Part shown: positions 1-60,629 of the stretch, one piece after another
How the letters are laid out: each line of letters starts with the position of its first letter
How positions within the stretch are numbered: the stretch's first letter is position 1
Source of the DNA: Yoonia sp.
GTDB taxonomy: Archaea; Thermoplasmatota; Poseidoniia; Poseidoniales; Poseidoniaceae
Length of the DNA stretch: 60,629 nucleotides
NCBI GenBank assembly: GCA_964230945.1
Contig: CAXRJJ010000034.1
Span: 1-60,629, forward strand
Direction of reading: 5' to 3'
Position numbers and translations under genes: made by a program
The notes under the pieces: model-generated
Database searches by the model: none
What the model saw: the letters and a program-made list of their open reading frames with translations, nothing else
Told to the model about the DNA's origin: nothing

Positions 1-145
1 ACTATCGATGAGACGAGCATCCCCGTTGGAGCAAGTCCAAACAGACCTGTCGAGGTTGCACGCGTAGGGTCGGGTAGGACGCATAGTTGAATGCGGTCAG
101 CCAAATTGGTGAACAGAAAGGGGCTTATTCCCTGCTCCCTCCACA

Positions 146-3004
146 CTATTTGCCCAATAGTCCAGCATCGATGACTTTACTCTCGAGAATTGGGACCTCG
201 CCATGGTCCCGCCAAGCATGTCCACCTTTGATGCGGCGTTTGCTGCTTTGCCATGCGGCGATGATTGCAGGCATCAGGAAAACCGAGGTAAGGAATGCGA
301 AAAGAATCAACAGCATCATCATGATGAAGAAATTCTCTAGTCCAGGGAAAGATACGAAGAATCCTGCCGCCATACCACCTACTGTCGTAACTGTAGTCTC
401 AAAGACGGTCTGTCCAGTATGTTCTATAGAATTCTGTATGCCCTTGGGAGTTTCACCTTCCTCCTGTAAACGATGCATTACGTGGATGCTGTCGTCTACT
501 CCTATTCCGAAAACAATAGTTCCAATCATAGCGGTGAAAATATTGACATTTACATCTCCAGATTGCATTAGCAATGGCTGCCAGAGGATAACTACGGCTA
601 CTGGAATCATTGTGATAATTCCTAGTCGGACGGAACGGAATACCAACATCATGACCAAAGTCAGAATTATCATCGTCCAGATAGTAGTGCTTGATTGGGT
701 GTCATGAATTCCTTTGTTGATGTCTAGGGATACTGGCAATCCCCCGGTCAACTTACTGGTATGTGTGCCATTCAGAGTATTGTCTTCTAGCAGAATATCG
801 TCTATCTGATCCCTTAGTCCACCTGCATATACTAGATTGAGGTAAGGTTGAACACAATACACCAGACCTTTGCCCTCGTTTGAGTTCAATAGCATGGAAC
901 GGACTTCATTGGATAATGAATCGAAGATGATGTCAACCATGTCCGCTCTCCATCCAGCGCGCCCTTCTGGGTCTAGGTCCATCGCATAGAATAGGGTGCA
1001 ACGTGGATTTGCATCGCTTAATTCCGAAGTCCAACATTCATCATGCAAGAATCCCCACATTGTATCATTGTACAAAGAAATCTGCGTATTCTCCTCTTCG
1101 ATAACTACGGGAATTGAACGCAGGAAGGTGATTAGGCTAGTAGTAGTAGTATTTGCGACTTCATTGCCTATTCTATTTTCCAACCTATCCATCTCATCCA
1201 GTACAGGCATGTCACGAATGTTGGTGGTCCCATTGCTATTTGCCCTAGAGGTAGCATCAAAGATGAACATGCTCGTTTGTCCGCCCCCAAATTGCTCAGA
1301 ATATGTTGCAAGTGTGTCGAGTGAAGTTATTCCTTCTGGAGCCTCGCTTGAACCAGTTATCGGCTTGTCCAGTTGATCTAGATTGATGATTCCGTAAGCT
1401 GTTATTGCACCAGTAAGCATGATGATTACGAGAAAGTGATTGACAGGCAAGCGCCCTATTTTCCCCCATCTGGATGAATTTTCACGTTTGTGATACTTCA
1501 ACAACCAGGCAAGTGTTGGTACGAGAATAATCGAGAAAATCAAAGTGCACATGATTCCGATGACTAGGGTCATGCCAACAGTTCTAATTGGAATTACAGG
1601 AACAATGGCAGGCATAATCATGACTGAGAATCCAACTATTGTGGTCATGGCAGAGATGAATACAGCAACTCCAGTGGTGCGCGACATATCCAGAATTGAG
1701 TTGCGGTAGAGTTCAGGATCCCAGATGTCTGGAACTTCTTCCTGTGGCAGTCCCTCCCGCCTTCGCTGATGATTCCGTTCAGCGATTTGATCCAGCCGCT
1801 TCGCTCTGCTCTCCTCGATACGATTCAGCATGTGTAATGCATAGTCCACTCCCAGGCCAATCAATATCGGACCACAAGCAACAATCATTGGAGTCAGTGT
1901 TATGTCCATCAATACCGTTGTTCCAAAGGTCACGGCAAGAGCCATGATAATCGGTAATCCGGTAATTGCTACAACCTTGAAGCTACGATGTAGAGCAGTA
2001 ATTATCAGAACAACGATGACCAAAGAAATGGGCAACATCGCCTGTAAATCTTGATAGATCTCATCTGATATATCCTGCAACACCTTGGTCAAACCAGTCT
2101 GCTGGAACATGGTTCCACTTGGTTCAGCAAACATCCATTCTGGCCGATTATCTGGTGCAATGATAGCATCAATGTGCACGAAGAACTCCTCAAAGTTATC
2201 CCATTCTCCGGTTATGCTCATATTGTGATGTAGTCCGATGACAATCACTGTTGTGTCCCAAATACCATCTGAATTAGTATCTCTAGACAGTTCGGAAAGT
2301 GAACCATTGAGTCGGGAGACGATTTCATCAACTCTGTCTTGGTCATCAGGAATAGAATATGCTCCACCTGTATTTGACTGATCAACAATTCCTTCACATC
2401 CGATGTTCAATGAGATGCGGTCTTGTACCACTTGCTCACAAAGCGCTGTATTGAAGCGTGCATCTGTACTGTTGACTTCCTTGATGACCTGTGCGGGAGA
2501 AATAACCCAAAGGACACCGTCGTTGACTCCGCGGTCTCCCTTGTCCCAGTCGAGGCCTCTGGATAGAGTGCCATTCTCGACATTGTTGTCATCTCCTTCA
2601 ATCCACGAGATTTCCTTTAGAACTCGTATATCGGTGACGTTGTATCCTTGTGCTGAACCTAGACGCGCATTGCTGGTTTGGATGTATATCAGTCCGATAT
2701 CCGTAGACCATTCTTCACGAACTTCCATCAACAGGTCAGTTGAATCAGCACCTTCTGGGAGGAATACCTCCACGTCGTCTTCAATTTGATCTTGAAATGT
2801 GCTGCCCATATTGGCGAACCAAGCAGTCAGCAGCAACATCAGGATCAGAGTAATCTTTGGTGCTTCAAGCAATGCCGAGTATGTCCTGTCAAGGCCATCC
2901 TCAAAGGTCTCAGATATGATCTTGAGTCTAGCTTTTCCGCGTTCTTTGATGTCCGCAAGAGTCGATTTGAGCCCACCCTCGGCACCTGCAGCAGGAGCGC
3001 TCAT
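146..3004 (-). CDS. RND-superfamily / MMPL-type membrane exporter (COG1033-like), paralog 1
   Basis: 952-aa ORF. Two multi-TM bundles, each preceded by a large hydrophilic loop. Both bundles carry the MMPL/SSD-type motif G-x-G-V-D-[YD]-x-x-H (GLGVDYALHMLNRIEE and GIGVDDSIHVMHRLQEE). Confidence 0.8.
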   Translation of the reverse strand: MSAPAAGAEGGLKSTLADIKERGKARLKIISETFEDGLDRTYSALLEAPKITLILMLLLTAWFANMGSTFQDQIEDDVEVFLPEGADSTDLLMEVREEWSTDIGLIYIQTSNARLGSAQGYNVTDIRVLKEISWIEGDDNNVENGTLSRGLDWDKGDRGVNDGVLWVISPAQVIKEVNSTDARFNTALCEQVVQDRISLNIGCEGIVDQSNTGGAYSIPDDQDRVDEIVSRLNGSLSELSRDTNSDGIWDTTVIVIGLHHNMSITGEWDNFEEFFVHIDAIIAPDNRPEWMFAEPSGTMFQQTGLTKVLQDISDEIYQDLQAMLPISLVIVVLIITALHRSFKVVAITGLPIIMALAVTFGTTVLMDITLTPMIVACGPILIGLGVDYALHMLNRIEESRAKRLDQIAERNHQRRREGLPQEEVPDIWDPELYRNSILDMSRTTGVAVFISAMTTIVGFSVMIMPAIVPVIPIRTVGMTLVIGIMCTLIFSIILVPTLAWLLKYHKRENSSRWGKIGRLPVNHFLVIIMLTGAITAYGIINLDQLDKPITGSSEAPEGITSLDTLATYSEQFGGGQTSMFIFDATSRANSNGTTNIRDMPVLDEMDRLENRIGNEVANTTTTSLITFLRSIPVVIEEENTQISLYNDTMWGFLHDECWTSELSDANPRCTLFYAMDLDPEGRAGWRADMVDIIFDSLSNEVRSMLLNSNEGKGLVYCVQPYLNLVYAGGLRDQIDDILLEDNTLNGTHTSKLTGGLPVSLDINKGIHDTQSSTTIWTMIILTLVMMLVFRSVRLGIITMIPVAVVILWQPLLMQSGDVNVNIFTAMIGTIVFGIGVDDSIHVMHRLQEEGETPKGIQNSIEHTGQTVFETTVTTVGGMAAGFFVSFPGLENFFIMMMLLILFAFLTSVFLMPAIIAAWQSSKRRIKGGHAWRDHGEVPILESKVIDAGLLGK

Positions 3005-3091
3005 GCAAGTTCGTGCCCCGAAGCGCTCATCAAGCCTGTCCCTGAAGAAGGTGCAATTCGTCCAATATCCGCACGCTGTTCAGATACGGAT

Positions 3092-4027
3092 TCAATCCAT
3101 ACCGAACTCGCGCACTATCAGTAATCGCATGAATGATCTTGCACTCTGTAATACTACGCCCGTGGCCAGTAAGGCTAATCCCAATACTCCTACCCATACG
3201 GCCGATAAACCAGGTCCCACAGAGAATTGTGTGTATTCACTTACTTGGTTTACTGCACGCATTCCCATAGCGGCACCTGCAAGTAACAGTGTGATGCCTG
3301 GGAGCCCTAGAACCAACAAGGGTTTCTTTTGCGATAGGGTGACCAATGCATAGGCCAATACTACGAATCCATGAGATAATGGGGTGAACGACGATCCCTT
3401 GGGGACATCATATCGTATCACTGTGGGAATTTCGGTGACTACCAATTCCTTTTCATGAGCGTCCTCAAGCAATTCTAGGGATAACTCCATTCCTTCGCTA
3501 TCGAAGCGTAGCCTTTCAAGGGCTAATCTTGAGAATGCCCTGAATCCACTTTGAGTATCGCTGATGCCGAGATCGCTGGAAAGGTTTGATGCTGCTGTAA
3601 TTACTTTGATTCCCATACGGCGGTATGCAGGCATTGCCTTGCCATCTCCTCCTTCCACGAATCGTGAGCCGATGACGATATCCGCCTTGCCATCCTTTAT
3701 TGGTTGGATGATTCGAGGGATATCCTCTGGATCGTGTTGGCCATCTGCATCCAAGACTACCAATATGTCTACATCTTCCTCGATTGCGCGGTGGAAGATT
3801 GACTTCAAAGCTCCACCATATCCTCTGTTGAATCGGTGGCGGATGACATCTGCGCCCATTTTCGAGGCAATACTCGCACAACTATCAGACGAACCATCAT
3901 CGACACAAATTACCTTGGAAACGTAGTCTTGAGTTCGCATAAGGATGGTGCCTATGGTCTCCTCTTCGTTGTACATCGGGAGGCCCGCGATAACGGTCAG
4001 AGGACCGTCTTTTGACTGCTCCATCAT
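3092..4027 (-). CDS. Family-2 glycosyltransferase, polyprenyl/dolichyl-phosphate hexose synthase-like (DPM1/GtrB/AglD-like)
   Basis: 311 aa. GT-A motifs PMYNEEETIG, VDDGSSD and DADGQHDP, followed by two C-terminal TM helices. Lies 88 bp upstream of the exporter on the same strand. Confidence 0.85.
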   Translation of the reverse strand: MMEQSKDGPLTVIAGLPMYNEEETIGTILMRTQDYVSKVICVDDGSSDSCASIASKMGADVIRHRFNRGYGGALKSIFHRAIEEDVDILVVLDADGQHDPEDIPRIIQPIKDGKADIVIGSRFVEGGDGKAMPAYRRMGIKVITAASNLSSDLGISDTQSGFRAFSRLALERLRFDSEGMELSLELLEDAHEKELVVTEIPTVIRYDVPKGSSFTPLSHGFVVLAYALVTLSQKKPLLVLGLPGITLLLAGAAMGMRAVNQVSEYTQFSVGPGLSAVWVGVLGLALLATGVVLQSARSFMRLLIVREFGMD

Positions 4028-4112
4028 TATATTCCGGAACCGGCCCGTGTTTAATTCTTATTCAACCATAACAGAATATTGATTGAATCCGGACGTTGTA
4101 CTGCAAAGCAAT

Positions 4113-4391
4113 TCACTCAGGTAATAGGTGGCTGACGGTGGTAACTGCGCGCTCACCATCGATAACTCGGCGAACTGCGGCCATGCTGATTACCAGTGGC
4201 ACGTAGGTCTGTCCATCGCTGGTTGTGTATGCATTACAATCGCTGAAAGCACTGGTGTTGACCGAGATCTTCAGCGCCCCACCTGCATTGCTCTTTCGTA
4301 CATATCCGACCAACAATGACGCATTCTTGTCATCATCCTGGTTCTGGTCATTCTCTTCTTTCTGCTCATTCTTCATTGTCTTCTTTGTCAT
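4113..4391 (-). CDS. Hypothetical small protein with acidic/low-complexity N-terminus
   Basis: 92-aa ORF with no overlapping competitor of similar quality. No family recognised. The N-terminal 25 aa are K/E/D/N/Q-rich. Confidence 0.4.
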   Translation of the reverse strand: MTKKTMKNEQKEENDQNQDDDKNASLLVGYVRKSNAGGALKISVNTSAFSDCNAYTTSDGQTYVPLVISMAAVRRVIDGERAVTTVSHLLPE

Positions 4392-4582
4392 TTTTTCACA
4401 TTCCTGGTGCTGATAATCACCTGCGGCGCACCTATTCGCAGGTAATGACGCTCAAACCGGGGTTTTCTGCTGCGTCGAGTCAATCGCTTGAAATTCAAGC
4501 CATATCAAGGTCTTGTGATTTCACTGTCAAGGTATTTGTATGGCGTAGTTTGGGGATCTAAAGCCGCTGACTGGTTTGCACA

Positions 4583-5572
4583 ATGCTCAAACCAACATCC
4601 TTGGTCGCCGGTGCGAACGCAATGTTGCATCTAGTCACTGGTGGTGCCGGATTCATCGGATCTCATTTGGTCGACCAATTGGTCGAAAGAGGAGATAGGG
4701 TCAGGGTTTTCGACAATTTTTCTAGTGGACGTGAAGAATTCCTTTCGGGGCACGACGATGGTGGTGCAGTAGAGTTGTTCAAGGGCGATTTGCTCGATTT
4801 AGAGTCGGTAATAGAGGCTGTCCAAGGAGTGGATATGGTCTGGCACCTTGCCGCTAACCCAGATATCCGTCTTGGAACAAGAGTAACCGATACAGATCTT
4901 AAACAGGGAACTATCGCAACCTACAATGTCGTTGAAGCAATGCGTCTAGCAGGAGTTCAAGATATTGCATTCTCATCATCTTCAGTGGTATATGGTGAGG
5001 CGGAAGTTATGCCAACTCCCGAAGACTTCGGTCCACTTTTCCCAATCTCCCTTTATGGTGCAAGCAAATTGGCTGGTGAGGCATTGTTGACATCATGGTG
5101 TGGTACCTTTGGCTTAAGGTGCTGGATTTTCCGCTTTGCCAACATTGTTGGGGCTAGGGGTACTCATGGAGTAATCTTTGATTTCATCCACAAGCTCAAG
5201 GCTGACCCTACTCGCTTGGAAGTTCTAGGAAATGGTTTGCAAGAGAAGTCATACATGGAGGTAGGGGATACTGCTCGAGCAATGATTCATGTTGTCGAAA
5301 ACTCAAGTGAGCAGATAAATTGCTTCAATCTTGGCTCGGGAGATACTTGTTCAGTTAGGAGAATCGCTGAGATTGTGGTCGAAGAGAGCGGTTTTGGCGA
5401 TGTCAGTATCGAGTATACCGGAGGAGATCGTGGATGGGCAGGAGATGTGCCAAAAGCAATGCTCGCCGTAGAACGACTCATAGGGCTTGGATTCACCCCC
5501 GAATACAATAGCGAGGATGCCATCAGACACACTGCACGCTGCCTGATAGAGGAAATAGGATTGCATGAATAG
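4583..5572 (+). CDS. NAD-dependent nucleotide-sugar epimerase/dehydratase (SDR family)
   Basis: Rossmann motif VTGGAGFIGSHL and catalytic YxxxK (YGASKLAGE). The real start may be the in-frame ATG at 4622 (MLHLVTGGAGF). Confidence 0.9.
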   Translation: MLKPTSLVAGANAMLHLVTGGAGFIGSHLVDQLVERGDRVRVFDNFSSGREEFLSGHDDGGAVELFKGDLLDLESVIEAVQGVDMVWHLAANPDIRLGTRVTDTDLKQGTIATYNVVEAMRLAGVQDIAFSSSSVVYGEAEVMPTPEDFGPLFPISLYGASKLAGEALLTSWCGTFGLRCWIFRFANIVGARGTHGVIFDFIHKLKADPTRLEVLGNGLQEKSYMEVGDTARAMIHVVENSSEQINCFNLGSGDTCSVRRIAEIVVEESGFGDVSIEYTGGDRGWAGDVPKAMLAVERLIGLGFTPEYNSEDAIRHTARCLIEEIGLHE

Positions 5573-5589
5573 GATGTGATGAATTGAAG

Positions 5590-6282
5590 ATGAATGAATT
5601 AGCAAGACACAGCAGGGCTGCCAGCGATACTAGAATGGGTAGTTTGCTGTTCATTATGGGAGTATTTCTGATCGCAGTCATGATTGTTTTCTCTACTACA
5701 GATGCTGTCCCTATGGGGGTAGATGAAGGAGAGATGCCTCCAAATGTTGAGGGTAAGGCGCACCAATTTGGTGCAGGTAATGTCTGGTATGATTTTGATT
5801 TGTACGAACTGACTGCATCGAACTGGACCGAAGGAGACCTCAATCATTCTTGGTTTGTAGTCGAGTTCATTTCCACTGACTGTTCAGTATGTATGGGTCA
5901 TGGCGATGTTATGGAGGACCTGTCTACCGCATGGAAAGGAAGGGTTCAATTCATTGCTGTAGCGGTTGATTTCAAGAATAATGAGGCATTTACCTCAACA
6001 CCTGAGGAGATAATTGCTTTCCAAGAGAAGACCGACTTTGTTGGTTGTAATCATGGAACTTCAAACTGTAACTCTCGAGACGGCGGTCCGCATGAAGAGA
6101 TAATTTACGTCGATGATCGAGATGCTTCGTCTATGGAAGATTGGGGTATCAGTGGAACACCTACTAGCTTTATCCTCAAACCAAATGGTATTGTTGCTTG
6201 GAACCAGAGAAACAACGCTGGACAGGATTTAGGTGAGGCAATGTTTGAATTGATTCCATCTGATGGGCTTGGTGGTGCTTGA
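5590..6282 (+). CDS. Membrane-anchored TlpA/ResA-like thioredoxin-fold thiol-disulfide oxidoreductase
   Basis: N-terminal TM anchor (LLFIMGVFLIAVMIVF), CxxC active site (STDCSVCMGH) and a cis-Pro region (GISGTPTSFIL). ATG at 5590; the ORF track starts at an upstream TTG (5584). Confidence 0.75.
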   Translation: MNELARHSRAASDTRMGSLLFIMGVFLIAVMIVFSTTDAVPMGVDEGEMPPNVEGKAHQFGAGNVWYDFDLYELTASNWTEGDLNHSWFVVEFISTDCSVCMGHGDVMEDLSTAWKGRVQFIAVAVDFKNNEAFTSTPEEIIAFQEKTDFVGCNHGTSNCNSRDGGPHEEIIYVDDRDASSMEDWGISGTPTSFILKPNGIVAWNQRNNAGQDLGEAMFELIPSDGLGGA

Positions 6283-6992
6283 TGTTTGATAGCAACGTCT
6301 GGTTAGCAATTCACGCCTCAATTATCATCATTGGAGTATACATCGCCTCACCTTTCTCGGCTGCTCATCACAAGGAAGGAAGTTGGAGAGCACTGTTCGC
6401 CTCACGAAGGCAGAGGCTATTGACAGGTCTTTCTGTTGTAATCCTGGGTGGTTTCACCGTTAGTACGCATACCTGGTGGTTCCACAACAAGTATCACGAG
6501 ATGGGAGGAGATATCGGTTGTTCTGCTTTTGGAGCATTCAGTTGTGGAGACGTTCTTGCTAATTCTGACTTCAATACGGTTCCAGTATTAGGTATTCCAT
6601 GGGGAATGGTTGGAATGTTGGCATTCGCAATGCTCGGATTTCTTGCCATCAGTGTAAGAAGAGAGCATAATGCATCTTGGGCCCATACATACCTGAATGT
6701 TGGCTATGTCGCTTCTGGTTTTGGAATCCTGATTGCACTATACCTCCTGTATGTGGAGATCGTACCTCTAAAGATGACATTCTGCCAGTATTGTAGTCTT
6801 GCACATATCGCAGACGTCATCGCTTTTGTCATGTTCCTGAAGTTGAAGAATATGTATGGAACTGAGGAATGGGACCCTGAGGCTGCTGCAGCATCACACG
6901 CTGCAAAACAGCGAGAGAAAAGGCGTGAAGAACGTAAGAAGGGCGGAGGATTCGTTAAACCTACGAGCCGTGCTGGAGATGAAGAGGAATGA
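6282..6992 (+). CDS. Vitamin K epoxide reductase (VKOR) family membrane protein
   Basis: Polytopic membrane protein. It has the VKOR loop cysteine pair (GCSAFGAFSCGDVLANS...GIPWGMVG) and the TM CxxC (FCQYCSLAH). Its ATG overlaps the upstream TGA (TGATG). Confidence 0.75.
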   Translation: MFDSNVWLAIHASIIIIGVYIASPFSAAHHKEGSWRALFASRRQRLLTGLSVVILGGFTVSTHTWWFHNKYHEMGGDIGCSAFGAFSCGDVLANSDFNTVPVLGIPWGMVGMLAFAMLGFLAISVRREHNASWAHTYLNVGYVASGFGILIALYLLYVEIVPLKMTFCQYCSLAHIADVIAFVMFLKLKNMYGTEEWDPEAAAASHAAKQREKRREERKKGGGFVKPTSRAGDEEE

Positions 6993-7555
6993 GCCAAAAG
7001 GGATTGGCTGGAATTCTATTGTTGACCGGTGCTTTGCTGGTTGGAGCACTTGTAGTTGATTCCGTCAATTCAGAGGACAAGAAGGACTCACCACAGAATT
7101 CCGGAGATGATTCGCAGAATTCCACCAGTAACAACTCTGGAAATTATTCAGGAGTTGATCATGAATTGGCAAGAGAATGCCTTGAATCACACTCAAATTT
7201 ATCGCAACATTTTCATCCATATCTCAGTCTATATGTTGATGGTCAACAAGTAGCGATCGAAGCCAATGCTGGAATCGGAACTGAAGTGTGTGACGGCATG
7301 CATGTCGTACATACGCATGATTCGAGCGGAAAGTTGCATGTTGAGACTCATGAACCAGCCGAAGTGGTTCTAGGTGTGTTTTTCCAAATATGGGACGTAT
7401 ATCTTGACGATGATGGCATCTTTGACAAGCGCGTCAATGAGACACATGAACTCGTGATGTCCGTAGATGGCGTAGTGGTTGATACCTACGAAGATCACAT
7501 ATTATCCGATGCGCAACAGATAGTCATCGAGTATCGCGAACGTGCTCAGGGCTGA
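6989..7555 (+). CDS. Secreted/anchored conserved protein with HxH...HTHD...H-x-E histidine motifs, function unknown
   Basis: 188 aa. N-terminal hydrophobic signal/anchor (LAGILLLTGALLVGALVV) and motifs HFHPYLSLYVDGQQV and MHVVHTHDSSGKLHVETHEP. ATGA overlap with the VKOR stop, with GGAG-rich sequence upstream. Confidence 0.55.
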   Translation: MSQKGLAGILLLTGALLVGALVVDSVNSEDKKDSPQNSGDDSQNSTSNNSGNYSGVDHELARECLESHSNLSQHFHPYLSLYVDGQQVAIEANAGIGTEVCDGMHVVHTHDSSGKLHVETHEPAEVVLGVFFQIWDVYLDDDGIFDKRVNETHELVMSVDGVVVDTYEDHILSDAQQIVIEYRERAQG

Positions 7556-7848
7556 TAGGTACTGGCAGTATCGAAATGACGTTCGATGACGTGAGTTTCT
7601 ACAGGCTCCATTCGGATGACTGTGACGTCGATCCTCTCAGAGTCTGAGTACTCCTCTCGCAGTTCAGCAAAGAGATTCGCCTGCACCGTTTGCAGGTTCT
7701 TCCCTTCAATCATGGATAGATGGTGGTAGGAGATGTTGTCAACATCAACCCTGTACTCAACTACCCACTCCTTTGAGGATTCCTCCTCTTGCGTGGTTCC
7801 GTGTTCCCAGTGGCCTTCCATCAGTTGTAACTTATCTTGGTGCATCAT
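7546..7848 (-). CDS. Hypothetical protein
   Basis: 100-aa ORF, convergent with the 6989..7555 gene and overlapping its end by 10 nt. No family recognised. Confidence 0.35.
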   Translation of the reverse strand: MMHQDKLQLMEGHWEHGTTQEEESSKEWVVEYRVDVDNISYHHLSMIEGKNLQTVQANLFAELREEYSDSERIDVTVIRMEPVETHVIERHFDTASTYQP

Positions 7849-7913
7849 AAAGGAAACGGTGTTCTTGCATCAGACAGGGGCTGAATGGTTTGAATAGGGA
7901 GTAGTTCGACGGC

Positions 7914-8825
7914 TTATGCTGGCCGGTCAAAATCTCGTTTTTTGTAAGGAAATACCAATGCGCATCCAGCAAGGAATGCAAGGCCGACCAACCACTGCCA
8001 CAGATTACTGCTTTCTTCGAGCACGAAATCTCTGTGCATAGTATCTACAATTCCAAGAGGAACCGGTGAATCGTTGTCTTCATGAATTGCGATGACGAAG
8101 ACATCTTCATCCATGCTCAAACCGTTAACTAACTCGATAATTGGGCCATTCTCAGTAGAGTTGAATCCGTTGACGGACCACCCCGCTCCACCCTCTATAG
8201 CCGCAGTATCATTACCACTAAGATTCAATGATATAGAATTTAGAAGGATGTTGTGGAATTCAGTCTGGCCATTACTCGCAACACCCTTGCGTAACTCTAC
8301 AGTTTGCTCTACAATCATAATTGTCAAACTCGTATTTTCAAGATATTCGAGATTTTCATTTAATTCAGCCTCGATATGAAAACCGTCAGTATTTGTGTAT
8401 GAATTGAGAGTTATGTCGCTCTTCTGTCCCATGCGTGCTTCTTCACGCATGATTTGTCGAGATAGTTCATTCATATCGATAACCCCCTCCCCATAGAATT
8501 CCCCATTGATCCAGAATGCTGGGGTTCTACTATGGTCCATCTCTAACTTCGCAGCTCGTAAGCGCATTGCTTCATTGAACAATGGGTCCTCTTCTGCTCC
8601 GGGCGGTGGGTGCAGAGTCAGGGTAATCAGGCGTTGATTGTGGACTTCTTGAAGCTCAACTATCTGGGGGTCTATTGTTGCACAAAATGAGCACCATGTT
8701 GCTGTCAATTCCTCTAGAATAATCACATCTCGATTACTCGACTTGTGTTCATGCCCCGCTCCTGCAATAGGGACTAGTAGAATCAGCATCAATAGGGCTG
8801 AAGAAGCAATTCTACGATGTGACAT
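7914..8825 (-). CDS. Extracytoplasmic thioredoxin-like CxxC protein with C-terminal TM anchor
   Basis: The internal ATG at 8825 gives MSHRRIASSALLMLILLVPIAG (signal-like). It has a WCSFC active site and a C-terminal TM plus basic tail (WLVGLAFLAGCALVFPYKKRD). The longer track ORF (to 9011) would overlap rlmE, so it was trimmed. Confidence 0.6.
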   Translation of the reverse strand: MSHRRIASSALLMLILLVPIAGAGHEHKSSNRDVIILEELTATWCSFCATIDPQIVELQEVHNQRLITLTLHPPPGAEEDPLFNEAMRLRAAKLEMDHSRTPAFWINGEFYGEGVIDMNELSRQIMREEARMGQKSDITLNSYTNTDGFHIEAELNENLEYLENTSLTIMIVEQTVELRKGVASNGQTEFHNILLNSISLNLSGNDTAAIEGGAGWSVNGFNSTENGPIIELVNGLSMDEDVFVIAIHEDNDSPVPLGIVDTMHRDFVLEESSNLWQWLVGLAFLAGCALVFPYKKRDFDRPA

Positions 8826-8926
8826 GTGCTCCCTGAATCGAATCCACTTGCCTTGTACTGATTGAATCTTCGCTGTATCGTTGCGACAGACATATCCCAA
8901 AGGGCTGGGCCCGTCGACTCGAGAAT

Positions 8927-9664
8927 ATGACGGATCGATGGGTTCAGGACCATCAGCGTGATGCTTGGAGACGCCAAGCCAAGGCTGCAGGGTATAGGGC
9001 GCGTTCTGCATACAAACTCAAGCAGATTCAGAACCGATTCACGTTGATGGCACCAGGAGACGTGATTCTAGATGTTGGGTGCCACCCTGGGGGCTGGGCT
9101 CAGGTTGCTGTTGAAGAAACTGGGGAATCAGGCGTGGTCATAGGTGTTGACCTTGATCCATGCAAGCCTGTAGAGGGTGCGAAATTATTGGTTGGCGACA
9201 TTACCGACCCTTCTTGTCAAGATCGAGTGGTTGAAGCACTTGATGGGCGTAGCCTCAATGTGATAATATCAGATATTTCTCCTGACATAACAGGAAGGTG
9301 GCAAACAGACCAAGCAATCGCTATGGATTTGGTCGCCAAAGTAGTTGATTTCTCCTTGCCATTGTTGTGTGCTGGCGGAAGATTCGTAACCAAGGTGTTC
9401 CAAGGGCACGGCATTGAAGAATTGGTGAAAGCGATGAAGCCACATTTCTCGCGGGTCAGGAGGTTCTCTCCCGATGCGAGTAGAAACAGTTCTTCCGAAG
9501 TTTATCTCGTTTGCATTAATCACAAGCCATGGGTTGCCGGTCAGGAGGGACCTGAAGTGGTCAAAGCGATGGAGAAGGCCTTCGATGATGACGAGGATGA
9601 GGTCGTAGAGGACATAATCAGTACCAGATTTCGAGTGATTCGACGTAGTGGCGAAGAAGAATAG
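8927..9664 (+). CDS. rlmE: 23S rRNA 2'-O-ribose methyltransferase RlmE/FtsJ
   Basis: N-terminal RSAYKLKQIQNRF and the SAM-binding stretch VLDVGCHPGGWAQV, followed by ISDISPDITG. This is the typical FtsJ/RrmJ layout. Confidence 0.9.
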   Translation: MTDRWVQDHQRDAWRRQAKAAGYRARSAYKLKQIQNRFTLMAPGDVILDVGCHPGGWAQVAVEETGESGVVIGVDLDPCKPVEGAKLLVGDITDPSCQDRVVEALDGRSLNVIISDISPDITGRWQTDQAIAMDLVAKVVDFSLPLLCAGGRFVTKVFQGHGIEELVKAMKPHFSRVRRFSPDASRNSSSEVYLVCINHKPWVAGQEGPEVVKAMEKAFDDDEDEVVEDIISTRFRVIRRSGEEE

Positions 9665-9706
9665 CAGTTAATCTACGTTGACTGAAATGCTCCGCTATGT
9701 GAGAGC

Positions 9707-10105
9707 ATGGATGATGAACAACGTAGAATCGCAATATTGAGAGAAGCAGGATTTGGCAGCAAAGACCCAATTCCTGGTAGAGATTACAGCGAAGCACCTC
9801 CCACTACTATCCCAAGAACACGAGTTGACTCTTTGGTTGCAGAGAGACCAATAGGCCGAATCGAGATGGTAGTATTGCGCAGATATCCACAGAGGATTGT
9901 ATCTTCCGATAATTGGAACGGTTACGTAGCAGCAGCGTGTGGCAGGGATGAGACTGGAATTGTAGGGCTTGTTTTATGGGGAGATGAAGTAGAACAAGTG
10001 AAAGTAGGTGACATCGTCAGAATCGAATCTGGTTGGTGTAGGAGAAAAGGTTCGCAAATGGTGGTAAGCAGTGGCAGAAACGGCCAACTGACCGTCATTG
10101 GATGA
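9707..10105 (+). CDS. OB-fold nucleic-acid-binding protein (small SSB/SOSS-B-like)
   Basis: 132 aa. The pattern ...AAACGRDETGIVGLVLWGDEVEQVKVGDIVRIESGW... is typical of single OB-fold ssDNA/RNA binders. Weak call. Confidence 0.5.
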   Translation: MDDEQRRIAILREAGFGSKDPIPGRDYSEAPPTTIPRTRVDSLVAERPIGRIEMVVLRRYPQRIVSSDNWNGYVAAACGRDETGIVGLVLWGDEVEQVKVGDIVRIESGWCRRKGSQMVVSSGRNGQLTVIG

Positions 10106-10175
10106 ACAATCAAGGGGTATGCAACTTGAGCAACCATAAAGAGGGGAACCATGTGGGCCACTCGACCGAGGTCAT

Positions 10176-10346
10176 ATGATGAGTGATCGTGCAAGTGTCT
10201 GTACAGCATCTGGAGTGCCATTGGTAGAGGCTGCCAGCACATCCTTCCCTTGTCCCGAATGTGGTCATTCTATCGGAAGAAGTCCAAGGTGCCGTAATCA
10301 AGCAGTACACTGGATTTGCCCAGATTGTGGCTTCCGAGGTCCCTGA
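10176..10346 (+). CDS. Zn-ribbon RNA-binding protein (COG2888/DUF1610-like); absent from the ORF track because it is shorter than 60 aa
   Basis: Translated by hand: MMSDRASVCTASGVPLVEAASTSFPCPECGHSIGRSPRCRNQAVHWICPDCGFRGP* (56 aa). CPEC and CPDC knuckles are present. GAGGT lies 5 nt upstream of the ATG. The gene sits immediately upstream of aEF-1beta, the conserved archaeal position for this family. Confidence 0.7.
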   Translation: MMSDRASVCTASGVPLVEAASTSFPCPECGHSIGRSPRCRNQAVHWICPDCGFRGP

Positions 10347-10355
10347 GGTGTTTTC

Positions 10356-10622
10356 ATGGGTCAAGTTGCTATCACATACAAGGTAATGGGTAAGGACGGA
10401 GATACGGATATCGAAGCTGTCGCTTCTGAGATTCGTGATTTTGCTGATGAGGTCTTCGACATTCAGGCTGTTGACCTCAAACCTCTCGCATTTGGACTTC
10501 GTTTCATTCAACTTCACGTCGTCATGGACGATGGAGAAGGTTTGGTTGACCAGTTTGAATCCAAAGTACGTGATCTATCCGATGTGGGAGAGGTAGAAGT
10601 TCTCGAGATGGGACTTCTCTGA
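10356..10622 (+). CDS. ef1b: Translation elongation factor aEF-1 beta
   Basis: 88 aa. MGQVAITYKVMGKDGDTDIEAV... is the typical archaeal EF-1beta length and N-terminus. GAGGTG lies 6 nt upstream. Confidence 0.9.
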   Translation: MGQVAITYKVMGKDGDTDIEAVASEIRDFADEVFDIQAVDLKPLAFGLRFIQLHVVMDDGEGLVDQFESKVRDLSDVGEVEVLEMGLL

Positions 10623-10634
10623 AAATTCCTTTGA

Positions 10635-12017
10635 TTACATCTGATGTATGGGACTGCGCATGAATTCGCGTAGCAGTGTCGTCGCATAGGTGCCGCTAGG
10701 TAGGATGAATCGGAATTTTATACAGGCTCCTTCAGGGTGCCATCTTTCTTCTTCGCCGGGTTTTCCTTGCCACTTCTCACCAAGTGTACTTGAATCTGCG
10801 ATTGGAACTGTATCGACTACGAATTCACGAAAAGTTCCAACCAATGCTCTCCGAGTACCTTTGCTAGACAAGCGCGGCATTTCATCGACTTTCCACGATG
10901 TGTCCTCAAGACCCAACAACTCCAAGGCCTGTTTCTCATATTTGCCAGGTTCTTCAGTACTCGTTCCTGGCAGAACTCCGGTAGGTACTAGGCGCCCGAG
11001 TTGACAATTTCTCTCAATTCGCGGTAAGGTTGAGGGGATTGTCTTGACCATTCTAGATACTTCAAGAGATCCTGATTCATCTAGAGGCCCCACAATATCG
11101 CCTTCTATAGGGGTGCTAATCGGCATTTCATCATCGATTCTCATCTGTAGATGGTGATTGAAGATTAGAGATTGCAAGGCGTGAATCGAAAGTAGTTGCA
11201 GTGATTTGGGCATTTTATTGAAGGCGCCAGCATAATCTTCAGGATTTTCTGCAATGTGCCTAAGCATCTCACGCTCCCAACCGAGATGGTCTGGAACCAA
11301 CTGCAATGCGGCTTCTGGATCCTTAGTATCTCTCCAGCACTTTCTGAATGCTGCCGTTTCTTCCTGTTCATTAGGTCCGGGGAATCCAATGTAAGTTGAG
11401 ACTGCTCCTCCGATGTCGCCTGTCAGCAGGAACTTTGCAACCTCTGCTGTAACTGGCCTTCCAGCACCGAATCTTTGTGGCCCGACAAAATTAGGGAACC
11501 TACCCTTGCCGAGTCGTTCTTCAAGTTTGCACTTAATCTTCTCAATCTCTGCCATGGCCTCATCTTCGCTCATAGCACTTCCATCTTCGTGTGCACAACC
11601 TCTGACCACGATTGTGAAGCGGTTACCTCGGTGACTGCCAAAACCAAGTTTTTGGTGCGTTCTGCCCAGAATCTCAATTTCCACGTCGGTCATTTCGATT
11701 TCTTGCACTTTTCGAATATTGCAATCAATAACGAATAGCTGTTTTGTGATGGCGCGTTTGTCCTTGGTCCCAGCAAACCAAATTCGATTAGAGGAAATCC
11801 GCAAGCGTTTTGCTAATTGTTTGACGAAGCGGTTAGTCTCCCAATTGGTCAAAGTTATGCGCGCCAGAGTAAATCTCCCTTTGTTATCTAGAGATACAGT
11901 CTTCGATTCTTCTTCGACTCTGAAATCAGAAACTCGTGCTTTGAGTATCCCGCCAATGCCGCCAGCAGCAACCGTTTCTCCGGCTAAGCCGATGGCTTCG
12001 CTGAGGCTGGCTGACAT
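10635..12017 (-). CDS. truD: tRNA pseudouridine(13) synthase TruD/Pus7 family
   Basis: 460 aa with the TruD signature FAGTKDKRAITKQ and a GxQRFG-like stretch (GPQRFGAGRP). Confidence 0.9.
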   Translation of the reverse strand: MSASLSEAIGLAGETVAAGGIGGILKARVSDFRVEEESKTVSLDNKGRFTLARITLTNWETNRFVKQLAKRLRISSNRIWFAGTKDKRAITKQLFVIDCNIRKVQEIEMTDVEIEILGRTHQKLGFGSHRGNRFTIVVRGCAHEDGSAMSEDEAMAEIEKIKCKLEERLGKGRFPNFVGPQRFGAGRPVTAEVAKFLLTGDIGGAVSTYIGFPGPNEQEETAAFRKCWRDTKDPEAALQLVPDHLGWEREMLRHIAENPEDYAGAFNKMPKSLQLLSIHALQSLIFNHHLQMRIDDEMPISTPIEGDIVGPLDESGSLEVSRMVKTIPSTLPRIERNCQLGRLVPTGVLPGTSTEEPGKYEKQALELLGLEDTSWKVDEMPRLSSKGTRRALVGTFREFVVDTVPIADSSTLGEKWQGKPGEEERWHPEGACIKFRFILPSGTYATTLLREFMRSPIHQM

Positions 12018-12027
12018 GCCAGCACCT

Positions 12028-12285
12028 TCAGATTGAGGACTTGGAGAAATCCTTGACCAAATCAGAACAGAGGTCCTTTAGCACCTTTTCAGCAGATGCA
12101 TTGCCCTTGGTTCTCAGGTAGAACTCAGGCTCATCTAGATCTGGATGTCCAGGGAAGTAGTTCGCGTAATCGACATTCTTGTGATCATTGCAGCGTTGTC
12201 GGAACAATTGGAGAGAGGTGTGACTCTCGCCAATGAAACGCAATCTAAGTTCATTCTTTTCTCGCAACAGGACCTTGATAGGCAT
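12028..12285 (-). CDS. rpoL: DNA-directed RNA polymerase subunit L (Rpo11)
   Basis: 85 aa. ELRLRFIGESHTSLQLFRQ...VDYANYFPGHPDLDEPEF matches the RpoL/Rpb11 dimerisation-domain pattern. Confidence 0.85.
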   Translation of the reverse strand: MPIKVLLREKNELRLRFIGESHTSLQLFRQRCNDHKNVDYANYFPGHPDLDEPEFYLRTKGNASAEKVLKDLCSDLVKDFSKSSI

Positions 12286-12399
12286 ATCGAACGGTCCGCC
12301 GACTCAAGAGGCCTCCTTGAACCTTATGCTGCTGGATATGCCCCTTACAGGGGCACTTGCCTCCCTTTCCATTATCAACCCAACCGCGTTCCGACAAGC

Positions 12400-14973
12400 A
12401 TGCAGGATGACAAGCCCGCGTGGCTAGACAATGCTGCTAGGCGCTTCGATAAGGCCTCATGGCCCATTATTGCTGTATCTGCCGTGTTGACTGCGGTTCT
12501 TTTGGGACAGTTGGTACCTGACCTTCCTACTTTTCACACCGATTTGTCTGAATTCGCTCCTGACAATGAGGCCTCGGAGGCGACCGACCGTATGGAGAAG
12601 TTGTTCCCGGCCGAATCCCGACCAGTGTTCATCCATGTCGAAAGAGATGATGGTGGCAATGTATTGGACATAGCCACCTTGCAGATTATGCATACTCATC
12701 TCCAAGAGATTCGTAATTTTTCACATAGTAATCAGGATTTGGTGGCTACCGAAATAGCCGCCCCCAGCATTGTTGAAACCGCTCTTCAAGAGGAAGGTGA
12801 TGGAACTAATATCTCAGAGTTGCAGTCTTGGACACAGTTACTCGATTTGGTTGTCGATGAAGATGTGAATTGTTTATCTGAAAGAGATGATCAAGTAGAT
12901 TCACTAGCTTCATTTGCACGTGACTCATTGCTGCACAAGGATTTGCAGTATAGCAAAGTTTGTGACTATCTAGATGGAGGTGATGGAGATGCTACTCCTA
13001 TCGCCTCTTCAACACTATGGGTCTTGGAAATCGATCCTTCTTTGGATGTTAAGCCTAGGCAGGTAAAACAGAATCTTATCAGACAACAATTTGCTGAATT
13101 ATCAGAGGAGTCAGAATTAACTTACTCACTTGCTTCGTTGGACCTTATCGCTCATGATATCGACGATGGAACCTTTGACAATCTTGTGCTTCTCGTTATT
13201 CTTTCGACATTGGTAGTGGTGGTTATTCTTGCGATCGCCTTCCGCTCAATAAGAGGCGTTGCATTTCCTTTGGTCGGCTTGTCGTGTGCGTTAATCTGGA
13301 CATATGGAACCTTGGCTGCATTGGGAACGCGATTTTCAGCACTTGAGGTTGCGGTTGCTCCTTTGGTTCTAGGTTTGGGTATCGACTATTCGATTCACTT
13401 GCAAAGGAGATATGAGGCTTTCAGGGAAGAAGGTCTAGATGCCGCTCAATCTTGGCTACTATCTTGTCAGAAATTATCTGTCGCTCTTTCTTTAGCGGTA
13501 TTAACCACCGTTGCTGCTTTCCTCTCCAATATTTTCTCTGATCTTCCTCCGGTGCGAATGTTTGGACTAGCTTTGGCTTTGGGTGTTGTTTCCGCTTTCC
13601 TCGCTTCAACGGTGGTGGTGGGTTCAATGCATGTATTGATGGACAAGGCGGTTTCCAATCGTACAATTCGTTCTCCGTTACGATTCCCGAGAATAGTTGA
13701 TGGAGTTCTTGGTATCCAAAAGAAACACCAGGCAGTGGTATTGATTACTGCAGTCGTCATTTCTTTCGCTTCTGTATTTGGAGCGGCAAATCTGGAAACA
13801 GAATTCGACTTGGGCGACTTCCTTGATGATGAAATGCCTGTGATGCAGGTGCGCCAAGAGTTACAGGATTCCTATACCGCTTCGGCTTGGAAACTCGTCT
13901 ATTTGTTTTGGGAGCCAGCAGAAGGGGAAGATAGCATAGTTGCTGATTCTACCCTTCTCAATCAACTCGATGCTTTGGATAATCGACTTGGACACATACA
14001 CGGCGTGGTGGGCGTCGAACGTTCTAGTGAACATCCTGCATACGAGGGAATCTATACGGTTCTCAGAGATAAGGTCCAGAGCGACGAGTCTTTCGGTGAG
14101 CAACATAATCTAGCCATGTATGGAAACAATTTAGTCAGAGATAATTCATCTTTGGAGGTCGATCTTTCGGCAGCACTGGTTGAATTGGCTGATGACGATG
14201 AAATCAGCGACCCATTGACTGGTCGTTCATGGTCAGACAGAGTTTCATTGGTTGTCGCTATGGAGGATGGCGAGATAAGCGCACTTAGAATGGAAGTTCG
14301 AGTAGTGGCTGCAACCAGTGCTGAGAGCAGCGTAATTGTGAATGAGATAGAGCAGCAATTGGGAACGGAATCTCGTAGTGGTACGATTCGTTATGCAATG
14401 GCAGAAAGCGCAGTAATCACGGTAACTGGAGACTTGGTCATGTTGGATGCGGTCCTCGATGGACTGAATGATTCGCAAGTTGAATCTACTGCTATCAGTC
14501 TTGCAGTTTCATTTGCAGTTCTAGTGATTCTGACTCGCAGATTGATGCCTGCGATGGTCGCTTTAACACCGGTTGCATTGGCAACTTTGTGGGTTGTTGG
14601 ATCGATGGTCATATTCGGTTTGAACTGGAATGTGCTAACAGTCATGGTGACTGCATTGACGATTGGAATAGGAATCGATTATTCCATACACGTGTGGCGT
14701 AGATTTGAGGTTGAGTCTGCTCAGGGAGATAATCCATGGCAAGCGATGAAACGCACGCTTTCAACTACTGGCGTTGCCTTGGGTCTATCTGCTGGTACTA
14801 CTATCTGCGGATTCATGGTGCTCTTGGCATCACCAATGCCAGTAATTCGTGACTTTGGGTTAGTAACTTCTTTGACAGTCATGTTTTCACTAGTTCTGAC
14901 CGTAATCGTCATGCCGGTATTGTTGGTCATGAGTACTCAGCAGAAAGAGGGATTTTCTTCTAGCGAAGACTAG
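12400..14973 (+). CDS. RND-superfamily / MMPL-type membrane exporter (COG1033-like), paralog 2
   Basis: Start trimmed to the ATG at 12400 (MQDDKPAWLD...), because the track ORF start at 12145 lies inside rpoL. Same two-bundle layout and motifs as paralog 1 (GLGIDYSIHLQRRYE and GIGIDYSIHVWRRFE). Confidence 0.8.
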   Translation: MQDDKPAWLDNAARRFDKASWPIIAVSAVLTAVLLGQLVPDLPTFHTDLSEFAPDNEASEATDRMEKLFPAESRPVFIHVERDDGGNVLDIATLQIMHTHLQEIRNFSHSNQDLVATEIAAPSIVETALQEEGDGTNISELQSWTQLLDLVVDEDVNCLSERDDQVDSLASFARDSLLHKDLQYSKVCDYLDGGDGDATPIASSTLWVLEIDPSLDVKPRQVKQNLIRQQFAELSEESELTYSLASLDLIAHDIDDGTFDNLVLLVILSTLVVVVILAIAFRSIRGVAFPLVGLSCALIWTYGTLAALGTRFSALEVAVAPLVLGLGIDYSIHLQRRYEAFREEGLDAAQSWLLSCQKLSVALSLAVLTTVAAFLSNIFSDLPPVRMFGLALALGVVSAFLASTVVVGSMHVLMDKAVSNRTIRSPLRFPRIVDGVLGIQKKHQAVVLITAVVISFASVFGAANLETEFDLGDFLDDEMPVMQVRQELQDSYTASAWKLVYLFWEPAEGEDSIVADSTLLNQLDALDNRLGHIHGVVGVERSSEHPAYEGIYTVLRDKVQSDESFGEQHNLAMYGNNLVRDNSSLEVDLSAALVELADDDEISDPLTGRSWSDRVSLVVAMEDGEISALRMEVRVVAATSAESSVIVNEIEQQLGTESRSGTIRYAMAESAVITVTGDLVMLDAVLDGLNDSQVESTAISLAVSFAVLVILTRRLMPAMVALTPVALATLWVVGSMVIFGLNWNVLTVMVTALTIGIGIDYSIHVWRRFEVESAQGDNPWQAMKRTLSTTGVALGLSAGTTICGFMVLLASPMPVIRDFGLVTSLTVMFSLVLTVIVMPVLLVMSTQQKEGFSSSED

Positions 14974-15490
14974 ACGCCAACGAAGTGATGTCTAATCCTT
15001 GTTCTCTAGCTACTAATGCTAGGCACATCCAATCTTCAACCGTGCCTAATGCTCGCTTTTTACGACTGCATCTTCGTTTGATCTCGTCTGGATCTAGCCC
15101 GCTTTGCTCTGAAATCAGCATGTGTACATCATCGAAACTCTTGTCGTCGTTTATTGGGGCCTCGATTTCTTCCTCTTCTGCAACGTTTTCTTGCTGAACA
15201 GTTTCTTGTCTGTGTGGGGGAGGGTGCATCAGGTTGCTTGGTCTTGGAAACCACCCTAGTACTGGTTTCAAGTCTCTTCTCAATTCAACTGGGGCGAGTC
15301 CGCCTTCTACTTGCTTCAACCAGCCGTTCTCCAGCATAGATGAGACTGCAATATCTGCTTCATGCGGTTGTAACCAACGCTGGTCTAGGCTCCAGATGCG
15401 GGCGATATCTCCTGCCTCGAGTCCAGAATCGATACCTCTCCAAGTAAGTGCCAGCACTCTGGCGATGTCCTCCTCAGCATTTTGAGCCAT
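14960..15490 (-). CDS. Conserved archaeal protein, DUF2240-like
   Basis: ATG at 15490 (MAQNAEEDIARV...); the track start at 15514 is a TTG. The pattern WSLDQRWLQPHEADIAVSSMLENGWL plus a C-terminal ...RALGTVEDWMCLALVAREQGLDI resembles DUF2240 as recalled from memory. Confidence 0.5.
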   Translation of the reverse strand: MAQNAEEDIARVLALTWRGIDSGLEAGDIARIWSLDQRWLQPHEADIAVSSMLENGWLKQVEGGLAPVELRRDLKPVLGWFPRPSNLMHPPPHRQETVQQENVAEEEEIEAPINDDKSFDDVHMLISEQSGLDPDEIKRRCSRKKRALGTVEDWMCLALVAREQGLDITSLASSLR

Positions 15491-15543
15491 GTGAACATAC
15501 TGTCCTGTTGGCAATAGAACATGACTCTTGCCATCGCGTGATA

Positions 15544-16176
15544 TTAATCACCATTCAACTCTTCATCATTGATATGGTGCCCCATGCGTTCAGCTTTGGT
15601 CGCCAAGTATGAACGATTGTTAACATCGATTCCGACTACCAAAGGTCTTCTTTCTACTACATCTATATCGTTGCTAATCAACTGCTCAACTTTGTCTGGG
15701 TTATTGGTTAACAGGCTAACTCTAGAGATGCCCAACGATTCCAACATGCTGGCTGCTATGCGATAATCTCTGGCATCTGCGGGTAATCCAAGCATCAGGT
15801 TTGCATCTAGTGTATCTGCTCCTTTGTCCTGTAAATGGTATGCTTGAATCTTCGCGTGAAGCCCAATTCCTCTTCCTTCTTGTCTAAGGTATAGAAGAAC
15901 CCCCCAGCCATGTTCTTGAATGGCTTGAAGAGCGCTGTTCAACTGTTGACCACAATCACATCGCAGACTGGAGAATGCATCTCCGGTCAGGCATTCTGAA
16001 TGCATTCTTACCAATACGGGATCCGGACCTTCCATCCGACCCAATGTCAATGCAACATGATCAAGTCCACTATGTTCTTCCCTAAAGACACGAATTTGGA
16101 ACTCCCCACTTGCTGTTGGAAGTCTGGCTGTGGAAGGAACTTCGTCTTCAGTTAGTACGATATCCTCTTCACTCAT
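15544..16176 (-). CDS. ribA: GTP cyclohydrolase II (bacterial RibA type)
   Basis: Zn/active-site motifs HSECLTGDAFSSLRCDCGQQL and LYLRQEGRGIGL, plus LTNNPDK. ATG at 16176 (MSEEDIV); the track start is a GTG at 16185. Confidence 0.9.
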   Translation of the reverse strand: MSEEDIVLTEDEVPSTARLPTASGEFQIRVFREEHSGLDHVALTLGRMEGPDPVLVRMHSECLTGDAFSSLRCDCGQQLNSALQAIQEHGWGVLLYLRQEGRGIGLHAKIQAYHLQDKGADTLDANLMLGLPADARDYRIAASMLESLGISRVSLLTNNPDKVEQLISNDIDVVERRPLVVGIDVNNRSYLATKAERMGHHINDEELNGD

Positions 16177-16510
16177 CTCTATCACCTACCTTCATCATAA
16201 ATCGGTACTCACCTGCATCGCTCTCTATGGATAACAATTGTACCCCCAATCGTTCGAGCATGGCGGGGATGTCGTGTAATGTTTCAGGATCGTCAGCCCA
16301 CATTTCGAGAATTTCCGAATTCTGCATCTTCATCAAGGCTGACTTGGTTCTTGCAACCGGTATTGGGCATTGGAAGCCAAGTACATCGAGACTCATGCTA
16401 GGAGTCTCATCAGACCCCTCTCCTAGAGCCACAACCTCATTCATGGCAGTGCCTTCTGCCACTTGCTTTTCAACCCGACGATGTGCTTCTTCAACGATAT
16501 TGCACCACAT
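16169..16510 (-). CDS. TusA/SirA-family sulfur-carrier-like protein
   Basis: CP-x-P motif in LDVLGFQCPIPVARTKSALMKM. The stop overlaps the ribA ATG by 8 nt (ATGAGTGA). The start could instead be an internal Met (MSLDVLGF...). Confidence 0.7.
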   Translation of the reverse strand: MWCNIVEEAHRRVEKQVAEGTAMNEVVALGEGSDETPSMSLDVLGFQCPIPVARTKSALMKMQNSEILEMWADDPETLHDIPAMLERLGVQLLSIESDAGEYRFMMKVGDRDE

Positions 16511-16542
16511 GACTCAAAGCGCAAAGTCTGGCTTCAATAAAT

Positions 16543-17493
16543 ATGGGAGGGGGCGCTGAACAGACCTTGTCTGCCCCCAAGGAGGACTTGTCATGGGCCG
16601 AAGTTGGTCAATTAGGACTGAGATATCTGCGCATTCCTCTGGCTTTGTTGCTAGTTGAGTTATTGTATTGGTTCCTTACCCAGCCATCTAACACTTTGGC
16701 CTGGATTCAAACGCTTGAAGCCTTCATCTGGCACCATGCATCAACTCTGATTTACGGTGCCGGAAGTACCGAGTTTGCCATGCATCAAGGATGGTGGATA
16801 AGGGTTGATTTACTGCACCATAATTTCCCAGATGGTCGCGTTGCTCTATACGTTGGAGATGAATGTGCTGGAATTCACGAGATGTTGTTCATAACTACAT
16901 TGGTATTGTTGACAGAGGGAGTTCCACAGCGCGTGAAAATCAAGAGTATAGCGGTTCTATGCTCATTGGTTTTTGTTCTAAACATAGTTAGGTTGTTGCT
17001 TCTATATCCATTCGCACGCTCGGGTTGTGATGCTGATCCGCGTGGAATCTATTGTACAGGAGAAATGTATGACTTCCACCACATGATGTTTGAATGGGGT
17101 TTCCTGTTGATTCTAGTTGGTATGTGGACAGCATGGTTCTTCTGGGCTAAAGGTCCCTCAAGAATCACTCAGACCGATGCGGGTAAGGGCTGGAGGTTCT
17201 CACGCAGGGAGGTTTGGAAGCCTGTTCACATGGGACTAGTGGTTCTGTGTTTGGTATTCTTCGCCATGGCCGCACATTCATGGTTCGGTCCTGAGGCACA
17301 GGCTGCGATGACGCAGATGGAGGATTGCGATTCATTGAATGAGATATCAGATCGTTGCGGCAGTGCTGTTCGTGATCACGATGAAGCGATATCTACGGCT
17401 TGGTCTCTCGGAACTATCGGTCTGATTACCTTGGCTTGTACGATGATTCAGGTACATCGTACGGATTCTTCAAATGAAGCCGAAAGTGAATAA
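16543..17493 (+). CDS. Archaeosortase/exosortase-family integral membrane protein (subtype unassigned)
   Basis: 316 aa, polytopic. Candidate catalytic Cys in VGDECAGIHEMLF and an Arg 42 residues later (VLNIVRLLLLYPF). This spacing resembles the C173/R214 pair I recall for Haloferax ArtA. A downstream His-containing TM follows (DFHHMMFEWGF). Confidence 0.55.
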   Translation: MGGGAEQTLSAPKEDLSWAEVGQLGLRYLRIPLALLLVELLYWFLTQPSNTLAWIQTLEAFIWHHASTLIYGAGSTEFAMHQGWWIRVDLLHHNFPDGRVALYVGDECAGIHEMLFITTLVLLTEGVPQRVKIKSIAVLCSLVFVLNIVRLLLLYPFARSGCDADPRGIYCTGEMYDFHHMMFEWGFLLILVGMWTAWFFWAKGPSRITQTDAGKGWRFSRREVWKPVHMGLVVLCLVFFAMAAHSWFGPEAQAAMTQMEDCDSLNEISDRCGSAVRDHDEAISTAWSLGTIGLITLACTMIQVHRTDSSNEAESE

Positions 17494-18906
17494 TTAGATC
17501 TCAACTTCGATTGTTTTTCCTTCAACCTCTGAACCGTTGAGAGCATCTCTGACGTAAGCTGCTTTGGAGGAATGTACTTCTAGGATACTACCATGAGAAT
17601 CAATGCTGACATCTCCTAATGCCAATTCGGGTAGTTTGATCAATCCCATCGTATGTTCTATCAGACGTCGCTTAGAGATTCCATCTTCACTATTGAGGTT
17701 CAAGCGGAAAGGAACCATTCCAAAGACATCAGCGACTTCGCTCCAATCATCTACTTGGCGCACCGGGTCACGAGATACAGACTCAGGAAGTTCAGGAGTT
17801 TCACAATCTGCAATGTTCAATCCTAAGGTTGAGCGTAATTTATTGATTGTAGGAACATCATTTCGGGTTACGAATGACCAGGCTTCTCCCTTGCGTCCAA
17901 TTCTTCCAGTTCGACCAATTCGGTGTACATAAGAATCCAAATCATCGGGCAAGTCATAGTTGATGACCCTAGAAACATTGTCGACATCCAAGCCTCTTGC
18001 TGCAACATCTGTGGCGATGATGATGTCGAATTCACTATCCTTGAATCCATTGACAACTTTCTCTCTCTTGTTTTGGGGCATGTCTCCATGCAGGCCAGTA
18101 GCAGTAAAGCGGTGTTTGGCTAATCTCTCGACAAGCATGTCAACCATTCTCTTAGTGTTGCAGAAAATGATCGATTGCCCTCCATCTTCTTGACTCAAAA
18201 TCCGTCCTAAGGCCCACAGTTTGTTTGCCCTTCCAACTCGAATGGCTCTTTGTTCTATATCTGGAACATCCAATTCGAATTCGCCACTACTAACATGAAT
18301 GTGCTCAGGCATGAATTCATTGGCCGCATCGAGAATTTCTTGCGGGAAAGTAGCGCTGAACAAAAGGGTCTGTTGGCGATTGCTCATGCGTTCGATTACC
18401 CACATTATATCGGGCATGAAACCCATGTCCAGCATTCGATCGGCTTCATCGAGAATGAAGTGTTGTGGACTTGCCAAGTCTATGTGCCCACGTTTATTCA
18501 TGTCCATTACTCGCCCAGGTGTTCCGACGATGATATCTACTCCAGCGTCGAGTTTCTTGGCTTGTTTATCGATATCTACTCCTCCATAGACACTGATGAT
18601 CTTCAAGCCTTTATCGCCTTGAATAGCACTGAATTCTTCTTTTACTTGACTCGCCAATTCACGAGTAGGTGCTAGAACTAGAGCCTGTAGGGCACCTTTG
18701 GGTTGACATTGTTCTATAATCGGAATTCCGAATGCACCAGTTTTTCCGGAACCAGTTCTTGCTTGTCCGATGACATTGTTACCTTCCCTTGCAGCAGGGA
18801 TTGCCTCAAATTGAATCCATGTAGCGTTCTCCCAGCCTAGTTGGGAAATCCCATTATTGATGGAATCTTCAAAGCCCCAGTCGCTGAATTTCTGTTTGGT
18901 TATCAT
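17494..18906 (-). CDS. DEAD-box ATP-dependent RNA helicase with C-terminal DbpA-like RNA-binding domain
   Basis: Motifs ARTGSGKTGAF, DEAD (LDEADRML), SAT and HRIGRTGRIG, plus a C-terminal ~75-aa RRM-like extension. GGAGG lies upstream of the ATG. Confidence 0.92.
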   Translation of the reverse strand: MITKQKFSDWGFEDSINNGISQLGWENATWIQFEAIPAAREGNNVIGQARTGSGKTGAFGIPIIEQCQPKGALQALVLAPTRELASQVKEEFSAIQGDKGLKIISVYGGVDIDKQAKKLDAGVDIIVGTPGRVMDMNKRGHIDLASPQHFILDEADRMLDMGFMPDIMWVIERMSNRQQTLLFSATFPQEILDAANEFMPEHIHVSSGEFELDVPDIEQRAIRVGRANKLWALGRILSQEDGGQSIIFCNTKRMVDMLVERLAKHRFTATGLHGDMPQNKREKVVNGFKDSEFDIIIATDVAARGLDVDNVSRVINYDLPDDLDSYVHRIGRTGRIGRKGEAWSFVTRNDVPTINKLRSTLGLNIADCETPELPESVSRDPVRQVDDWSEVADVFGMVPFRLNLNSEDGISKRRLIEHTMGLIKLPELALGDVSIDSHGSILEVHSSKAAYVRDALNGSEVEGKTIEVEI

Positions 18907-18966
18907 TTTCTTGCCTCCACTCCGGTTCCTTCACGGGCGCCGAGTGGGGGCGCCCAACAACCTGCA

Positions 18967-19182
18967 TCAGTAGTTCTCGCTCTCAGCCTCTTCCTTCTGG
19001 ATTTCACCCATCCAGTAGCGCTTGGCATTCTCATAGGTCAGAGGACGTCGCTTCTGCCTGACATGTTCTAGGATGTATTGTCTGAACTTGAGCATCTTGG
19101 CACGGTTGATTCCCTTTGGAGTCTGACCTTCCCACAGCCTGTCGAATTGTTCTTCTCGGCCGCTGACACCATCTTCTGACAT
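18967..19182 (-). CDS. Hypothetical small basic protein
   Basis: 71-aa ORF between the HEAT-repeat gene and the helicase on the same strand. No family recognised. Confidence 0.4.
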   Translation of the reverse strand: MSEDGVSGREEQFDRLWEGQTPKGINRAKMLKFRQYILEHVRQKRRPLTYENAKRYWMGEIQKEEAESENY

Positions 19183-19221
19183 TGCTACACCTTCGGTGGG
19201 CCGGCGACCTGAGCGACTTTC

Positions 19222-20457
19222 TTAATCCTGCCGCATCACATCTTGACTATCGGGATTACTAGAATCATTGTTCTTCAACATCTTCTTGGTATCTGTTATC
19301 GCTTCTGGAGGTGGCTTATCTTGCATGCTGGCAATTATCTCTTTGTCTCTTGCAGGAACCGGTTCTGCTGGTGCGAGGAAAGCGTTCTTTGTCGCTTCAT
19401 CTCCTTCGAGTTGTTTGTCAATAATCAGTTCTTCAAGGTCCTTGCGTAATTCTTCCACAGTCTCCTGTTTCAGTAGATCTGTGGCCAGTTCTCTAGCGCT
19501 ATCTTGTGAGTACAACCTCGGAATCATTGCAATGCAGGCTCTGCGTACTGCAACGTCGGCGACACGGCAGCCATCGCTAACCAGATTTTTCAGACGAGTT
19601 GACGAGGAATCTAGTAGATTGAGACACTTCAAAACCTTTGATCGGACCTTTTCATCGCTGTCAAATAGGGCTGATTCAGCCATGAGCAAAGCGACCTTTG
19701 GTTGATTCTCTGCCAATGGCCTTAGAGTGTTAGAGGCTCTTCGTCTTACTTCGTCATCTTCATCCTGTAAGCACCAGAGAATCAAGTCCCAAACCTTTGC
19801 ACCAGATTTCTTCACCAACCTTGTCAATAGGGATGCTGCATCTCTTCTCAGGCTGGTATCTTCTTCTCTAATCAGTCGATCTATATGGTCAGCAGCAACT
19901 TCGGGCCAAGAGTGACACAATGACCGTAGCCCTTTCCACGCTTCATTTCTTCTTGCTCTAATCGTATGTCGAATTTCGATATGTAGTAACGTATCTGTGC
20001 CCGATGGGAAATCTGGAGCCATCTCAGCAAGACATCTTGAAGCTGCTTGACGGACCATGAGGATGTCGTCATCAAGTAGTTCGGCCAATAAATCGAAGAG
20101 GCTATCTGATTGTCTCTGTGCACAAATAGGTAGCACTTCTATAGAAGCCAAGCGAACCTCAGGATTATCAGCAGATAACCCCTCTACCAAAGCATTGTGC
20201 ATCCTTTTCACATCGCTTGAAACTAATCGTGGTAAGGCTCTGATTCCTGCCGGTCTGCCAATTTTCAACTTCCGTCCTTCGTATTGCAACTCAAAGTTAG
20301 GGACTTCAGCCATTGCAAGAGGAATGATCATTTCTTCTGGCATTATGCTCCAAGGCCCTCTTGTCAACTTCTTGACTTGGCGCTGTTTCTGTGGCCGTTC
20401 CTCTCTCTCAAGAGGCCTACCCGTTTGGGGGTGTCTGGCGACATAATCCCTCGACAT
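19222..20457 (-). CDS. HEAT-repeat (PBS-lyase-like) cytoplasmic protein
   Basis: Recurrent ~30-aa units with D/N-x-x-x-VR-x-x-A: NPEVRLASIEVL, DILMVRQAASRCL, DEDDEVRRRASNTL, DSDEKVRSKVLKCL and ADVAVRRACIAMI. No signal peptide. Confidence 0.7.
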   Translation of the reverse strand: MSRDYVARHPQTGRPLEREERPQKQRQVKKLTRGPWSIMPEEMIIPLAMAEVPNFELQYEGRKLKIGRPAGIRALPRLVSSDVKRMHNALVEGLSADNPEVRLASIEVLPICAQRQSDSLFDLLAELLDDDILMVRQAASRCLAEMAPDFPSGTDTLLHIEIRHTIRARRNEAWKGLRSLCHSWPEVAADHIDRLIREEDTSLRRDAASLLTRLVKKSGAKVWDLILWCLQDEDDEVRRRASNTLRPLAENQPKVALLMAESALFDSDEKVRSKVLKCLNLLDSSSTRLKNLVSDGCRVADVAVRRACIAMIPRLYSQDSARELATDLLKQETVEELRKDLEELIIDKQLEGDEATKNAFLAPAEPVPARDKEIIASMQDKPPPEAITDTKKMLKNNDSSNPDSQDVMRQD

Positions 20458-20573
20458 CTATACCACGGCGGGGGCGCGCAACAGGTCCCATGCCATGAAT
20501 GTGTTGTGAATTCGTCAATTAGAAATCAGCATTCAACAAAAAGAAACAAGTCTTCTACCTTAGTCCAACAAAT

Positions 20574-23500
20574 ATGGGCAGACTTCCAATGGTGGCAGCA
20601 TCTTTGGTTTCTGTGATGCTACTTTCGGTCCTGACCCCATTCTATGCAAATGATGAGAGTTTAGAATACGAAACAATTGCAAGTGTTGTAATCAATGAAG
20701 ACAATTGGTCGAGCAATGGTGCCAGTCGTACTGGTTTGAACCTTAGCGAACAGGGGAAACCTTTGCTTGAGCGCCCCGAATTGCAATGGACAATTGTATC
20801 CGGTACCCCGATTGGAGTTACAGGTTCTGCAGCCGTTGCAATCGAGGAATTGAATCAAGTATGGTTCATCGGTGGAAGGGAAGACCCAAATCCGATTCAA
20901 AATAATGACGAGGTTGCATCCAACTCTGTCCACATTTACCATGTTAACAATGATAGTTGGACTACAGGAACTAGTATGCCTAGTGCTCAACAGTATGCAG
21001 GTGCTGAGAGGATTGGAGACAAGGTGCTGGTTTTTGGTGATTGGTGGCCAACAAATAGTAACCCGGTTATAGACGCTACAGGGATGCTGCAGATTTACAA
21101 TATGACTAACCAGACTTGGTATCAGGGGGCATCTTTGCCCGGTGGACATGCTGTGGGCAACGCTGGAGTAACTACGATGGATGGCTATCTCTATGTCTCA
21201 GGTGGCGTCAAGAAGAATACAGGCCAGAATCCCTCCAACAAAACATTTCGATATGATCCGGATATTGACGAATGGATTACTTTGGCTGACATGAATCGCT
21301 CCAGATGGGGCTTGACATTGACCGCTTTTGACGGAAGATTATATGCCATGGGAGGTGCAAACCATACTTCTTCTAGTTGGTGGATTGCACCGGTAGAATA
21401 TGATGATGTAGAGGTCTATGAGCCGAGTAATGATACCTGGTGGGACTTGCCTGACATGCCGAAGACATTGTTCGGACATGCAAGCGTAGTCCTACACGAA
21501 GAGATTCTCATAATAGGAGGAAGGTATGGTTCTAATTCCAAGAAAACATGGGGTTTTGACCCTCATTCAGGAGTATGGCAATATCACGGTGATTTGTCTA
21601 TAGGGATGTTGGATATCACAGCAGCTCAAATTAATGGAACAGTGGTTGCAGGCACAGGTGACCTCTCTACCTATCTCTATTCAACATGGAATGTCATGTA
21701 TTCAAACGAAGTGAATACTGCTGGTAATGTCAGTTGGCATGAAGGCTGGCTAAATTCAGCCTCTATTGATATGAGGCCTGGGACGGAATTCACTTGCCGT
21801 CCGACTTTGTTAGAAATAACCGCTAATACTCCAACTGGTACTCACATAGAGGCACAGATTCGTAGCCACATGCAAGCCGCTGGACTTTCTTCTTCGATGT
21901 GGAAAGGCCCTGATGGTAGCATCTCTAGTTGGTTTGAGCCTGGCAGTACTAATCTACCTTCAGTCGAAGCGAATCATATCGAGTATAGAGTAAGAATGGC
22001 TACAGAGAACCTACAAGAATGGACAATTCCAGAATTGGATAACATCAAGATCGAAGCAGACCATGTTGGGTTCCATCAACCCCCGCCATCAATCATGCAT
22101 CCGCGCGCCGAACCTACTCAGATTGTTACAGGGCACCGCATCTCTACGGGCTCTGTGACTGATGTGCTATGGCTGTCAACAGCCGATGCTGGAGAGCCTT
22201 CTCTTCGAGCCAATCTAAGCAGAACACCTGCTGGGGTTCTCAACATCGATGACCCGCATGGGTTATTGTTAGCTGGAACCAGTGTTGAACTTCTTTCAGT
22301 TGATTCAGGAGGATATAATCTGTCTTGGAATCTAACATTGGCCGATGGAATATCTGCTAGCACCATTCGCTTTGGCACTAATAGTGTCAATAGCACGGGG
22401 GCAATACTGGAGCACTTGTTAACCGATATCACCCAATTGGATGATTATTTGGAAGTGCGGATGTCAGAACTTTTGGCAAGATGGGGAGGTAGTGATTGGT
22501 CGGATTATTCAATCGGTGGAACCATTTCTGATGGAGCGGAGATCAAGGTCTCAGTACTTCCAGTGTTTCCCTCAACCGGTACTGAGCACGATGGTTCAGG
22601 AATTGATACTAGATTATCCGCCTCCCTAATGATGGAAGACGTTTCAGGAACAGTTGGCTGGTGGAATACTTCGACTGAGTGGACCTCTCTTGAATCCAGT
22701 AGAGAACATTCTTTGCAATTACTCCCCGGGAAAAATGGTTCTCTTGAGGTCCAGATCGAGGCAAGGTCAGTATTAACTTACAATATGACTAGCGGGGATG
22801 ACAAGGTAGTTTTGATGGTAGATGATTCAGGACCTATTCTATACGCTAGCAACCCAGAAAACAACTCTTACATTAACGCGCAGTTGGACCGCAATGTTTC
22901 AATTTCTCTTTGGGAACCCGGTGGCTTAAATCTCGACAGCCTTGCTGTGCAAGTTTGGGTGGAAGGCGATAATGATGGCAACGCCACCTCGCCATTGGAT
23001 GGAATTGCTCAGATAGAGGAATTCATCGAAAAACAGTTCACTGTAGAGCAATCTGGAAATTTCGTATTTCTAAACTTCACTGTTGACGATACCTCCAACA
23101 TTGATCACGGTAGAGTGGAAGTGATACTTTCAGGGTATGATATTGTCAACCATCCATTCCCGGAGAATGGTGCAACATCCCCTTTCTTGACTTGGCAGAC
23201 AAGAGATTCACGTACCGCTGTTCTAGAAGGAATCATGCCAAATGGGACTGTTGTGGCAGGTAAGGGTTTGAGGCTAGAACCGGGGGTTAATTCTGGCTGG
23301 ATAATCGAGTTAAGCGATGCTAATTCTCTTACTGACATACAGAAGGTTGAGTTGAGACTTGGAGGAGATTCGCAACTTGGAGTGCGTTGGTTATCGGGGG
23401 GAGAGGGGTGCAATTCCTTGGATGACAGATTAATCAGTGAGAGTATTTCTTGCGTTGCAACCTATTCCGAGGACTCTATGTTATTGGACATTTCATTTGC

Positions 23501-25127
23501 TCCTACATGGCGCATAGATATAACTCAAATTGAGTTGGGGAAAGTAGAGATTTTTGTTGTTGATATCGATGGTAGCGTTTTGCTTGATTCTGATGAAACT
23601 TGGTTTTTGGCAACCGACTTGGTAGTCAGTAATTTGACTATAAATGACATGACTGGTACATATTCTGGAGTATGTGAGAATGGGCATGTATTGGCTCTTG
23701 GGGATACCTTGGAGGTTTCTGCATACATCGAGCATGGTTCTTCCGGCATTGCTATGCAAGGCCTTGTTTTGATGCGTTGGAGTGGAATTATTCACGGCGA
23801 GGATTGGAGCGGGGAACAAGTTGTGGAATTGGTTCAAGGGCAGATGTTGACTCAATTGTTGGACCCGCCACGCGGTGGTCATGGAGAGGTCCAAATCGAG
23901 ATTTTCGATGAGATGGGCTGGCAGAGTCTTGCACAGAGCGAGTCCATTACCCTCGTAGTAGATGCTGAAGATCCAGTATTACTGCCTCCTGCCAGCCATA
24001 CTCCGCCAAGTCGCTACCATCTTTCTTACATCGTAGTGACGGCCAGTATTTCGGATGATGTGGAATTCAGAAACCCTGCAACAGCTGATTGCCAAGTTGT
24101 ATCGGATGGAATCGAATGGCCAGTTGCTTCGGTAACTGCAGAACCTGTAGGGGTATTCGAGGAACGTAGCGTCTATTCATTCCAATTCAATATGAGTGGC
24201 CTTGGTAGACCATCTGATCTTCCTATAGCGGCCCAATTGATATGCTGGGTTGCAGCTACAGATGAATCAGGCCGCTCATTGATGATCGAGGACGGAGGAA
24301 ATAGCAATGAGACTCCTTGGCTCACAATGCCATTGACAAGTAACGGTCCAAATCTTGAGATGTCCAGTTTTACCAGCGACGTATCTAGTGCAGTCATCGG
24401 TGACAGATTCAGAGTATCTATGGTTGTCAACAATGTTGGTGAGCCCGTGGAAGTTCCATTGTTCGTTAACATTACCATGACCTCGCCAGATGGTGTTGTA
24501 ATGGCGGGATGGAGCGAAACGAGATCGGGTGGCCTAGCAGTCAATGGAATCTGGACAATAACAATTGATTTGTGGCCTGAACAGACTGGGGAGTGGATAT
24601 TCACTGCTACTATTGATCCATTTGATGAGGTTGCAGAATTGAATGAGGGCGACAATAATCTATCTATTACCGTGTCTTTGGATGCTAAGCCAGAAGGGTT
24701 CCTTTCTAGCATCAAGACTCCAGCGATTTGGACCTCCATCGCTTTGGTAGTGCTGCTGTTATCTGCAATGTTGATTCGTCGTCTCAGTTTCTCCGAAGAG
24801 TCAGAAATCGAGTTTGATGAGGAACCTGTTCCTGAAGAAACAGTTACTCCGGCCCAGCCGATTTTTGAGCCATTGGTTTCGGCTCCACCTGTCTCTCAGC
24901 AATCTCAACATAGGGCAAACGCAGCACTAGACAGTCTATTGGTTGAGAACAAGGCTGTTGAGGAGACAAATTCGGGGATACCTCCGATAGGCTCCCATGT
25001 TGCAGATTGGCAAGGTCTTGCTTGGGCTGGAGAGTATCAATATGATGCGGAAGGAACATGGTACTCAGGGCCTGATTGTGGAAGATGGAAACAGAATGAA
25101 GACGGTAGTTTCACGCGGCATTCCTAA
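20574..25127 (+). CDS. Giant Kelch-repeat surface protein (signal peptide, beta-propeller, Ig/CARDB-like domains, single TM, ~116-aa cytoplasmic tail)
   Basis: Signal peptide MGRLPMVAASLVSVMLLSVLTPFYA. Six Kelch-like blades: VWFIGGRED, VLVFGDWW, YLYVSGGVKK, RLYAMGGANH, ILIIGGRYG and TVVAGTGD. A membrane-proximal CARDB-like LNEGDNNLSITVSL is followed by the TM AIWTSIALVVLLLSAMLI and then RRLSF.... Confidence 0.8.
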   Translation: MGRLPMVAASLVSVMLLSVLTPFYANDESLEYETIASVVINEDNWSSNGASRTGLNLSEQGKPLLERPELQWTIVSGTPIGVTGSAAVAIEELNQVWFIGGREDPNPIQNNDEVASNSVHIYHVNNDSWTTGTSMPSAQQYAGAERIGDKVLVFGDWWPTNSNPVIDATGMLQIYNMTNQTWYQGASLPGGHAVGNAGVTTMDGYLYVSGGVKKNTGQNPSNKTFRYDPDIDEWITLADMNRSRWGLTLTAFDGRLYAMGGANHTSSSWWIAPVEYDDVEVYEPSNDTWWDLPDMPKTLFGHASVVLHEEILIIGGRYGSNSKKTWGFDPHSGVWQYHGDLSIGMLDITAAQINGTVVAGTGDLSTYLYSTWNVMYSNEVNTAGNVSWHEGWLNSASIDMRPGTEFTCRPTLLEITANTPTGTHIEAQIRSHMQAAGLSSSMWKGPDGSISSWFEPGSTNLPSVEANHIEYRVRMATENLQEWTIPELDNIKIEADHVGFHQPPPSIMHPRAEPTQIVTGHRISTGSVTDVLWLSTADAGEPSLRANLSRTPAGVLNIDDPHGLLLAGTSVELLSVDSGGYNLSWNLTLADGISASTIRFGTNSVNSTGAILEHLLTDITQLDDYLEVRMSELLARWGGSDWSDYSIGGTISDGAEIKVSVLPVFPSTGTEHDGSGIDTRLSASLMMEDVSGTVGWWNTSTEWTSLESSREHSLQLLPGKNGSLEVQIEARSVLTYNMTSGDDKVVLMVDDSGPILYASNPENNSYINAQLDRNVSISLWEPGGLNLDSLAVQVWVEGDNDGNATSPLDGIAQIEEFIEKQFTVEQSGNFVFLNFTVDDTSNIDHGRVEVILSGYDIVNHPFPENGATSPFLTWQTRDSRTAVLEGIMPNGTVVAGKGLRLEPGVNSGWIIELSDANSLTDIQKVELRLGGDSQLGVRWLSGGEGCNSLDDRLISESISCVATYSEDSMLLDISFAPTWRIDITQIELGKVEIFVVDIDGSVLLDSDETWFLATDLVVSNLTINDMTGTYSGVCENGHVLALGDTLEVSAYIEHGSSGIAMQGLVLMRWSGIIHGEDWSGEQVVELVQGQMLTQLLDPPRGGHGEVQIEIFDEMGWQSLAQSESITLVVDAEDPVLLPPASHTPPSRYHLSYIVVTASISDDVEFRNPATADCQVVSDGIEWPVASVTAEPVGVFEERSVYSFQFNMSGLGRPSDLPIAAQLICWVAATDESGRSLMIEDGGNSNETPWLTMPLTSNGPNLEMSSFTSDVSSAVIGDRFRVSMVVNNVGEPVEVPLFVNITMTSPDGVVMAGWSETRSGGLAVNGIWTITIDLWPEQTGEWIFTATIDPFDEVAELNEGDNNLSITVSLDAKPEGFLSSIKTPAIWTSIALVVLLLSAMLIRRLSFSEESEIEFDEEPVPEETVTPAQPIFEPLVSAPPVSQQSQHRANAALDSLLVENKAVEETNSGIPPIGSHVADWQGLAWAGEYQYDAEGTWYSGPDCGRWKQNEDGSFTRHS

Positions 25128-25140
25128 TGATAGAATGATT

Positions 25141-25680
25141 TCACCATTCTTCGGCATGCATCTGTACAATCGGGTTATTCTCGTAACGTAAATGCAACCA
25201 CGCGGTGTAAACCTCCTCGACTTCTGGTATCTCATCTGCAAGTTTGGGTATACGGTTGTTGAATTTCTTCTGGAAGGAATTGCTATTTGTTCCTAGTTCT
25301 TTTTGAATGTCCCTGAGGCCGAAGTAATCTCCTCTCTCCACGCTTCTTACCAGATATCTGAAAGCATCTCCAAGACCAGAAGAACGCATTCTATCATGAA
25401 CCATTATCGCCCGCGAGACTACGGTTGGTGTGCTTCCTTGTTCAGCATGCTTACGCAACGCCTTCAACAGTCTATTGACTCCCTCTTCATCGGACAAATC
25501 ATTGGGTATTCTTTCATCATTGTTGGTCATCTCCACCATGCCTTTGTTGGAGACACCAGGGTATTTGCGAACCAGTTGATATATCGCCCGCAGTTCCGCT
25601 GGGACCTTGTTTCTCGTCCCCAATTTCCGATTCGCCACGTCAATTCGTACCAGTCGATACGGTTGAATGCAACGGTGCAT
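25141..25680 (-). CDS. Hypothetical protein with HTH-like segments
   Basis: 179-aa ORF. Possible HTH in GLRDIQKELGTNSNSFQKKF. No family recognised. Confidence 0.4.
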   Translation of the reverse strand: MHRCIQPYRLVRIDVANRKLGTRNKVPAELRAIYQLVRKYPGVSNKGMVEMTNNDERIPNDLSDEEGVNRLLKALRKHAEQGSTPTVVSRAIMVHDRMRSSGLGDAFRYLVRSVERGDYFGLRDIQKELGTNSNSFQKKFNNRIPKLADEIPEVEEVYTAWLHLRYENNPIVQMHAEEW

Positions 25681-25706
25681 TCTCTTTGTAGGGGATATTT
25701 CGATAT

Positions 25707-26309
25707 GTGACTGGCCTTGGCCACATCATGCCCGAGGTCCGCTGGTCCAGATTTGTACTATCAGGTACAGAGTTGTTACCCGGACAAGTTGGAATTTCAT
25801 CACCACAATTGTCTAGACTGGATTGCATGATTGAAATCCGTAGAAGCGGTGATTCAATTCTACCTATAGAGGCGCTCAAGGAATTGGCTGGGCGCTGCAA
25901 AAGCCTGATGGTTGACCCGCACACATTTGATCATCAAGAGTTGATAGATTGCTTGATGCTTGGCTCTTCGCTCGTATGTATAGACCATCGCGCTGATGTC
26001 AAACACTTGCAATTGGCTCATGCCTCTTCTGCAAACATTGTCGTTAAGTTAGAACTAGATGCTGAGATGCTCGAAGAACCGGAAGAGCATTTCAATCGCT
26101 TGCGAGAGTTGTCGTCCCAAGTTGGAGATTTCATGCTTGTCAAGACTAGATTGCCGGGTATTCTAGAGGAATGGTGGGAATCTTTACCGCGCTCGATCAG
26201 GAATTCATGGAGGTGGATTATGGCTCCTGCAGAAGGTCAAACGCTACCTCTGTCTCATTCTCGCCGCATTCATTCTTGGGCAGTTAGTGGTGATCTATTT
26301 CTCCGCTAA
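25707..26309 (+). CDS. Hypothetical protein
   Basis: 200-aa ORF with a GTG start (in-frame ATG at 25728). No family recognised. Confidence 0.3.
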   Translation: MTGLGHIMPEVRWSRFVLSGTELLPGQVGISSPQLSRLDCMIEIRRSGDSILPIEALKELAGRCKSLMVDPHTFDHQELIDCLMLGSSLVCIDHRADVKHLQLAHASSANIVVKLELDAEMLEEPEEHFNRLRELSSQVGDFMLVKTRLPGILEEWWESLPRSIRNSWRWIMAPAEGQTLPLSHSRRIHSWAVSGDLFLR

Positions 26310-26361
26310 ATTACTGACCTTTCAATTTCAATTCGAAAGCACTAGAATAATGCCTAGCAAC

Positions 26362-26379
26362 ACAAGTGCTCGTGCCGGG
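26362..26379 (-). repeat. 18-nt exact duplicate of the tRNA-Glu 3' end (13 nt) plus 5 nt of trailer
   Basis: ACAAGTGCTCGTGCCGGG occurs at 26362..26379 and again at 26486..26503. The second copy overlaps the 3' acceptor/T-arm of tRNA-Glu. Confidence 0.9.
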
Positions 26380-26490
26380 CCAGCGTTATGGACTGAGAAC
26401 CAACCAGCATCAAAGACCATCATCAGGCACTACATATCGAAGGAAGGACGCGGCAAGGCAAGATCACGAAATAATACTCAGAGATACAAG

Positions 26491-26563
26491 TGCTCGTGCC
26501 GGGATTTGAACCCGGGTCGAAGGCTCGAGAGGCCTTCATGATGGGCCGCTACACCACACGAGC
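26491..26563 (-). tRNA. tRNA-Glu (anticodon CUC)
   Basis: Folded by hand on the reverse complement: acceptor GCTCGTG/CACGAGC, anticodon stem AAGGC/GCCTT, loop CTCTCGA (CUC), T-arm CCGGG-TTCAAAT-CCCGG, discriminator A. 73 nt; CCA not encoded. Confidence 0.9.
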
Positions 26564-26629
26564 AGAGCGTAATCCGGCCGAATCGGCCCCACTCTTTAAG
26601 GAAGACGATGCCAATAGGTCAGTCTTCAG

Positions 26630-26700
26630 TTTCACTTCAAAATTGAAAGTGAAAATGTGTTACTGAGGACTTGCTATATCTTCACTCTCACTTCACTCTC
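26630..26700 (+). promoter_or_regulatory. Cluster of TTCACT motifs around a TATA-like element upstream of a small two-gene operon (putative operator/promoter)
   Basis: An inverted pair TTTCACTT(26630..26637)/AAGTGAAA(26647..26654) is separated by a 9-nt spacer. A TATATC element lies at 26675..26680. The direct repeat CTTCACTCTC occurs at 26680..26689 and 26691..26700 (11-bp period). The ATG at 26717 follows. Confidence 0.4.
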
Positions 26701-26716
26701 CCCTGTTTCCATTGAT

Positions 26717-26992
26717 ATGTGGAAGGAAGAAACAGCAACCATGACGAGAAAGGGGATGGACCAACTCGAAGAGCTGGGCTTTGAACAATTGAAGCCGTCA
26801 ACCACCGAAACGCAAGATATGCCAAAATGGGGCATGGTGAATGTGCACCTTGTTACTGCAGATGGGCGAATGCCTGATAATGCTGGAGCCATGCATTGGC
26901 GAGTCTCATCTTGGCCGATTTCTAAGGCGAGTACTAGGAAAGCAACTTGGGAGCATTTGATCGACAGAGTGCGCGGAGGCGGAATAGCGTGA
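26717..26992 (+). CDS. Hypothetical small protein
   Basis: 91 aa from the first ATG (MWKEETATMTRKG...); the track start at 26657 is a GTG inside the repeat cluster. No family recognised. Confidence 0.4.
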   Translation: MWKEETATMTRKGMDQLEELGFEQLKPSTTETQDMPKWGMVNVHLVTADGRMPDNAGAMHWRVSSWPISKASTRKATWEHLIDRVRGGGIA

Positions 26993-27237
26993 GTAGAACC
27001 AAGCGTTTGAGAGGAGCGGTTTACGATTTCCTACATGAGAGGGGAGAAGCCAACACTTCAGAGATTTTTGAACACGTGAACAATAGGTTCCGCTGGGGAG
27101 CGACAATGAACCAATTGGGCAATGTCCTAGCTAGGGACTCACGCTTTACAAAATCGGGATTCGATAATTCGCAAGTTCCAGGTGGTTTTCGAGTAAGAGT
27201 ATGCGTTTGGTCGTTATCTGAAGGTGCCGCAGCATAG
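26989..27237 (+). CDS. Small winged-helix-like DNA-binding protein (putative regulator)
   Basis: The GTG at 26989 overlaps the upstream TGA (GTGA), with GGAGG 9 nt upstream. LRGAVYDFLHERGEANTSEIFEHVNNRF...MNQLGNVLARDSRF looks like a wHTH. The track start (26947) is a TTG. Confidence 0.45.
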   Translation: MSRTKRLRGAVYDFLHERGEANTSEIFEHVNNRFRWGATMNQLGNVLARDSRFTKSGFDNSQVPGGFRVRVCVWSLSEGAAA

Positions 27238-27272
27238 GGACATCCTCAAATCCCGCCCCTCGATGGCTTGTC

Positions 27273-28142
27273 GTGTCGCGAAGACTTCCTGGTTGGGTCG
27301 AACTAACAAGGCCAGGAAACGTGTTGATAGGGGCAGCGACCTGCATCCTTGGTGGATATATGACAGGTTTTGATTCTACAACCTATCTTCCAGTAACTTT
27401 AGCAGGTTTGAGTGTCGCTTCTTTCATGATGGCTGGAAACATTGTCAACGACATAGTTGATAGCACTATAGATGAGAAGGCTCACCCTTATCGGCCTATT
27501 CCCTCAGGAAGAGTAAGTAGTGAGTTTGCCAAACGTTTTGCAGCCTCAACATGGTTGTCATCCCTGTTACTTATGGTGACTTGTAGTATTGTACTGGCGC
27601 AACGTGGAATAACTTGGTGGGGTGTGCCATTAATTTGGAGCATCGCTGCCTTTCTGATGTTCACCTATGACCTTGGATTCTCCAGTAAGAATAGAGGATT
27701 ATTAGGCAATATCTCGATATCTCTCATGGTAGGAGCAGTAATCGTTTTCGGAGCGGCTTCGACAGGTTCATTGGACAGTAAATTGGTTTGGTTTGTTGCT
27801 GCTACTGCATTGCTAATCAATCTCAGCCGTGAGATAATCAAAGATTGTCAGGACCTACATGCCGATGAGGGGAGAGATACTCTTCCTGCATCGATAGGTC
27901 TTGAACGTTCTAGAATGGTTGCCTATGTCATAGCACTTGCAGGTCTTGTGGCTGCTGCCCTCCCATATTACATTGATTTGCTACCAATGCAATGGTTAGC
28001 CCTTCAGATTCCGGCAATATTGTTGATCATTACCACAAATGGTTTGCTTTCTTCAGGCCAAGACCAAAAGGCGCAGAAATCGTTGAGAATAGCGCTTTTG
28101 TTTGGGCTATTAGGATTCGCAACGAGCGTGGCATTATCCTAG
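27273..28142 (+). CDS. UbiA-family prenyltransferase, digeranylgeranylglyceryl-phosphate synthase-like
   Basis: 289 aa, ~8 TM. Asp-rich motif NIVNDIVDSTIDEKAHPYRPIPSG and a second motif REIIKDCQDLHADEG. GTG start. Confidence 0.8.
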   Translation: MSRRLPGWVELTRPGNVLIGAATCILGGYMTGFDSTTYLPVTLAGLSVASFMMAGNIVNDIVDSTIDEKAHPYRPIPSGRVSSEFAKRFAASTWLSSLLLMVTCSIVLAQRGITWWGVPLIWSIAAFLMFTYDLGFSSKNRGLLGNISISLMVGAVIVFGAASTGSLDSKLVWFVAATALLINLSREIIKDCQDLHADEGRDTLPASIGLERSRMVAYVIALAGLVAAALPYYIDLLPMQWLALQIPAILLIITTNGLLSSGQDQKAQKSLRIALLFGLLGFATSVALS

Positions 28143-29092
28143 AGGTCAAGGAACTCTGCCCATGTCTCCCATGCTCCTATGTCGCATAGATAGGTAAGTA
28201 GTGACATCTGGGCCCACATGCGATTTTCTGCCTGATCGAAGACGATAGATTGTGCATGGTCCATCACCTCATCAGTAACTTCTTCTCCGCGATGTGCTGG
28301 TAGGCAGTGCATGAATGACCAATCATCGTCTGCATGCTCCAATAGTTCCATGTTTATCTGGAATCCATCAAAAGCTGCAAACTTATCCTTTTGGTCCTCT
28401 TCGCCCATTGAAACGAATACATCAGCATAGATTATTGTCGCATCCTTGACCGCTTCTTCGGGAACGTTGGTTTGCTTGAGTACAGCACCACTCTTTGAAG
28501 CCAATTCTTCTGCCCTGTTTACAACTTCTTGATTTGGTTCGTAGCCTTCTGGAATGGCCCAAGTGCAGTCTACTCCGAGTATGGCACAGGCCAACATGAG
28601 ATCGTGCAATACGTTATTGCCATCTCCAACCCAAGCAACTCGCGTGTTTTCCAATTTTGGATCTTTTTCCATTATTGTCATCAAATCTGCAGCTGCTTGG
28701 CATGGGTGATGGAGGTCTGAGAGGGCATTGATTACAGGGACAGTAGAATGCTTGGCCAACTCTTCAACATCTGAATGAGCGAAGCAACGGTAGGTTAGTG
28801 CATGCAGATATCTGCTCAGAACTTGCGCAGTATCTCCTACTGTCTCGGATTTTCCTAATTGGATATCACCTTTGAGGAGAGTTAATGGTTGCCCACCTAA
28901 ACGATGAATGCCGGTTTCAAAAGAGACTCTTGTTCTCGTACTTGGTTTCTCATATATTGAACCAATACTAAGTCCGTCTAGGGGCTTGAATTCATCCGCT
29001 AATTCTGTATCTTGCTTGAATGCGATAGCCCAGCGTAGTATTCTATCCAAATCTTCAGCCACGTCATCTATCGCCAACAGGTGTTCTGCCAT
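28139..29092 (-). CDS. argF: Ornithine carbamoyltransferase
   Basis: Motifs STRTRVSFE, HPCQ, DGNNV, FVSMGEE and HCLPAHRGEE. Start placed at the ATG at 29092 (MAEHLLAIDD); the track start at 29128 is a GTG. Confidence 0.9.
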   Translation of the reverse strand: MAEHLLAIDDVAEDLDRILRWAIAFKQDTELADEFKPLDGLSIGSIYEKPSTRTRVSFETGIHRLGGQPLTLLKGDIQLGKSETVGDTAQVLSRYLHALTYRCFAHSDVEELAKHSTVPVINALSDLHHPCQAAADLMTIMEKDPKLENTRVAWVGDGNNVLHDLMLACAILGVDCTWAIPEGYEPNQEVVNRAEELASKSGAVLKQTNVPEEAVKDATIIYADVFVSMGEEDQKDKFAAFDGFQINMELLEHADDDWSFMHCLPAHRGEEVTDEVMDHAQSIVFDQAENRMWAQMSLLTYLCDIGAWETWAEFLDL

Positions 29093-29124
29093 GCACGGCG
29101 CAGGGTGGGCCGATGAAGAACATT

Positions 29125-29952
29125 TCACTCGATGGTGTCTCTCTCATGTTCAATATCGGCGGCGAATCCGTCGCGTGCATCTCCCATGCCGCCAAACAGT
29201 GCTTCTGCAAATGAAAGAATGTCTGCCAGCCCTTCTTCCAGTTCACTAGACATTGGAGTTAATCCTGGTGCTTGAGCAAAATCCTGCAAGAGTCGAAGTT
29301 GGTTGATAGCAAATTCAGTTCTTTGCCCACCTGCTTCATCGTAAAGTGCCATCTCTAGAATCTCTAACCTCTCGCCCCATTCCATAATCATCTCAAGTTC
29401 TCCTTCTTCCAGAAGGTCACATTTGGATAGGAAGTTCTTGGTTGGTAATCCTAGTCTGAACTCCACGATGCTTGAGAGGAGCATCTGAGAGACGAAGCCA
29501 CTTGGGGAACGAGAAAGCATTGGATCAAAAAGATAGATTACTGCAGCTTGTTCTCTACCCAATACCTCAATCATGTGACTAGATGCTTCTCTGAATGCAA
29601 ACAATTCGACCTGCCCTGGTGTGTCAATAATCATGATATCTCCTGACAATCCTTCCAATTCTTCAGCGATATCATGTGCTTGAGCAGCGACTAAATCTGC
29701 AGCGAGTATCTGTGCTCCATTAGGCCCTAGATCATATTCGTCCATTACTTCACTAAGGCTAACTAAATCTCTAACGTCGAATTCAGGGTCATGATGTACT
29801 CTCTCTGCACCAGGATCCAAATTTATGGTAAGGGTGTCTACTTCTAGGAAACGAGCCCATCTTTGGAAAGCTGTGGTAAGGGAACTCTTGCCAGCACCTG
29901 CGGTGCCGACCACGAAAAGCACAGGTGGTAAGGTTGCATCTTGGCCTGCCAT
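29125..29952 (-). CDS. GPN-loop GTPase (archaeal PAB0955-like)
   Basis: P-loop GTAGAGKSSL, GPN motif LGPNGAQI, and IIDTPGQVELF. Confidence 0.85.
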   Translation of the reverse strand: MAGQDATLPPVLFVVGTAGAGKSSLTTAFQRWARFLEVDTLTINLDPGAERVHHDPEFDVRDLVSLSEVMDEYDLGPNGAQILAADLVAAQAHDIAEELEGLSGDIMIIDTPGQVELFAFREASSHMIEVLGREQAAVIYLFDPMLSRSPSGFVSQMLLSSIVEFRLGLPTKNFLSKCDLLEEGELEMIMEWGERLEILEMALYDEAGGQRTEFAINQLRLLQDFAQAPGLTPMSSELEEGLADILSFAEALFGGMGDARDGFAADIEHERDTIE

Positions 29953-30115
29953 GAACTGCCCGATGCTGCATCATTCTTCAATGCTACTAGACATGTGAAC
30001 AGAAGCGCAGAGATGCATTTGCGCTAGATAATTCGAGTCTGTGGCTCGGCAAGCGTTATACGGCGGTCTTCAATGGGCGTGCTACCGCAACCATTTGTGT
30101 TGGAGATGAAAGAAA

Positions 30116-33100
30116 ATGAGCGACGATATGCCCCCTCCGCCCCCCGGACTACCACCAGCCCCTCCAGGTATGGATTCACCACCACCACCACCTGGAATGG
30201 ACCTGCCACCACCCCCACCTGGAATGGATGCGCCACCTATGGATGCTCCACCTGCTCCACCGGGAATGGACCTTCCACCACCACCTGGAATTGACGCACC
30301 ACCTATGGATGCTCCACCTGCTCCGCCGGGAATGGATTTGCCACCTCCCCCTCCAATGGACGCACCACCAGCGCCTCCAGAAATGGACGCACCACCAGCA
30401 CCTCCAGAAATGGATGCTTCAGAGGAATCGGTAGATGCAGACCCATTGTCTATGGATTTGCCTCCTCCTCCTCCAATGGATGCGCCCCCTGCTCCTCCAG
30501 AGATGGATGCACCGCCTGCACCACCCGGACTAGAGGCACCACCACCTCCTCCAATGGATGCGCCACCAGCTCCTCCGGAGATGGACGCACCACTTGCGCC
30601 ACCTGGACTAGAGGCGCCACCACCTCCTCCAATGGATGCGCCCCCTGCTCCTCCAGAGATGGATGATGCACCGCCTGCACCACCCGGACTAGAGGCACCA
30701 CCACCTCCTCCAATGGATGCGCCACCAGCTCCTCCGGAGATGGACGCACCACCTGCACCACCTGGTCTAGATTTGCTAGCAACACCGCCACCGCCACCTC
30801 CAAGCGAAGATCCACTCGCTCCACCTGCACCGCCGGGGGTAGATCTCCTTGCTCCAGCTCCTCCTGAGGATGCTCCTGAACCGCCAAGTGCTGACTTATT
30901 GACCGGCGGCTCTGACGAAGAGGGTACTGAATTTGATGAATCTTCTACTCCATCAGGTGTCCATGCCGGAGGATCTCTGCGAGATATTGGATCCGTTGAT
31001 TCAATACAGGGTGACAAGATATACGCATCACTCAATGAAACTGAAGATGCTCTACTTTCTTGCGATGGAGATATCGTGAAGCAGAATGTAAAGGGTGTAA
31101 TGACGCTCCACAATCCAAGTTCCGAGGACAGGCTATGGGATATCGATGTATTCCTGTCTGGAACCGAATCTACAGATTTCAGTAATGCCCACATGCCAGT
31201 TGATGAGTTGGAACCCGATAGTGACCACAGTGTCGATTACAAAGTGAAGGGCGCAAGAATGTTGGTTATCAGGGAACGCATTGATACAAACCCTTCCCGT
31301 TCTCAAGAGCGCAGTTTATCAGTATCCCATGATAGTGAGGCTACTGCTATTGCTCTTGAGTTGGAAGTTGAGAATGTCTCGAGTGTACAAGTCGATGATG
31401 TAGAAGTAACAAGAGATGTACCTGATGCAATTGAAATCACCACAGGTGGAGATGTCGAAGATGGGGTTCTGACATGGAAGGTTGGAACTCTACAAGCAGG
31501 TGAGACAAGGACCTTGACTTGCGAGGCCAATGTTTTGGTTCAAGATATCAAGCCAGTCAACGCTGGTGTGACCAAAGCCACCTATTCCTCTGATGCAACT
31601 CTCTCTAGTGTGCATTTCACAGAAGTCGATGCCTTCTGTAGAGGATTCTCTTACATGGTTGTTGATGAGGATGAGCGCCCAGACAACTGGCGTTGTCAAG
31701 CGGTGTTCGAGAACCGATCAAGTTTCGCTGTTGACCTTGTTAAACTTCAGGTGAGAGTATCTGGAAGCGACGAATTATTGTTTGATGTAGCGGATGTGTC
31801 AGATGACGTACCTCCACAAGGAAAGTGGGAATCTGAGGTAAAGGAAGTAGCCGCTAATGAGCGCCCAGACTTCACCAATGAATTGGGTTATTCTGTAATA
31901 CCTCGAGTTGAACACAAAACCAACGGTAGCATTGAACTGGAGCCACAGACATTCACCATTTTGGAAGCAGATGTGACCAAGACATATGATGCAGCGACTC
32001 TAAGAAGCTACAGAGAACAGGTTGTCAATTCCTGTATTACCATCAAGAATACTGGTTCCGCTGACATCAATCTGATGCGACTAACCGATGATGTTCCAGG
32101 GTTGTTTTCAAACCCTGATCCAGAGGCGGTTACCATCACAATCGATGGAGATAGGATGAGCCCAGAGCAATTCCGCGTGGAATTGAAGGATGGAGTGACC
32201 CTTGAGGAGTTCCGAAGAAGTCCTGATGGTGATGGTTGCACTATCCAATTGACAATCGGAACTCGCGGCCCTGTTGGCTTGAAACCTAATTCGACTATGG
32301 AAATCAGTTACTCATTGACTGCTCCTGACCCGAGTCCAGATAATGCGGAGATTGCAGCTCCAGCACGTACTGAATTTAGTGCTGAGAGATTTGGACCTGT
32401 CTGTGCCAGAGATGCTGCAGAAGCACCAGTAATCAGAGTCTCACACAAGCGAAGAAAGTTCAGTGCTGGAAAGACAGTAATTCCAGTAGGCGGCAAGGGC
32501 CGTTATGAAGTGATGATCATATTCGAGAACAGATCAGATACTGCGCTACAAGATTTGGTAATTCATGACATCCTCCCTGCAGGATTTGAAATCAAGGATT
32601 GTATTGTACGCGGTGCAGGTAATGAAAAGAGAAGCGATGTTGAAATGAATACTGATTCACAAGAAGATGGTACCAAGGTAGAATGGAATGTTCCAGTCAT
32701 CGCCAAGGATGAGAGATTGGAAGTGTCCTATGAAATCAAGGGAGATGGCGACATCGATGCTGAAGCCATGCAGAAATTCCACGGTGCAACATTTGGTGAC
32801 GAGGTTGAAGATGATTCTTCCTTAGCCAGCCTACCATCCGCTGCTGCTGATTCTTCAGACGATACTGGAGATAGTGAAGCTGATGAAGATAGTTCTGATG
32901 AGGATGCTTCTGCCTTCAGTTGGAATGAGAATGTACTGTCCAAGGTGATGGAGGCTCATGGCATAACAGATAGGGATGCATTTTTGGCCCATGCCATTGG
33001 CTTCGATGCTGATGACAACAACTACCTGAACAAAGGAGAATTGACTGCTGCTGCTGAAGCCTGGAGTGAAGGTGGCGATGAAGAATCAGCCGAAGAAAAT

Positions 33101-33322
33101 GAAGATGATGTAGAGGAGGCTGACGCCGCTGCTTCCGAAGAAGAGACTTCCGAAGAAGAGACTTCAGAAGAGGAGTCTGAGGACGAGGGAGAAGAGGATT
33201 CTGAAAGTGAAGAAGAATCTGCTGCGGATGATGTAACTGATGTATTGGTCTGTGAGATCTGTCAAACAAATAATCCAGCAGGTAGTGCAACCTGCTCGAC
33301 CTGTGGTTTCGTATTCTCTTGA
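30116..33322 (+). CDS. Large signal-peptide-less protein: N-terminal polyproline/PPG tandem array, beta-sandwich (DUF11/CARDB-like) repeats, EF-hand-like loop, poly-acidic region, C-terminal zinc ribbon
   Basis: Starts MSDDMPPPPPGLPPAPPGMD with no hydrophobic leader, and GGAG lies 9 nt upstream. The body has DUF11-like strands (LTWKVGTLQAGETRTLTCEANV; VEWNVPVIAKDERLEVSYEIKG). An EF-hand loop DADDNNYLNKGE is coded at 33005..33040. An E/D/S-rich tract follows, then CEICQTNNPAGSATCSTCG (33251..33319). Confidence 0.75.
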   Translation: MSDDMPPPPPGLPPAPPGMDSPPPPPGMDLPPPPPGMDAPPMDAPPAPPGMDLPPPPGIDAPPMDAPPAPPGMDLPPPPPMDAPPAPPEMDAPPAPPEMDASEESVDADPLSMDLPPPPPMDAPPAPPEMDAPPAPPGLEAPPPPPMDAPPAPPEMDAPLAPPGLEAPPPPPMDAPPAPPEMDDAPPAPPGLEAPPPPPMDAPPAPPEMDAPPAPPGLDLLATPPPPPPSEDPLAPPAPPGVDLLAPAPPEDAPEPPSADLLTGGSDEEGTEFDESSTPSGVHAGGSLRDIGSVDSIQGDKIYASLNETEDALLSCDGDIVKQNVKGVMTLHNPSSEDRLWDIDVFLSGTESTDFSNAHMPVDELEPDSDHSVDYKVKGARMLVIRERIDTNPSRSQERSLSVSHDSEATAIALELEVENVSSVQVDDVEVTRDVPDAIEITTGGDVEDGVLTWKVGTLQAGETRTLTCEANVLVQDIKPVNAGVTKATYSSDATLSSVHFTEVDAFCRGFSYMVVDEDERPDNWRCQAVFENRSSFAVDLVKLQVRVSGSDELLFDVADVSDDVPPQGKWESEVKEVAANERPDFTNELGYSVIPRVEHKTNGSIELEPQTFTILEADVTKTYDAATLRSYREQVVNSCITIKNTGSADINLMRLTDDVPGLFSNPDPEAVTITIDGDRMSPEQFRVELKDGVTLEEFRRSPDGDGCTIQLTIGTRGPVGLKPNSTMEISYSLTAPDPSPDNAEIAAPARTEFSAERFGPVCARDAAEAPVIRVSHKRRKFSAGKTVIPVGGKGRYEVMIIFENRSDTALQDLVIHDILPAGFEIKDCIVRGAGNEKRSDVEMNTDSQEDGTKVEWNVPVIAKDERLEVSYEIKGDGDIDAEAMQKFHGATFGDEVEDDSSLASLPSAAADSSDDTGDSEADEDSSDEDASAFSWNENVLSKVMEAHGITDRDAFLAHAIGFDADDNNYLNKGELTAAAEAWSEGGDEESAEENEDDVEEADAAASEEETSEEETSEEESEDEGEEDSESEEESAADDVTDVLVCEICQTNNPAGSATCSTCGFVFS
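30128..30890 (+). repeat. In-frame proline-rich tandem repeat array (PPAPPGMD / PPPPPMDAPPAPPEMDAPPAPPGLEA units)
   Basis: Degenerate 24-48-nt units run from 30128. Four 78/78/81/78-nt units at 30461..30775 are arranged A-B-A'-B', and A/A' and B/B' are nearly identical at the DNA level. Confidence 0.9.
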
Positions 33323-33328
33323 TTACTG

Positions 33329-34741
33329 CTAGTTCTTGCCCCAAACCGGCCATGCGGATGGCTGATTTTGGTCGGCTACAAGCAGAATAACAGGGATTTC
33401 CAATCCGTCTATGGCTCCCTGAACATTGCTAATATCTACAGGAACTCTTCCTTCTACTTGCAGGTCTACTGCTAGCCAAATACCTGGGTTTTGTTGAGTC
33501 CAAACAGACAGTTCTGCTTTGGCGGCTTCGATACGATCATCGGGCCTCGATTTCAGCAATTCCATTCCCCAGGGTACTTCTCCATATGAGGTAGTCCAGC
33601 ACCAGACTCTCTGTTCCTGTGGAAGTTTGGCTAATTGTGTCAAGGCATTATCTTCACTGGCTACAACCGGTTGTCCTGGTATGGGCATTTCTTGCATTTC
33701 AATGATATTTTCTTCAGAAACATTCTCGTCATCTAGTTCAGGATGCGTTTCAGGTATCTCTTCTGTAGATGTTTCGGGAGTGGTATCGGGAGTTTCAACA
33801 GAAGTTGCACTCTCACCCACTTGGAATGGCAAGTTAACCTGCTCCACTTCTTCTAGCTCCTCATCCTCAATTTCTGTATCAGGTAGGACCTCTGGCTCAG
33901 GAGTTTGTATTGTAGTAGTAGCCAAATCCCAATGATCAGAACTTATCCAAGAATCTGAATCCGTAGTTTCGGGAACTTCCTCAAATGGCTGACTCCATTC
34001 TGCTCTTGATTCGGGAGCATCCAATCCAGATCCAGGCATTGATATCTGTAGTCTGTTATCTGTATCTTCCTCTTCTTCTTCAAGAAGACCCATGCCGAGG
34101 TCTATTGCTTCATGTACGATATCATCTTGTACAATTCCTGCCATCGCTTCTATAGAACCAGGTGGTGCTTGGACAGAAGAGATCGAGGAAGTTGGTTCTG
34201 AATGATTTGAGGCTAGAGATGGAACTTGTTCTGAAACCAATGGTGCGCACATCTCTAGGACCGAATGCAACTCCGTAGAAGTACTACCGCCATCGACGAA
34301 AGCATCCAGCAACCTTTGCCAAGCAACGTCTGCCTTACGTCTAGCAATCAAAGCGCGTCCAATATTGGCTAATGCTTCATTGGACCTGTATGAAATCGCC
34401 ATGCAGCGTTCAAAGGATTTCAAAGCTGCTTTACTCCGGCCGGTAGACAAAGCACAGTTTCCAACTAACATGTGTAGTTCACCGGAGTCCTCGCTTTTTC
34501 GAATCGCCTTTTGCAGATGTGGCAAAGCCGCCTCATATCTTTGCTGTTGAAACAATATACGTCCTAATTTTTCGTGTAATTCACTATTTCTTGGATGCAC
34601 GCGAACAGCCCTTCGCAATTCTGAGATCGCATCATCGTGCAACCCCATTTTGGCCTGCGCCTCGGCCATGGCGATGGTCGCAGAAACCGCATCCATGCTT
34701 TGCAATGAACGTCTCCGGTGAAAAGATGTCGGAGCGAGCAT
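33329..34741 (-). CDS. TPR-repeat protein with long acidic linker and uncharacterised C-terminal domain
   Basis: The N-terminal ~170 aa have TPR-like helices (AISELRRAVRVHPRNSELHEKLGRILFQQQRYEAALPHLQKAI...). The middle is E/D/T/P-rich. No signal peptide. Convergent with the polyproline gene, 6 bp apart. Confidence 0.6.
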   Translation of the reverse strand: MLAPTSFHRRRSLQSMDAVSATIAMAEAQAKMGLHDDAISELRRAVRVHPRNSELHEKLGRILFQQQRYEAALPHLQKAIRKSEDSGELHMLVGNCALSTGRSKAALKSFERCMAISYRSNEALANIGRALIARRKADVAWQRLLDAFVDGGSTSTELHSVLEMCAPLVSEQVPSLASNHSEPTSSISSVQAPPGSIEAMAGIVQDDIVHEAIDLGMGLLEEEEEDTDNRLQISMPGSGLDAPESRAEWSQPFEEVPETTDSDSWISSDHWDLATTTIQTPEPEVLPDTEIEDEELEEVEQVNLPFQVGESATSVETPDTTPETSTEEIPETHPELDDENVSEENIIEMQEMPIPGQPVVASEDNALTQLAKLPQEQRVWCWTTSYGEVPWGMELLKSRPDDRIEAAKAELSVWTQQNPGIWLAVDLQVEGRVPVDISNVQGAIDGLEIPVILLVADQNQPSAWPVWGKN

Positions 34742-34804
34742 CTAGCATTTCCAAGTCAACTCTTCTCAAACAACCTTATGCAGCGTAATCCAACGGAAGT
34801 AAAC

Positions 34805-35722
34805 ATGGCACAGGCTGGAGCAGCACCAGGGCCCCCCGCACCACCGGGTGGTCAGATGATGCTGATGCTGTTCTTCATGCTCCTGATGATGCTCTTGTTG
34901 ATGAATGAGGGATTCCGATCTGGTTTAGCCGACTATGCGGATCCTTTGCTAGCGCCGATACTTCCTGAGGAGAAATGGTTCGTCATCACAGTATTCTTTA
35001 TCGGTACTGCTTCGATGTTGATTAACACCGTTTTGCGCAATCTCTTCATCGATCCAATCAAGCAGGCTCACATCGGTCACCGCATGTCGCAGGTGCGCCG
35101 AATGATGAATGAAGCAACCTTGGCAAGAGACCCAATTCGCAAGGATAAGGCAGCAACCTTGCAACAACAATTGATGCCTGAACAGATGGATGTACAGATG
35201 GGTGGGATGAAACCAATGATGTTCACCTTCATCTTCATCATTGCAATTTTCGCATGGGTCGGTGAGGTTGTTAGCGGATACCGTGTCGATTACGTATCGC
35301 TTCCATGGAAACAACATTGGAACATGAGCACCGGTACCTTCCTGTTCTTTCCAGCTTGGATTTGCGTATACATCTGCATGTCTGCGCCCTTGGGTAGGGC
35401 GGTTGACAGGCACATCAAATTGTTAAGATTCAAATCCCATCCAGTGGTTCTTGCAGGAGAGAAGATACCTGAGCCATATCTGCATCTGATTCAAACCAAA
35501 GAAGGTGTTTCTTCGGGCAGGGGAAGAGGCCGCAATAATCAGCGCAAGACAAGAAGTAAGGCCAAGAGTAAGAAGCAAGTTGGTAAGTTGATACCTACTG
35601 CTATTTCTGCACGTACTCCTCCTCAACAAGGGACTATTTGCCCTGAATGTGATGGGGATGTAGTTGAGAGGGCAGGAAGCGGAGAGTTGCGATGTTCTAT
35701 CTGTCGGCATCAGTGGAAGTGA
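34805..35722 (+). CDS. DUF106 / EMC3-TMCO1-like archaeal YidC/Oxa1-superfamily insertase fused to a basic tail and C-terminal zinc ribbon
   Basis: ATG at 34805. A TM is followed by a Met/Gln-rich amphipathic hairpin (LQQQLMPEQMDVQMGGMKPMMF) and two more TMs. The tail is SSGRGRGRNNQRKTRSKAKSKKQ followed by CPECDG...CSICRHQW. The gene sits directly upstream of cmk-cbf5, as in many archaea. Confidence 0.7.
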   Translation: MAQAGAAPGPPAPPGGQMMLMLFFMLLMMLLLMNEGFRSGLADYADPLLAPILPEEKWFVITVFFIGTASMLINTVLRNLFIDPIKQAHIGHRMSQVRRMMNEATLARDPIRKDKAATLQQQLMPEQMDVQMGGMKPMMFTFIFIIAIFAWVGEVVSGYRVDYVSLPWKQHWNMSTGTFLFFPAWICVYICMSAPLGRAVDRHIKLLRFKSHPVVLAGEKIPEPYLHLIQTKEGVSSGRGRGRNNQRKTRSKAKSKKQVGKLIPTAISARTPPQQGTICPECDGDVVERAGSGELRCSICRHQWK

Positions 35723-35726
35723 TGCA

Positions 35727-36269
35727 TTGCCTCTAGTTACTATCAGTGGCCAAGCGGGAAGTGGTACCAGTACATTGGTCGAAGGACTATGCAATGCCAA
35801 GGGGTGGGAATATCTCAATGGTGGTATGATTTTTCGTTCAGAAGCAGAACGAAGAGGTATGAAGTTGAGTGCATTTGCTGAATTGTGTAGAGAGGATCTC
35901 GAGGTGGATAAGAGGCTTGATGAGGAATTGAAGCGGCATATGCTCAAGCAAGATGGGCCGCAAGTAGTAGAGAGTCGTTTGGCGGGATGGTGGGCCTACC
36001 AATTAGAACTACCAGCCAAGAGAGTCTGGTTAGAAGTCTCAATCGAGGAGAGGTCGAGAAGAGTTGTGCAGCGCGAAGGCGGAGATTTGGAATTTCGCAA
36101 ACAAGAGATCCTTGCTAGAGAGAGTAAGGACTTACACAGGTTTCAGGAGTTGTACCAGTTAGATCCTGCTGATATGACGCCATATACTGATATCGTGGAT
36201 GCTGACGAGTTGAGTGCAGAAGAAGTTCTTTCATTAGTATTGGAAATTATTGAGGGGGTATCAGATTGA
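35727..36269 (+). CDS. cmk: Cytidylate kinase (archaeal type)
   Basis: P-loop ISGQAGSGTSTL right at the N-terminus if the TTG at 35727 is the start (5 nt after the upstream stop). The track start at 35664 is also a TTG and would overlap the upstream gene by 59 nt. Confidence 0.85.
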   Translation: MPLVTISGQAGSGTSTLVEGLCNAKGWEYLNGGMIFRSEAERRGMKLSAFAELCREDLEVDKRLDEELKRHMLKQDGPQVVESRLAGWWAYQLELPAKRVWLEVSIEERSRRVVQREGGDLEFRKQEILARESKDLHRFQELYQLDPADMTPYTDIVDADELSAEEVLSLVLEIIEGVSD

Positions 36270-37222
36270 CGAGAATCACAGTGAGCCAAGCGAGTACTTC
36301 GGCTGAGCATGGAAAGAGGCCAGAAGCACGTACATTGGAAGAGAGGATGATGGCTGGAATCATTCTTCTTGACAAGGCTGCAGGACCTACTTCGCATCAA
36401 TTAACAGCATGGGCCAAAGAACTACTGGGCATAGATAAGATGGGGCATGGGGGGACTTTGGATCCTTTTGCCACAGGAGTGCTTCCATTGTTACTTGGTA
36501 GATCTATGCGCTTGACTTCGGGATTGCTTAGTCATTCAAAGACATATGTCGCGGTATTGAGAGTCCATGGTGGAGTTGATATGGAACGTATCGAAGCTGC
36601 TGTAGAACAGCAACGTGGTCGCATATACAACGTGCCCCCTGATATTTCTGCAGTCAAGGTTCAAGTGCGGACGCGCAGAATCGATAGGCTAGAGATTCTA
36701 GATGATGACTCTGAACACGTTGTCCTCGAAATCGATTGTGAAGCGGGGACATATATCCGTACAATGGCTAGAGATATCGGATTATTGATAGGAAAGAAGA
36801 CTGAATTGGTTGAATTACGTAGAACTGCTAGTGGGATATTCTCAATAGAGAATTGTGTCACAATGGAACAACTTGCTGATGCTTGGTGGTTATACAGCGA
36901 GAAAGGGGATGATTCTGCTATTACTCAAATGATTCAACCGATGGAATTGCTGGTTGCATCCCGACCCAGTGTAGTCATCAAGGATGGTGCGGCAGCCAGT
37001 ATTGCACATGGTGCTCCATTGTTGAGGCCAGGGATAGTAAACATGCCAGATGATCTCAACCCTGGGGATGAAGTTTCTTTGAACTCGATTAAGGGAGAAT
37101 TAGTGGCTACTGCTGAAATGTTACTAGGAAGTCAAGAGATATTATCTATAGAACAAGGTGAAGTTGCTCGTTCAACAGCAGTATTGCTGCCTACAGGTGT
37201 CTATCCAAGACACAAGAAATAA
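36266..37222 (+). CDS. cbf5: tRNA/rRNA pseudouridine synthase Cbf5 (H/ACA RNP catalytic subunit, TruB family with PUA domain)
   Basis: Motifs LLDKAAGPTSHQ and catalytic HGGTLDPFATGVLPLLLG, plus a C-terminal PUA-like region. The TTG start overlaps the cmk stop, with GAGGGGGT upstream; alternative starts are GTG 36281 and ATG 36347. Confidence 0.92.
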   Translation: MTRITVSQASTSAEHGKRPEARTLEERMMAGIILLDKAAGPTSHQLTAWAKELLGIDKMGHGGTLDPFATGVLPLLLGRSMRLTSGLLSHSKTYVAVLRVHGGVDMERIEAAVEQQRGRIYNVPPDISAVKVQVRTRRIDRLEILDDDSEHVVLEIDCEAGTYIRTMARDIGLLIGKKTELVELRRTASGIFSIENCVTMEQLADAWWLYSEKGDDSAITQMIQPMELLVASRPSVVIKDGAAASIAHGAPLLRPGIVNMPDDLNPGDEVSLNSIKGELVATAEMLLGSQEILSIEQGEVARSTAVLLPTGVYPRHKK

Positions 37223-37311
37223 TCACGCCTCAATGTATTCTTCATATGTCCATTCATCGGTCTCGATACGGATTTTCAATTCGCTCATGTTCCCACACTC
37301 CACCCTTCCTT

Positions 37312-37327
37312 GCAATCCGAGGATTGC
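37312..37327. repeat. Perfect 16-nt palindrome GCAATCCGAGGATTGC in the largest non-coding gap of the window
   Basis: Read directly from the sequence. It lies in the 216-bp spacer between the convergent cbf5 and the 797-aa surface-protein gene. It could form a 6-bp stem with a CGAG loop on either strand. Function unknown. Confidence 0.6.
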
Positions 37328-37438
37328 TGGCCCCCACAGCCAGAAGAGTACCCCTTTGTGAGTCCAGCCACTTATGATGATTGTCCGTAATTTCGCGTTT
37401 ATCCGCCCTACGGTGTTTGATTAAGGCCTCATTCCGCC

Positions 37439-39832
37439 TCATTCGATTTTGCGGATGCCTTTTGGTGCAAACATGAAGAAAATTGCGATAATTGCCATTA
37501 TTGCGGCAGTGGTTAATCCGATCTGCACGTTATCACTGATTCCAGAAGATTGTTGTTCGCTAGAACCACTAGTTTCAGGACTCTTTACAGCAATAGTCAG
37601 GTTGCCTTGGTTGTTATTTTCATCAGTTTCTCTTATCTCTAGTGTATGATCGAGAATTATCGTCAATCTAACCGCGTCGTCATCGGCAGGAACTTGCCAG
37701 TCACAAATTGCTCTACGCAATTGCCCAGGGGAAATCAAATCGATGATTGCAACATCGAAAGGTTGGCCATCAGCAAGACACTTGATCGAGATAAATTGTG
37801 CATCTTCTTGTCCATCATTTCTCACCCAGCCTACTACCTCTACAACATCTCCAGCTACGACTTCTTCTGTGTTCCCGTCAGCCTCTACACTTTCTACCAG
37901 TAGATCAGGAAGTGCTTGAGATGTGACTATGATTTCGCGAGATGCTGCGAGTTCACCATCACTTACCGTAATTGTCAGGATCCATTCTCCAGTAGTTGCA
38001 GGTTGGATCTTTATCTGCTCACCATTCCATTGAGCCCAAGAGTAATCCATGGAAACTGTCAATTCTGATTCAGTATCATCAACATCTGAAAATTCAATAT
38101 CAAGGTAAGCCGCTTCTGGAAGTGAAACATGAATCTGAGGTGGTAGATTATCTAGGATTGGAGCATCGTTCACCGGGTTGACTATAATTGAGATATTCTG
38201 ACTCCAAGTATTTCTCTCAGCAAGCCCTGGTCGGTCCATGACAGAAACCATGACTGTAGCCTCCCCACTGGCTTCGGGAACTAGGCTCAAGCGAATCTGA
38301 TCTCCAGAGATATCCGCAACGAGAATGTCGTCATTTGTTGAAACAGCAGAATATTCTAGGTCTTCAACAGCAGTCAAATCATCGCTACAAGGTAGGGTGA
38401 TGAATGTACCACCTCCATCCTCATCGAATTCAAGTTCAGAGGGTATTGAGCAGGTGGGCGGCTCATCCCAAGAGATTCTGTAGGCGCCATCGATTTTCAA
38501 TGCGTTGACTTCGACAACTAAGGACATCGGCTCACCATCATCATTCCAAGCAAAAGCAGAATTAATTGAGATAGTCAAAGGTTCACCTTTGGCGGGTAAG
38601 GCATTTCCAATCTGCACAATATGTTCATTACTTCCAGTAGAAGAGAGGAATTGCCGAGCTACCATGTTTCCCGAAATCGAGATTTGGACTAAACTCTGAT
38701 TAGCAATTATTCCAGAGAGGTCTCCATGTACATTGAAGGTGACAGTCAATGTTGGGTCATTGATGTCAACTCGTACTCGTTCTAGGCATCCATCTTCGAC
38801 ATTTGCTTTGATCTGGAGGTAAGCCATTGCAGGAAGTATTGATGCGAAAGTTGTCTCTTGCCAATCAGTCCACTGTTCTGCATCATTCGATGCTCGAACT
38901 TCAAGACTTCCACTCCATGTTCCGGCATCAGACAATCTGCCCCAAGATTGCATATGTGGTCTTTCAATAATTTCAGAAGTCCAAGTACCGGTTTGGTTCT
39001 CCAATGCTAAAAGGCCGCATGTGGACAAACTTAGGCCGTCCCATTCTCCAAGTGTGAAATTAAGATCGAATACAGGGAACTCAAGGTCGGGTATCTCAAT
39101 GCTGGCTGCGGACGTCTCCAATCCCCAAGATGCCTTGCGGTGAACTACTCTATATCCAGCCGCATCGACTTGCAATTGAGAATCATCTGTGCCACCTACG
39201 CTGACATAGTCCAAAGTTAGTTGGGAGTTTGCAATTTTGTCCCAATCCCAATCGAACTTTTCGCTGATATTCAAGACCCAATAAGGTGAGGACATTTCAT
39301 CTATTCCAGAGGTGGTATGCGCCCATGTCTTGAGCAGTTCACTCTGGCCATCAACCGAAACTGAGAATCTAACCGAATCCTGAGTAAGTTGGTCGGGAAT
39401 GGCGAATGAAACTACGAGGTGAACACTCTCAATCTGTGCACCATTGGCTGTACTAACGTCGAAGTCATCAACAATGATCTCAGGACCCAATGTCCACGAA
39501 TAGGTTTGGTCAGGGGCACCTACTGCTCCTCCGCCATATTCAGAGACATTGTCTTGAGCCCAGAATTCAGATGTTTGAAGGTTCATTGGCCGACTATGGG
39601 TGAAGGATATCTTGGAGTCGGCTGTCATTGCGGTAGTATGTTCGGCTGCGCCCCCAGTCCATCCTTTTTCAGATGAAAACTCCCACGAGGTGTCTGAAAG
39701 AATGCTGGAATCAATAAGGTCCCACGTCTCCAATGAGTCGACAACTCTAGCCTGTGATGAAGGAAGACATACACAGGGCATGAACAATGCAGACAGCATC
39801 AGCATGGCTAGCGCAGTATGCTTCATGTCCAT
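37439..39832 (-). CDS. Large surface protein (signal peptide, cadherin-like and CARDB-like domains, C-terminal TM anchor with 7-aa basic tail)
   Basis: Signal MDMKHTALAMLMLSALFMPCVCLPSSQA. It has a VNPVNDAPILDNLPP cadherin-like signature and a CARDB-like IRETDENNNQGNLTI. The C-terminus is S-rich linker-VQIGLTTAAIMAIIAIFFMFAPKGIRKIE. Confidence 0.7.
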   Translation of the reverse strand: MDMKHTALAMLMLSALFMPCVCLPSSQARVVDSLETWDLIDSSILSDTSWEFSSEKGWTGGAAEHTTAMTADSKISFTHSRPMNLQTSEFWAQDNVSEYGGGAVGAPDQTYSWTLGPEIIVDDFDVSTANGAQIESVHLVVSFAIPDQLTQDSVRFSVSVDGQSELLKTWAHTTSGIDEMSSPYWVLNISEKFDWDWDKIANSQLTLDYVSVGGTDDSQLQVDAAGYRVVHRKASWGLETSAASIEIPDLEFPVFDLNFTLGEWDGLSLSTCGLLALENQTGTWTSEIIERPHMQSWGRLSDAGTWSGSLEVRASNDAEQWTDWQETTFASILPAMAYLQIKANVEDGCLERVRVDINDPTLTVTFNVHGDLSGIIANQSLVQISISGNMVARQFLSSTGSNEHIVQIGNALPAKGEPLTISINSAFAWNDDGEPMSLVVEVNALKIDGAYRISWDEPPTCSIPSELEFDEDGGGTFITLPCSDDLTAVEDLEYSAVSTNDDILVADISGDQIRLSLVPEASGEATVMVSVMDRPGLAERNTWSQNISIIVNPVNDAPILDNLPPQIHVSLPEAAYLDIEFSDVDDTESELTVSMDYSWAQWNGEQIKIQPATTGEWILTITVSDGELAASREIIVTSQALPDLLVESVEADGNTEEVVAGDVVEVVGWVRNDGQEDAQFISIKCLADGQPFDVAIIDLISPGQLRRAICDWQVPADDDAVRLTIILDHTLEIRETDENNNQGNLTIAVKSPETSGSSEQQSSGISDNVQIGLTTAAIMAIIAIFFMFAPKGIRKIE

Positions 39833-39935
39833 ACTCCCGCAGCATCAGGACTTCAAACCCTTGGTCCTATGTATAGGGACATAGCGAAGTCGCGCAACCT
39901 TCAAACAGAATACGTCAGTCGCCGCAATACTCGAT

Positions 39936-40011
39936 GGCTGTGGTAGTGTAGGGGTTAGCACGGTAGGTTGTGGTCCTGCCGGCCCGGGTTCAATTCCCGG
40001 CCACGGCCCCA
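39936..40011 (+). tRNA. tRNA-His (anticodon GUG) with genomically encoded G-1 and 3' CCA
   Basis: Folded by hand: G(-1) at 39936, acceptor GCTGTGG/CCACGGC (one G-U pair), anticodon stem GTAGG/CCTGC, loop TTGTGGT (GUG), T-arm CCGGG-TTCAATT-CCCGG, discriminator C at 40008, then CCA at 40009..40011. Confidence 0.9.
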
Positions 40012-40084
40012 TCGATTGAATCACTGAACGAGATGTTGACCAAAGTGTGCGAATGCACTATAACCAACAGTCCATGGCGGGGCC

Positions 40085-41653
40085 GTGTCTGCTCAGATTC
40101 CATGTGGTATCGACGATATCGCAATCCACTTCCCTCGTATCTTCATGGACATGAAAGATTTCGCGCAGATGCGCGGTGCCGATTATGGCAAATTGAATAA
40201 GGGACTAGGGTTGTCAGGAATGGCAATTCCTGATGTTCACGAAGATACTGCTACAATGGGTGCTAATGCAGTCTCTAGGTTGATAGATCGCAATGGCCTT
40301 GATCCTCGCCGAATAGGGCGAATGTATCTCGGTACTGAATCGGCACTAGATGGCGCCAAACCGACTTCTACCTACATTCTAGATATGCTCAACCAAAGAT
40401 ATGAGAAACAATTCTCTGAAGATTGCTTTCGAAACTGCGATGTTGTCGATATGACCTTTGCTTGTATTGGTGCGGTAGATGCCTTGCACAATACTCTCGA
40501 TTGGGTCGCGAGAGGAGGTCCCGAGAAGGACCGTATCGGAATAGTGGTATTCAGTGATAACGCCAAGTACGACCTTGAATCCAGCGGCGAATATACACAG
40601 GGTGCTGGAGGAGGAGCACTACTGATTAGGCACAATCCTCGTTTGCTGGCTATTCCCGATCGTTGGGGAGTTTCAACAACTCCGGTGCATGATTTCTTCA
40701 AGCCTCGACGTGAAGTATCAATCACATCCGTAATCAGCCACGTTTTGACTCTTGCCAAAGAAGCAGGAGCCAAGATCAAGGAGGGATTAGCAGAGCGTAT
40801 GGTCAAGCATCTTCCGAGTTCAACTGTTCGAAGGATGGGTATATTTGCACATGGAGAAAACAAGGTGCAGGTGCATCGTGATGAGCCGGTATTCGATGGT
40901 CAATTCAGTAATCAGTGCTATCAAGTTGCAGTTAAGGAGGCATTCAGGGATTTCTCAAAGAAAGCGGTTGAAGATGGCAGATATGTGCTAGAGCACGACC
41001 CGGTGTTGACAGAACAATGGGCTCGAATTATCATGCACCTACCATATGCTTTCCAAGCAAAGCGCATGTTTCCTGACGTATTCAGACATGACCGAAAATT
41101 CTCGGAAGAGTGGAAGAAAATTGAGAAGTCATTGGGCCCAGTTCCTCATTTAGAAGACTTTGAGGATACCCCTGAAGGTGAGGCTGAGTTCCAGAAATCC
41201 GCAGATGCTTATCGACGCGCCATCTCCAAGACTGAGGAATACCAATTGTTCCATTCTCAAAGAATCGAAAAAGGTCAGCGTGCATCAAGTTTGATCGGTA
41301 ACCAATACACAGGTTCGATTTTCCTAGCCATGATGTCCACCTTCGAATCTGATTATGAGGAGAACTCGTTTGAGGGAGGGGAATTCTTCGGACTTTGCGG
41401 TTACGGTAGTGGTGCCAAAGCCAAGGTGTTCGAGGGGTTAGTCGCTCCTGGATGGAGAGAAGTAGTCAGCCGTTGGCGTTTGTTTGAGCGTTTGGCTGGA
41501 CGAGTAGCTATCGACCAGGTTACTTATGAGGAGTTGCATAAGGAAACTCGTTCATCATCAGTCATTGCTCCAAAGGGAGAATTTGCCTTAGTGGAAGTTT
41601 CTGGAGAACCTGGCAATTTGGAAGGCGCCCGTTCTTATCTTTGGGTGGAGTGA
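40085..41653 (+). CDS. hmgS: Hydroxymethylglutaryl-CoA synthase (long, bacterial/eukaryotic-like form)
   Basis: 522 aa with a GTG start. N-terminal CGIDDIAIHFPRIFMD..., catalytic Cys context DMTFACIGAVDAL, HLPYAFQAKRMF, and GNQYTGSIFLAM. Confidence 0.9.
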   Translation: MSAQIPCGIDDIAIHFPRIFMDMKDFAQMRGADYGKLNKGLGLSGMAIPDVHEDTATMGANAVSRLIDRNGLDPRRIGRMYLGTESALDGAKPTSTYILDMLNQRYEKQFSEDCFRNCDVVDMTFACIGAVDALHNTLDWVARGGPEKDRIGIVVFSDNAKYDLESSGEYTQGAGGGALLIRHNPRLLAIPDRWGVSTTPVHDFFKPRREVSITSVISHVLTLAKEAGAKIKEGLAERMVKHLPSSTVRRMGIFAHGENKVQVHRDEPVFDGQFSNQCYQVAVKEAFRDFSKKAVEDGRYVLEHDPVLTEQWARIIMHLPYAFQAKRMFPDVFRHDRKFSEEWKKIEKSLGPVPHLEDFEDTPEGEAEFQKSADAYRRAISKTEEYQLFHSQRIEKGQRASSLIGNQYTGSIFLAMMSTFESDYEENSFEGGEFFGLCGYGSGAKAKVFEGLVAPGWREVVSRWRLFERLAGRVAIDQVTYEELHKETRSSSVIAPKGEFALVEVSGEPGNLEGARSYLWVE

Positions 41654-42154
41654 TTAGGACATCTTGTCCAGTTGTTCCAGAATGAACGCCATAGATTCGG
41701 GATTTGCTTCTTTGTTCTTGTTCGAAACTAGAGTTCGACCAACAACGTTGCACCCAAGGTAAGAGAACTGCATGCGCATTACTGAGATTACACTATTCCC
41801 TCCACCTCCGCTGTGGGTAGAAAGGGCGACTGCTCGACCATTGAAGAGACCTCGAAAATCATCCCCATGAGTAGATAGCCATGCGATTGAATTGTTCAGA
41901 GTAGGAGGCATGGCGCCGTTGTATTCTGGAGCACATACTATCCAAGCATCAGCCTGCTCGAATATGTCCTCTAATTCTGACACACCTTCAGGTCGCCCTT
42001 CTTTGTCAAGTGCAGGGGTGTATAGAGGTAGGCTGGCGGCACAGAGGTCAACCATGGACATCGTGTGTCCTTTTTCCGATCCTACACTGCACCAAAGTTC
42101 GGCCAATTCCTTGTTCTTACCGTCAGATGCAGCGATGACGAGAATCTTAACCAT
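41654..42154 (-). CDS. NADPH-dependent FMN reductase / flavodoxin-like fold protein
   Basis: MVKILVIAASDGKNKE... with PEYNGAMPPTLNNSIAWLS. Start placed at the ATG at 42154; the track start at 42193 is a TTG. Confidence 0.75.
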   Translation of the reverse strand: MVKILVIAASDGKNKELAELWCSVGSEKGHTMSMVDLCAASLPLYTPALDKEGRPEGVSELEDIFEQADAWIVCAPEYNGAMPPTLNNSIAWLSTHGDDFRGLFNGRAVALSTHSGGGGNSVISVMRMQFSYLGCNVVGRTLVSNKNKEANPESMAFILEQLDKMS

Positions 42155-42288
42155 GGTTGCTGATATGGATTCTTCTAAAGAAGATGAGGGCAAATGGCTC
42201 TGATTTAGAACTCTAGAAATCGTCCTCTAAAGCATAAGTCCTCAGGGAATCATTATACCACCGTCAGTGTCCCTGAATATCGATTGGG

Positions 42289-42684
42289 ATGCACTCACCT
42301 CAGCGAAAGCAGGAATTCTCCATGAAATGTATGTTGATGGACATGATGGAGAAAGAACTCGAAAAACAGGGAACTATAGCGCGAACAGAACAGCAGAGGA
42401 GATTGAACCCTGCAAGAAAGAAGGCGGATCACAGTAGTGCTGCTGCAGCGGTCATCTCCGAGATTGAGAAGCCAGTGGAAGCCTCGCCACCAAAGGAGAT
42501 GATTGCTTTTGATGCTTCAGTTAGACATACAGATCTAGCGCGCAAGCAAAAGCCACGCGTTCGTCGAGTTATCAAATCAGATAGGACTGTTGCAGGGCTA
42601 TCAAACAGGGCTGCCAAGCATGATTCCAACGTCAGAGTGGGTGATTCAAGACCTCTTAGAACACGTAGAGTGCGAATGACGTGA
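42289..42684 (+). CDS. Hypothetical basic low-complexity protein
   Basis: 131-aa ORF rich in R/K. No family recognised; it may not be a real gene. Confidence 0.3.
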   Translation: MHSPQRKQEFSMKCMLMDMMEKELEKQGTIARTEQQRRLNPARKKADHSSAAAAVISEIEKPVEASPPKEMIAFDASVRHTDLARKQKPRVRRVIKSDRTVAGLSNRAAKHDSNVRVGDSRPLRTRRVRMT

Positions 42685-42748
42685 GTCTTCAGCAGAAACG
42701 AACATTCTTGATGCCCACTAGGGTGGGCGAGACGTCCGGAGGGGTTTC

Positions 42749-43948
42749 ATGGCTACAGATATGTACAATCCGAGCGATGAACACCAAATGATTCGCGAGA
42801 TGGTTAGTAACTTTGTTGAGGAACATGTTGAGCCTCAGGCTTTGGAATATGATCGGGATGAGAAATTCAATCTCGAATTGTTCAGGAGCCTAGGAGAATT
42901 AGGCCTTCTTGGTATAACTGCTGATGAACAACATGGTGGTGCTGGGATGGATGCGACAGCAGCGGTTATTGTGCACGAGGAATTATCAGCCAGCGACCCA
43001 GGTTTTGCTTTGGCTTACCTTGCTCATAGCATGCTCTTTGTCAACAATCTTTCAGTCAATGGTAGTGAAGAACAGAAGGCAAGATTCCTACCCGAAGTAT
43101 GCACTGGAGAGAAGATTGGTTGCATGGCGATGTCAGAGCCAGATGCTGGCACAGATGTCCTTGGGCTTTCTAGCACTGCTGTACGTAATGACGCCGGCGA
43201 TTGGGTGCTAAATGGCAGAAAAATGTGGATTACTAATGGTTGCATCGATGAGGATGGAACTCCTGCAGATATTGTCTGGGTCTACGCAAAGACAGGTGTT
43301 GATGAACAGGGGAGGCCACAAATCTCCACCTTCCTTGTAGAAGCCGGATTCCCAGGATATTCGGTTGGTCAGAAGATAATGGATAAGACCGGAATGAGGG
43401 CTTCCAATACCGCTGAATTAGTCTTCGATGATTGCCTTGTTCCTGCTGCAAACATGGTTGGTGAACAAGGCAGCGCTCTTTCTCACATGATGCGAAATCT
43501 CGAACTTGAGCGTTTGACACTGGCTGCTATGGCAGTAGGAATCTCAAGGCGTTCTTTACAAGCAATGAATCGCTATGCTGATGAGCGACAGGCTTTCGGT
43601 AAGGTGATTCGGGATTTCGGACAGATTCAGAGACATATTGGTGAATCTTGGGCCGAATACAGGGCCATGCGCGCCTATCTCTATGATACCGCTAGAAGAA
43701 TGACACTTGGAGAGAGCGGACATCGACTCGATAGCGATGGAATCAAGTTGTTTGCAACTACCGCTGCCAAGAATATTGCAGATAGGGCAATGCAAGTGAT
43801 GGGTGGATACGGATACGTCGGTGAATATGTCGTCGAAAGATTGTGGCGTGATGCAAAACTTCTGGAGATTGGAGGAGGTACAATCGAATCTCATCAGAAG
43901 AATATCACCAAGGATCTGGCAAAGGATCCGGATGCGATTCTCCGTTAA
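42749..43948 (+). CDS. Acyl-CoA dehydrogenase (isovaleryl/short-branched-chain-like)
   Basis: 399 aa with the typical ACAD layout (GCMAMSEPDAGTDV, WITNG, catalytic region ...GGYGYVGEYVVERLWRDAKLLEIGGGT). GGAGGGG lies upstream of the ATG. Confidence 0.92.
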   Translation: MATDMYNPSDEHQMIREMVSNFVEEHVEPQALEYDRDEKFNLELFRSLGELGLLGITADEQHGGAGMDATAAVIVHEELSASDPGFALAYLAHSMLFVNNLSVNGSEEQKARFLPEVCTGEKIGCMAMSEPDAGTDVLGLSSTAVRNDAGDWVLNGRKMWITNGCIDEDGTPADIVWVYAKTGVDEQGRPQISTFLVEAGFPGYSVGQKIMDKTGMRASNTAELVFDDCLVPAANMVGEQGSALSHMMRNLELERLTLAAMAVGISRRSLQAMNRYADERQAFGKVIRDFGQIQRHIGESWAEYRAMRAYLYDTARRMTLGESGHRLDSDGIKLFATTAAKNIADRAMQVMGGYGYVGEYVVERLWRDAKLLEIGGGTIESHQKNITKDLAKDPDAILR

Positions 43949-43952
43949 TGAT

Positions 43953-44909
43953 TCAGGATGTTGAATCATCACCTTTTCCGAATTTTCTGGAGAAGGCTCG
44001 AGAGAAAGCGCCACCAAATCCTGAAATAAATAGTACAATCAATGCAATTATTGACCCGTATGCCCAGATATTGGTAACTGTGCTGAACTCTTCAGTAGTC
44101 AACATCAAGGCAGTACCAGCAGCTAAGGCGACACCGATTGAAGTTTGGATTCTCATTCCTATTGGCATCGACAACAAGGTTCGTGCCCGATGTAACCTAT
44201 GCAAAATGTGGAAGGACCACAGTCCGGCTCCTGCTCCCCAAGTAAATAGATCCGCAGGCCACGCCCCTCCAATCATCCATCCATTATTTGTGACATATTT
44301 GTCGGCACCAATCAATGCAACCAGCCAAAGTAAAGAAATTCCAATCAGGGTCATTCCCTCATTCAATGTCATGTTCAAATCCTTGCCTAGAGAATTGGGG
44401 CGGACGAGTTTTTCACTATCATTCTCCTCACTCGGTTTTTCCAATTCTTCTATACTAGATTGTAATTCTTTAATCTTCTCACTTTGATACTGCATGACAT
44501 CTACGGCATCGCTTAACAGGATTCTGAATTCAGTAAGTTTTGGGTCTTCTGATTCTTGTTCTTCATTTTCCAAACCATCGATTTCTTCGCTTGAATTGGA
44601 TTCTTTGATTTCAGGGGTTTCCTCTTTGTTTTGAATTTCAGATTCGGCGTTTTCCTCTACTTCATCGGAAACTTCAGCGACTTCATCGCCCTCTATAATT
44701 TCTGACTCTTCATCTGTGGATTCTGGTTCGATGTGCTCTACTGGAATGTTTCCTTGTTCACCCTCTTGTTCCATTTCTTCTTTGGAGAAAGATTCCTTCA
44801 GCGATGAAAGTCTAGCCTTGGTTGCTTCCATCATCCTGCGCGTAGCATCCTTCACTTTATCCGCAGCCGAAGGGCCTTTGATTGGCGGAAGGTGCTCGAC
44901 CATGTCCAT
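43953..44909 (-). CDS. Hypothetical membrane protein (acidic coiled-coil N-terminal half, ~4 TM C-terminal half)
   Basis: Start trimmed to the ATG at 44909 (MDMVEHLPP...) to remove the overlap with the upstream glycosylase gene. No family recognised. Confidence 0.5.
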   Translation of the reverse strand: MDMVEHLPPIKGPSAADKVKDATRRMMEATKARLSSLKESFSKEEMEQEGEQGNIPVEHIEPESTDEESEIIEGDEVAEVSDEVEENAESEIQNKEETPEIKESNSSEEIDGLENEEQESEDPKLTEFRILLSDAVDVMQYQSEKIKELQSSIEELEKPSEENDSEKLVRPNSLGKDLNMTLNEGMTLIGISLLWLVALIGADKYVTNNGWMIGGAWPADLFTWGAGAGLWSFHILHRLHRARTLLSMPIGMRIQTSIGVALAAGTALMLTTEEFSTVTNIWAYGSIIALIVLFISGFGGAFSRAFSRKFGKGDDSTS

Positions 44910-44944
44910 GAAATATATGTGCACTCTTTGAACACTTTGCTTGC

Positions 44945-45556
44945 TCAATACTGTACTGGTTCGGGGTCCATGCTTCTCCAAATATACCATGTTGCAGCCG
45001 AAGCATATGGCCTCCATGCTTCTGCGGTATTGAGTAATTCTTGCTTGGACATTTTCTCTCCATCATTGTACAGTCTTTCCATGCCTCTAATCAGGCCAAT
45101 ATCTCCAAGCGGTAGTATGTCCGGTCTAAGCAGAGTGAAAATGAGAACCATCTCGGCAGTCCATCTCCCTACCCCTTTCAGAGTACAAAGAAGTTCGATG
45201 GCCTCTTCATCATCCATTACTTGCCAATCCACTTTCTGTAATTCATCTGATCTTTTTGCAATTCCTTGGATGTATTCTACCTTTCTTTGGGATAATCCAC
45301 AACTACGTAGATCTTCAGTTGATGATTGCAATACCGATTTAGGCCTCACTTCTCCCAAATGTTCATTCAATCTTCTCCACACTGTCGCTGCCGCCAAAAC
45401 AGAGATTTGTTGGCCAACTATTGAGCGCATCAATGTCTCAACTAATTTTTCTCGTGATTCGAGAATTTCCCCTTGATATTTGTCGATAAATTTGGCAATG
45501 ATTGGATCATTATTGCGCAGATGTTTGATTGCATCCTGCCACCAAGATGCCTGCAT
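44945..45556 (-). CDS. HhH-GPD DNA glycosylase, 3-methyladenine DNA glycosylase II (AlkA)-like
   Basis: Start at the ATG at 45556 (MQASWWQDAIKHL...). HhH-GPD region LKGVGRWTAEMVLIFTLLRPDILPLGDIGLIRG. The 94-aa N-terminal extension in the track ORF overlaps the divergent HD gene and was rejected. Confidence 0.8.
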   Translation of the reverse strand: MQASWWQDAIKHLRNNDPIIAKFIDKYQGEILESREKLVETLMRSIVGQQISVLAAATVWRRLNEHLGEVRPKSVLQSSTEDLRSCGLSQRKVEYIQGIAKRSDELQKVDWQVMDDEEAIELLCTLKGVGRWTAEMVLIFTLLRPDILPLGDIGLIRGMERLYNDGEKMSKQELLNTAEAWRPYASAATWYIWRSMDPEPVQY

Positions 45557-45599
45557 GAGCCTGCGATGGGCTGATACCTGACAAAGGCATCGTGGCAGC

Positions 45600-46097
45600 A
45601 TGGAAGAATTGAAACGCGTCCTGCTGGAGAGTTTGGCCCTCAAGGAATTGCCTCGCGCGGGTTGGGTTTCCAAAGGTATTGAGAAGCCGGAGAGTGTTGC
45701 AGCCCATTCCTGGGGGATTGCTTGGTTGACAATGGTCCTTTGTCCGCCGAACCTCGATAGGGGAAGAATCCTCGAAATGGCTGCATTGCACGATTTGGCC
45801 GAAGTCAGAGTAGGTGATATCACGCCACATGATGGCATTTCTAGCGCCGAAAAGCACCGTATGGAGGATGAGGCTATGCGGGAATTGTTGGAACCTATGT
45901 GTCACAGAGATGAATTGAAGGAATTGTGGGATGAATACGAACAAGGCACTACTCCAGAGGCGAGATTCCTCAAGGCGATGGACAAACTCGACATGGCTTT
46001 GCAGGCGCAAAGATATGGTGGTCTTTCAGAATTCATCGATTCAGCCCTCGAGGTATTGGAAGACGATCTGCATAGAAAACTGGCCGAGGTGAGTTAG
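45600..46097 (+). CDS. HD-domain phosphohydrolase (YfbR-like 5'-nucleotidase family)
   Basis: LPRAGW...ESVAAHSWGIAWL and LHDLAEVRVGDITPHD give the H...HD...D pattern. Confidence 0.8.
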   Translation: MEELKRVLLESLALKELPRAGWVSKGIEKPESVAAHSWGIAWLTMVLCPPNLDRGRILEMAALHDLAEVRVGDITPHDGISSAEKHRMEDEAMRELLEPMCHRDELKELWDEYEQGTTPEARFLKAMDKLDMALQAQRYGGLSEFIDSALEVLEDDLHRKLAEVS

Positions 46098-46519
46098 TGA
46101 GTTCATATCTCGAACATGTCAATATCACTACTAGCGATTGTGATCTGATGGTTGAATTCCTCGCAACGGCCATTCCAGAATGGAAGGTGAGAAATGGAGC
46201 AACATCAGACAAATGCAGGTGGTTACATTTTGGTAGTGAGCGTTTCTATATTGCGATAGAAGAGCGAGAGGGCCCCAATCAATCACCTCACAAGGCATAT
46301 TTCCACCCTGGGCTCAATCATTACGGCATTGTAGTTGATGAAGTTGATTCATTGATGAAGAGAATGATTTCTGCTGGATATAGAGAAGGAAACCATGTGC
46401 TTAACCATCCGCATAGAAAGCGCTGCTATTTCTTTGACCATGATGGCGGGGAATGGGAGTTCGTGGAATACCTAAGTGGCGAGATGTCAGAAAGGAACGA
46501 TTATTCTGATATTTCATGA
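46097..46519 (+). CDS. VOC/glyoxalase-bleomycin-resistance-fold protein
   Basis: 140 aa. YLEHVNITTSD...HFG..FYIAIEE...HYGIVVDE...EWEFVEY is the typical paired beta-alpha-beta-beta-beta pattern. The GTG start overlaps the upstream TAG by 1 nt, with GAGGTGA upstream. Confidence 0.7.
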   Translation: MSSYLEHVNITTSDCDLMVEFLATAIPEWKVRNGATSDKCRWLHFGSERFYIAIEEREGPNQSPHKAYFHPGLNHYGIVVDEVDSLMKRMISAGYREGNHVLNHPHRKRCYFFDHDGGEWEFVEYLSGEMSERNDYSDIS

Positions 46520-46555
46520 CATCAAGGTTTTGAGTAAGTAGTATCACGCAGGGTC

Positions 46556-48112
46556 GTGCAGCCGCAACCCGGGGCCTATGACCCAACCACGCCTACTGGC
46601 TATGCTCCGCAACAGCCATTTATGCAACAACCGATGATGCAGGCGCAGATGCAGCCATTACAGAATCAACAGATGGCGCAACAATATGTGCAACAACAAC
46701 AGATGATGTATCAGCAGCAGATGGCTTTCAAACAGCCAAGAATACAACGTCCTGGTTGGACAACTCCTAGTTTGACTAAGGCAGGAATTCTTGGAATCGT
46801 GATTCTTGTATTGAGCATAACTGGACTGATCATGGATGCTAGTGGAACTCCATGGGTTTGGAGTGATGATGACAATGGAACATTGTTAGATGGAGAAGAA
46901 ATGTTGGATGAGATTGATGATATCGATGAACAGCCACCTTTCGTATTGCGTATGATGCTATGGCCTACTACCATAATGATTCTTGGAATTGTGTTTTCCG
47001 TCCCATTGATTGTAATTGACCTAGTGCCAATGCCTAAACGCGTCCAAGGAGGTTTACACGGCCTATTCCTGCTTGCAAATGGAACCTGTGGGATTTTCAT
47101 GATGATGAGTTTTGGAGAGTGGCTGGGTTCTTACTTCAACCAGATGTTTGCGCCTGGAGATATGGAGATGCATATGCATGTTATGGTATACTATAATGCC
47201 ATTCTGGGCCTAGCATTAGGTGCCTCATTTATGTTGTTTGAATCTAGTCTTGAGAAAGTTTCAGATGGTTGGAAAACCGGTGAATTGCAGAGGCCAATGT
47301 ACAAGGTCGCATCTAATTTGATGTTATGTGCAGTAATCGCCTTGGTATTCACTCCATTATTCCCAATTGCTTGGCAATCATACTCTGATGATTACAAGGA
47401 CTCTCCTTGGTATGATGAAGAGAAAGATGGTTCGGGAGAACCATTGGCTCCATTAATGTTAGATTCATTCTATTTCAGCATTGAAGAATCTGATGGTTCT
47501 TGGTACCCTGACTGGGATCAAATGGAGAAAGACTCTCCTGACACATATGATGTACTCGTAAATAAGGCTAGGTTACATGATTACTTTTTGGTGGTTCTAT
47601 GGGTGCAACTATCATTGATGGTAATGATGATTGGTATTTCGTTGCCTAAAATGCAGAAAATAATGGAAGGAGTCTGCCAAATCAATGCCCTATTGGTCGG
47701 ATTCTTGATTCCAATTGTGATTTTCACGATTCTCATGTATATCTCAATTCCCGGAATGCATGGGGAATTAGTTAGTGATAGCACATACGATGGAGTATCA
47801 TTCCATTTGAATTGGTTCTTACCATTAGCGGCTATTTTAGTTGTCATCAACTGGTTTGTTTTCTTGTTCCGAATACACATACCTTGGTGGAAGAAGATAA
47901 CAGCTAAGGATCTAAGCAAGTTGTGGATGGATAATAACGCGTTCGGACAACCGATGATGCAACAACCCATGGTTATGCAACAACCTATGCAACAGATGGC
48001 TCCGCAGGCCCAGCAGCAAATGGTGCAACAGCAACAGATGCAACAGATGGCGATGCAGCAGCCGGCACAACAGGTGGCGCCGCAATTTCAGCAACCACAG
48101 ATGCCAAGATGA
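46556..48112 (+). CDS. Polytopic membrane protein with Gln/Met/Pro-rich low-complexity N- and C-termini
   Basis: 518 aa with a GTG start. The N-terminal ~60 aa and C-terminal ~60 aa are Q/M/P repeats (QQPMMQAQMQPLQNQQMAQQYVQQQQMMYQQQ; QPMMQQPMVMQQPMQQMAPQAQQQMVQQQQMQQMAMQQP). About 8 TM helices lie between them. Confidence 0.6.
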   Translation: MQPQPGAYDPTTPTGYAPQQPFMQQPMMQAQMQPLQNQQMAQQYVQQQQMMYQQQMAFKQPRIQRPGWTTPSLTKAGILGIVILVLSITGLIMDASGTPWVWSDDDNGTLLDGEEMLDEIDDIDEQPPFVLRMMLWPTTIMILGIVFSVPLIVIDLVPMPKRVQGGLHGLFLLANGTCGIFMMMSFGEWLGSYFNQMFAPGDMEMHMHVMVYYNAILGLALGASFMLFESSLEKVSDGWKTGELQRPMYKVASNLMLCAVIALVFTPLFPIAWQSYSDDYKDSPWYDEEKDGSGEPLAPLMLDSFYFSIEESDGSWYPDWDQMEKDSPDTYDVLVNKARLHDYFLVVLWVQLSLMVMMIGISLPKMQKIMEGVCQINALLVGFLIPIVIFTILMYISIPGMHGELVSDSTYDGVSFHLNWFLPLAAILVVINWFVFLFRIHIPWWKKITAKDLSKLWMDNNAFGQPMMQQPMVMQQPMQQMAPQAQQQMVQQQQMQQMAMQQPAQQVAPQFQQPQMPR

Positions 48113-48137
48113 TGACTGGTAGTACTCATTTCAAGAG

Positions 48138-48210
48138 TAGCCCCGCCCGGATTTGAACCAGGGTCGCGGGTTCCAAAGACCAACATGATGGACCACTACA
48201 CTACGGGGCT
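48138..48210 (-). tRNA. tRNA-Gln (anticodon UUG)
   Basis: Reverse complement: acceptor AGCCCCG/CGGGGCT (A1-U72, as in archaeal tRNA-Gln), loop CTTTGGA (UUG), T-arm CCTGG-TTCAAAT-CCGGG, discriminator A. 73 nt; CCA not encoded. The anticodon stem TTGGT/ACCCG has one U-C mismatch (28:42) and one G-U pair. Confidence 0.8.
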
Positions 48211-48298
48211 ATCGGCCCTGCGAGAATCGCGGGGTTCTTGAATTGTCGGACAAACCAGCGTCCCACAGCATCAAGAACGTCATGGCCTTCGAAGTGCC

Positions 48299-51200
48299 AT
48301 GCAGAGGGTGCTGCAGGCTCTACTACTCTGTTTTATCATGTTGCCAGCCTTTCCTGTTCTAGAAGATGGTGCCAGTTCTGCTGTAGATGAATCATATGTT
48401 GAATCCAGTTCGCCGAGCGATGTTTTCCACGAGGTATTCTTCCAACCGCCATTGTCTTGGTGGTTGGAACAAGAAGGTAGCATCGAGGTTGTTGTTCTGA
48501 CCGATGATCTGCCCGCTTTACATTATTGGCAGTCAAGTGAGGGCTTACTGACAAAGCAGAAAGAAGGGGTTGGAGAACTAATTGAAAGCGATTTGGAGAT
48601 ATTGCAATCTAGACTGCAGCATCGCTTGGTAGAGATTCCAGCAATGCGAATTTCGGAGTTGTCTAAATTGCCAGGTATCAGATCATTGACTCAACCTTTA
48701 CCAGAAGCAGATGTCTATGATACATATTCCCCCCAGCCAGCCACTGTCAAGGCTAAAGATATCCATGGCGCAAGCAATGCTTGGTCGCTAAACAGTACCG
48801 GGCAAGGTGTCAAGGTTGCAATAGTCGATAGCGGGGTAGATTTCGCTCATCCTGATCTTAATGGAACTCAAGCCAGAGTTGACAATTCCAGCAGCCCATG
48901 GGATGGCTGGCCAATCGCTTTGGACCCTCGTTCGATCAAAGATTGGTTGTTGGATGGAGAAACATATCCTGGAGAATCTAATTCGTGGTATGCGGATACA
49001 AGTCTCATGGATTTTGACAACGATTCTGATTCCTCATTAGATGATTCAGGATTGGATGTGTCAGGAATTGTTAGCCAATCAGGGGAGTTTCGTATCGGTG
49101 AGCATCCGGATGATGATTTACAGTCAAGAGTTGGTGATGATGTTGCGATATTGTTGGTAGACTCTGTCCAAGCAAATGTCTACGATACCGTTTATGTGGA
49201 CCTCGATGGAGATTCATCTTTTGCTGATGAGGTTCCAATGAGTAAGGGTTCTGAGACTGCAGGTCTTGACCTCGATGGTGATGGATTATGGGACCGCAGT
49301 GGGGGGATGATTTACTTCATCGCTGATGGAAATACTTCTGTTCAGTATGCTCCTACTCTAGCGGCAAGATATGGAGTATCAGATAGAATTCCAGATAATG
49401 GTAACATGGTTGCATTCATGCTTAACGAAGGAAATGGCCCTGCTGGAAATCACGGCACATTGTGTGCAAGTGCAGTTTCTGCGCAAGCGATTGTCAGCGA
49501 TGGAAAGGTGCAGGGTATGGCGCCTGATGCAGATATCATTGCAGTTGGCAATTACTACAACGGTGGAATTTCAGGATATGATTCATGGCGCTATGTGGCT
49601 GAAGGTCCTGATGGCATCATCGATTCGGGTGATGAGGCTCATATCGGCTCTTTCTCATTTGGTTATTCGAGCATCGTCGATGCGGGTTCAGATTATGCTT
49701 CGATGTATCTCGATTGGTTGACTAGAGTATATTCGCGCAACACCACGTACATGGTCGCTTTGGGTAACGGAGGGCACGGTTATGGAACAGTTGCTTCTCC
49801 TGGTGGTGCTGCTGGCGTGGTATCAGTAGGTGCTGCATCATCCAAGACAGGTGAATCGATTGGAGACACATGGGGTGATACCGCGATGTGGACCAACCGC
49901 GGACCAAATTCACAGGGGAGAATGGATCCCGACATCGTTGCGATAGGTTGGTCTGCAACGGGAGATACTACACTCAATGAGAAGACAAATGCAAACTCCG
50001 CATATACGACATGGGGCGGGACCTCCCTTGCTACACCACTGGCGGCCGGTTTGATGGCGTTGGTATACCAAGCGTATTTCGATGAGAATGGATATTATCC
50101 CGATTCACAGACAATTAGAGACCTAGTTATGTCAACCTCTAGAGATATTGCCCATGATCCATTGGTTCAGGGAGCAGGTTGGTTCGATGCGCATAGAGCA
50201 GTTCAAACGATTCAGGGTGCTGATGAAACTTGGTGGACTTCTCCTGCTGCTTTGATGCCCGGTGAAAATGATGGAGACCATAGGTTAGCCAATGCGAATT
50301 GGATGTTACCCGGAGAGAGAAGTGTTCACCGTATACAATTGCATAATCCAACTGCTGATACTCAAGTGCTAGATTTCAGTAGCGAGACTTTGCAAGCAAC
50401 TTCGTATGAGAATTTCACATGGCTTTCGAATAGCAGTTTAGGTTGGGATGGATACCAGTCATCGCGTCCTGATTACGTCATACCTCTGCTGATTGATGGA
50501 GATGCAAATAACACAACAATTTCGCCCACTGATACGTTGATCAGGGCTAGAGCGACAGTACATCCGCTGGGTTTCGACGGTAACCAGAACAGGCAATCGG
50601 AAAATTCGGTCTATCTCTACGCCTATAGGTGGAATGACAGCAATGGTGACGGGAAATACTGGGATGATGCTGACAATGATTTGTTTGTTGGAGATGGAGA
50701 GTGGCAGTCGTCTGAAGTCTCCTTGATGACGTCTTTTGCCTATACTGGTCCTCAATCTGAAGTCAAGGTTTCAGACCCTTGGGAAGAGGATTGCGATGGG
50801 ATTTTGTTGGCAGTTACTCGTAGAGAAGTACGTACAGGGTATATTGATCCATTACCAGTTAGCATTGATGTTACAGGCTTTTCACCTGTTTCGGATAGTT
50901 GGTTGACTACTCAGCCTTCGCGCTCAATACCAGCTGGTGCTGTCAGAAATCTGACTGTGGTTGTAGATGTGCCAATCGATGCAGTTCCAGGATTGCGTCA
51001 ATCTGGAATCAGGATTGCCGATGAGCATGGTAGGGACTGGCTTTTGCCAGTTGTCACCACAGTTGCAGGTTCTGGACCAACTTCTTGGACTCCGCCAAAT
51101 GTCGATGATAACTTATCGAATCAGACATTGTATCGAGAGACATGGATGCAAGGGGCTCAGAGATGGGGCTGGAGAGCGGAGTCTGGAGATTGGAAGGCAT

Positions 51201-54200
51201 TTGCAGTTGATTGGCCGGCAAATATGAGTGGCGGTAAAATCATCATTGACGTCGATTGGCCAGATAATGGATTCACAGATATCGATGCATTCTGGTTGTC
51301 AGAGATATCCCATCCTTTTTCCTTAGATGATCCAGATGCATATGGTACAAAGGGCCTTTCTATAGAAGTTGGTTCTCAAAATGAACACACTGGCTCAGGG
51401 ATTTGGAAGAGGCAGACAAGTACTGGTACAGACCGCGAGATATTGACCGCAAGTGCAACTCCTGGGCATAAGATTCTGCTTTTGCACAGTACCATGCATG
51501 GTGTTTTGACCAACGATAACCCAGTGAATGTGTCCATCGGATATGCCGCTTTGATTTCAGGTAATATCTCGGCTAATGTCAGCGATTGGTCTACTGGAGA
51601 CTTCAATTCTAGTGCCGTCTTTGCATCGACAGTCAATCTGAGTGTGGATTCGATAACTGGAACAGGATGGAGTGAGCCTATGTATTGGGCTAATGAAAGT
51701 ATTTCCCAAGATGATCCAGGTGTGAAGTCCTCCTCCTCCTATATTCGTAGTATCAATCTTTCAGGAGTTGACGAAGTAGAAGTTAGAATCGATAGCAATG
51801 GATACCGCGATGATCTAGATTTATTCCTCTACCGCGATGATGATGGAGATGGGCAATTGGATTGGGATGATGAATTGAAACAATCATCCGGCGGTGCTGC
51901 GAGTGATGAGACGATAGTATTCGATCCTGCAGATGGGCAGTGGTGGATTGTCGTGCACGGATATTACGTGCATGGAAACAATGGCACTTTCTGGTTGAGC
52001 GTCAAGAGTTCTGGAGGAACGCAATTGCAAGTGACCAATCATAGTGAATACAATTCTTCCGAGGTCAGCATCTTATGGCCAAATGCCTCTAGTACATTAG
52101 GAGGTGAAGTAGCAAGTAAGGCTTGGCAAGTGAATTACACATTGACTAGGCCTGACTATGCAGGAACTTGGATCGGCTACATCATAGTAGAGTTACAAGG
52201 TGGTGGAGAATTCCGTCTCGAGTTTGAATACGAGTTGCTTGAGTTACCGAGTGAAGTTGTATTCCGTAAGCCTGCATTTGGCAGCTACCACAACAACGCG
52301 GCCAATGTTAGCGCTATGTTATCTGATTCAGGTGCAGGATTCCATCTTGAGAATATCAGTTTTGATTCGTTGTACCAGATGAATCTCTCCAACCATTCAT
52401 TTGAATTGACCGGCGTTTATTCTGATGGTTCTGAAGAGGTATTAACGGGAGATTATGTCGAATCAACGAGCAACCCTATTCTGGCGATGGCATGGTTTAA
52501 TTTCACGCTACCAGAAGTTGAGATGGAACATCATTTCTGGATAAATTTGAGTGATGATGCAGGCTATTCAACTTCAAGTACGTTGATACTGACATATGAT
52601 TCAACCCTTCCGCAATACGCCCCACAAGGAATTGGTCAAACAACTACACTGAGTAATCAAACGGAATGGGAACTTAGCATAGTTGGGGAAGCATATCTCG
52701 ACATTGAGGCAAATGGTATAGTGCCCCAGGTTTCTTTGATCGATTCAACAACTGTATCTGAATTGAACTTGAGTATCGATGCTTCTGAACTTTGGTGGTA
52801 CAACATGAGCATTCCACTTGCCCATGAGGGTTCTAATCAGATTTTCATCAATGCTAGCGACAGGGCTGGAAATGTCGACAACAGTAGTATCGTTGTAATT
52901 AGAGACACAGTTTCGCCCGATTTGTTGATGCGGAGTGACGCAACATTGTTGGTTGTCAATACTACAATTGTAGAATTCCAATTCAAGGTAGAACCGGGTG
53001 CAGATTTATGGTTGTCAGGAATGGAAATCGTAAACCCAGATTCCTTGCAATGGGTGGATGATGAAATCTCAACTCAGCAAGGTTCGTTTGAGGTTTCGAT
53101 GGTAGCAAGAGATGCCGCAGGCAACTGGGCCGAGGCCAAATTGGAGTTTGAGGTTGACAGTATTATGCCCCTCATGCAATGGTTAGAACCAGAGGTAAAC
53201 GCCAGTCTTACTCATCATGTTGTCCCAATCGCTTGGAGTCTTTCTGAGGAAGTAAGTATGGAACTCAACCTTGATTCTACTGGATGGAATACCATACCGA
53301 GTGGCTTGGTTGGAAGAAATTCTTGGGTTGTTGAATTAGCAAATACCGGTGCGCATGAGATATGCTTGAGGGCAACTGATTCTGGCAGGAATGCAGTAAT
53401 TTCTTGTCTTCCAATCGTTTTACCTGATTCAGTTTACACTCCTGTATTGACTGCACCTTGGGATAAAGAATGGGTGAATAGTACCGAAGTTGTCGCAGAA
53501 TTATACCTCGGATCGGTTCAGACCTGGCAAGTTGAAGGAGAGGGTATTTCATTACGAGGGACGGGACTTGGAGGAGTGGTGAATATTAGCATCCCAATAA
53601 ATGAAGGTTCAAACTCATTTGTTATGACTGCTCAAGGATTGGGAATCGAGAAAACATGGCAATTATCGGTATACCGTGACACATTGGTTCCGACTCTGCA
53701 ATTGCTCAGCCCCGAATCACGCATTGCATTGGTCAAGGAAGATATCAATCTAGGATTCCCTTTGCTGACTGTAGAAGGAGTTACCGAACCATTGGCAAGT
53801 GTCAGATGTGATGTTCTCAATGAGGGTGTTTGGTCCCAAACCACAAGTGCTGAAGATGGCACTTTTAGTCTAGGTTTGACGCCTTGGGCTGATTGGCGAG
53901 AAGCGGATATCGATTCACGCTCTGTAGAAATCACTTGCCTCGCAATCGATGCTGCTCAGAATTCTGTATCTAAAGTGATTAGCACAGTCATCGATACATC
54001 TCCGCCTGAAGTAATTTTAGAGTGGATTGGTGATTTAGAGGAATTATATTTGATGCATGATATCTGGAGCGAGGATGCTGTGGAGGAATGGAATCTAACA
54101 ATTGTTCATGATGGTAAGATTTCCGAACCCTATCAAGAACTAGAAATGCGTTCACAGATTGCAATGTCTGGAAATTTGGAAGGTGTTTGGAATGCAACCC

Positions 54201-54595
54201 TCTCTGTGAGGGATTCTGCAGGTCATTGGAGCAATGCAAGTATCGAGATATCATTGCAACCTGAAGAACAAGGGCTTGGATCGATTCTAGAGGCTGCAGG
54301 CGGACCTCTGAACATTAGTATTGGAATCTTGGCTCTAGTTATCATTGTAGGATTCATTTTGAGGCCTAGAAGAGAAGAAGATGAGGTCGTTGATTCAGTT
54401 CCAATGGACCCTGAGTTGTTTGCAGAAACCAAGCCACTTCAAGCACAAACTGAGGCTATTGTTCCTCGAGTAACATCTACCCCAATGCCCCCCACGCCTG
54501 CCCAAAGCACTAGTTTATTGCAGGCTTCTAAGGAATTATTGAAGGAAGAATCTCAATATTCTTCAATCCTTGATGAATTAGAAGAATTGGATTGA
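48299..54595 (+). CDS. Giant membrane-anchored subtilase (peptidase S8, TPP-II/pyrolysin-like catalytic domain) with PPC and multiple Ig-like domains, single TM and 77-aa cytoplasmic tail
   Basis: Signal MQRVLQALLLCFIMLPAFPVLE. Catalytic Asp in VAIVDSGVD (aa 177), His in NHGTLCAS (aa 385), Asn in ALGNGG (aa 490) and Ser in GGTSLATPLAAG (aa 576). A PPC-like DDLDLFLYRDDDGDG...WWIVVHGYYV is present. TM ISIGILALVIIVGFIL is followed by RPRREEDE.... Confidence 0.9.
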   Translation: MQRVLQALLLCFIMLPAFPVLEDGASSAVDESYVESSSPSDVFHEVFFQPPLSWWLEQEGSIEVVVLTDDLPALHYWQSSEGLLTKQKEGVGELIESDLEILQSRLQHRLVEIPAMRISELSKLPGIRSLTQPLPEADVYDTYSPQPATVKAKDIHGASNAWSLNSTGQGVKVAIVDSGVDFAHPDLNGTQARVDNSSSPWDGWPIALDPRSIKDWLLDGETYPGESNSWYADTSLMDFDNDSDSSLDDSGLDVSGIVSQSGEFRIGEHPDDDLQSRVGDDVAILLVDSVQANVYDTVYVDLDGDSSFADEVPMSKGSETAGLDLDGDGLWDRSGGMIYFIADGNTSVQYAPTLAARYGVSDRIPDNGNMVAFMLNEGNGPAGNHGTLCASAVSAQAIVSDGKVQGMAPDADIIAVGNYYNGGISGYDSWRYVAEGPDGIIDSGDEAHIGSFSFGYSSIVDAGSDYASMYLDWLTRVYSRNTTYMVALGNGGHGYGTVASPGGAAGVVSVGAASSKTGESIGDTWGDTAMWTNRGPNSQGRMDPDIVAIGWSATGDTTLNEKTNANSAYTTWGGTSLATPLAAGLMALVYQAYFDENGYYPDSQTIRDLVMSTSRDIAHDPLVQGAGWFDAHRAVQTIQGADETWWTSPAALMPGENDGDHRLANANWMLPGERSVHRIQLHNPTADTQVLDFSSETLQATSYENFTWLSNSSLGWDGYQSSRPDYVIPLLIDGDANNTTISPTDTLIRARATVHPLGFDGNQNRQSENSVYLYAYRWNDSNGDGKYWDDADNDLFVGDGEWQSSEVSLMTSFAYTGPQSEVKVSDPWEEDCDGILLAVTRREVRTGYIDPLPVSIDVTGFSPVSDSWLTTQPSRSIPAGAVRNLTVVVDVPIDAVPGLRQSGIRIADEHGRDWLLPVVTTVAGSGPTSWTPPNVDDNLSNQTLYRETWMQGAQRWGWRAESGDWKAFAVDWPANMSGGKIIIDVDWPDNGFTDIDAFWLSEISHPFSLDDPDAYGTKGLSIEVGSQNEHTGSGIWKRQTSTGTDREILTASATPGHKILLLHSTMHGVLTNDNPVNVSIGYAALISGNISANVSDWSTGDFNSSAVFASTVNLSVDSITGTGWSEPMYWANESISQDDPGVKSSSSYIRSINLSGVDEVEVRIDSNGYRDDLDLFLYRDDDGDGQLDWDDELKQSSGGAASDETIVFDPADGQWWIVVHGYYVHGNNGTFWLSVKSSGGTQLQVTNHSEYNSSEVSILWPNASSTLGGEVASKAWQVNYTLTRPDYAGTWIGYIIVELQGGGEFRLEFEYELLELPSEVVFRKPAFGSYHNNAANVSAMLSDSGAGFHLENISFDSLYQMNLSNHSFELTGVYSDGSEEVLTGDYVESTSNPILAMAWFNFTLPEVEMEHHFWINLSDDAGYSTSSTLILTYDSTLPQYAPQGIGQTTTLSNQTEWELSIVGEAYLDIEANGIVPQVSLIDSTTVSELNLSIDASELWWYNMSIPLAHEGSNQIFINASDRAGNVDNSSIVVIRDTVSPDLLMRSDATLLVVNTTIVEFQFKVEPGADLWLSGMEIVNPDSLQWVDDEISTQQGSFEVSMVARDAAGNWAEAKLEFEVDSIMPLMQWLEPEVNASLTHHVVPIAWSLSEEVSMELNLDSTGWNTIPSGLVGRNSWVVELANTGAHEICLRATDSGRNAVISCLPIVLPDSVYTPVLTAPWDKEWVNSTEVVAELYLGSVQTWQVEGEGISLRGTGLGGVVNISIPINEGSNSFVMTAQGLGIEKTWQLSVYRDTLVPTLQLLSPESRIALVKEDINLGFPLLTVEGVTEPLASVRCDVLNEGVWSQTTSAEDGTFSLGLTPWADWREADIDSRSVEITCLAIDAAQNSVSKVISTVIDTSPPEVILEWIGDLEELYLMHDIWSEDAVEEWNLTIVHDGKISEPYQELEMRSQIAMSGNLEGVWNATLSVRDSAGHWSNASIEISLQPEEQGLGSILEAAGGPLNISIGILALVIIVGFILRPRREEDEVVDSVPMDPELFAETKPLQAQTEAIVPRVTSTPMPPTPAQSTSLLQASKELLKEESQYSSILDELEELD

Positions 54596-54649
54596 TTGGC
54601 ATAAGCATTGAAGCGTCATACATAAGGCCTTGAGAGTCGGCCCATAAGC

Positions 54650-57600
54650 GTGAAACATCCCGACAAGTCAAGATTTATGGTATCGGCAAAGTCGGTATTT
54701 CTTGTATTTCTGCTGCTGTGTAGTATTCCAGCACTGCAATTGTCTGCTGCTACTGACGGAGATGGAGATGGCATAGATGATGCATTGGATGATTGTGAAT
54801 TCGCGGCTGGAAACAGCACTATCGATTTTACAGGTTGTCCTGATCAAGATGGTGATGGAAACCCAGATTTCATCGGAGTAAATTATCCAGCATGGAATGA
54901 CTCATCACGGGAGCTATACCATTCAGGTGGAGACTCTAGAGCGGTTACTTGGTCTCCTGATGGCATGTACATTGCAGGTGCAGGAGATGGCAATGTGAAT
55001 CTGTATTGGGTTGGTGGCTTGCTTACAGTTCTGCATACCATCGATGAAAATGTCAGGGCTTTGAAATTCTCGCCTAACGGGTCTTATCTCGCAGTAGGTG
55101 GATATGAAGAAGATCAATGGGAGAATCGATATGGGTGGATGTTAGTTTTGGAGATGAATTGGGCATCACTTACTGCTACGGTTGTTCAGAATCTTTCTTC
55201 GATGCACCCTGATACTGATGTGCCAAGCCTCGCATGGTCATCGAATGGCTCTTATCTCTATACGGGAGCTGATAATGAGATACGCAGATTTTCAGTTCAT
55301 GATAACTGGATGATGGATATGAATTACTCCTATTATTCCGGAAATGTATGGGCTTTGGATACTAGTCCGGATGACAGGTTGATTGCAGGTATTTCTGGTG
55401 GCGGGGAACTCAAGGTATACTGGGCAGAAAATGGTACTTCTTACATGGAATTCAACAATCACACCGGTAGCCATGCACTGGGTTTAGAATTCAGTCCTGA
55501 TGGCCGTTGGTTGTTAACGGGAGGTTTTGATAACATGGTTAATATCTATAATGTTTCCAATAAGTCTCTATACGATTCAATCCTGATTGGATCAGATGTT
55601 TATGGCATTTCATTCCATCCAAAGGGTTCGCATTTTATCTTGGCAAGGCAGAGTTCTTCTGCATTAATTTACGACTCAGAGAATTGGGAACTTTCCAGTA
55701 GTTTTGGTTCATTTGGTAGTAGCAACAATAATCGGGGTTTGCGCGCAGTCGAGTGGTCTCCTTCGGAGTATGCTATAGCATTTGGTCAGCGGCGAGGAAG
55801 AATAGTAACTCATGTTGTGGATGAAGGATATATGCAGATTTCAGGAGGAGAATTGACTTATGGACTTGAAGAGGATTGGCGTCAGGAATGGCAGCCCAAC
55901 CATGGTAAATTGGTCGGTACTCAAAATATGAATAGTTATTTTGGCACAGTTGGGTTATGCTCGAATAATGGAATTCTACATGCATCTGTACAAGGTCCCG
56001 ATACTACTTATGTTTCTGAGGATGCAAACTACAGTAGCAATGGGCAACTCGATTGCTTGACCAGTGCAGATACTTTATTGGAAATTCCAATCGGTAGAGT
56101 TCCAATGACTTTCGCGGTAAAGCAATCTGGATTAATTGATTCATGCCTTTCTTCTATAGGTGGCTTAACTACGGGTCAACTTCGTTGGTTCCTTTCGGGT
56201 TCCAGTGAAAATGCACTTGCCGCTGGAATAGGAGAATTGCCTGGATTAAATATTAGCTCTGTAGCTCCAAACGATGATACTGATGGCATCAAGGAATGGT
56301 CAGATATCTCCAGTAACTGTCCAGAAGATGAGATGGTATTCGTTCATGAATGGGAGAATAAGACCGATTCTGCAATTCTAATGAAAGAGTTGTTTTGCAG
56401 CGGTTGCCAACAGAAGGATTCACTGTATTCACATTCTAATGATAGAGCGAGATTTCAGGTTGAATATCCATCTGAAGTTCTTGACGGATTAAATGGACCT
56501 GCAGGTGATTCTTTACTTGGCATGGTCGACCTGATGTATGCTACAAACAATCCTGCTGGGATATCCTTAGTTCCTATAGTTGACAATCTTACGCATGGAA
56601 TTGTAGACGCTTTGGCTGCAGGTGATGTTGCCGTTCAAGCAACCTACAACAATTCACGCGATGGCCTATGGCCTGTGCAGAGTGATTACACCTATTTGAT
56701 CAACAGTAATGATATCGAGGATAAGCGTTCATTCATCGAATGGTCATTGGATACCAATGGCATCATATTTTGGGAAAACCATGAATTCGTCAGGCTGAGC
56801 ATACTTGATCAGGTAAGGTCTTGGGCAATTATGGGACATGACAGGACCTGGATGTTACCTGATGATGATGGGGATGGAATTTGGGATGGAGATGACCAAT
56901 GTGAAAATACTCCTTCAGGTAGCATCGTTGATGAAAATGGCTGTGCAGAAGTTCAACTGGATGATGATTCAGATGGAATAAATAATGCCTTGGATGATTG
57001 TGATACCTCGTTTGGCAATGCAACGCAATCTCCCTATGTTGGCTGTCCTGATCAAGATGGTGATGGGTACGCAGATGTCGATGATTCCTTTGTTCAGGAT
57101 TCAAGCCAGTGGAGAGATTCAGACTTGGATGGTTTCGGCGACAATCCATTGGGCAATCAAGCAGATAGCTGCCCAGATGTGGTAGGTAATTCTACAGAGG
57201 ATAGATTCGGCTGTATAGATGAGGACGGCGATGGATGGTCTAATGCTGATGAGTCAGGAGAATGGGGTATTGAGAATGGCTCTGATGCCTTCCCAAGCGA
57301 TTCTTTGCAATGGAAAGACAGTGATTCTGATGGTTATGGAGATAATTACTACTGGCAGGGCGAATCAGACGCGAGGGTGAACCAAAGTGGAGACAGTTTC
57401 ATTGATGACCCAAGCCAATGGTGGGATCGAGATGGCGATGGTTTCGGAGATGAGGTCAATGGAACCAATGGTGATAACTGTCCAGATGTTCCTGGAACTT
57501 CAATCAAGAATGAGACTTATGGTTGTATAGATAGTGATGGTGATGGTTATGCTGACAGCATAGATGATTTGCCTCAGGAATCTACCCAATGGTGGGACCG

Positions 57601-58615
57601 TGATGGAGATGGAAAGGGAGACAATCCAGTTGGTGCATCGGCTGATCAGTGCCCAGATACTTTAGCGGAAGAAAAGGACATGATCAATTACGAAGGTTGT
57701 GGTCCAAGTGAGCGAGATTCGGATTATGATGGAATAACGGATGCTATGGATGATTGTCCTAATACTTCTCCGTTTGAAGTCATCAAGGTCGATTCAAACG
57801 GCTGTGCTCCTTCTGAGGTTGATAGTGATGGAGACGGGGTATCTGATGATCTTGATTGGGCGCCTCTTGATGCAAATCAGAGTAGTGACGATGACGAGGA
57901 CGGCTTTGGCGACAATCATTTGGCTCCAGACGGTGATGACTGCCCAGAAACTGCAGGAACCAGCACGAAGGACAGACGCGGTTGCATAGACAGTGATGGA
58001 GATGGTTACAGCGACCCCGATTCCACATGGTCAATTCCACAAGGCGCTGATTGGCGCAGTTCAGATCCAACTCAATGGTCTGATTCGGATGGAGATGGTT
58101 ATGGGGATAATTGGGGTAATCCTGAATGGAATGAAAGCAGGAACTCCAGTTGGCCAGGAACTTTTGTTCCCTCTGCTAGTAAGCCTGACAAATGTCCTTT
58201 ACAGGCTTATGAATATGCACAATCTGATGGTTGTCCACCCGATGATTCAGTTCAAGATGATGAATCTGATAGTCTGTCTGACGACACTTCCAGTGGTTCT
58301 GACACGACTTTGATGTACGGATTAGCAGCTTTGGGTGGAATTGTAGTTCTCGGATTAGTCGGTGCTGTTGTAGTGCTCTTGAGAAAGCCACCCCCTACTA
58401 GGAAAAGACCCACAAAAGAACCAGAGGTAGTACATGAAGAAGAGCCTGTAGTCGAGAACGTCGATGCGGTTACTTGGGTTCAATCGTGGGAAGAGTTGCC
58501 TTCTGGCGGGGAATATTTGCCTGCAGATTCAAATGGGACTGTATGGTACAGAACTCTAGAAGGAGAACACTGGCAACAGGAACATGACCAGTCATGGAGC
58601 CTATGGCAAGGATGA
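54650..58615 (+). CDS. Giant surface protein: WD40 beta-propeller + PstS-like periplasmic-binding-fold domain + thrombospondin type-3 Ca-binding repeat array + TM + 77-aa cytoplasmic tail
   Basis: GTG start (ATG alternative at 54677). Signal/anchor SVFLVFLLLCSIPALQLSAA. WD40-like blades include VTWSPDGMYIAGAGDGNVNLYW, LKFSPNGSYLAVGG, LAWSSNGSYLYTGADNEIRRF, LEFSPDGRWLLTGGFDNMVNIYNV and ISFHPKGSHFILA. A PBP-like stretch follows (LTTGQLRWFLSG...IKEWSDIS). More than 10 TSP3 units are present (GCPDQDGDGYAD, DSDLDGFGDN, GCIDEDGDGWSN, DSDSDGYGDN, DRDGDGFGDE, ...). TM LAALGGIVVLGLVGAVVVLL. Confidence 0.85.
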   Translation: MKHPDKSRFMVSAKSVFLVFLLLCSIPALQLSAATDGDGDGIDDALDDCEFAAGNSTIDFTGCPDQDGDGNPDFIGVNYPAWNDSSRELYHSGGDSRAVTWSPDGMYIAGAGDGNVNLYWVGGLLTVLHTIDENVRALKFSPNGSYLAVGGYEEDQWENRYGWMLVLEMNWASLTATVVQNLSSMHPDTDVPSLAWSSNGSYLYTGADNEIRRFSVHDNWMMDMNYSYYSGNVWALDTSPDDRLIAGISGGGELKVYWAENGTSYMEFNNHTGSHALGLEFSPDGRWLLTGGFDNMVNIYNVSNKSLYDSILIGSDVYGISFHPKGSHFILARQSSSALIYDSENWELSSSFGSFGSSNNNRGLRAVEWSPSEYAIAFGQRRGRIVTHVVDEGYMQISGGELTYGLEEDWRQEWQPNHGKLVGTQNMNSYFGTVGLCSNNGILHASVQGPDTTYVSEDANYSSNGQLDCLTSADTLLEIPIGRVPMTFAVKQSGLIDSCLSSIGGLTTGQLRWFLSGSSENALAAGIGELPGLNISSVAPNDDTDGIKEWSDISSNCPEDEMVFVHEWENKTDSAILMKELFCSGCQQKDSLYSHSNDRARFQVEYPSEVLDGLNGPAGDSLLGMVDLMYATNNPAGISLVPIVDNLTHGIVDALAAGDVAVQATYNNSRDGLWPVQSDYTYLINSNDIEDKRSFIEWSLDTNGIIFWENHEFVRLSILDQVRSWAIMGHDRTWMLPDDDGDGIWDGDDQCENTPSGSIVDENGCAEVQLDDDSDGINNALDDCDTSFGNATQSPYVGCPDQDGDGYADVDDSFVQDSSQWRDSDLDGFGDNPLGNQADSCPDVVGNSTEDRFGCIDEDGDGWSNADESGEWGIENGSDAFPSDSLQWKDSDSDGYGDNYYWQGESDARVNQSGDSFIDDPSQWWDRDGDGFGDEVNGTNGDNCPDVPGTSIKNETYGCIDSDGDGYADSIDDLPQESTQWWDRDGDGKGDNPVGASADQCPDTLAEEKDMINYEGCGPSERDSDYDGITDAMDDCPNTSPFEVIKVDSNGCAPSEVDSDGDGVSDDLDWAPLDANQSSDDDEDGFGDNHLAPDGDDCPETAGTSTKDRRGCIDSDGDGYSDPDSTWSIPQGADWRSSDPTQWSDSDGDGYGDNWGNPEWNESRNSSWPGTFVPSASKPDKCPLQAYEYAQSDGCPPDDSVQDDESDSLSDDTSSGSDTTLMYGLAALGGIVVLGLVGAVVVLLRKPPPTRKRPTKEPEVVHEEEPVVENVDAVTWVQSWEELPSGGEYLPADSNGTVWYRTLEGEHWQQEHDQSWSLWQG

Positions 58616-58640
58616 AGGAGGCGTTCTCCGCCGCCACAAC

Positions 58641-59492
58641 ATGGCCATAGAACGGATTGCTGTGCTTGGTGCGGGACAGATGGGTAATGGAATAACTCAG
58701 GTTGCAGCCTGCGCTGGATATGAAGTATTGATGATTGATATTGAACAACAATATGTTGAAAATGGAATCAATACCATCAAATCATCTCTAGATAGGTTGG
58801 TGGCCAAGGATAGGATGAGTGCAGATGATGCAGAATCCGCATTGGCTCGAATAAGCATCTCCACAGATCGGCAAATGGCGGCAAATCATGATCTCCTGAT
58901 CGAAGCGATTCCAGAGATTCCAGAACTCAAGTATTCAACTTTCAAGGAGATGGATTCAATCTGTAAACCCGAGACCATTCTAGCATCCAATACTTCGAGC
59001 ATCAGCATTGATTCGATTGCGGCTGCAACAAATCGTCCCGACAAGGTCATTGGCATGCATTTCATGAATCCAGTTCCTTTGATGAAATTGGTCGAAGTGA
59101 TTAATGGTAGTGCAACCAGCGATGAAGTGAACAGTGCAGTTGTAAATGCTGCAGAGAAGATGGGTAAGACCGCCCTTTCTTGCAACGATTCACCAGGTTT
59201 CGTATCAAACAGAATCCTATGTCCGATGCTCAATGAAGCGATATTGACTTTGCAGGAAGGTGTTGCTGAACCTGAAGCGATTGATGGGATTATGAAACTT
59301 GGAATGAATCATCCAATTGGCCCACTTGCTCTTTCTGATTTGATTGGTCTTGATACTGTGCTGCATATCATGAATGTGCTGCATGAAGGACTTGCTGATG
59401 ACAAGTATGCTCCCGCTCCACTTTTGATTGAAATGGTGGAACAAGGAAAGCTCGGACGCAAGTCTGGAAGTGGTTTTTACAACTATAGTTGA
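58641..59492 (+). CDS. hbd: 3-hydroxyacyl-CoA / 3-hydroxybutyryl-CoA dehydrogenase
   Basis: Start at the ATG at 58641 (MAIERIAVLGAGQMGNGITQVAA). Motifs SNTSSISI, GMHFMNPVPLMKLVEVI and GFVSNRIL. The track start at 58584 overlaps the upstream gene. Confidence 0.9.
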   Translation: MAIERIAVLGAGQMGNGITQVAACAGYEVLMIDIEQQYVENGINTIKSSLDRLVAKDRMSADDAESALARISISTDRQMAANHDLLIEAIPEIPELKYSTFKEMDSICKPETILASNTSSISIDSIAAATNRPDKVIGMHFMNPVPLMKLVEVINGSATSDEVNSAVVNAAEKMGKTALSCNDSPGFVSNRILCPMLNEAILTLQEGVAEPEAIDGIMKLGMNHPIGPLALSDLIGLDTVLHIMNVLHEGLADDKYAPAPLLIEMVEQGKLGRKSGSGFYNYS

Positions 59493-60625
59493 TAGCCACC
59501 TTTACGTTTTGGCCGGTCATATTTTTTCGACATTTTACGTATTGTCCGTTTCTCTTCCTTAGATACGAATTGCAATAAATTCTGAGTATTCGGCTTTGCT
59601 TGATTGGCAGAACGCAACTGATTTCCATAGTCGAGTTTTGGTGGCCCTCCAGTACCAGCAGTGAGTATCTCTGCTCTTTGCACTCTGCGCTTGATGATGG
59701 AAGCATCACCGAAAGAACCTCGCTTTCGAACGAATGGAGTGTTTCTAGTATTGCTGAGGATGGATGGTCGCAATTGCTGGATTCTTACACCTATATTGCG
59801 CAGCGACTGTTTGAAGTTGCCCATGTGCCCTTTGAGTTTGTTCAAACGAGGTACCACACCTTCCTGCATTTTTCGCTTGGGACTGATCCACGCAGGGAAG
59901 CCAACATCTACTGGTATCCCATTGAGAGGAAGAATGAATCCCTTGAGCAATAGATGAGTGCCAGGTGGTAAATCATCAGCCCTGACCATAGCCCTACGTC
60001 TGCGTAATCTTCGACTTAGTTTCCTTAGTGCTGGCATATTGCGCAGTCTTACATTTCGATTCATTTGCATGTGTTGATCCCATAGCAGAATCGTGATTAC
60101 CAATACCCCGAGGCCCAAGAATGGTAACTGAACTGCGGCAAGTGCCGAGGTGATTATTCCGAGGAATAGAATTCCGAAACCTCGGGTGAAAGGAGACTTG
60201 CGGCTGGGATGAACTCCTTTAGATGCGGCAACTCCACATGTTATCCAAGCATTTGCTACCATAGCCTCGTCTATCCCTCTTCGGCCTTGACGAAGAGCAG
60301 CGACAGCATTGGTTGGCATGTCATCAATCATCTTACCCCACTCGATTAGCGAAGGGTCATTTGCAGCAACGACAACTTCTGGAATCCATTCATCTCGCTT
60401 GTGGTTCAGTTTGCTCTTGATTAGCCCGTGTGATCTCAACACTTCATTCAGTCCAGCAACACACGGGTGTTGAGAGTGGGCTTTCATCAAACGGACATAC
60501 AATTCCATAGCATCAGCAGTTCTACCAAGATCGAGCAGAACCAAGGAATGAGCAACATCTAATCGGACCCAAGTGTGCTTTTCATGCAAACCAGCCTGTA
60601 GATTCTCTACAATTTCTAAAGCCAT
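59483..60625 (-). CDS. Hypothetical membrane protein with very basic C-terminal region (5' end may continue beyond the window)
   Basis: 380-aa ORF reaching within 4 nt of the window edge. It has an N-terminal helical (TPR-like?) part, two TM helices (FGILFLGIITSALAAVQLPFLGLGVLVITILLW) and a K/R-rich tail. No family recognised. Confidence 0.45.
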   Translation of the reverse strand: MALEIVENLQAGLHEKHTWVRLDVAHSLVLLDLGRTADAMELYVRLMKAHSQHPCVAGLNEVLRSHGLIKSKLNHKRDEWIPEVVVAANDPSLIEWGKMIDDMPTNAVAALRQGRRGIDEAMVANAWITCGVAASKGVHPSRKSPFTRGFGILFLGIITSALAAVQLPFLGLGVLVITILLWDQHMQMNRNVRLRNMPALRKLSRRLRRRRAMVRADDLPPGTHLLLKGFILPLNGIPVDVGFPAWISPKRKMQEGVVPRLNKLKGHMGNFKQSLRNIGVRIQQLRPSILSNTRNTPFVRKRGSFGDASIIKRRVQRAEILTAGTGGPPKLDYGNQLRSANQAKPNTQNLLQFVSKEEKRTIRKMSKKYDRPKRKGGYQL

Positions 60626-60629
60626 ACTA

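What the first reader, a model, noticed from the sequence alone, without database searches (positions are those of the whole stretch)
30128..30890. Cytoplasmic polyproline/PPG array (about 260 aa) reminiscent of FH1/WASP-type proline scaffolds
The 1068-aa protein starts MSDDMPPPPPGLPPAPPGMD with no signal peptide or TM, so the array should be cytoplasmic. It consists of dozens of PPPPP, PPAPPG and PPG[MLI][DE] units separated by acidic M-D/E residues. PPG and poly-Pro are the ligands of GYF, WW class II/III, profilin and EVH1-type readers in eukaryotes. Such dense arrays are rare in prokaryotic cytoplasmic proteins. The window also encodes two membrane proteins with WW/GYF-like cytoplasmic ends, so a ligand-reader pair is a testable hypothesis (inference only).
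Basis: inference. Interest (0 to 1): 0.68.

Follow-up and report, generated by a model that had tools for sequence, protein, structure and literature searches.

The report
Polyproline arm on archaeal adaptor-like protein
The proline-rich array is real: it is the disordered N-terminal arm of a cytoplasmic protein found across marine Group II archaea, whose folded core resembles the cargo-binding domain of eukaryotic vesicle-adaptor proteins, and its binding partner is still unknown.

Summary
Window 30116-33322 (+) encodes a 1068-aa protein. Residues 5-262 are 45% proline, with no Lys/Arg, about 24 units of [ML][DE][AL]PP[AP]PP[GE], then three D-L-L-[AT] motifs. There is no signal peptide or TM segment, either here or in any complete orthologue.

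The gene occurs across Poseidoniales (214 loci in species genomes) in fixed synteny. Array length varies (2-30 PPxPP per orthologue), and 49 of 83 contigs end inside the array.

Residues ~297-890 form five beta-sandwich domains. These belong to a family otherwise named only in Asgard archaea and already listed there as candidate homologues of the AP mu-subunit C-terminal (mu-homology) domain. HMM, Pfam and Foldseek evidence agree. The C-terminus adds an EF-hand-like helical module and a C4 zinc ribbon.

Best reading: a cytoplasmic scaffold whose polyproline arm offers many docking motifs, as in FH1, WASP or SGIP1/FCHo. This function is inferred, not shown.

The two "WW/GYF-like" tails are real. 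They belong to a module found on many MGII surface proteins, but they match no WW or GYF model or fold. Binding to the array was not tested.

The parts
30116..33322 (+). Whole gene: a 1068-aa acidic cytoplasmic protein, found once per locus across Poseidoniales
   Evidence: ORF. More than 650 homologues. 214 loci in species genomes. Synteny is conserved.
30128..30901 (+). Polyproline/PPAPP[GE] array, aa 5-262, about 24 units, predicted disordered or PPII
   Evidence: Composition and motif counts. Tandem repeats. Motif logo across orthologues.
30770..30904 (+). Three D-L-L-[AT] motifs (aa 219-222, 243-246, 260-263) at the end of the array. Orthologues carry the equivalent [DAP]-L-L-[AST]-P motifs.
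31004..31720 (+). Mu-homology-domain-like double beta-sandwich (aa ~297-535). Its second subdomain is also the Pfam DUF11/CLIPPER match (aa 411-493, 31346-31594).
   Evidence: AF2 model. Foldseek to AP2/AP3 mu and delta-COP mu-homology domains, TM 0.62-0.69 on target length. Family profile versus PDB. PF00928 hits in relatives. Residue mapping. Pfam DUF11 hit.
31721..32785 (+). Three further beta-sandwich domains (aa 536-890) that complete the conserved ~590-aa core
   Evidence: AF2 secondary structure with pLDDT mostly >85. Core length is constant across the family.
32915..33073 (+). Three-helix module with an EF-hand-like loop DADDNNYLNKGE (33005-33040). One orthologue subclade has a SAP domain here instead.
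   Evidence: AF2 helices. Weak, non-significant EF-hand hits with E 0.17-1.2. SAP in relatives.
33239..33319 (+). C-terminal C4 zinc ribbon (CxxC-x10-CxxC) with four invariant Cys
   Evidence: Invariant C757, C760, C771 and C774 of the 779-aa query. Weak DZR and zinc-ribbon Pfam hits.
24990..25124 (+). Candidate reader, not shown to belong: Trp-rich C-terminal module on the cytoplasmic tail of the 1517-aa Kelch/CARDB surface protein
58472..58612 (+). Candidate reader, not shown to belong: Trp-rich C-terminal module on the cytoplasmic tail of the 1321-aa WD40/TSP3 surface protein
   Evidence: AF2 pLDDT >90 for the module.
33329..34741 (-). Convergent neighbour. Its C-terminal domain (33332-33745) is a ~130-aa orphan protein that sits next to the gene across the order. 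In this lineage it is fused to TPR repeats.
29125..29952 (-). Divergently transcribed GPN-loop GTPase. The adjacency is conserved across the order (context only).

Best explanation
The array is the N-terminal, intrinsically disordered (polyproline-II-prone) arm of a cytoplasmic scaffold protein found across Poseidoniales (Marine Group II archaea).

The folded core (aa ~297-890) is five beta-sandwich domains. The first two form a mu-homology-domain-like unit, homologous to proteins previously listed in Asgard archaea as candidate relatives of the C-terminal domain of clathrin-adaptor mu subunits.

The arm carries 2-30 copies of a conserved motif, [EDG]-[MA]-P-P-A-P-P-[EG]-M (about 24 units here), followed by a few [DA]-L-L-[AT] motifs. 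An acidic linker, a small helical (EF-hand-like or SAP) module and a C4 zinc ribbon follow the core.

Most likely the arm works as a multivalent docking platform, like the FH1, WASP or VASP proline regions or the proline-rich linkers of SGIP1, FCHo and stonins. Many copies of a proline-recognising partner would bind along it and be concentrated next to whatever the core and zinc ribbon hold.

Shown here: the array, its conservation and length variability, the absence of export signals, and the homology and fold of the core. Inferred: that the motifs are ligands, and what reads them.
For: - Conservation: more than 650 homologues, all Poseidoniales-type, nearly all with the array. There are 214 loci in GTDB species genomes. 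All 32 complete N-termini carry the array and an acidic cap. The apparent exception, L054, has the array upstream of an N-run.
- Motif rather than composition: the centre is A in 79% of instances, position +6 is M in 70%, position -1 is M or A in 91%. This holds over 1155 instances in orthologues whose cores are only ~50% identical.
- No other ORF in about 1 Mb of Poseidoniales sequence has such an array.
- Cytoplasmic location: no TM segment or signal peptide and an invariant C4 ribbon.
- Core fold: AF2 mean pLDDT 82, five beta-sandwiches.
- Core family: the profile finds proteins of ~590-760 aa that match the whole core at E 1e-35 to 1e-76. These are named Njord-, Loki/Prometh-, Hel- and Sigynarchaeota and Harpocratesius.
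- Link to the mu-homology domain: 26 of 57 family members hit Pfam PF00928, best E 1.9e-10, and P0198 scores 34.9 bits against a cut-off of 31.6. The family profile's only significant PDB hits are AP-3 and AP-2 mu (7.7e-5 to 1e-3), with delta-COP at 0.02. Foldseek of the window model matches mu2, mu3A and delta-COP mu-homology domains with TM 0.62-0.69 on target length.
- Link to the published Asgard set: the window core aligns to the published candidate Jordarchaeia_GBS07_35160 at E 1e-21 (PMC10307638 Table S3).
Against: - No reader of the motif has been identified and no binding was tested.
- The window protein itself does not reach any PF00928 threshold.
- An MGII-only profile finds no mu subunit in the PDB, so the link is transitive through the Asgard relatives plus the predicted fold.
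- Most PF00928 alignments cover subdomain B, which overlaps the DUF11 match. Generic Ig-like similarity therefore contributes to the signal.
- Copy number is highly variable, which a simple spacer would also tolerate.
- Beta-sandwich arrays with DUF11 are typical of extracellular adhesins (PMC12617251).
Confidence: 0.5

Rival explanations
1. The array is read by the Trp-rich C-terminal modules on the cytoplasmic tails of the large surface proteins, so the scaffold clusters or anchors those proteins from inside the cell. This is a specific version of the best explanation.
For: - The module exists on both window proteins.
- It is found on 21 of 120 retrieved Poseidoniales proteins. All 21 share one architecture: ectodomain, one TM segment, an 80-190 aa linker, then the module at the very C-terminus.
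- A second gene family in other genomes also carries it.
- AF2 gives a confident small Trp/Tyr-rich beta-meander with pLDDT >90.
- The pattern of aromatic pair, turn, then W-x-x-W resembles a WW triple strand.
- Both partners would sit in the cytoplasm and both occur in the same order.
Against: - No WW, GYF or GYF_2 Pfam hit at E<=10.
- Foldseek finds no WW domain; the best E-value is 1.5.
- The model has four strands, a shorter second loop, and no Pro after the last Trp.
- Co-occurrence was shown only at the level of the order, where all genes co-occur trivially.
- No co-folding could be run.
Confidence: 0.15
2. Passive spacer or entropic bristle. The acidic polyproline segment is a stiff, non-sticky rod that sets distance or excluded volume around the core, with no specific reader, as in the TonB proline-rich region.
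For: - Length varies widely even among close relatives: 137 to 326 aa in complete N-termini, and 1054 versus 1074 aa total at 94-96% identity.
- The segment has no Lys, Arg or aromatic residues and a net charge of -44.
- Recent DNA-level duplications are visible, with a 159-nt period at 94% matches.
Against: - The free N-terminus carries only a 4-8 residue acidic cap, so there is nothing to space.
- Position-specific conservation of A, M and E/G around the prolines holds across lineages whose cores are ~50% identical.
- A second conserved motif class, xLL[AST]P, is present.
Confidence: 0.2
3. Translational throttle. Dozens of PPP, PPG, APP and DPP stalling motifs at the start of the ORF make synthesis dependent on aIF5A, and so tune how much protein is made.
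For: The array sits at the extreme N-terminus and is made of motifs known from work on EF-P and eIF5A to stall ribosomes (established knowledge). The array is unique to this gene in about 1 Mb sampled.
Against: - Nothing here tests it.
- A few motifs would be enough for a throttle, whereas 10-30 are maintained.
- Non-proline positions are also conserved.
- Most lineages use PPAPP or PPMPP rather than long Pro runs.
Confidence: 0.07
4. Extracellular stalk. The protein is exported by an unrecognised route and acts as a mucin- or adhesin-like surface fibre. This is suggested by the DUF11/CLIPPER domain and the beta-sandwich chain.
For: - The DUF11 hit is above threshold, 37.4 bits against 24.6.
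- The top Foldseek E-values go to integrin legs and the streptococcal C123 adhesin.
- DUF11 is typical of fibrillar adhesins (PMC12617251).
Against: - No signal peptide, TM segment or C-terminal sorting signal appears in any orthologue.
- An invariant C4 zinc ribbon and an EF-hand/SAP module are present.
- No invariant Lys occurs in the DUF11-like domain, so the isopeptide triad is probably absent.
- The integrin matches have TM of only 0.13-0.16.
- The Asgard relatives also lack export signals.
Confidence: 0.05

Closest known systems
Asgard archaeal 'Adap_comp_sub' (PF00928) candidate eukaryotic signature proteins (Eme et al. 2023, PMC10307638, Suppl. 4.3.1 and Table S3)
   Same: Same protein family. 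The window core aligns to Jordarchaeia_GBS07_35160 at 25% identity over ~300 aa, E 1e-21. The profile hits Njord-, Loki-, Hel- and Sigyn-type proteins across all five domains at E 1e-35 to 1e-76. No signal peptide is present in either group.
   Different: The Asgard members are ~590-760 aa and have no polyproline arm. They carry short or helical ~110-aa extensions instead, and most lack the EF-hand/SAP and zinc-ribbon tail. The paper does not mention Poseidoniales. Here the gene occurs across a non-Asgard order.
Eukaryotic mu-homology-domain adaptors with disordered or proline-rich regions (SGIP1, FCHo1/2/Syp1, stonins) and the AP mu / delta-COP C-terminal domains
   Same: A two-subdomain beta-sandwich module matches mu2, mu3A and delta-COP. 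The overall logic is also shared: a long disordered, motif-bearing region attached to a mu-homology domain (architecture known from the literature; my own knowledge).
   Different: There is no longin domain, F-BAR domain or stonin-homology domain. Three extra beta-sandwiches follow the mu-homology-like unit. The window protein does not reach the Pfam threshold itself. No clathrin, AP large subunits or endomembranes are known in these archaea. The cargo-pocket residues were not examined.
FH1 domains of formins and the proline-rich regions of WASP/VASP
   Same: Tandem short polyproline motifs with a flanking hydrophobic residue or Gly (xPPxPPGM). These are multivalent and disordered.
   Different: No FH2, WH2, VCA or EVH1 domain is present. 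No profilin or actin link was found or tested. The array is strongly acidic.
DUF11/CLIPPER stalk domains of fibrillar adhesins (PMC12617251)
   Same: One domain (aa 411-493) matches Pfam PF01345 above threshold. The protein is a chain of Ig-like beta-sandwiches.
   Different: No signal peptide or sorting signal is present. No conserved Lys is available for the isopeptide bond. The protein has cytoplasmic-type termini.
WW domains (as a model for the tail module)
   Same: A small Trp/Tyr-rich antiparallel beta-meander, with an aromatic pair on one strand and a Trp on the next, and ~20 residues between the outer Trp residues.
   Different: No Pfam WW hit and no WW structure found by Foldseek. The module has four strands, a shorter loop 2, and W-x-x-W instead of W-x-x-P.

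Membership tests
Mu-homology domain (Pfam PF00928, Adap_comp_sub) | Sequence match to the family model above its gathering score | tested here: inconclusive
   The window protein has no hit at E<=0.01. Among its clear homologues, 26 of 57 hit at E<0.01, best 1.9e-10, and P0198 scores 34.9 bits against a cut-off of 31.6. The family profile's only significant PDB hits are AP-3 and AP-2 mu.
Mu-homology domain (Pfam PF00928, Adap_comp_sub) | Elongated fold of two beta-sandwich subdomains that superposes on solved mu-homology domains | tested here: met
   Foldseek of the AF2 model matches mu3A (4ikn), mu2 (6bnt, 2pr9, 5wrk) and delta-COP (5nzu). E is ~1e-8, TM on target length 0.62-0.69, rmsd 5-6 A. 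Strand counts of 6 + 8 + return strands fit. The inserted-subdomain topology was not checked on coordinates.
Mu-homology domain (Pfam PF00928, Adap_comp_sub) | Peptide-motif pocket residues (YxxPhi site of mu2, or Trp-motif site of delta-COP) | not tested
   No residue-level structural alignment was available.
AP / COPI medium subunit | N-terminal longin domain fused to the mu-homology domain, and assembly with large and small subunits | tested here: not met
   The N-terminus is the polyproline array and no longin or Clat_adaptor_s hit is present. Complex formation cannot be tested here.
Formin FH1 / WASP-type proline region | Polyproline tracts next to an FH2 domain or a WH2/VCA region, read by profilin or SH3/EVH1 | tested here: not met
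   The tracts are present, but no FH2, WH2 or related Pfam domain occurs anywhere in the protein. Whether the genome has a profilin could not be tested.
DUF11 / CLIPPER adhesin domain (PF01345) | Pfam match above the gathering score | tested here: met
   aa 411-493, 37.4 bits against 24.6, E 3.4e-9.
DUF11 / CLIPPER adhesin domain (PF01345) | Lys-Asp-Asn intramolecular isopeptide triad, plus a signal peptide and cell-surface context (PMC12617251) | tested here: not met
   No invariant Lys lies within the domain across 44 orthologues. The invariant residues there include E128, E130 and N131 of the 779-aa query. No signal peptide or TM segment is present.
WW domain (tail modules) | Match to the Pfam WW model | tested here: not met
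   No WW hit at E<=10 for either tail.
WW domain (tail modules) | Three-stranded WW fold recovered by structure search | tested here: not met
   The AF2 model has four strands and pLDDT >90. Foldseek's best E-value is 1.5 and no WW domain is in the top 50. For a 40-residue module this is weak negative evidence.
GYF domain (tail modules) | GYF motif on a beta-sheet packed against an alpha-helix, and a Pfam GYF or GYF_2 match | tested here: not met
   No Pfam hit. The AF2 model has no helix of 4 or more residues.

The most novel reading that the evidence does not exclude
Poseidoniales, a non-Asgard order that is among the most abundant archaea in the surface ocean, may keep a working cargo-adaptor-like system.

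In this reading the mu-homology-like core reads the Trp-rich cytoplasmic tails of the giant surface proteins, as delta-COP and mu2 read Trp- or Tyr-based motifs. The FH1-like polyproline arm and the DLL-type motifs would recruit further factors, and the zinc ribbon with the EF-hand or SAP module would tie the assembly to another cellular structure.

That would be a prokaryotic analogue, and a homologue, of muniscin- or stonin-type adaptors outside the Asgard-eukaryote lineage. It would imply that this 'eukaryotic signature' module is either older than Asgard archaea or moved between archaeal phyla.
Probability: 0.12. Interest if true: 0.9.

Novelty: new variant of a known kind. Interest (0 to 1): 0.7.

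Why it matters
Candidate homologues of the adaptor mu-homology domain have been reported in Asgard archaea and used as evidence for an archaeal origin of vesicle-coat parts.

This work shows that the same family occurs across a different, very abundant marine order. There it has gained an FH1-like polyproline arm, a calcium- or DNA-type helical module and a zinc ribbon.

If the arm is a true ligand array, it is one of the clearest cases of eukaryote-style multivalent proline-motif signalling in a prokaryotic cytoplasm. It would also give a concrete bait for finding the partner.

The finding bears on how 'eukaryotic signature proteins' are counted. There is also a practical point: the array breaks more than half of short-read assemblies at this locus, so gene models start inside it and the arm is under-reported.

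Tried and rejected
1. A homologue search with only the two 50-aa tails found nothing because the query was too short for the word index. Repeating it with ~275-aa C-terminal regions worked, but many hits were driven by the TSP3-type calcium repeats.
2. Foldseek of the tail model gave no significant match. The CPAP G-box, which binds a proline motif, appeared at E 4.1 and was discarded as noise.
3. The MGII-only profile against the PDB gave only non-significant EF-hand, eL40 and Nup153 zinc-finger hits.
4. I suspected the conserved neighbour might be a TPR reader of PPG repeats, as in the peptide-binding domain of prolyl 4-hydroxylase. The part conserved across the order turned out to be the non-TPR C-terminal domain. 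It has no Pfam or meaningful PDB match. I also considered a longin-like identity, and nothing supports it.
5. L054 looked like a lineage without the array. The array is in fact upstream of an N-run. P0106-type short N-termini may be truncated gene calls in the same way.
6. Gene neighbourhoods of three Asgard homologues share nothing with the MGII locus. The GPN-GTPase adjacency is therefore specific to Poseidoniales, and may only reflect strong local synteny.
7. One literature search on 'MHD' returned only unrelated papers.
8. NCBIfam added only a sub-threshold DUF11 repeat hit.
9. A fused tail-linker-peptide AF2 run was considered but not attempted. The tool returns no coordinates or contacts, and both AF2 jobs were needed elsewhere.
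Full report
**Observation.** The + strand ORF 30116-33322 encodes 1068 aa that begin MSDDMPPPPPGLPPAPPGMD. Residues 5-262 (30128-30901) contain 117 prolines in 258 residues. The binomial tail at a 5% background is 3.5e-80. There is no Lys or Arg and the net charge is -44.

The segment parses into about 24 units of the form [ML][DE][AL]PP[AP]PP[GE]. Counts are PPPPP 10, PPAPP 13 and PPG 12. Three D-L-L-[AT] motifs follow, at aa 219-263. Tandem Repeats Finder reports nested periods of 27, 66, 78 and 159 nt, with up to 94% matches.

The ORF cannot be extended upstream. No 19-residue window is hydrophobic; the maximum Kyte-Doolittle score is 0.95. The 370-aa Gly-rich ORF on the opposite strand is the complement of the Pro codons. 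The observation and its coordinates are therefore correct.

**Organism and conservation.** Neighbouring genes show that the window is archaeal. They include a GPN-loop GTPase, Cbf5 with DKCLD and PUA domains, and an EMC3/TMCO1-type insertase.

A search with the non-proline part (aa 290-1068) found more than 650 homologues. Those that carry names are Poseidoniaceae, Thalassarchaeaceae or Poseidoniales (Marine Group II). Identity is 50-97% across the whole query. Almost all have an N-terminal array of the same kind.

A scan of one genome per GTDB species found 214 loci. Apart from three obviously mis-binned contigs, all 80 that were kept come from Poseidoniales-type MAGs. All 32 complete N-termini start with a short acidic cap (MSEE.., MTDE..) followed directly by the array. 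None has a signal peptide. The one apparent exception, L054, has the array upstream of a run of N.

In 49 of 83 loci the contig ends inside the array. In six more the array is interrupted by a frameshift or a gap. The array is therefore repetitive enough at the DNA level to break assemblies, and many database gene models start inside it.

Across 1155 PPxPP instances in 117 orthologues the pattern is [EDG]-[MA]-P-P-A(79%)-P-P-[E 39%/G 30%]-M(70%). A motif is conserved, not just a composition, between lineages whose cores are only about 50% identical. No other ORF in about 1 Mb of Poseidoniales sequence has such an array.

**The rest of the protein.** AlphaFold2 on aa 290-1068, with 44 sequences, gave mean pLDDT 82. 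The model shows:
- five beta-sandwich domains (protein aa ~297-890);
- a disordered acidic linker;
- a three-helix module containing DADDNNYLNKGE, which fits the EF-hand loop pattern (my own knowledge; the PDB hits to EF-hand proteins are not significant);
- a second acidic linker;
- a C4 zinc ribbon whose four Cys are invariant.

In one subclade the helical module is replaced by a SAP domain. Pfam sees only DUF11/CLIPPER, at aa 411-493.

**The core family.** A profile of N-terminally short orthologues was searched against 1.84 billion representative proteins. It found 1804 hits. These include many proteins of 590-760 aa that match the whole five-domain core at E 1e-35 to 1e-76, and none of the twelve examined has an export signal.

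Every one of these remote homologues that carries a name is from Asgard archaea: Njordarchaeia, Loki/Promethearchaeota, Helarchaeota, Sigynarchaeum and Harpocratesius. A 687-aa paralogue without the array also exists in Poseidoniales. One further unnamed archaeal contig carries a close relative.

The core length is constant at 575-620 aa across the family. Only the Poseidoniales orthologues have a proline-rich N-terminus.

**Link to the mu-homology domain.** Three independent lines of evidence agree.
1. 26 of 57 family members hit Pfam PF00928 (Adap_comp_sub), with best E 1.9e-10. One is above the curated cut-off (P0198, 34.9 against 31.6 bits). One alignment spans model positions 12-234 of 259.
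2. The family profile searched against all PDB sequences gives significant hits only to AP-3 mu (7.7e-5) and AP-2 mu (2.8e-4 to 1e-3). Delta-COP (0.02), AP-1 mu (0.1) and AP-4 mu (0.8) follow, all collinear. These map to window residues ~279-331 and 406-509.
3. Foldseek of the window protein's own model matches mu3A, mu2 and delta-COP mu-homology domains. E is about 1e-8 and TM is 0.62-0.69 normalised to the target. The higher-ranked integrin legs reach only TM 0.13-0.16.

Eme et al. 2023 already listed Asgard 'Adap_comp_sub' proteins as candidate eukaryotic signature proteins (PMC10307638, Suppl. 4.3.1 and Table S3). The window core aligns to one of their sequences at E 1e-21, so it is the same family.

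There are caveats. The window protein does not hit PF00928 on its own. An MGII-only profile does not find mu subunits. Most Pfam alignments cover the subdomain that overlaps the DUF11 match. I found no paper linking Poseidoniales to this family or to a proline-rich protein.

**Context.** The local gene order is fixed across the order: UbiA, OTCase, GPN GTPase (-), this gene (+), a small gene (-), EMC3, CMP kinase, Cbf5, CARDB protein.

The small convergent neighbour is a ~130-aa orphan with no Pfam or meaningful PDB match. In the window lineage it is the C-terminal domain of a 470-aa TPR protein. Three Asgard homologue loci share none of this context. The adjacency may therefore be plain synteny rather than a functional link.

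The same module ends 21 of 120 retrieved Poseidoniales proteins. All 21 share the same architecture. It also ends a second gene family in other genomes. Two sequence flavours align with each other.

AF2 gives a confident four-strand beta-meander. However, Pfam WW and GYF models do not match, and Foldseek finds nothing significant and no WW domain. The module is real and specific to this group as far as sampled. It is WW-like only in its pattern of aromatic residues. Binding to the array remains untested.

**Interpretation.** I commit to a cytoplasmic scaffold in which the polyproline arm is a multivalent docking array attached to an adaptor-like core (confidence about 0.5). Its reader is unknown. 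The tail modules are the most concrete candidate (about 0.15). An alternative pairing, the core reading the Trp-rich tails, is the most novel reading not excluded.

A passive spacer (0.2), a translational throttle (0.07) and an exported stalk (0.05) are less likely, for the reasons given under the rival explanations.

Relative to what is known, this is a new variant. It combines a published but uncharacterised Asgard family, present in a different phylum, with an FH1-like arm and a zinc-ribbon tail.

Noticed in passing
window 33332-33745 (-), within gene 33329-34741; also L001:12833-13252 and about 60 other loci: A ~130-140 aa orphan protein lies convergently, 7-100 bp from the stop of the polyproline gene, in at least 66 of 73 Poseidoniales loci. 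Its motif is PLPMPMPGQPVC..WTD..ASVRQGVPP..AWLAVDLRDG..WPxW. In the window lineage it is fused behind TPR repeats and an acidic linker. It has no Pfam or meaningful PDB match.
   Followed up: partly
window 29125-29952 (-): A GPN-loop GTPase is transcribed divergently from the polyproline gene, with a ~160-bp intergenic region. This adjacency is kept in every Poseidoniales locus that has upstream sequence, but not in three Asgard homologue loci.
   Followed up: partly
L003-L082 (genome-contig loci): 49 of 83 contigs end inside the array. Six more (L001, L024, L026, L029, L054, L072) have a frameshift or N-run within it. Public gene models for this family therefore often start at an internal Met of the array.
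   Followed up: yes
L001:3064-5151, L033:2038-5241, L036:5838-6704, L076:5474-6682: A second membrane-protein family ends in the same Trp-rich C-terminal module (..DE[SN]GY.W....G..WYR....W..). In these proteins the module follows a conserved helical segment, ELEQVALRWEYSLMLR.
   Followed up: partly
window 46556-48112 (+): A 518-aa multi-TM protein has Gln/Met/Pro-rich low-complexity N- and C-termini (QPQPGAYDPTTPTGYAPQQPFMQQPMM...). It has no Pfam match.
   Followed up: no
window 34718-35722 (+): The EMC3/TMCO1 (YidC-like) insertase homologue carries a single GPPAPPGG motif. This is the only other PPAPP in the window apart from one PPMPP in a short ORF.
   Followed up: no
L005, L028, L061: Contigs labelled Deltaproteobacteria AH-558-G13, Salipiger bermudensis MAG and Rhodobiaceae MAG carry this gene with full Poseidoniales synteny. 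These are likely binning or sorting contamination in public records.
   Followed up: partly
P0014-P0017, P0022, P0023, P0075; L011, L012: In one orthologue subclade the EF-hand-like helical module before the zinc ribbon is replaced by a SAP domain (Pfam E 8e-9). SAP is a DNA/RNA-binding type of module.
   Followed up: partly
L085:9127-10188 (-): In a Promethearchaeota genome, an Arf/Gtr1-RagA-type GTPase gene lies about 1 kb downstream of the mu-homology-like homologue P0198. This is a single case.
   Followed up: no
window 20574-25127, 48299-54595, 54650-58615: Three very large secreted or anchored proteins lie within 60 kb: Kelch plus CARDB (1517 aa), S8 subtilase with Ig-like domains (2098 aa), and WD40 plus TSP3 repeats (1321 aa). 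Only two of the three end in the Trp-rich module.
   Followed up: partly

What the first reader, a model, noticed from the sequence alone, without database searches (positions are those of the whole stretch)
58493..58612. Same Trp/Tyr-rich WW- or GYF-like module at the extreme cytoplasmic C-terminus of two unrelated giant surface proteins
The Kelch protein (20574..25127) and the WD40/TSP3 protein (54650..58615) have unrelated ectodomains. After the single TM helix, both cytoplasmic tails end in the same ~30-aa pattern. The Kelch version is GEYQYDAEGT-WYSGPDCGRWKQNEDGSF (coded 25029..25124). The WD40 version is GEYLPADSNGTVWYRTLEGEHWQQEHDQSW (coded within 58493..58612). The shared pattern is G-E-Y-x(4-6)-G-T-x(0-1)-W-Y-x(4-5)-G-x(1-2)-W-x-Q-x(2-3)-D-x-S-[FW]. 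The WD40 copy (ELPSGGEY...GTVWY...HWQQ) lines up with the WW consensus LPxGWE...G..YY......W, except that the first Trp is Gly. The Kelch copy also resembles the GYF signature (Y-x-Y-D-x-x-G...GP...W...G-x-F). Both WW and GYF are proline-rich-peptide readers. A conserved module on the inner face of giant extracellular proteins implies inside-outside coupling (anchoring, sorting or signalling). I know of no described family that accounts for it.
Basis: partly seen in the sequence, partly recalled or inferred. Interest (0 to 1): 0.72.

Follow-up and report, generated by a model that had tools for sequence, protein, structure and literature searches.

The report
Conserved cytoplasmic end-module of archaeal surface giants
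Two unrelated giant surface proteins of an uncultured marine archaeon (Poseidoniales) end, on the inner side of the membrane, in the same small tryptophan-rich folded domain; this domain is a real, conserved and so far unnamed family, but tests do not show it to be a WW or GYF domain.

Summary
The Kelch protein (20574..25127) and the WD40/TSP3 protein (54650..58615) each have a signal peptide, one C-terminal TM helix, a basic patch and a disordered acidic/proline-rich tether. Each ends in a 42-45 aa module (24999..25124; 58478..58612).

A two-sequence profile found 83 proteins at E<=1e-3 among 1.84 billion. After five propeller false positives are removed, 76 of 78 matches end within 19 aa of the C-terminus (67 within 3). 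Carriers include Kelch+CARDB, WD40/TSP3, 8xCARDB and C-type-lectin giants and two polytopic membrane proteins. Named members are Poseidoniales or 'Euryarchaeota' MAG hypothetical proteins.

In orthologues the module is the best-conserved part (43-62% identity, against 29-32% for the ectodomain and 10-24% for the linker). AlphaFold2 gives the same confident four-stranded beta-meander for both subtypes (pLDDT 90 and 81-92).

Pfam, NCBIfam, PDB sequences and Foldseek give no significant match. hhalign probabilities are WW 3.8%, GYF 2.3% and DUF2510 0.9%.

Best reading: a new lineage-specific cytoplasmic docking domain tethered to membrane proteins. That function is inferred, not shown.

The parts
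54650..58615 (+). Gene for the 1321-aa WD40 + TSP3-like giant type-I surface protein (carrier 1)
   Evidence: ORF; Pfam WD40 and beta-propeller families; 93-96% identical orthologues in Poseidoniales MAGs.
58310..58381 (+). Single C-terminal transmembrane helix of carrier 1 (aa ~1221-1244)
   Evidence: Kyte-Doolittle windows 1219-1247; boundaries refined by reading the sequence.
58382..58417 (+). Basic, proline-rich juxtamembrane patch RKPPPTRKRPTK (stop-transfer, positive-inside)
   Evidence: Read from the sequence. At least 3 K/R in the first 15 residues after the TM helix in 83 of 106 family tails.
58418..58477 (+). Acidic linker EPEVVHEEEPVVENVDAVTW (tether)
   Evidence: Family linkers are P/E/S-rich with net charge -9 per 100 aa, 10-152 aa long, median 49; linker identity among orthologues is only 10-30%.
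58478..58612 (+). Terminal module, 'WD40 subtype': VQSWEELPSGGEYLPADSNGTVWYRTLEGEHWQQEHDQSWSLWQG, ending at the stop codon
   Evidence: Family HMM match. The AF2 run covered window 58463-58612 (50 aa, the module plus 5 upstream residues): mean pLDDT 90.4, pTM 0.68, four strands plus an N-terminal cap.
20574..25127 (+). Gene for the 1517-aa Kelch + CARDB giant type-I surface protein (carrier 2)
   Evidence: ORF; Pfam Kelch_1/Kelch_6/CARDB; orthologues at 29-74% identity.
24717..24776 (+). Single C-terminal transmembrane helix of carrier 2 (aa ~1382-1401), followed by RR
   Evidence: Kyte-Doolittle windows 1382-1407.
24777..24998 (+). Acidic/proline-rich linker of carrier 2; it contains the Kelch-family motif ANAALDSLLV (24915..24944)
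   Evidence: Sequence. The A-A-x-x-[FM]-x-A-L-[DG]-x-L motif recurs in Kelch-type tails. AF2 predicts a helix there at low confidence (pLDDT 52-62).
24999..25124 (+). Terminal module, 'Kelch subtype': VADWQGLAWAGEYQYDAEGTWYSGPDCGRWKQNEDGSFTRHS, ending at the stop codon
   Evidence: Family HMM match at 78.4 bits. AF2 gives pLDDT 81-92 for the last ~50 residues and the same four-strand meander. Module identity to orthologues is 43-62% (81% to the close relative P0003) against 29-32% for the ectodomain.

Best explanation
The two tails carry a previously unannotated, autonomously folding domain of about 42-45 residues.

Fold and consensus. It has an N-terminal cap (V-x-[SD]-[WYH]-E-x-L-P-x-G-G-[ED]-Y) followed by a four-stranded antiparallel beta-meander (...G-T-x(0,1)-[WYF]-[YF]...G-x-x-W-x-[QL]-N-x-D-x-S-[FW]-[TS]-[KR]).

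Distribution. It is specific to Poseidoniales (Marine Group II) archaea and at least one unidentified high-GC relative.

Placement. It is always at a cytoplasm-facing terminus of a membrane protein. Usually this is the extreme C-terminus of a giant type-I surface protein, reached through a flexible acidic/proline-rich tether of 10-150 residues.

What is shown: the family exists; it sits at a terminus next to a membrane anchor; the inferred topology is cytoplasmic; it is confidently predicted to fold; and it is under stronger purifying selection than the ectodomain, TM helix and linker.

What is inferred: the same strongly conserved, aromatic-rich bead is tethered to at least four unrelated ectodomain architectures and to polytopic proteins. 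It therefore most likely acts as a protein-protein docking (adaptor) domain that connects these surface proteins to one shared cytoplasmic or membrane-proximal partner, or to each other. That would serve positioning, clustering, retention or signalling. The aromatic surface suggests the ligand is a short linear peptide, possibly proline-rich.
For: Family and position:
- 83 hits at E<=1e-3 among 1.84 billion representatives, from a two-sequence profile.
- Of 78 true hits, 67 end within 3 aa and 76 within 19 aa of the C-terminus; 2 are N-terminal.
- In 60 independent metagenome loci the module always ends at the stop codon of an SP+TM protein.

Membrane context:
- All 14 full-length giants have a signal peptide plus a single TM helix, and 26 of 27 hits of >=200 aa have a TM helix.
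- A basic patch follows the TM helix in 83 of 106 tails, supporting a cytoplasmic location.
- The N-terminal copies (P0069/P0070) lack a signal peptide and precede polytopic TM bundles.

Unrelated hosts:
- Kelch+CARDB, WD40/TSP3, SBBP/TSP3, 8xCARDB+DUF4832, C-type lectin, a 4-TM protein and a 5-6-TM protein.
- In BLASTP between such giants the module is the only shared segment, for example 43% identity over 42 aa at E=2e-4.

Selection:
- Module 43-62% identical among orthologues, against ectodomain 29-32%, linker 10-24% and TM helix 12-25%.
- L12, G16 and W37 are invariant; Y18 and D42 are 95% conserved.

Fold:
- pLDDT 90.4 and pTM 0.68 for the WD40 subtype.
- pLDDT 81-92 with the same topology for the Kelch subtype.

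Clustering of carriers: 2 in this window, 3 within 17 kb in L067 and 2 within 7.5 kb in L071.
Against: - No partner has been identified, and nothing here measures binding.
- The fold rests on AlphaFold2 only.
- Most conserved positions (Gly and Asp in turns, aromatic residues) could be conserved for folding alone, so conservation does not prove a ligand.
- The S8 giant surface protein in the same window (48299..54595) has the same SP+TM+tail layout without the module. The module is therefore not a general requirement for anchoring or export.
- Proline-rich juxtamembrane motifs, the candidate cis or trans ligands, occur in only 46 of 106 tails.
- One hit (P0059) is a coiled-coil protein with no TM helix.
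- The organisms are uncultured, so the topology is inferred rather than measured.
Confidence: 0.5

Rival explanations
1. It is a genuine but very divergent WW domain, an archaeal homologue of the eukaryotic proline-peptide reader. It binds the proline-rich juxtamembrane motifs ([KR]GPPP[KA], RGPPRGPPK, LPxPxPP) of its own or neighbouring tails, or of a cytoplasmic partner.
For: Strands 1-3 of the model fall where the WW strands would. Basic PPP or GPP motifs sit in 46 of 106 tails, and P0081 carries PPLP just after the module.
Against: hhalign probability is only 3.8% over 19 columns. There is no Pfam WW hit at E<=10 in any of 64 members and no WW chain in the PDB profile search at E<=10. No WW structure appears in the Foldseek top 50. 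The position of the first WW tryptophan is an invariant Gly or an acidic residue. There is no proline after the invariant Trp (W-x-[QL]-N). The model adds a fourth strand and an N-terminal cap. Tails with purely acidic linkers have no PPP motif.
Confidence: 0.12
2. It is a self-association module. Each copy is a single propeller-blade-like four-stranded sheet, and several tails assemble into an oligomer (possibly a closed propeller), clustering the giant surface proteins in the membrane.
For: The only weak similarities are to beta-propeller blades or beta-hairpin repeats:
- Hyd_WA at E=0.06.
- Designed 'Cake' propellers at E=0.57.
- Tectonin-2 blade at TMq 0.54, probability 0.6.
- Cumulative multi-stretch hits to Reg_prop and Kelch repeat proteins.
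- Choline-binding/CROP repeats.
Several carriers are encoded close together.
Against: All these similarities are non-significant. The host proteins' own Kelch and WD40 blades do not match the family HMM (best 3.8 bits). No multimer prediction could be run. The module carries an N-terminal cap that covers one face, which is not typical of a propeller blade.
Confidence: 0.13
3. It is a passive 'stopper'. A small, fast-folding, highly stable knob on the cytoplasmic side resists extraction or slippage of a single TM helix that anchors a very large ectodomain. It has no specific ligand.
For: It sits at the terminus behind a single TM helix on very large ectodomains. The conserved positions are largely fold-determining (Gly, Asp, aromatic).
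Against: The long flexible tether (median 49 aa, up to 152) is unnecessary for a stopper. The module also occurs on small polytopic proteins that need no extra anchoring (P0029, P0069). The S8 giant in the same genome does without it. A stopper would not need 43-62% sequence conservation across genera.
Confidence: 0.1
4. It is a C-terminal sorting or processing signal of the PGF-CTERM / archaeosortase, PEP-CTERM or T9SS-CTD kind.
For: It is at the extreme C-terminus of secreted-domain proteins. A neighbouring giant protein in L071 does end in a PGF...TM...RRN signal, so such systems exist in these genomes.
Against: The order of elements is reversed. Sortase-type signals are motif-TM-basic tail at the very end, whereas here the order is TM-basic patch-long linker-folded domain. 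The module also occurs at an N-terminus. There is no Pfam or NCBIfam sorting-signal model hit.
Confidence: 0.03
5. Chance or compositional resemblance between two Trp-rich tails; not a real feature.
For: The pairwise BLASTP E-value in the full-length comparison is only 0.51.
Against: 83 database hits at E<=1e-3, 14 at <=1e-10, almost all terminal. The Smith-Waterman shuffle test gives at most 1 of 5000. Both models are confident and concordant. The module is conserved in orthologues.
Confidence: 0.01

Closest known systems
WW domain (Pfam PF00397)
   Same: Small, Trp/Tyr-rich antiparallel beta-sheet of similar size. It begins with L-P-x-G and has an aromatic pair after G-x-x in strand 2 and an invariant Trp in strand 3. 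It is often used as a tethered adaptor in cytoplasmic tails and scaffolds. The hhalign register agrees over 19 columns.
   Different: No significant profile or structural match. The first signature Trp is replaced by an invariant Gly or acidic residue, and there is no W-x-x-P proline. The model has four strands plus an upstream V-x-x-W cap instead of three strands. The lineage is archaeal, whereas WW is, to my knowledge, essentially eukaryotic.
GYF domain (Pfam PF02213)
   Same: A small proline-peptide reader. A local P-x-G-G-[QE]-[FY] string is shared with CD2BP2 (6 columns). GPPP-type motifs in the tails recall GYF ligands (from my own knowledge of the CD2 PPPGHR motif).
   Different: The GYF fold contains a long alpha-helix and the G-[YF]-F bulge, while the models here are all-beta within the module. 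hhalign probability is 2.3%, and there is no Pfam hit.
Single blades of tectonin / Hyd_WA-type beta-propellers (PF06462) and beta-hairpin repeats such as choline-binding/CROP repeats
   Same: Four-stranded (or hairpin) Trp/Tyr-rich meander with G-x-W-Y...G-x-x-W spacing. These give the best, though non-significant, sequence and structure echoes.
   Different: Those are extracellular tandem repeats that close into propellers or solenoids and bind sugars or choline. This module is a single cytoplasmic copy with its own N-terminal cap, and it does not match the blades of its own host proteins.
DUF2510 (PF10708) and similar small terminal cytoplasmic modules of bacterial membrane proteins
   Same: A short Trp-rich beta-hairpin module (GWYPDP..G..RYWDG..WT) placed at a cytoplasmic terminus of membrane proteins, function unknown (from my own knowledge). 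The conceptual architecture is similar.
   Different: hhalign probability is 0.9% with an out-of-register alignment, and there is no Pfam hit at E<=10. DUF2510 is shorter (about 27-35 aa) and occurs in a different lineage (mainly Actinobacteria, from my own knowledge).
Cytoplasmic tails of eukaryotic adhesion receptors (integrin, cadherin, CD2)
   Same: Type-I topology with a huge ectodomain, a single TM helix and a short cytoplasmic tail carrying a conserved docking element shared across receptor classes.
   Different: Those tails carry linear motifs bound by soluble adaptors. Here the tail itself carries the folded domain. There is no sequence relationship, and no partner or cytoskeletal link is known in Poseidoniales.

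Membership tests
WW domain (PF00397) | Match to the Pfam WW profile at or above the gathering score (26.9 bits) | tested here: not met
   No WW hit for the two tails or any of 64 family members even at E<=10. Control WW sequences score 41-61 bits in the same library.
WW domain (PF00397) | Two signature tryptophans about 20-23 residues apart, the first in strand 1 immediately after L-P-x-G | tested here: not met
   The position after L-P-x-G is Gly (100% G16), followed by E/D and then Y18. The invariant W37 corresponds to the second Trp only.
WW domain (PF00397) | Conserved proline two to three residues after the second Trp (W-x-x-P) | tested here: not met
   The columns after W37 are K/Y/W, Q/L/M, N and E/D, with no proline.
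WW domain (PF00397) | Three-stranded antiparallel sheet as the whole domain, and structural similarity to solved WW domains | tested here: not met
   The AF2 models have four strands plus an N-terminal cap. Foldseek against the PDB gives no hit at E<=1e-3 and no WW in the top 50. Foldseek is weak for very small domains, so this row is not decisive on its own.
WW domain (PF00397) | Profile-profile homology | tested here: not met
   hhalign of the 64-sequence family alignment against 7 Pfam-verified WW sequences gives probability 3.8% over 19 aligned columns.
WW domain (PF00397) | Binds proline-rich or phospho-Ser/Thr-Pro peptides | not testable with these tools
   Needs ITC, peptide arrays or a multimer prediction. 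Proline-rich motifs exist in 46 of 106 tails, but this is circumstantial.
GYF domain (PF02213) | Match to the Pfam GYF profile, and the G-P-[YF]...W...G-[YF]-F signature | tested here: not met
   No GYF hit at E<=10. hhalign probability 2.3% over 6 columns. There is no conserved G-[YF]-F tripeptide in the column profile.
GYF domain (PF02213) | Beta-beta-alpha-beta-beta fold with a central helix packing on the sheet | tested here: not met
   The module region is all-beta apart from a 3-residue turn in both AF2 models.
DUF2510 (PF10708) | Match to the Pfam profile, or profile-profile homology | tested here: not met
   No hit at E<=10. hhalign probability 0.9%. Control sequences score 50-55 bits.
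Beta-propeller blade families (Hyd_WA/tectonin, Kelch, WD40, Reg_prop) | Significant profile match, tandem repetition, and closure into a propeller | tested here: not met
   The best matches are Hyd_WA at E=0.06 in one member and tectonin-2 at Foldseek E=1.7. There is a single copy per protein. The host blades do not match the family HMM. Oligomeric closure could not be tested.
C-terminal sorting signals (PGF-CTERM, PEP-CTERM, LPXTG, T9SS CTD) | Signature motif followed by a TM helix and a short basic tail at the very end (or a beta-sandwich CTD on a secreted protein), plus a model match | tested here: not met
   The order here is TM helix, basic patch, long linker, folded domain. There are no NCBIfam or Pfam sorting-signal hits. 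N-terminal copies exist.
New family proposed here (Poseidoniales cytoplasmic terminal beta-meander module) | V-x-[SD]-[WYH]-E-x-L-P-x-G-G-[ED]-Y ... G-T-x(0,1)-[WYF]-[YF] ... G-x-x-W-x-[QL]-N-x-D-x-S-[FW], at a cytoplasmic terminus of a membrane protein | tested here: met
   Both window copies match the family HMM at 68.7 and 78.4 bits and end at the stop codon behind a TM helix.

The most novel reading that the evidence does not exclude
The module is a universal cytoplasmic 'handle'. Through it, the most abundant planktonic archaea couple many different giant adhesins and enzymes on the cell surface to one intracellular scaffold or signalling partner. This would be an archaeal, independently evolved counterpart of integrin/cadherin-type inside-outside coupling. 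In this version the folded reader domain sits on the receptor tail, and the ligand may be the proline-rich juxtamembrane motifs of neighbouring tails.
Probability: 0.2. Interest if true: 0.8.

Novelty: new variant of a known kind. Interest (0 to 1): 0.55.

Why it matters
Poseidoniales are among the most abundant archaea in the surface ocean and remain uncultured. Their giant surface proteins are thought to mediate particle attachment and polymer degradation, but nothing is known about how they are organised at the membrane.

A strongly conserved, folded cytoplasmic domain shared by several unrelated surface-protein classes gives three things:
- A concrete, synthesisable 45-residue handle for biochemistry (fold, ligand, oligomeric state).
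- A sequence marker for annotating a whole class of 'hypothetical' membrane proteins in marine metagenomes.
- A testable hypothesis that archaeal surface proteins are coupled to a common intracellular partner.

It also adds a new small beta-domain family with no detectable relatives in Pfam, NCBIfam or the PDB.

Tried and rejected
1. Word-indexed homology searches with each 51-55 aa tail alone found nothing, because no three 5-mer words were shared. Two capped searches were lost, and the problem was solved by the exhaustive profile search.

2. Exact-sequence look-ups of both window proteins found no record.

3. The genome-contig scan with the WD40 protein gave only two near-identical orthologues. 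These were useful for taxonomy only.

4. Many database hits of 56-102 aa looked like free-standing versions of the module. Inspection showed that the ORFs run open to the contig edge (L003, L004, L006) or that the tail is cut off by frameshifts from a Kelch/CARDB/TM body (L005). The 'stand-alone protein' idea was rejected.

5. The multi-stretch hits P0024, P0030, P0041, P0060 and P0073 were treated as cumulative false positives. The four that were scanned (P0024, P0030, P0060, P0073) are beta-propeller, LamG-type or other repeat proteins. P0041 (5811 aa) was too large for the call and was not scanned.

6. WW, GYF and DUF2510 homology was rejected at the available sensitivity.

7. Derivation from the hosts' own Kelch or WD40 blades is not supported.

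8. The full 64-sequence alignment was too diverse for the search for related loci. A tight sub-alignment worked but sampled essentially one ~1190-aa orthologous family.

9. No copies were found in viral contigs.

10. Literature searches found no description of the module.

11. The taxonomy of the 70%-GC contig L067 could not be established. In that call I also trimmed the wrong end of the minus-strand genes, so several look-ups failed for a trivial reason.

12. The comparison of within-genome and between-genome module similarity was inconclusive. Subtypes mostly follow the host family, with exceptions in L071 and L067.
Full report
OBSERVATION. The window comes from an uncultured Poseidoniales (Marine Group II) archaeon. 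The WD40/TSP3 gene has 93% and 96% identical orthologues in MAGs titled 'uncultured Candidatus Poseidoniales archaeon' and 'Euryarchaeota archaeon UBA226'. ORF 20574..25127 (1517 aa) carries Kelch repeats and a CARDB domain. ORF 54650..58615 (1321 aa) carries WD40 repeats followed by Asp-rich TSP3-like repeats.

Both proteins have an N-terminal hydrophobic signal and one hydrophobic helix near the C-terminus (Kelch aa ~1382-1401, WD40 aa ~1221-1244), followed at once by basic residues (RR; RKPPPTRKRPTK). Their regular expression matches only these two places in all six frames.

In a full-length BLASTP the tail pair is the best HSP but is not significant alone (21.9 bits, E=0.51). Restricted to the tails, the Smith-Waterman score is 61 against 28+-5 for shuffles, with at most 1 of 5000 shuffles reaching it. 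DNA identity over the aligned codons is 46%, so this is not a recent DNA exchange.

IS IT A FAMILY? A profile built from only the two window tails (alignment A1) was scored against 1.84 billion representative proteins. It returned 83 proteins at library-wide E<=1e-3 and 14 at <=1e-10. Five multi-stretch hits were set aside as cumulative false positives. Four of them were scanned and are beta-propeller, LamG-type or other repeat proteins. The fifth, P0041 (5811 aa), was not scanned.

Of the remaining 78 hits, 67 end within 3 residues of the C-terminus and 76 within 19. Two carry the module at the N-terminus. All 14 full-length giants (>=1200 aa) have a signal peptide plus one TM helix, and 26 of 27 hits of >=200 aa have a TM helix upstream.

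A second, independent sample came from 60 marine metagenome loci retrieved with a sub-alignment. In every case the module ends at the stop codon of a ~1160-1207 aa protein with a signal peptide and a TM helix.

Many short 'proteins' of 56-102 aa returned by the word-indexed search proved to be truncated or frameshifted ends of larger genes. I therefore found no evidence for a free-standing version. One hit, P0059, is a 261-aa coiled-coil protein without a TM helix, and its DNA could not be retrieved.

HOSTS. By Pfam and by BLAST of the ectodomains with the last 150 residues removed, the carriers fall into several groups:
- A Kelch+CARDB family.
- A WD40/TSP3 superfamily, which includes SBBP/TSP3 members and the ~1190-aa family.
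- An 8xCARDB+DUF4832 protein (P0068).
- C-type-lectin giants (P0081).
- A 4-TM protein with the module at its C-terminus (P0029).
- A polytopic protein with the module at its N-terminus and no signal peptide (P0069/P0070).

Between unrelated giants, BLASTP finds the module as the only shared segment. Examples are L067 lectin-2 against the window Kelch protein (43% over 42 aa, E=2e-4) and L067 WD40 against L067 lectin-2 (45%, E=6e-7).

Carriers cluster on the chromosome: two in this window, three within 17 kb on the 70%-GC contig L067, and two within 7.5 kb on L071. The module is not universal. The 2098-aa S8 protease in this window has the same signal peptide, TM helix and tail layout but no module. 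A giant protein in L071 ends instead in a PGF-CTERM-like signal.

All source names are 'hypothetical protein' from Poseidoniales, Poseidoniaceae or 'Euryarchaeota archaeon' MAGs. No viral contig carries the module.

ANATOMY OF THE TAIL. In 106 tails with a detectable TM helix, the order is TM helix, basic patch, linker, module:
- The basic patch has at least 3 K/R in the first 15 residues in 83 of 106 tails.
- The linker is rich in Pro (14%), Glu (12%) and Ser (11%), with net charge -9 per 100 residues. It is 10-152 aa long, with a median of 49.

The positive-inside rule, the signal peptide plus single TM helix, and the signal-less N-terminal copies all place the module in the cytoplasm. This is an inference, not a measurement.

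Kelch-type tails also share a repeated [KR]-G-P-P-P-[KA] motif and an A-A-x-x-[FM]-x-A-L-[DG]-x-L motif. In the window the latter is ANAALDSLLV at 24915..24944, and AF2 draws it as a low-confidence helix. PPP or GPP motifs within 40 residues of the membrane occur in 46 of 106 tails.

THE MODULE. The consensus from 64 sequences (alignment A2) is V-x-[SD]-[WYH]-E-x-L-P-x-G-G-[ED]-Y-x(5-7)-G-T-x(0,1)-[WYF]-[YF]-x(4)-G-x-x-W-x-[QL]-N-x-D-x-S-[FW]-[TS]-[KR]. L12, G16 and W37 are invariant; Y18 and D42 are 95% conserved and P13 is 92% conserved.

AlphaFold2 with this alignment gives mean pLDDT 90.4 and pTM 0.68 for the WD40-type tail. The model has a short strand and turn (the V..WE.LP cap) followed by four strands at residues 17-19, 28-30, 36-39 and 45-48 of the 50-aa query. 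The Kelch-type tail was predicted with a separate 30-sequence alignment and 40 extra upstream residues. Its last ~50 residues show the same topology at pLDDT 81-92, with a low-confidence linker.

Within orthologous families the module is the best-conserved part of the protein. In the cleanly parsed Kelch-family pairs other than the close relative P0003, module identity is 43-62%, against ectodomain 29-32%, linker 10-24% and TM helix 12-25%. Two pairs in that call were mis-parsed by my regular expression and are not counted.

IS IT WW OR GYF? The tests gave the following results:
- No family member hits Pfam WW, GYF or any other family consistently, even at E<=10. NCBIfam has nothing.
- The family profile against 177,635 distinct PDB sequences at E<=10 returns only designed 'Cake' propellers (E=0.57) and 4E-BP1 (E=2.2). 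No WW or GYF chain appears.
- Foldseek of both models against the PDB gives no hit at E<=1e-3 and no WW or GYF structure in the top 50. The best geometric match is one blade of tectonin-2 (TMq 0.54, probability 0.6). The Kelch-type model weakly touches choline-binding/CROP hairpin repeats.
- The defining WW features are missing. The first Trp is an invariant Gly, the W-x-x-P proline is absent, and there is a fourth strand plus a cap. GYF requires a helix that the models lack.

WW-likeness therefore survives only as a loose analogy: a small aromatic beta-sheet starting with LPxG. Homology is not supported at the sensitivity available. Foldseek is admittedly weak for such small domains, and no HHpred database was at hand.

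The propeller-blade echoes are also non-significant, and the hosts' own blades do not match the family HMM (best 3.8 bits).

MECHANISM. What is shown: a conserved, confidently predicted folded domain is tethered by a disordered linker to cytoplasm-facing termini of membrane proteins. It is shared by unrelated hosts and is under stronger constraint than the rest of the protein.

What is inferred: it is a docking domain for a partner common to all carriers. That partner could be a cytoplasmic or peripheral protein, or the tails of neighbouring carriers. The likely binding surface is aromatic and the likely ligand a short peptide. I put this at about 0.5.

The rivals are:
- A true divergent WW domain reading the tails' own proline-rich motifs (0.12).
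- Blade-like self-assembly that clusters the giants (0.13).
- A passive folded stopper (0.10).
- A sorting signal (0.03).
- Chance (0.01).

The comparison of within-genome and between-genome module similarity was inconclusive. Subtypes mostly track the host family (window WD40 against P0018 57%, window Kelch against P0019 62%, window WD40 against window Kelch 36%). However, the 4-TM and TSP3 carriers of L071 share 70%, which indicates occasional domain transfer between hosts.

NOVELTY AND VERDICT. I found no description in Pfam (2025 copy), NCBIfam release 20, the PDB, or the searchable literature. This is a new, lineage-restricted small domain family of a broadly familiar kind: a tethered cytoplasmic adaptor-like beta module. 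Interest is moderate (0.55). The module is a clean, testable handle on the cell-surface organisation of an abundant uncultured archaeal order, but its function is unknown.

Noticed in passing
window 48299..54595 (+); also L001 2621..8974 and L002: The 2098-aa subtilisin-like (Peptidase_S8) giant surface protein just upstream of the WD40 gene has the same signal peptide + single TM + cytoplasmic tail layout but lacks the module. Its tail ends instead in a conserved acidic string ...KEESQYSSILDELEELD (EEFD in the orthologues). This may be a different terminal element.
   Followed up: partly
window 58584..59492 (+): The mechanical ORF of the downstream 3-hydroxybutyryl-CoA dehydrogenase starts at an ATG 32 nt inside the module-coding end of the WD40 gene. 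The real start is probably the later MAIERIAVLGAG. The 90%-identity cluster of the WD40 protein oddly also contains proteins named 3-hydroxybutyryl-CoA dehydrogenase, probably a clustering or fused-call artefact.
   Followed up: no
L071 845..3907 (-): A 1021-aa surface protein lying between two module carriers ends in ...GFLPGFTAALGLVALLGAAMISSRRN. This is a PGF-CTERM-like (archaeosortase-type) anchor, so these genomes appear to use at least two different ways of anchoring giant surface proteins.
   Followed up: no
L067 1..21869 (contig of 48.7 kb, 70% GC, sample SRR12463106): An organism with very high GC content, of unknown taxonomy, carries three module-bearing giants within 17 kb: two tandem ~1770-aa C-type-lectin proteins that are 34-35% identical to each other, and a 1271-aa WD40 protein. 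This shows the module extends beyond the 40-47% GC Poseidoniales sampled elsewhere.
   Followed up: partly
L069 970..1527 (+), next to the carrier gene at 1577..2884: A dual-specificity/tyrosine phosphatase gene (PTP-SAK, DSPc) lies 50 nt upstream of the polytopic protein that carries the module at its N-terminus. This is a single observation and might hint at phospho-regulation.
   Followed up: no
L003 1..362, L004 1..297, L006 1..364: Three independent metagenome contigs begin inside the linker-coding region just upstream of the module, and gene callers then report a spurious 64-67 aa 'protein' from an internal Met. The repeated break point suggests that the low-complexity or variable linker region breaks assemblies. 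In L003 and L004 a DUF2240 gene starts at the module gene's stop codon.
   Followed up: partly
window 24915..24944 and Kelch-type tails of P0033, P0038, P0055, P0076 and others: Kelch-family tails share two further conserved elements between the TM helix and the module: repeated [KR]-G-P-P-P-[KA] motifs, and an A-A-x-x-[FM]-x-A-L-[DG]-x-L motif predicted as a helix at low confidence. The window copy has the second element but not the GPPP motif.
   Followed up: partly
window 46538..48112 (+); also L001 917..2491: A 524-aa membrane protein just upstream of the S8 gene ends in a long Q/M/P-rich low-complexity tail (...QPMMQQPMVMQQPMQQMAPQAQQQMVQQQQMQQ...), conserved in the orthologous locus. Its function is unknown.
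   Followed up: no
window 30110..33322 (+): A 1070-aa ORF ends in a highly acidic low-complexity stretch followed by a zinc-ribbon-like CxxC...CxxC motif (CEICQTNNPAGSATCSTCGFVFS). This is another example of a small terminal module on a large protein in this genome.
   Followed up: no
P0081 C-terminus (L067 6563..11869): In this carrier the module is followed by an 11-residue extension containing PPLP (…ERDDHERPPLPAED), and its linker is only about 10 residues long. The PPLP is anecdotal, but it bears on the proline-peptide hypothesis.
   Followed up: no
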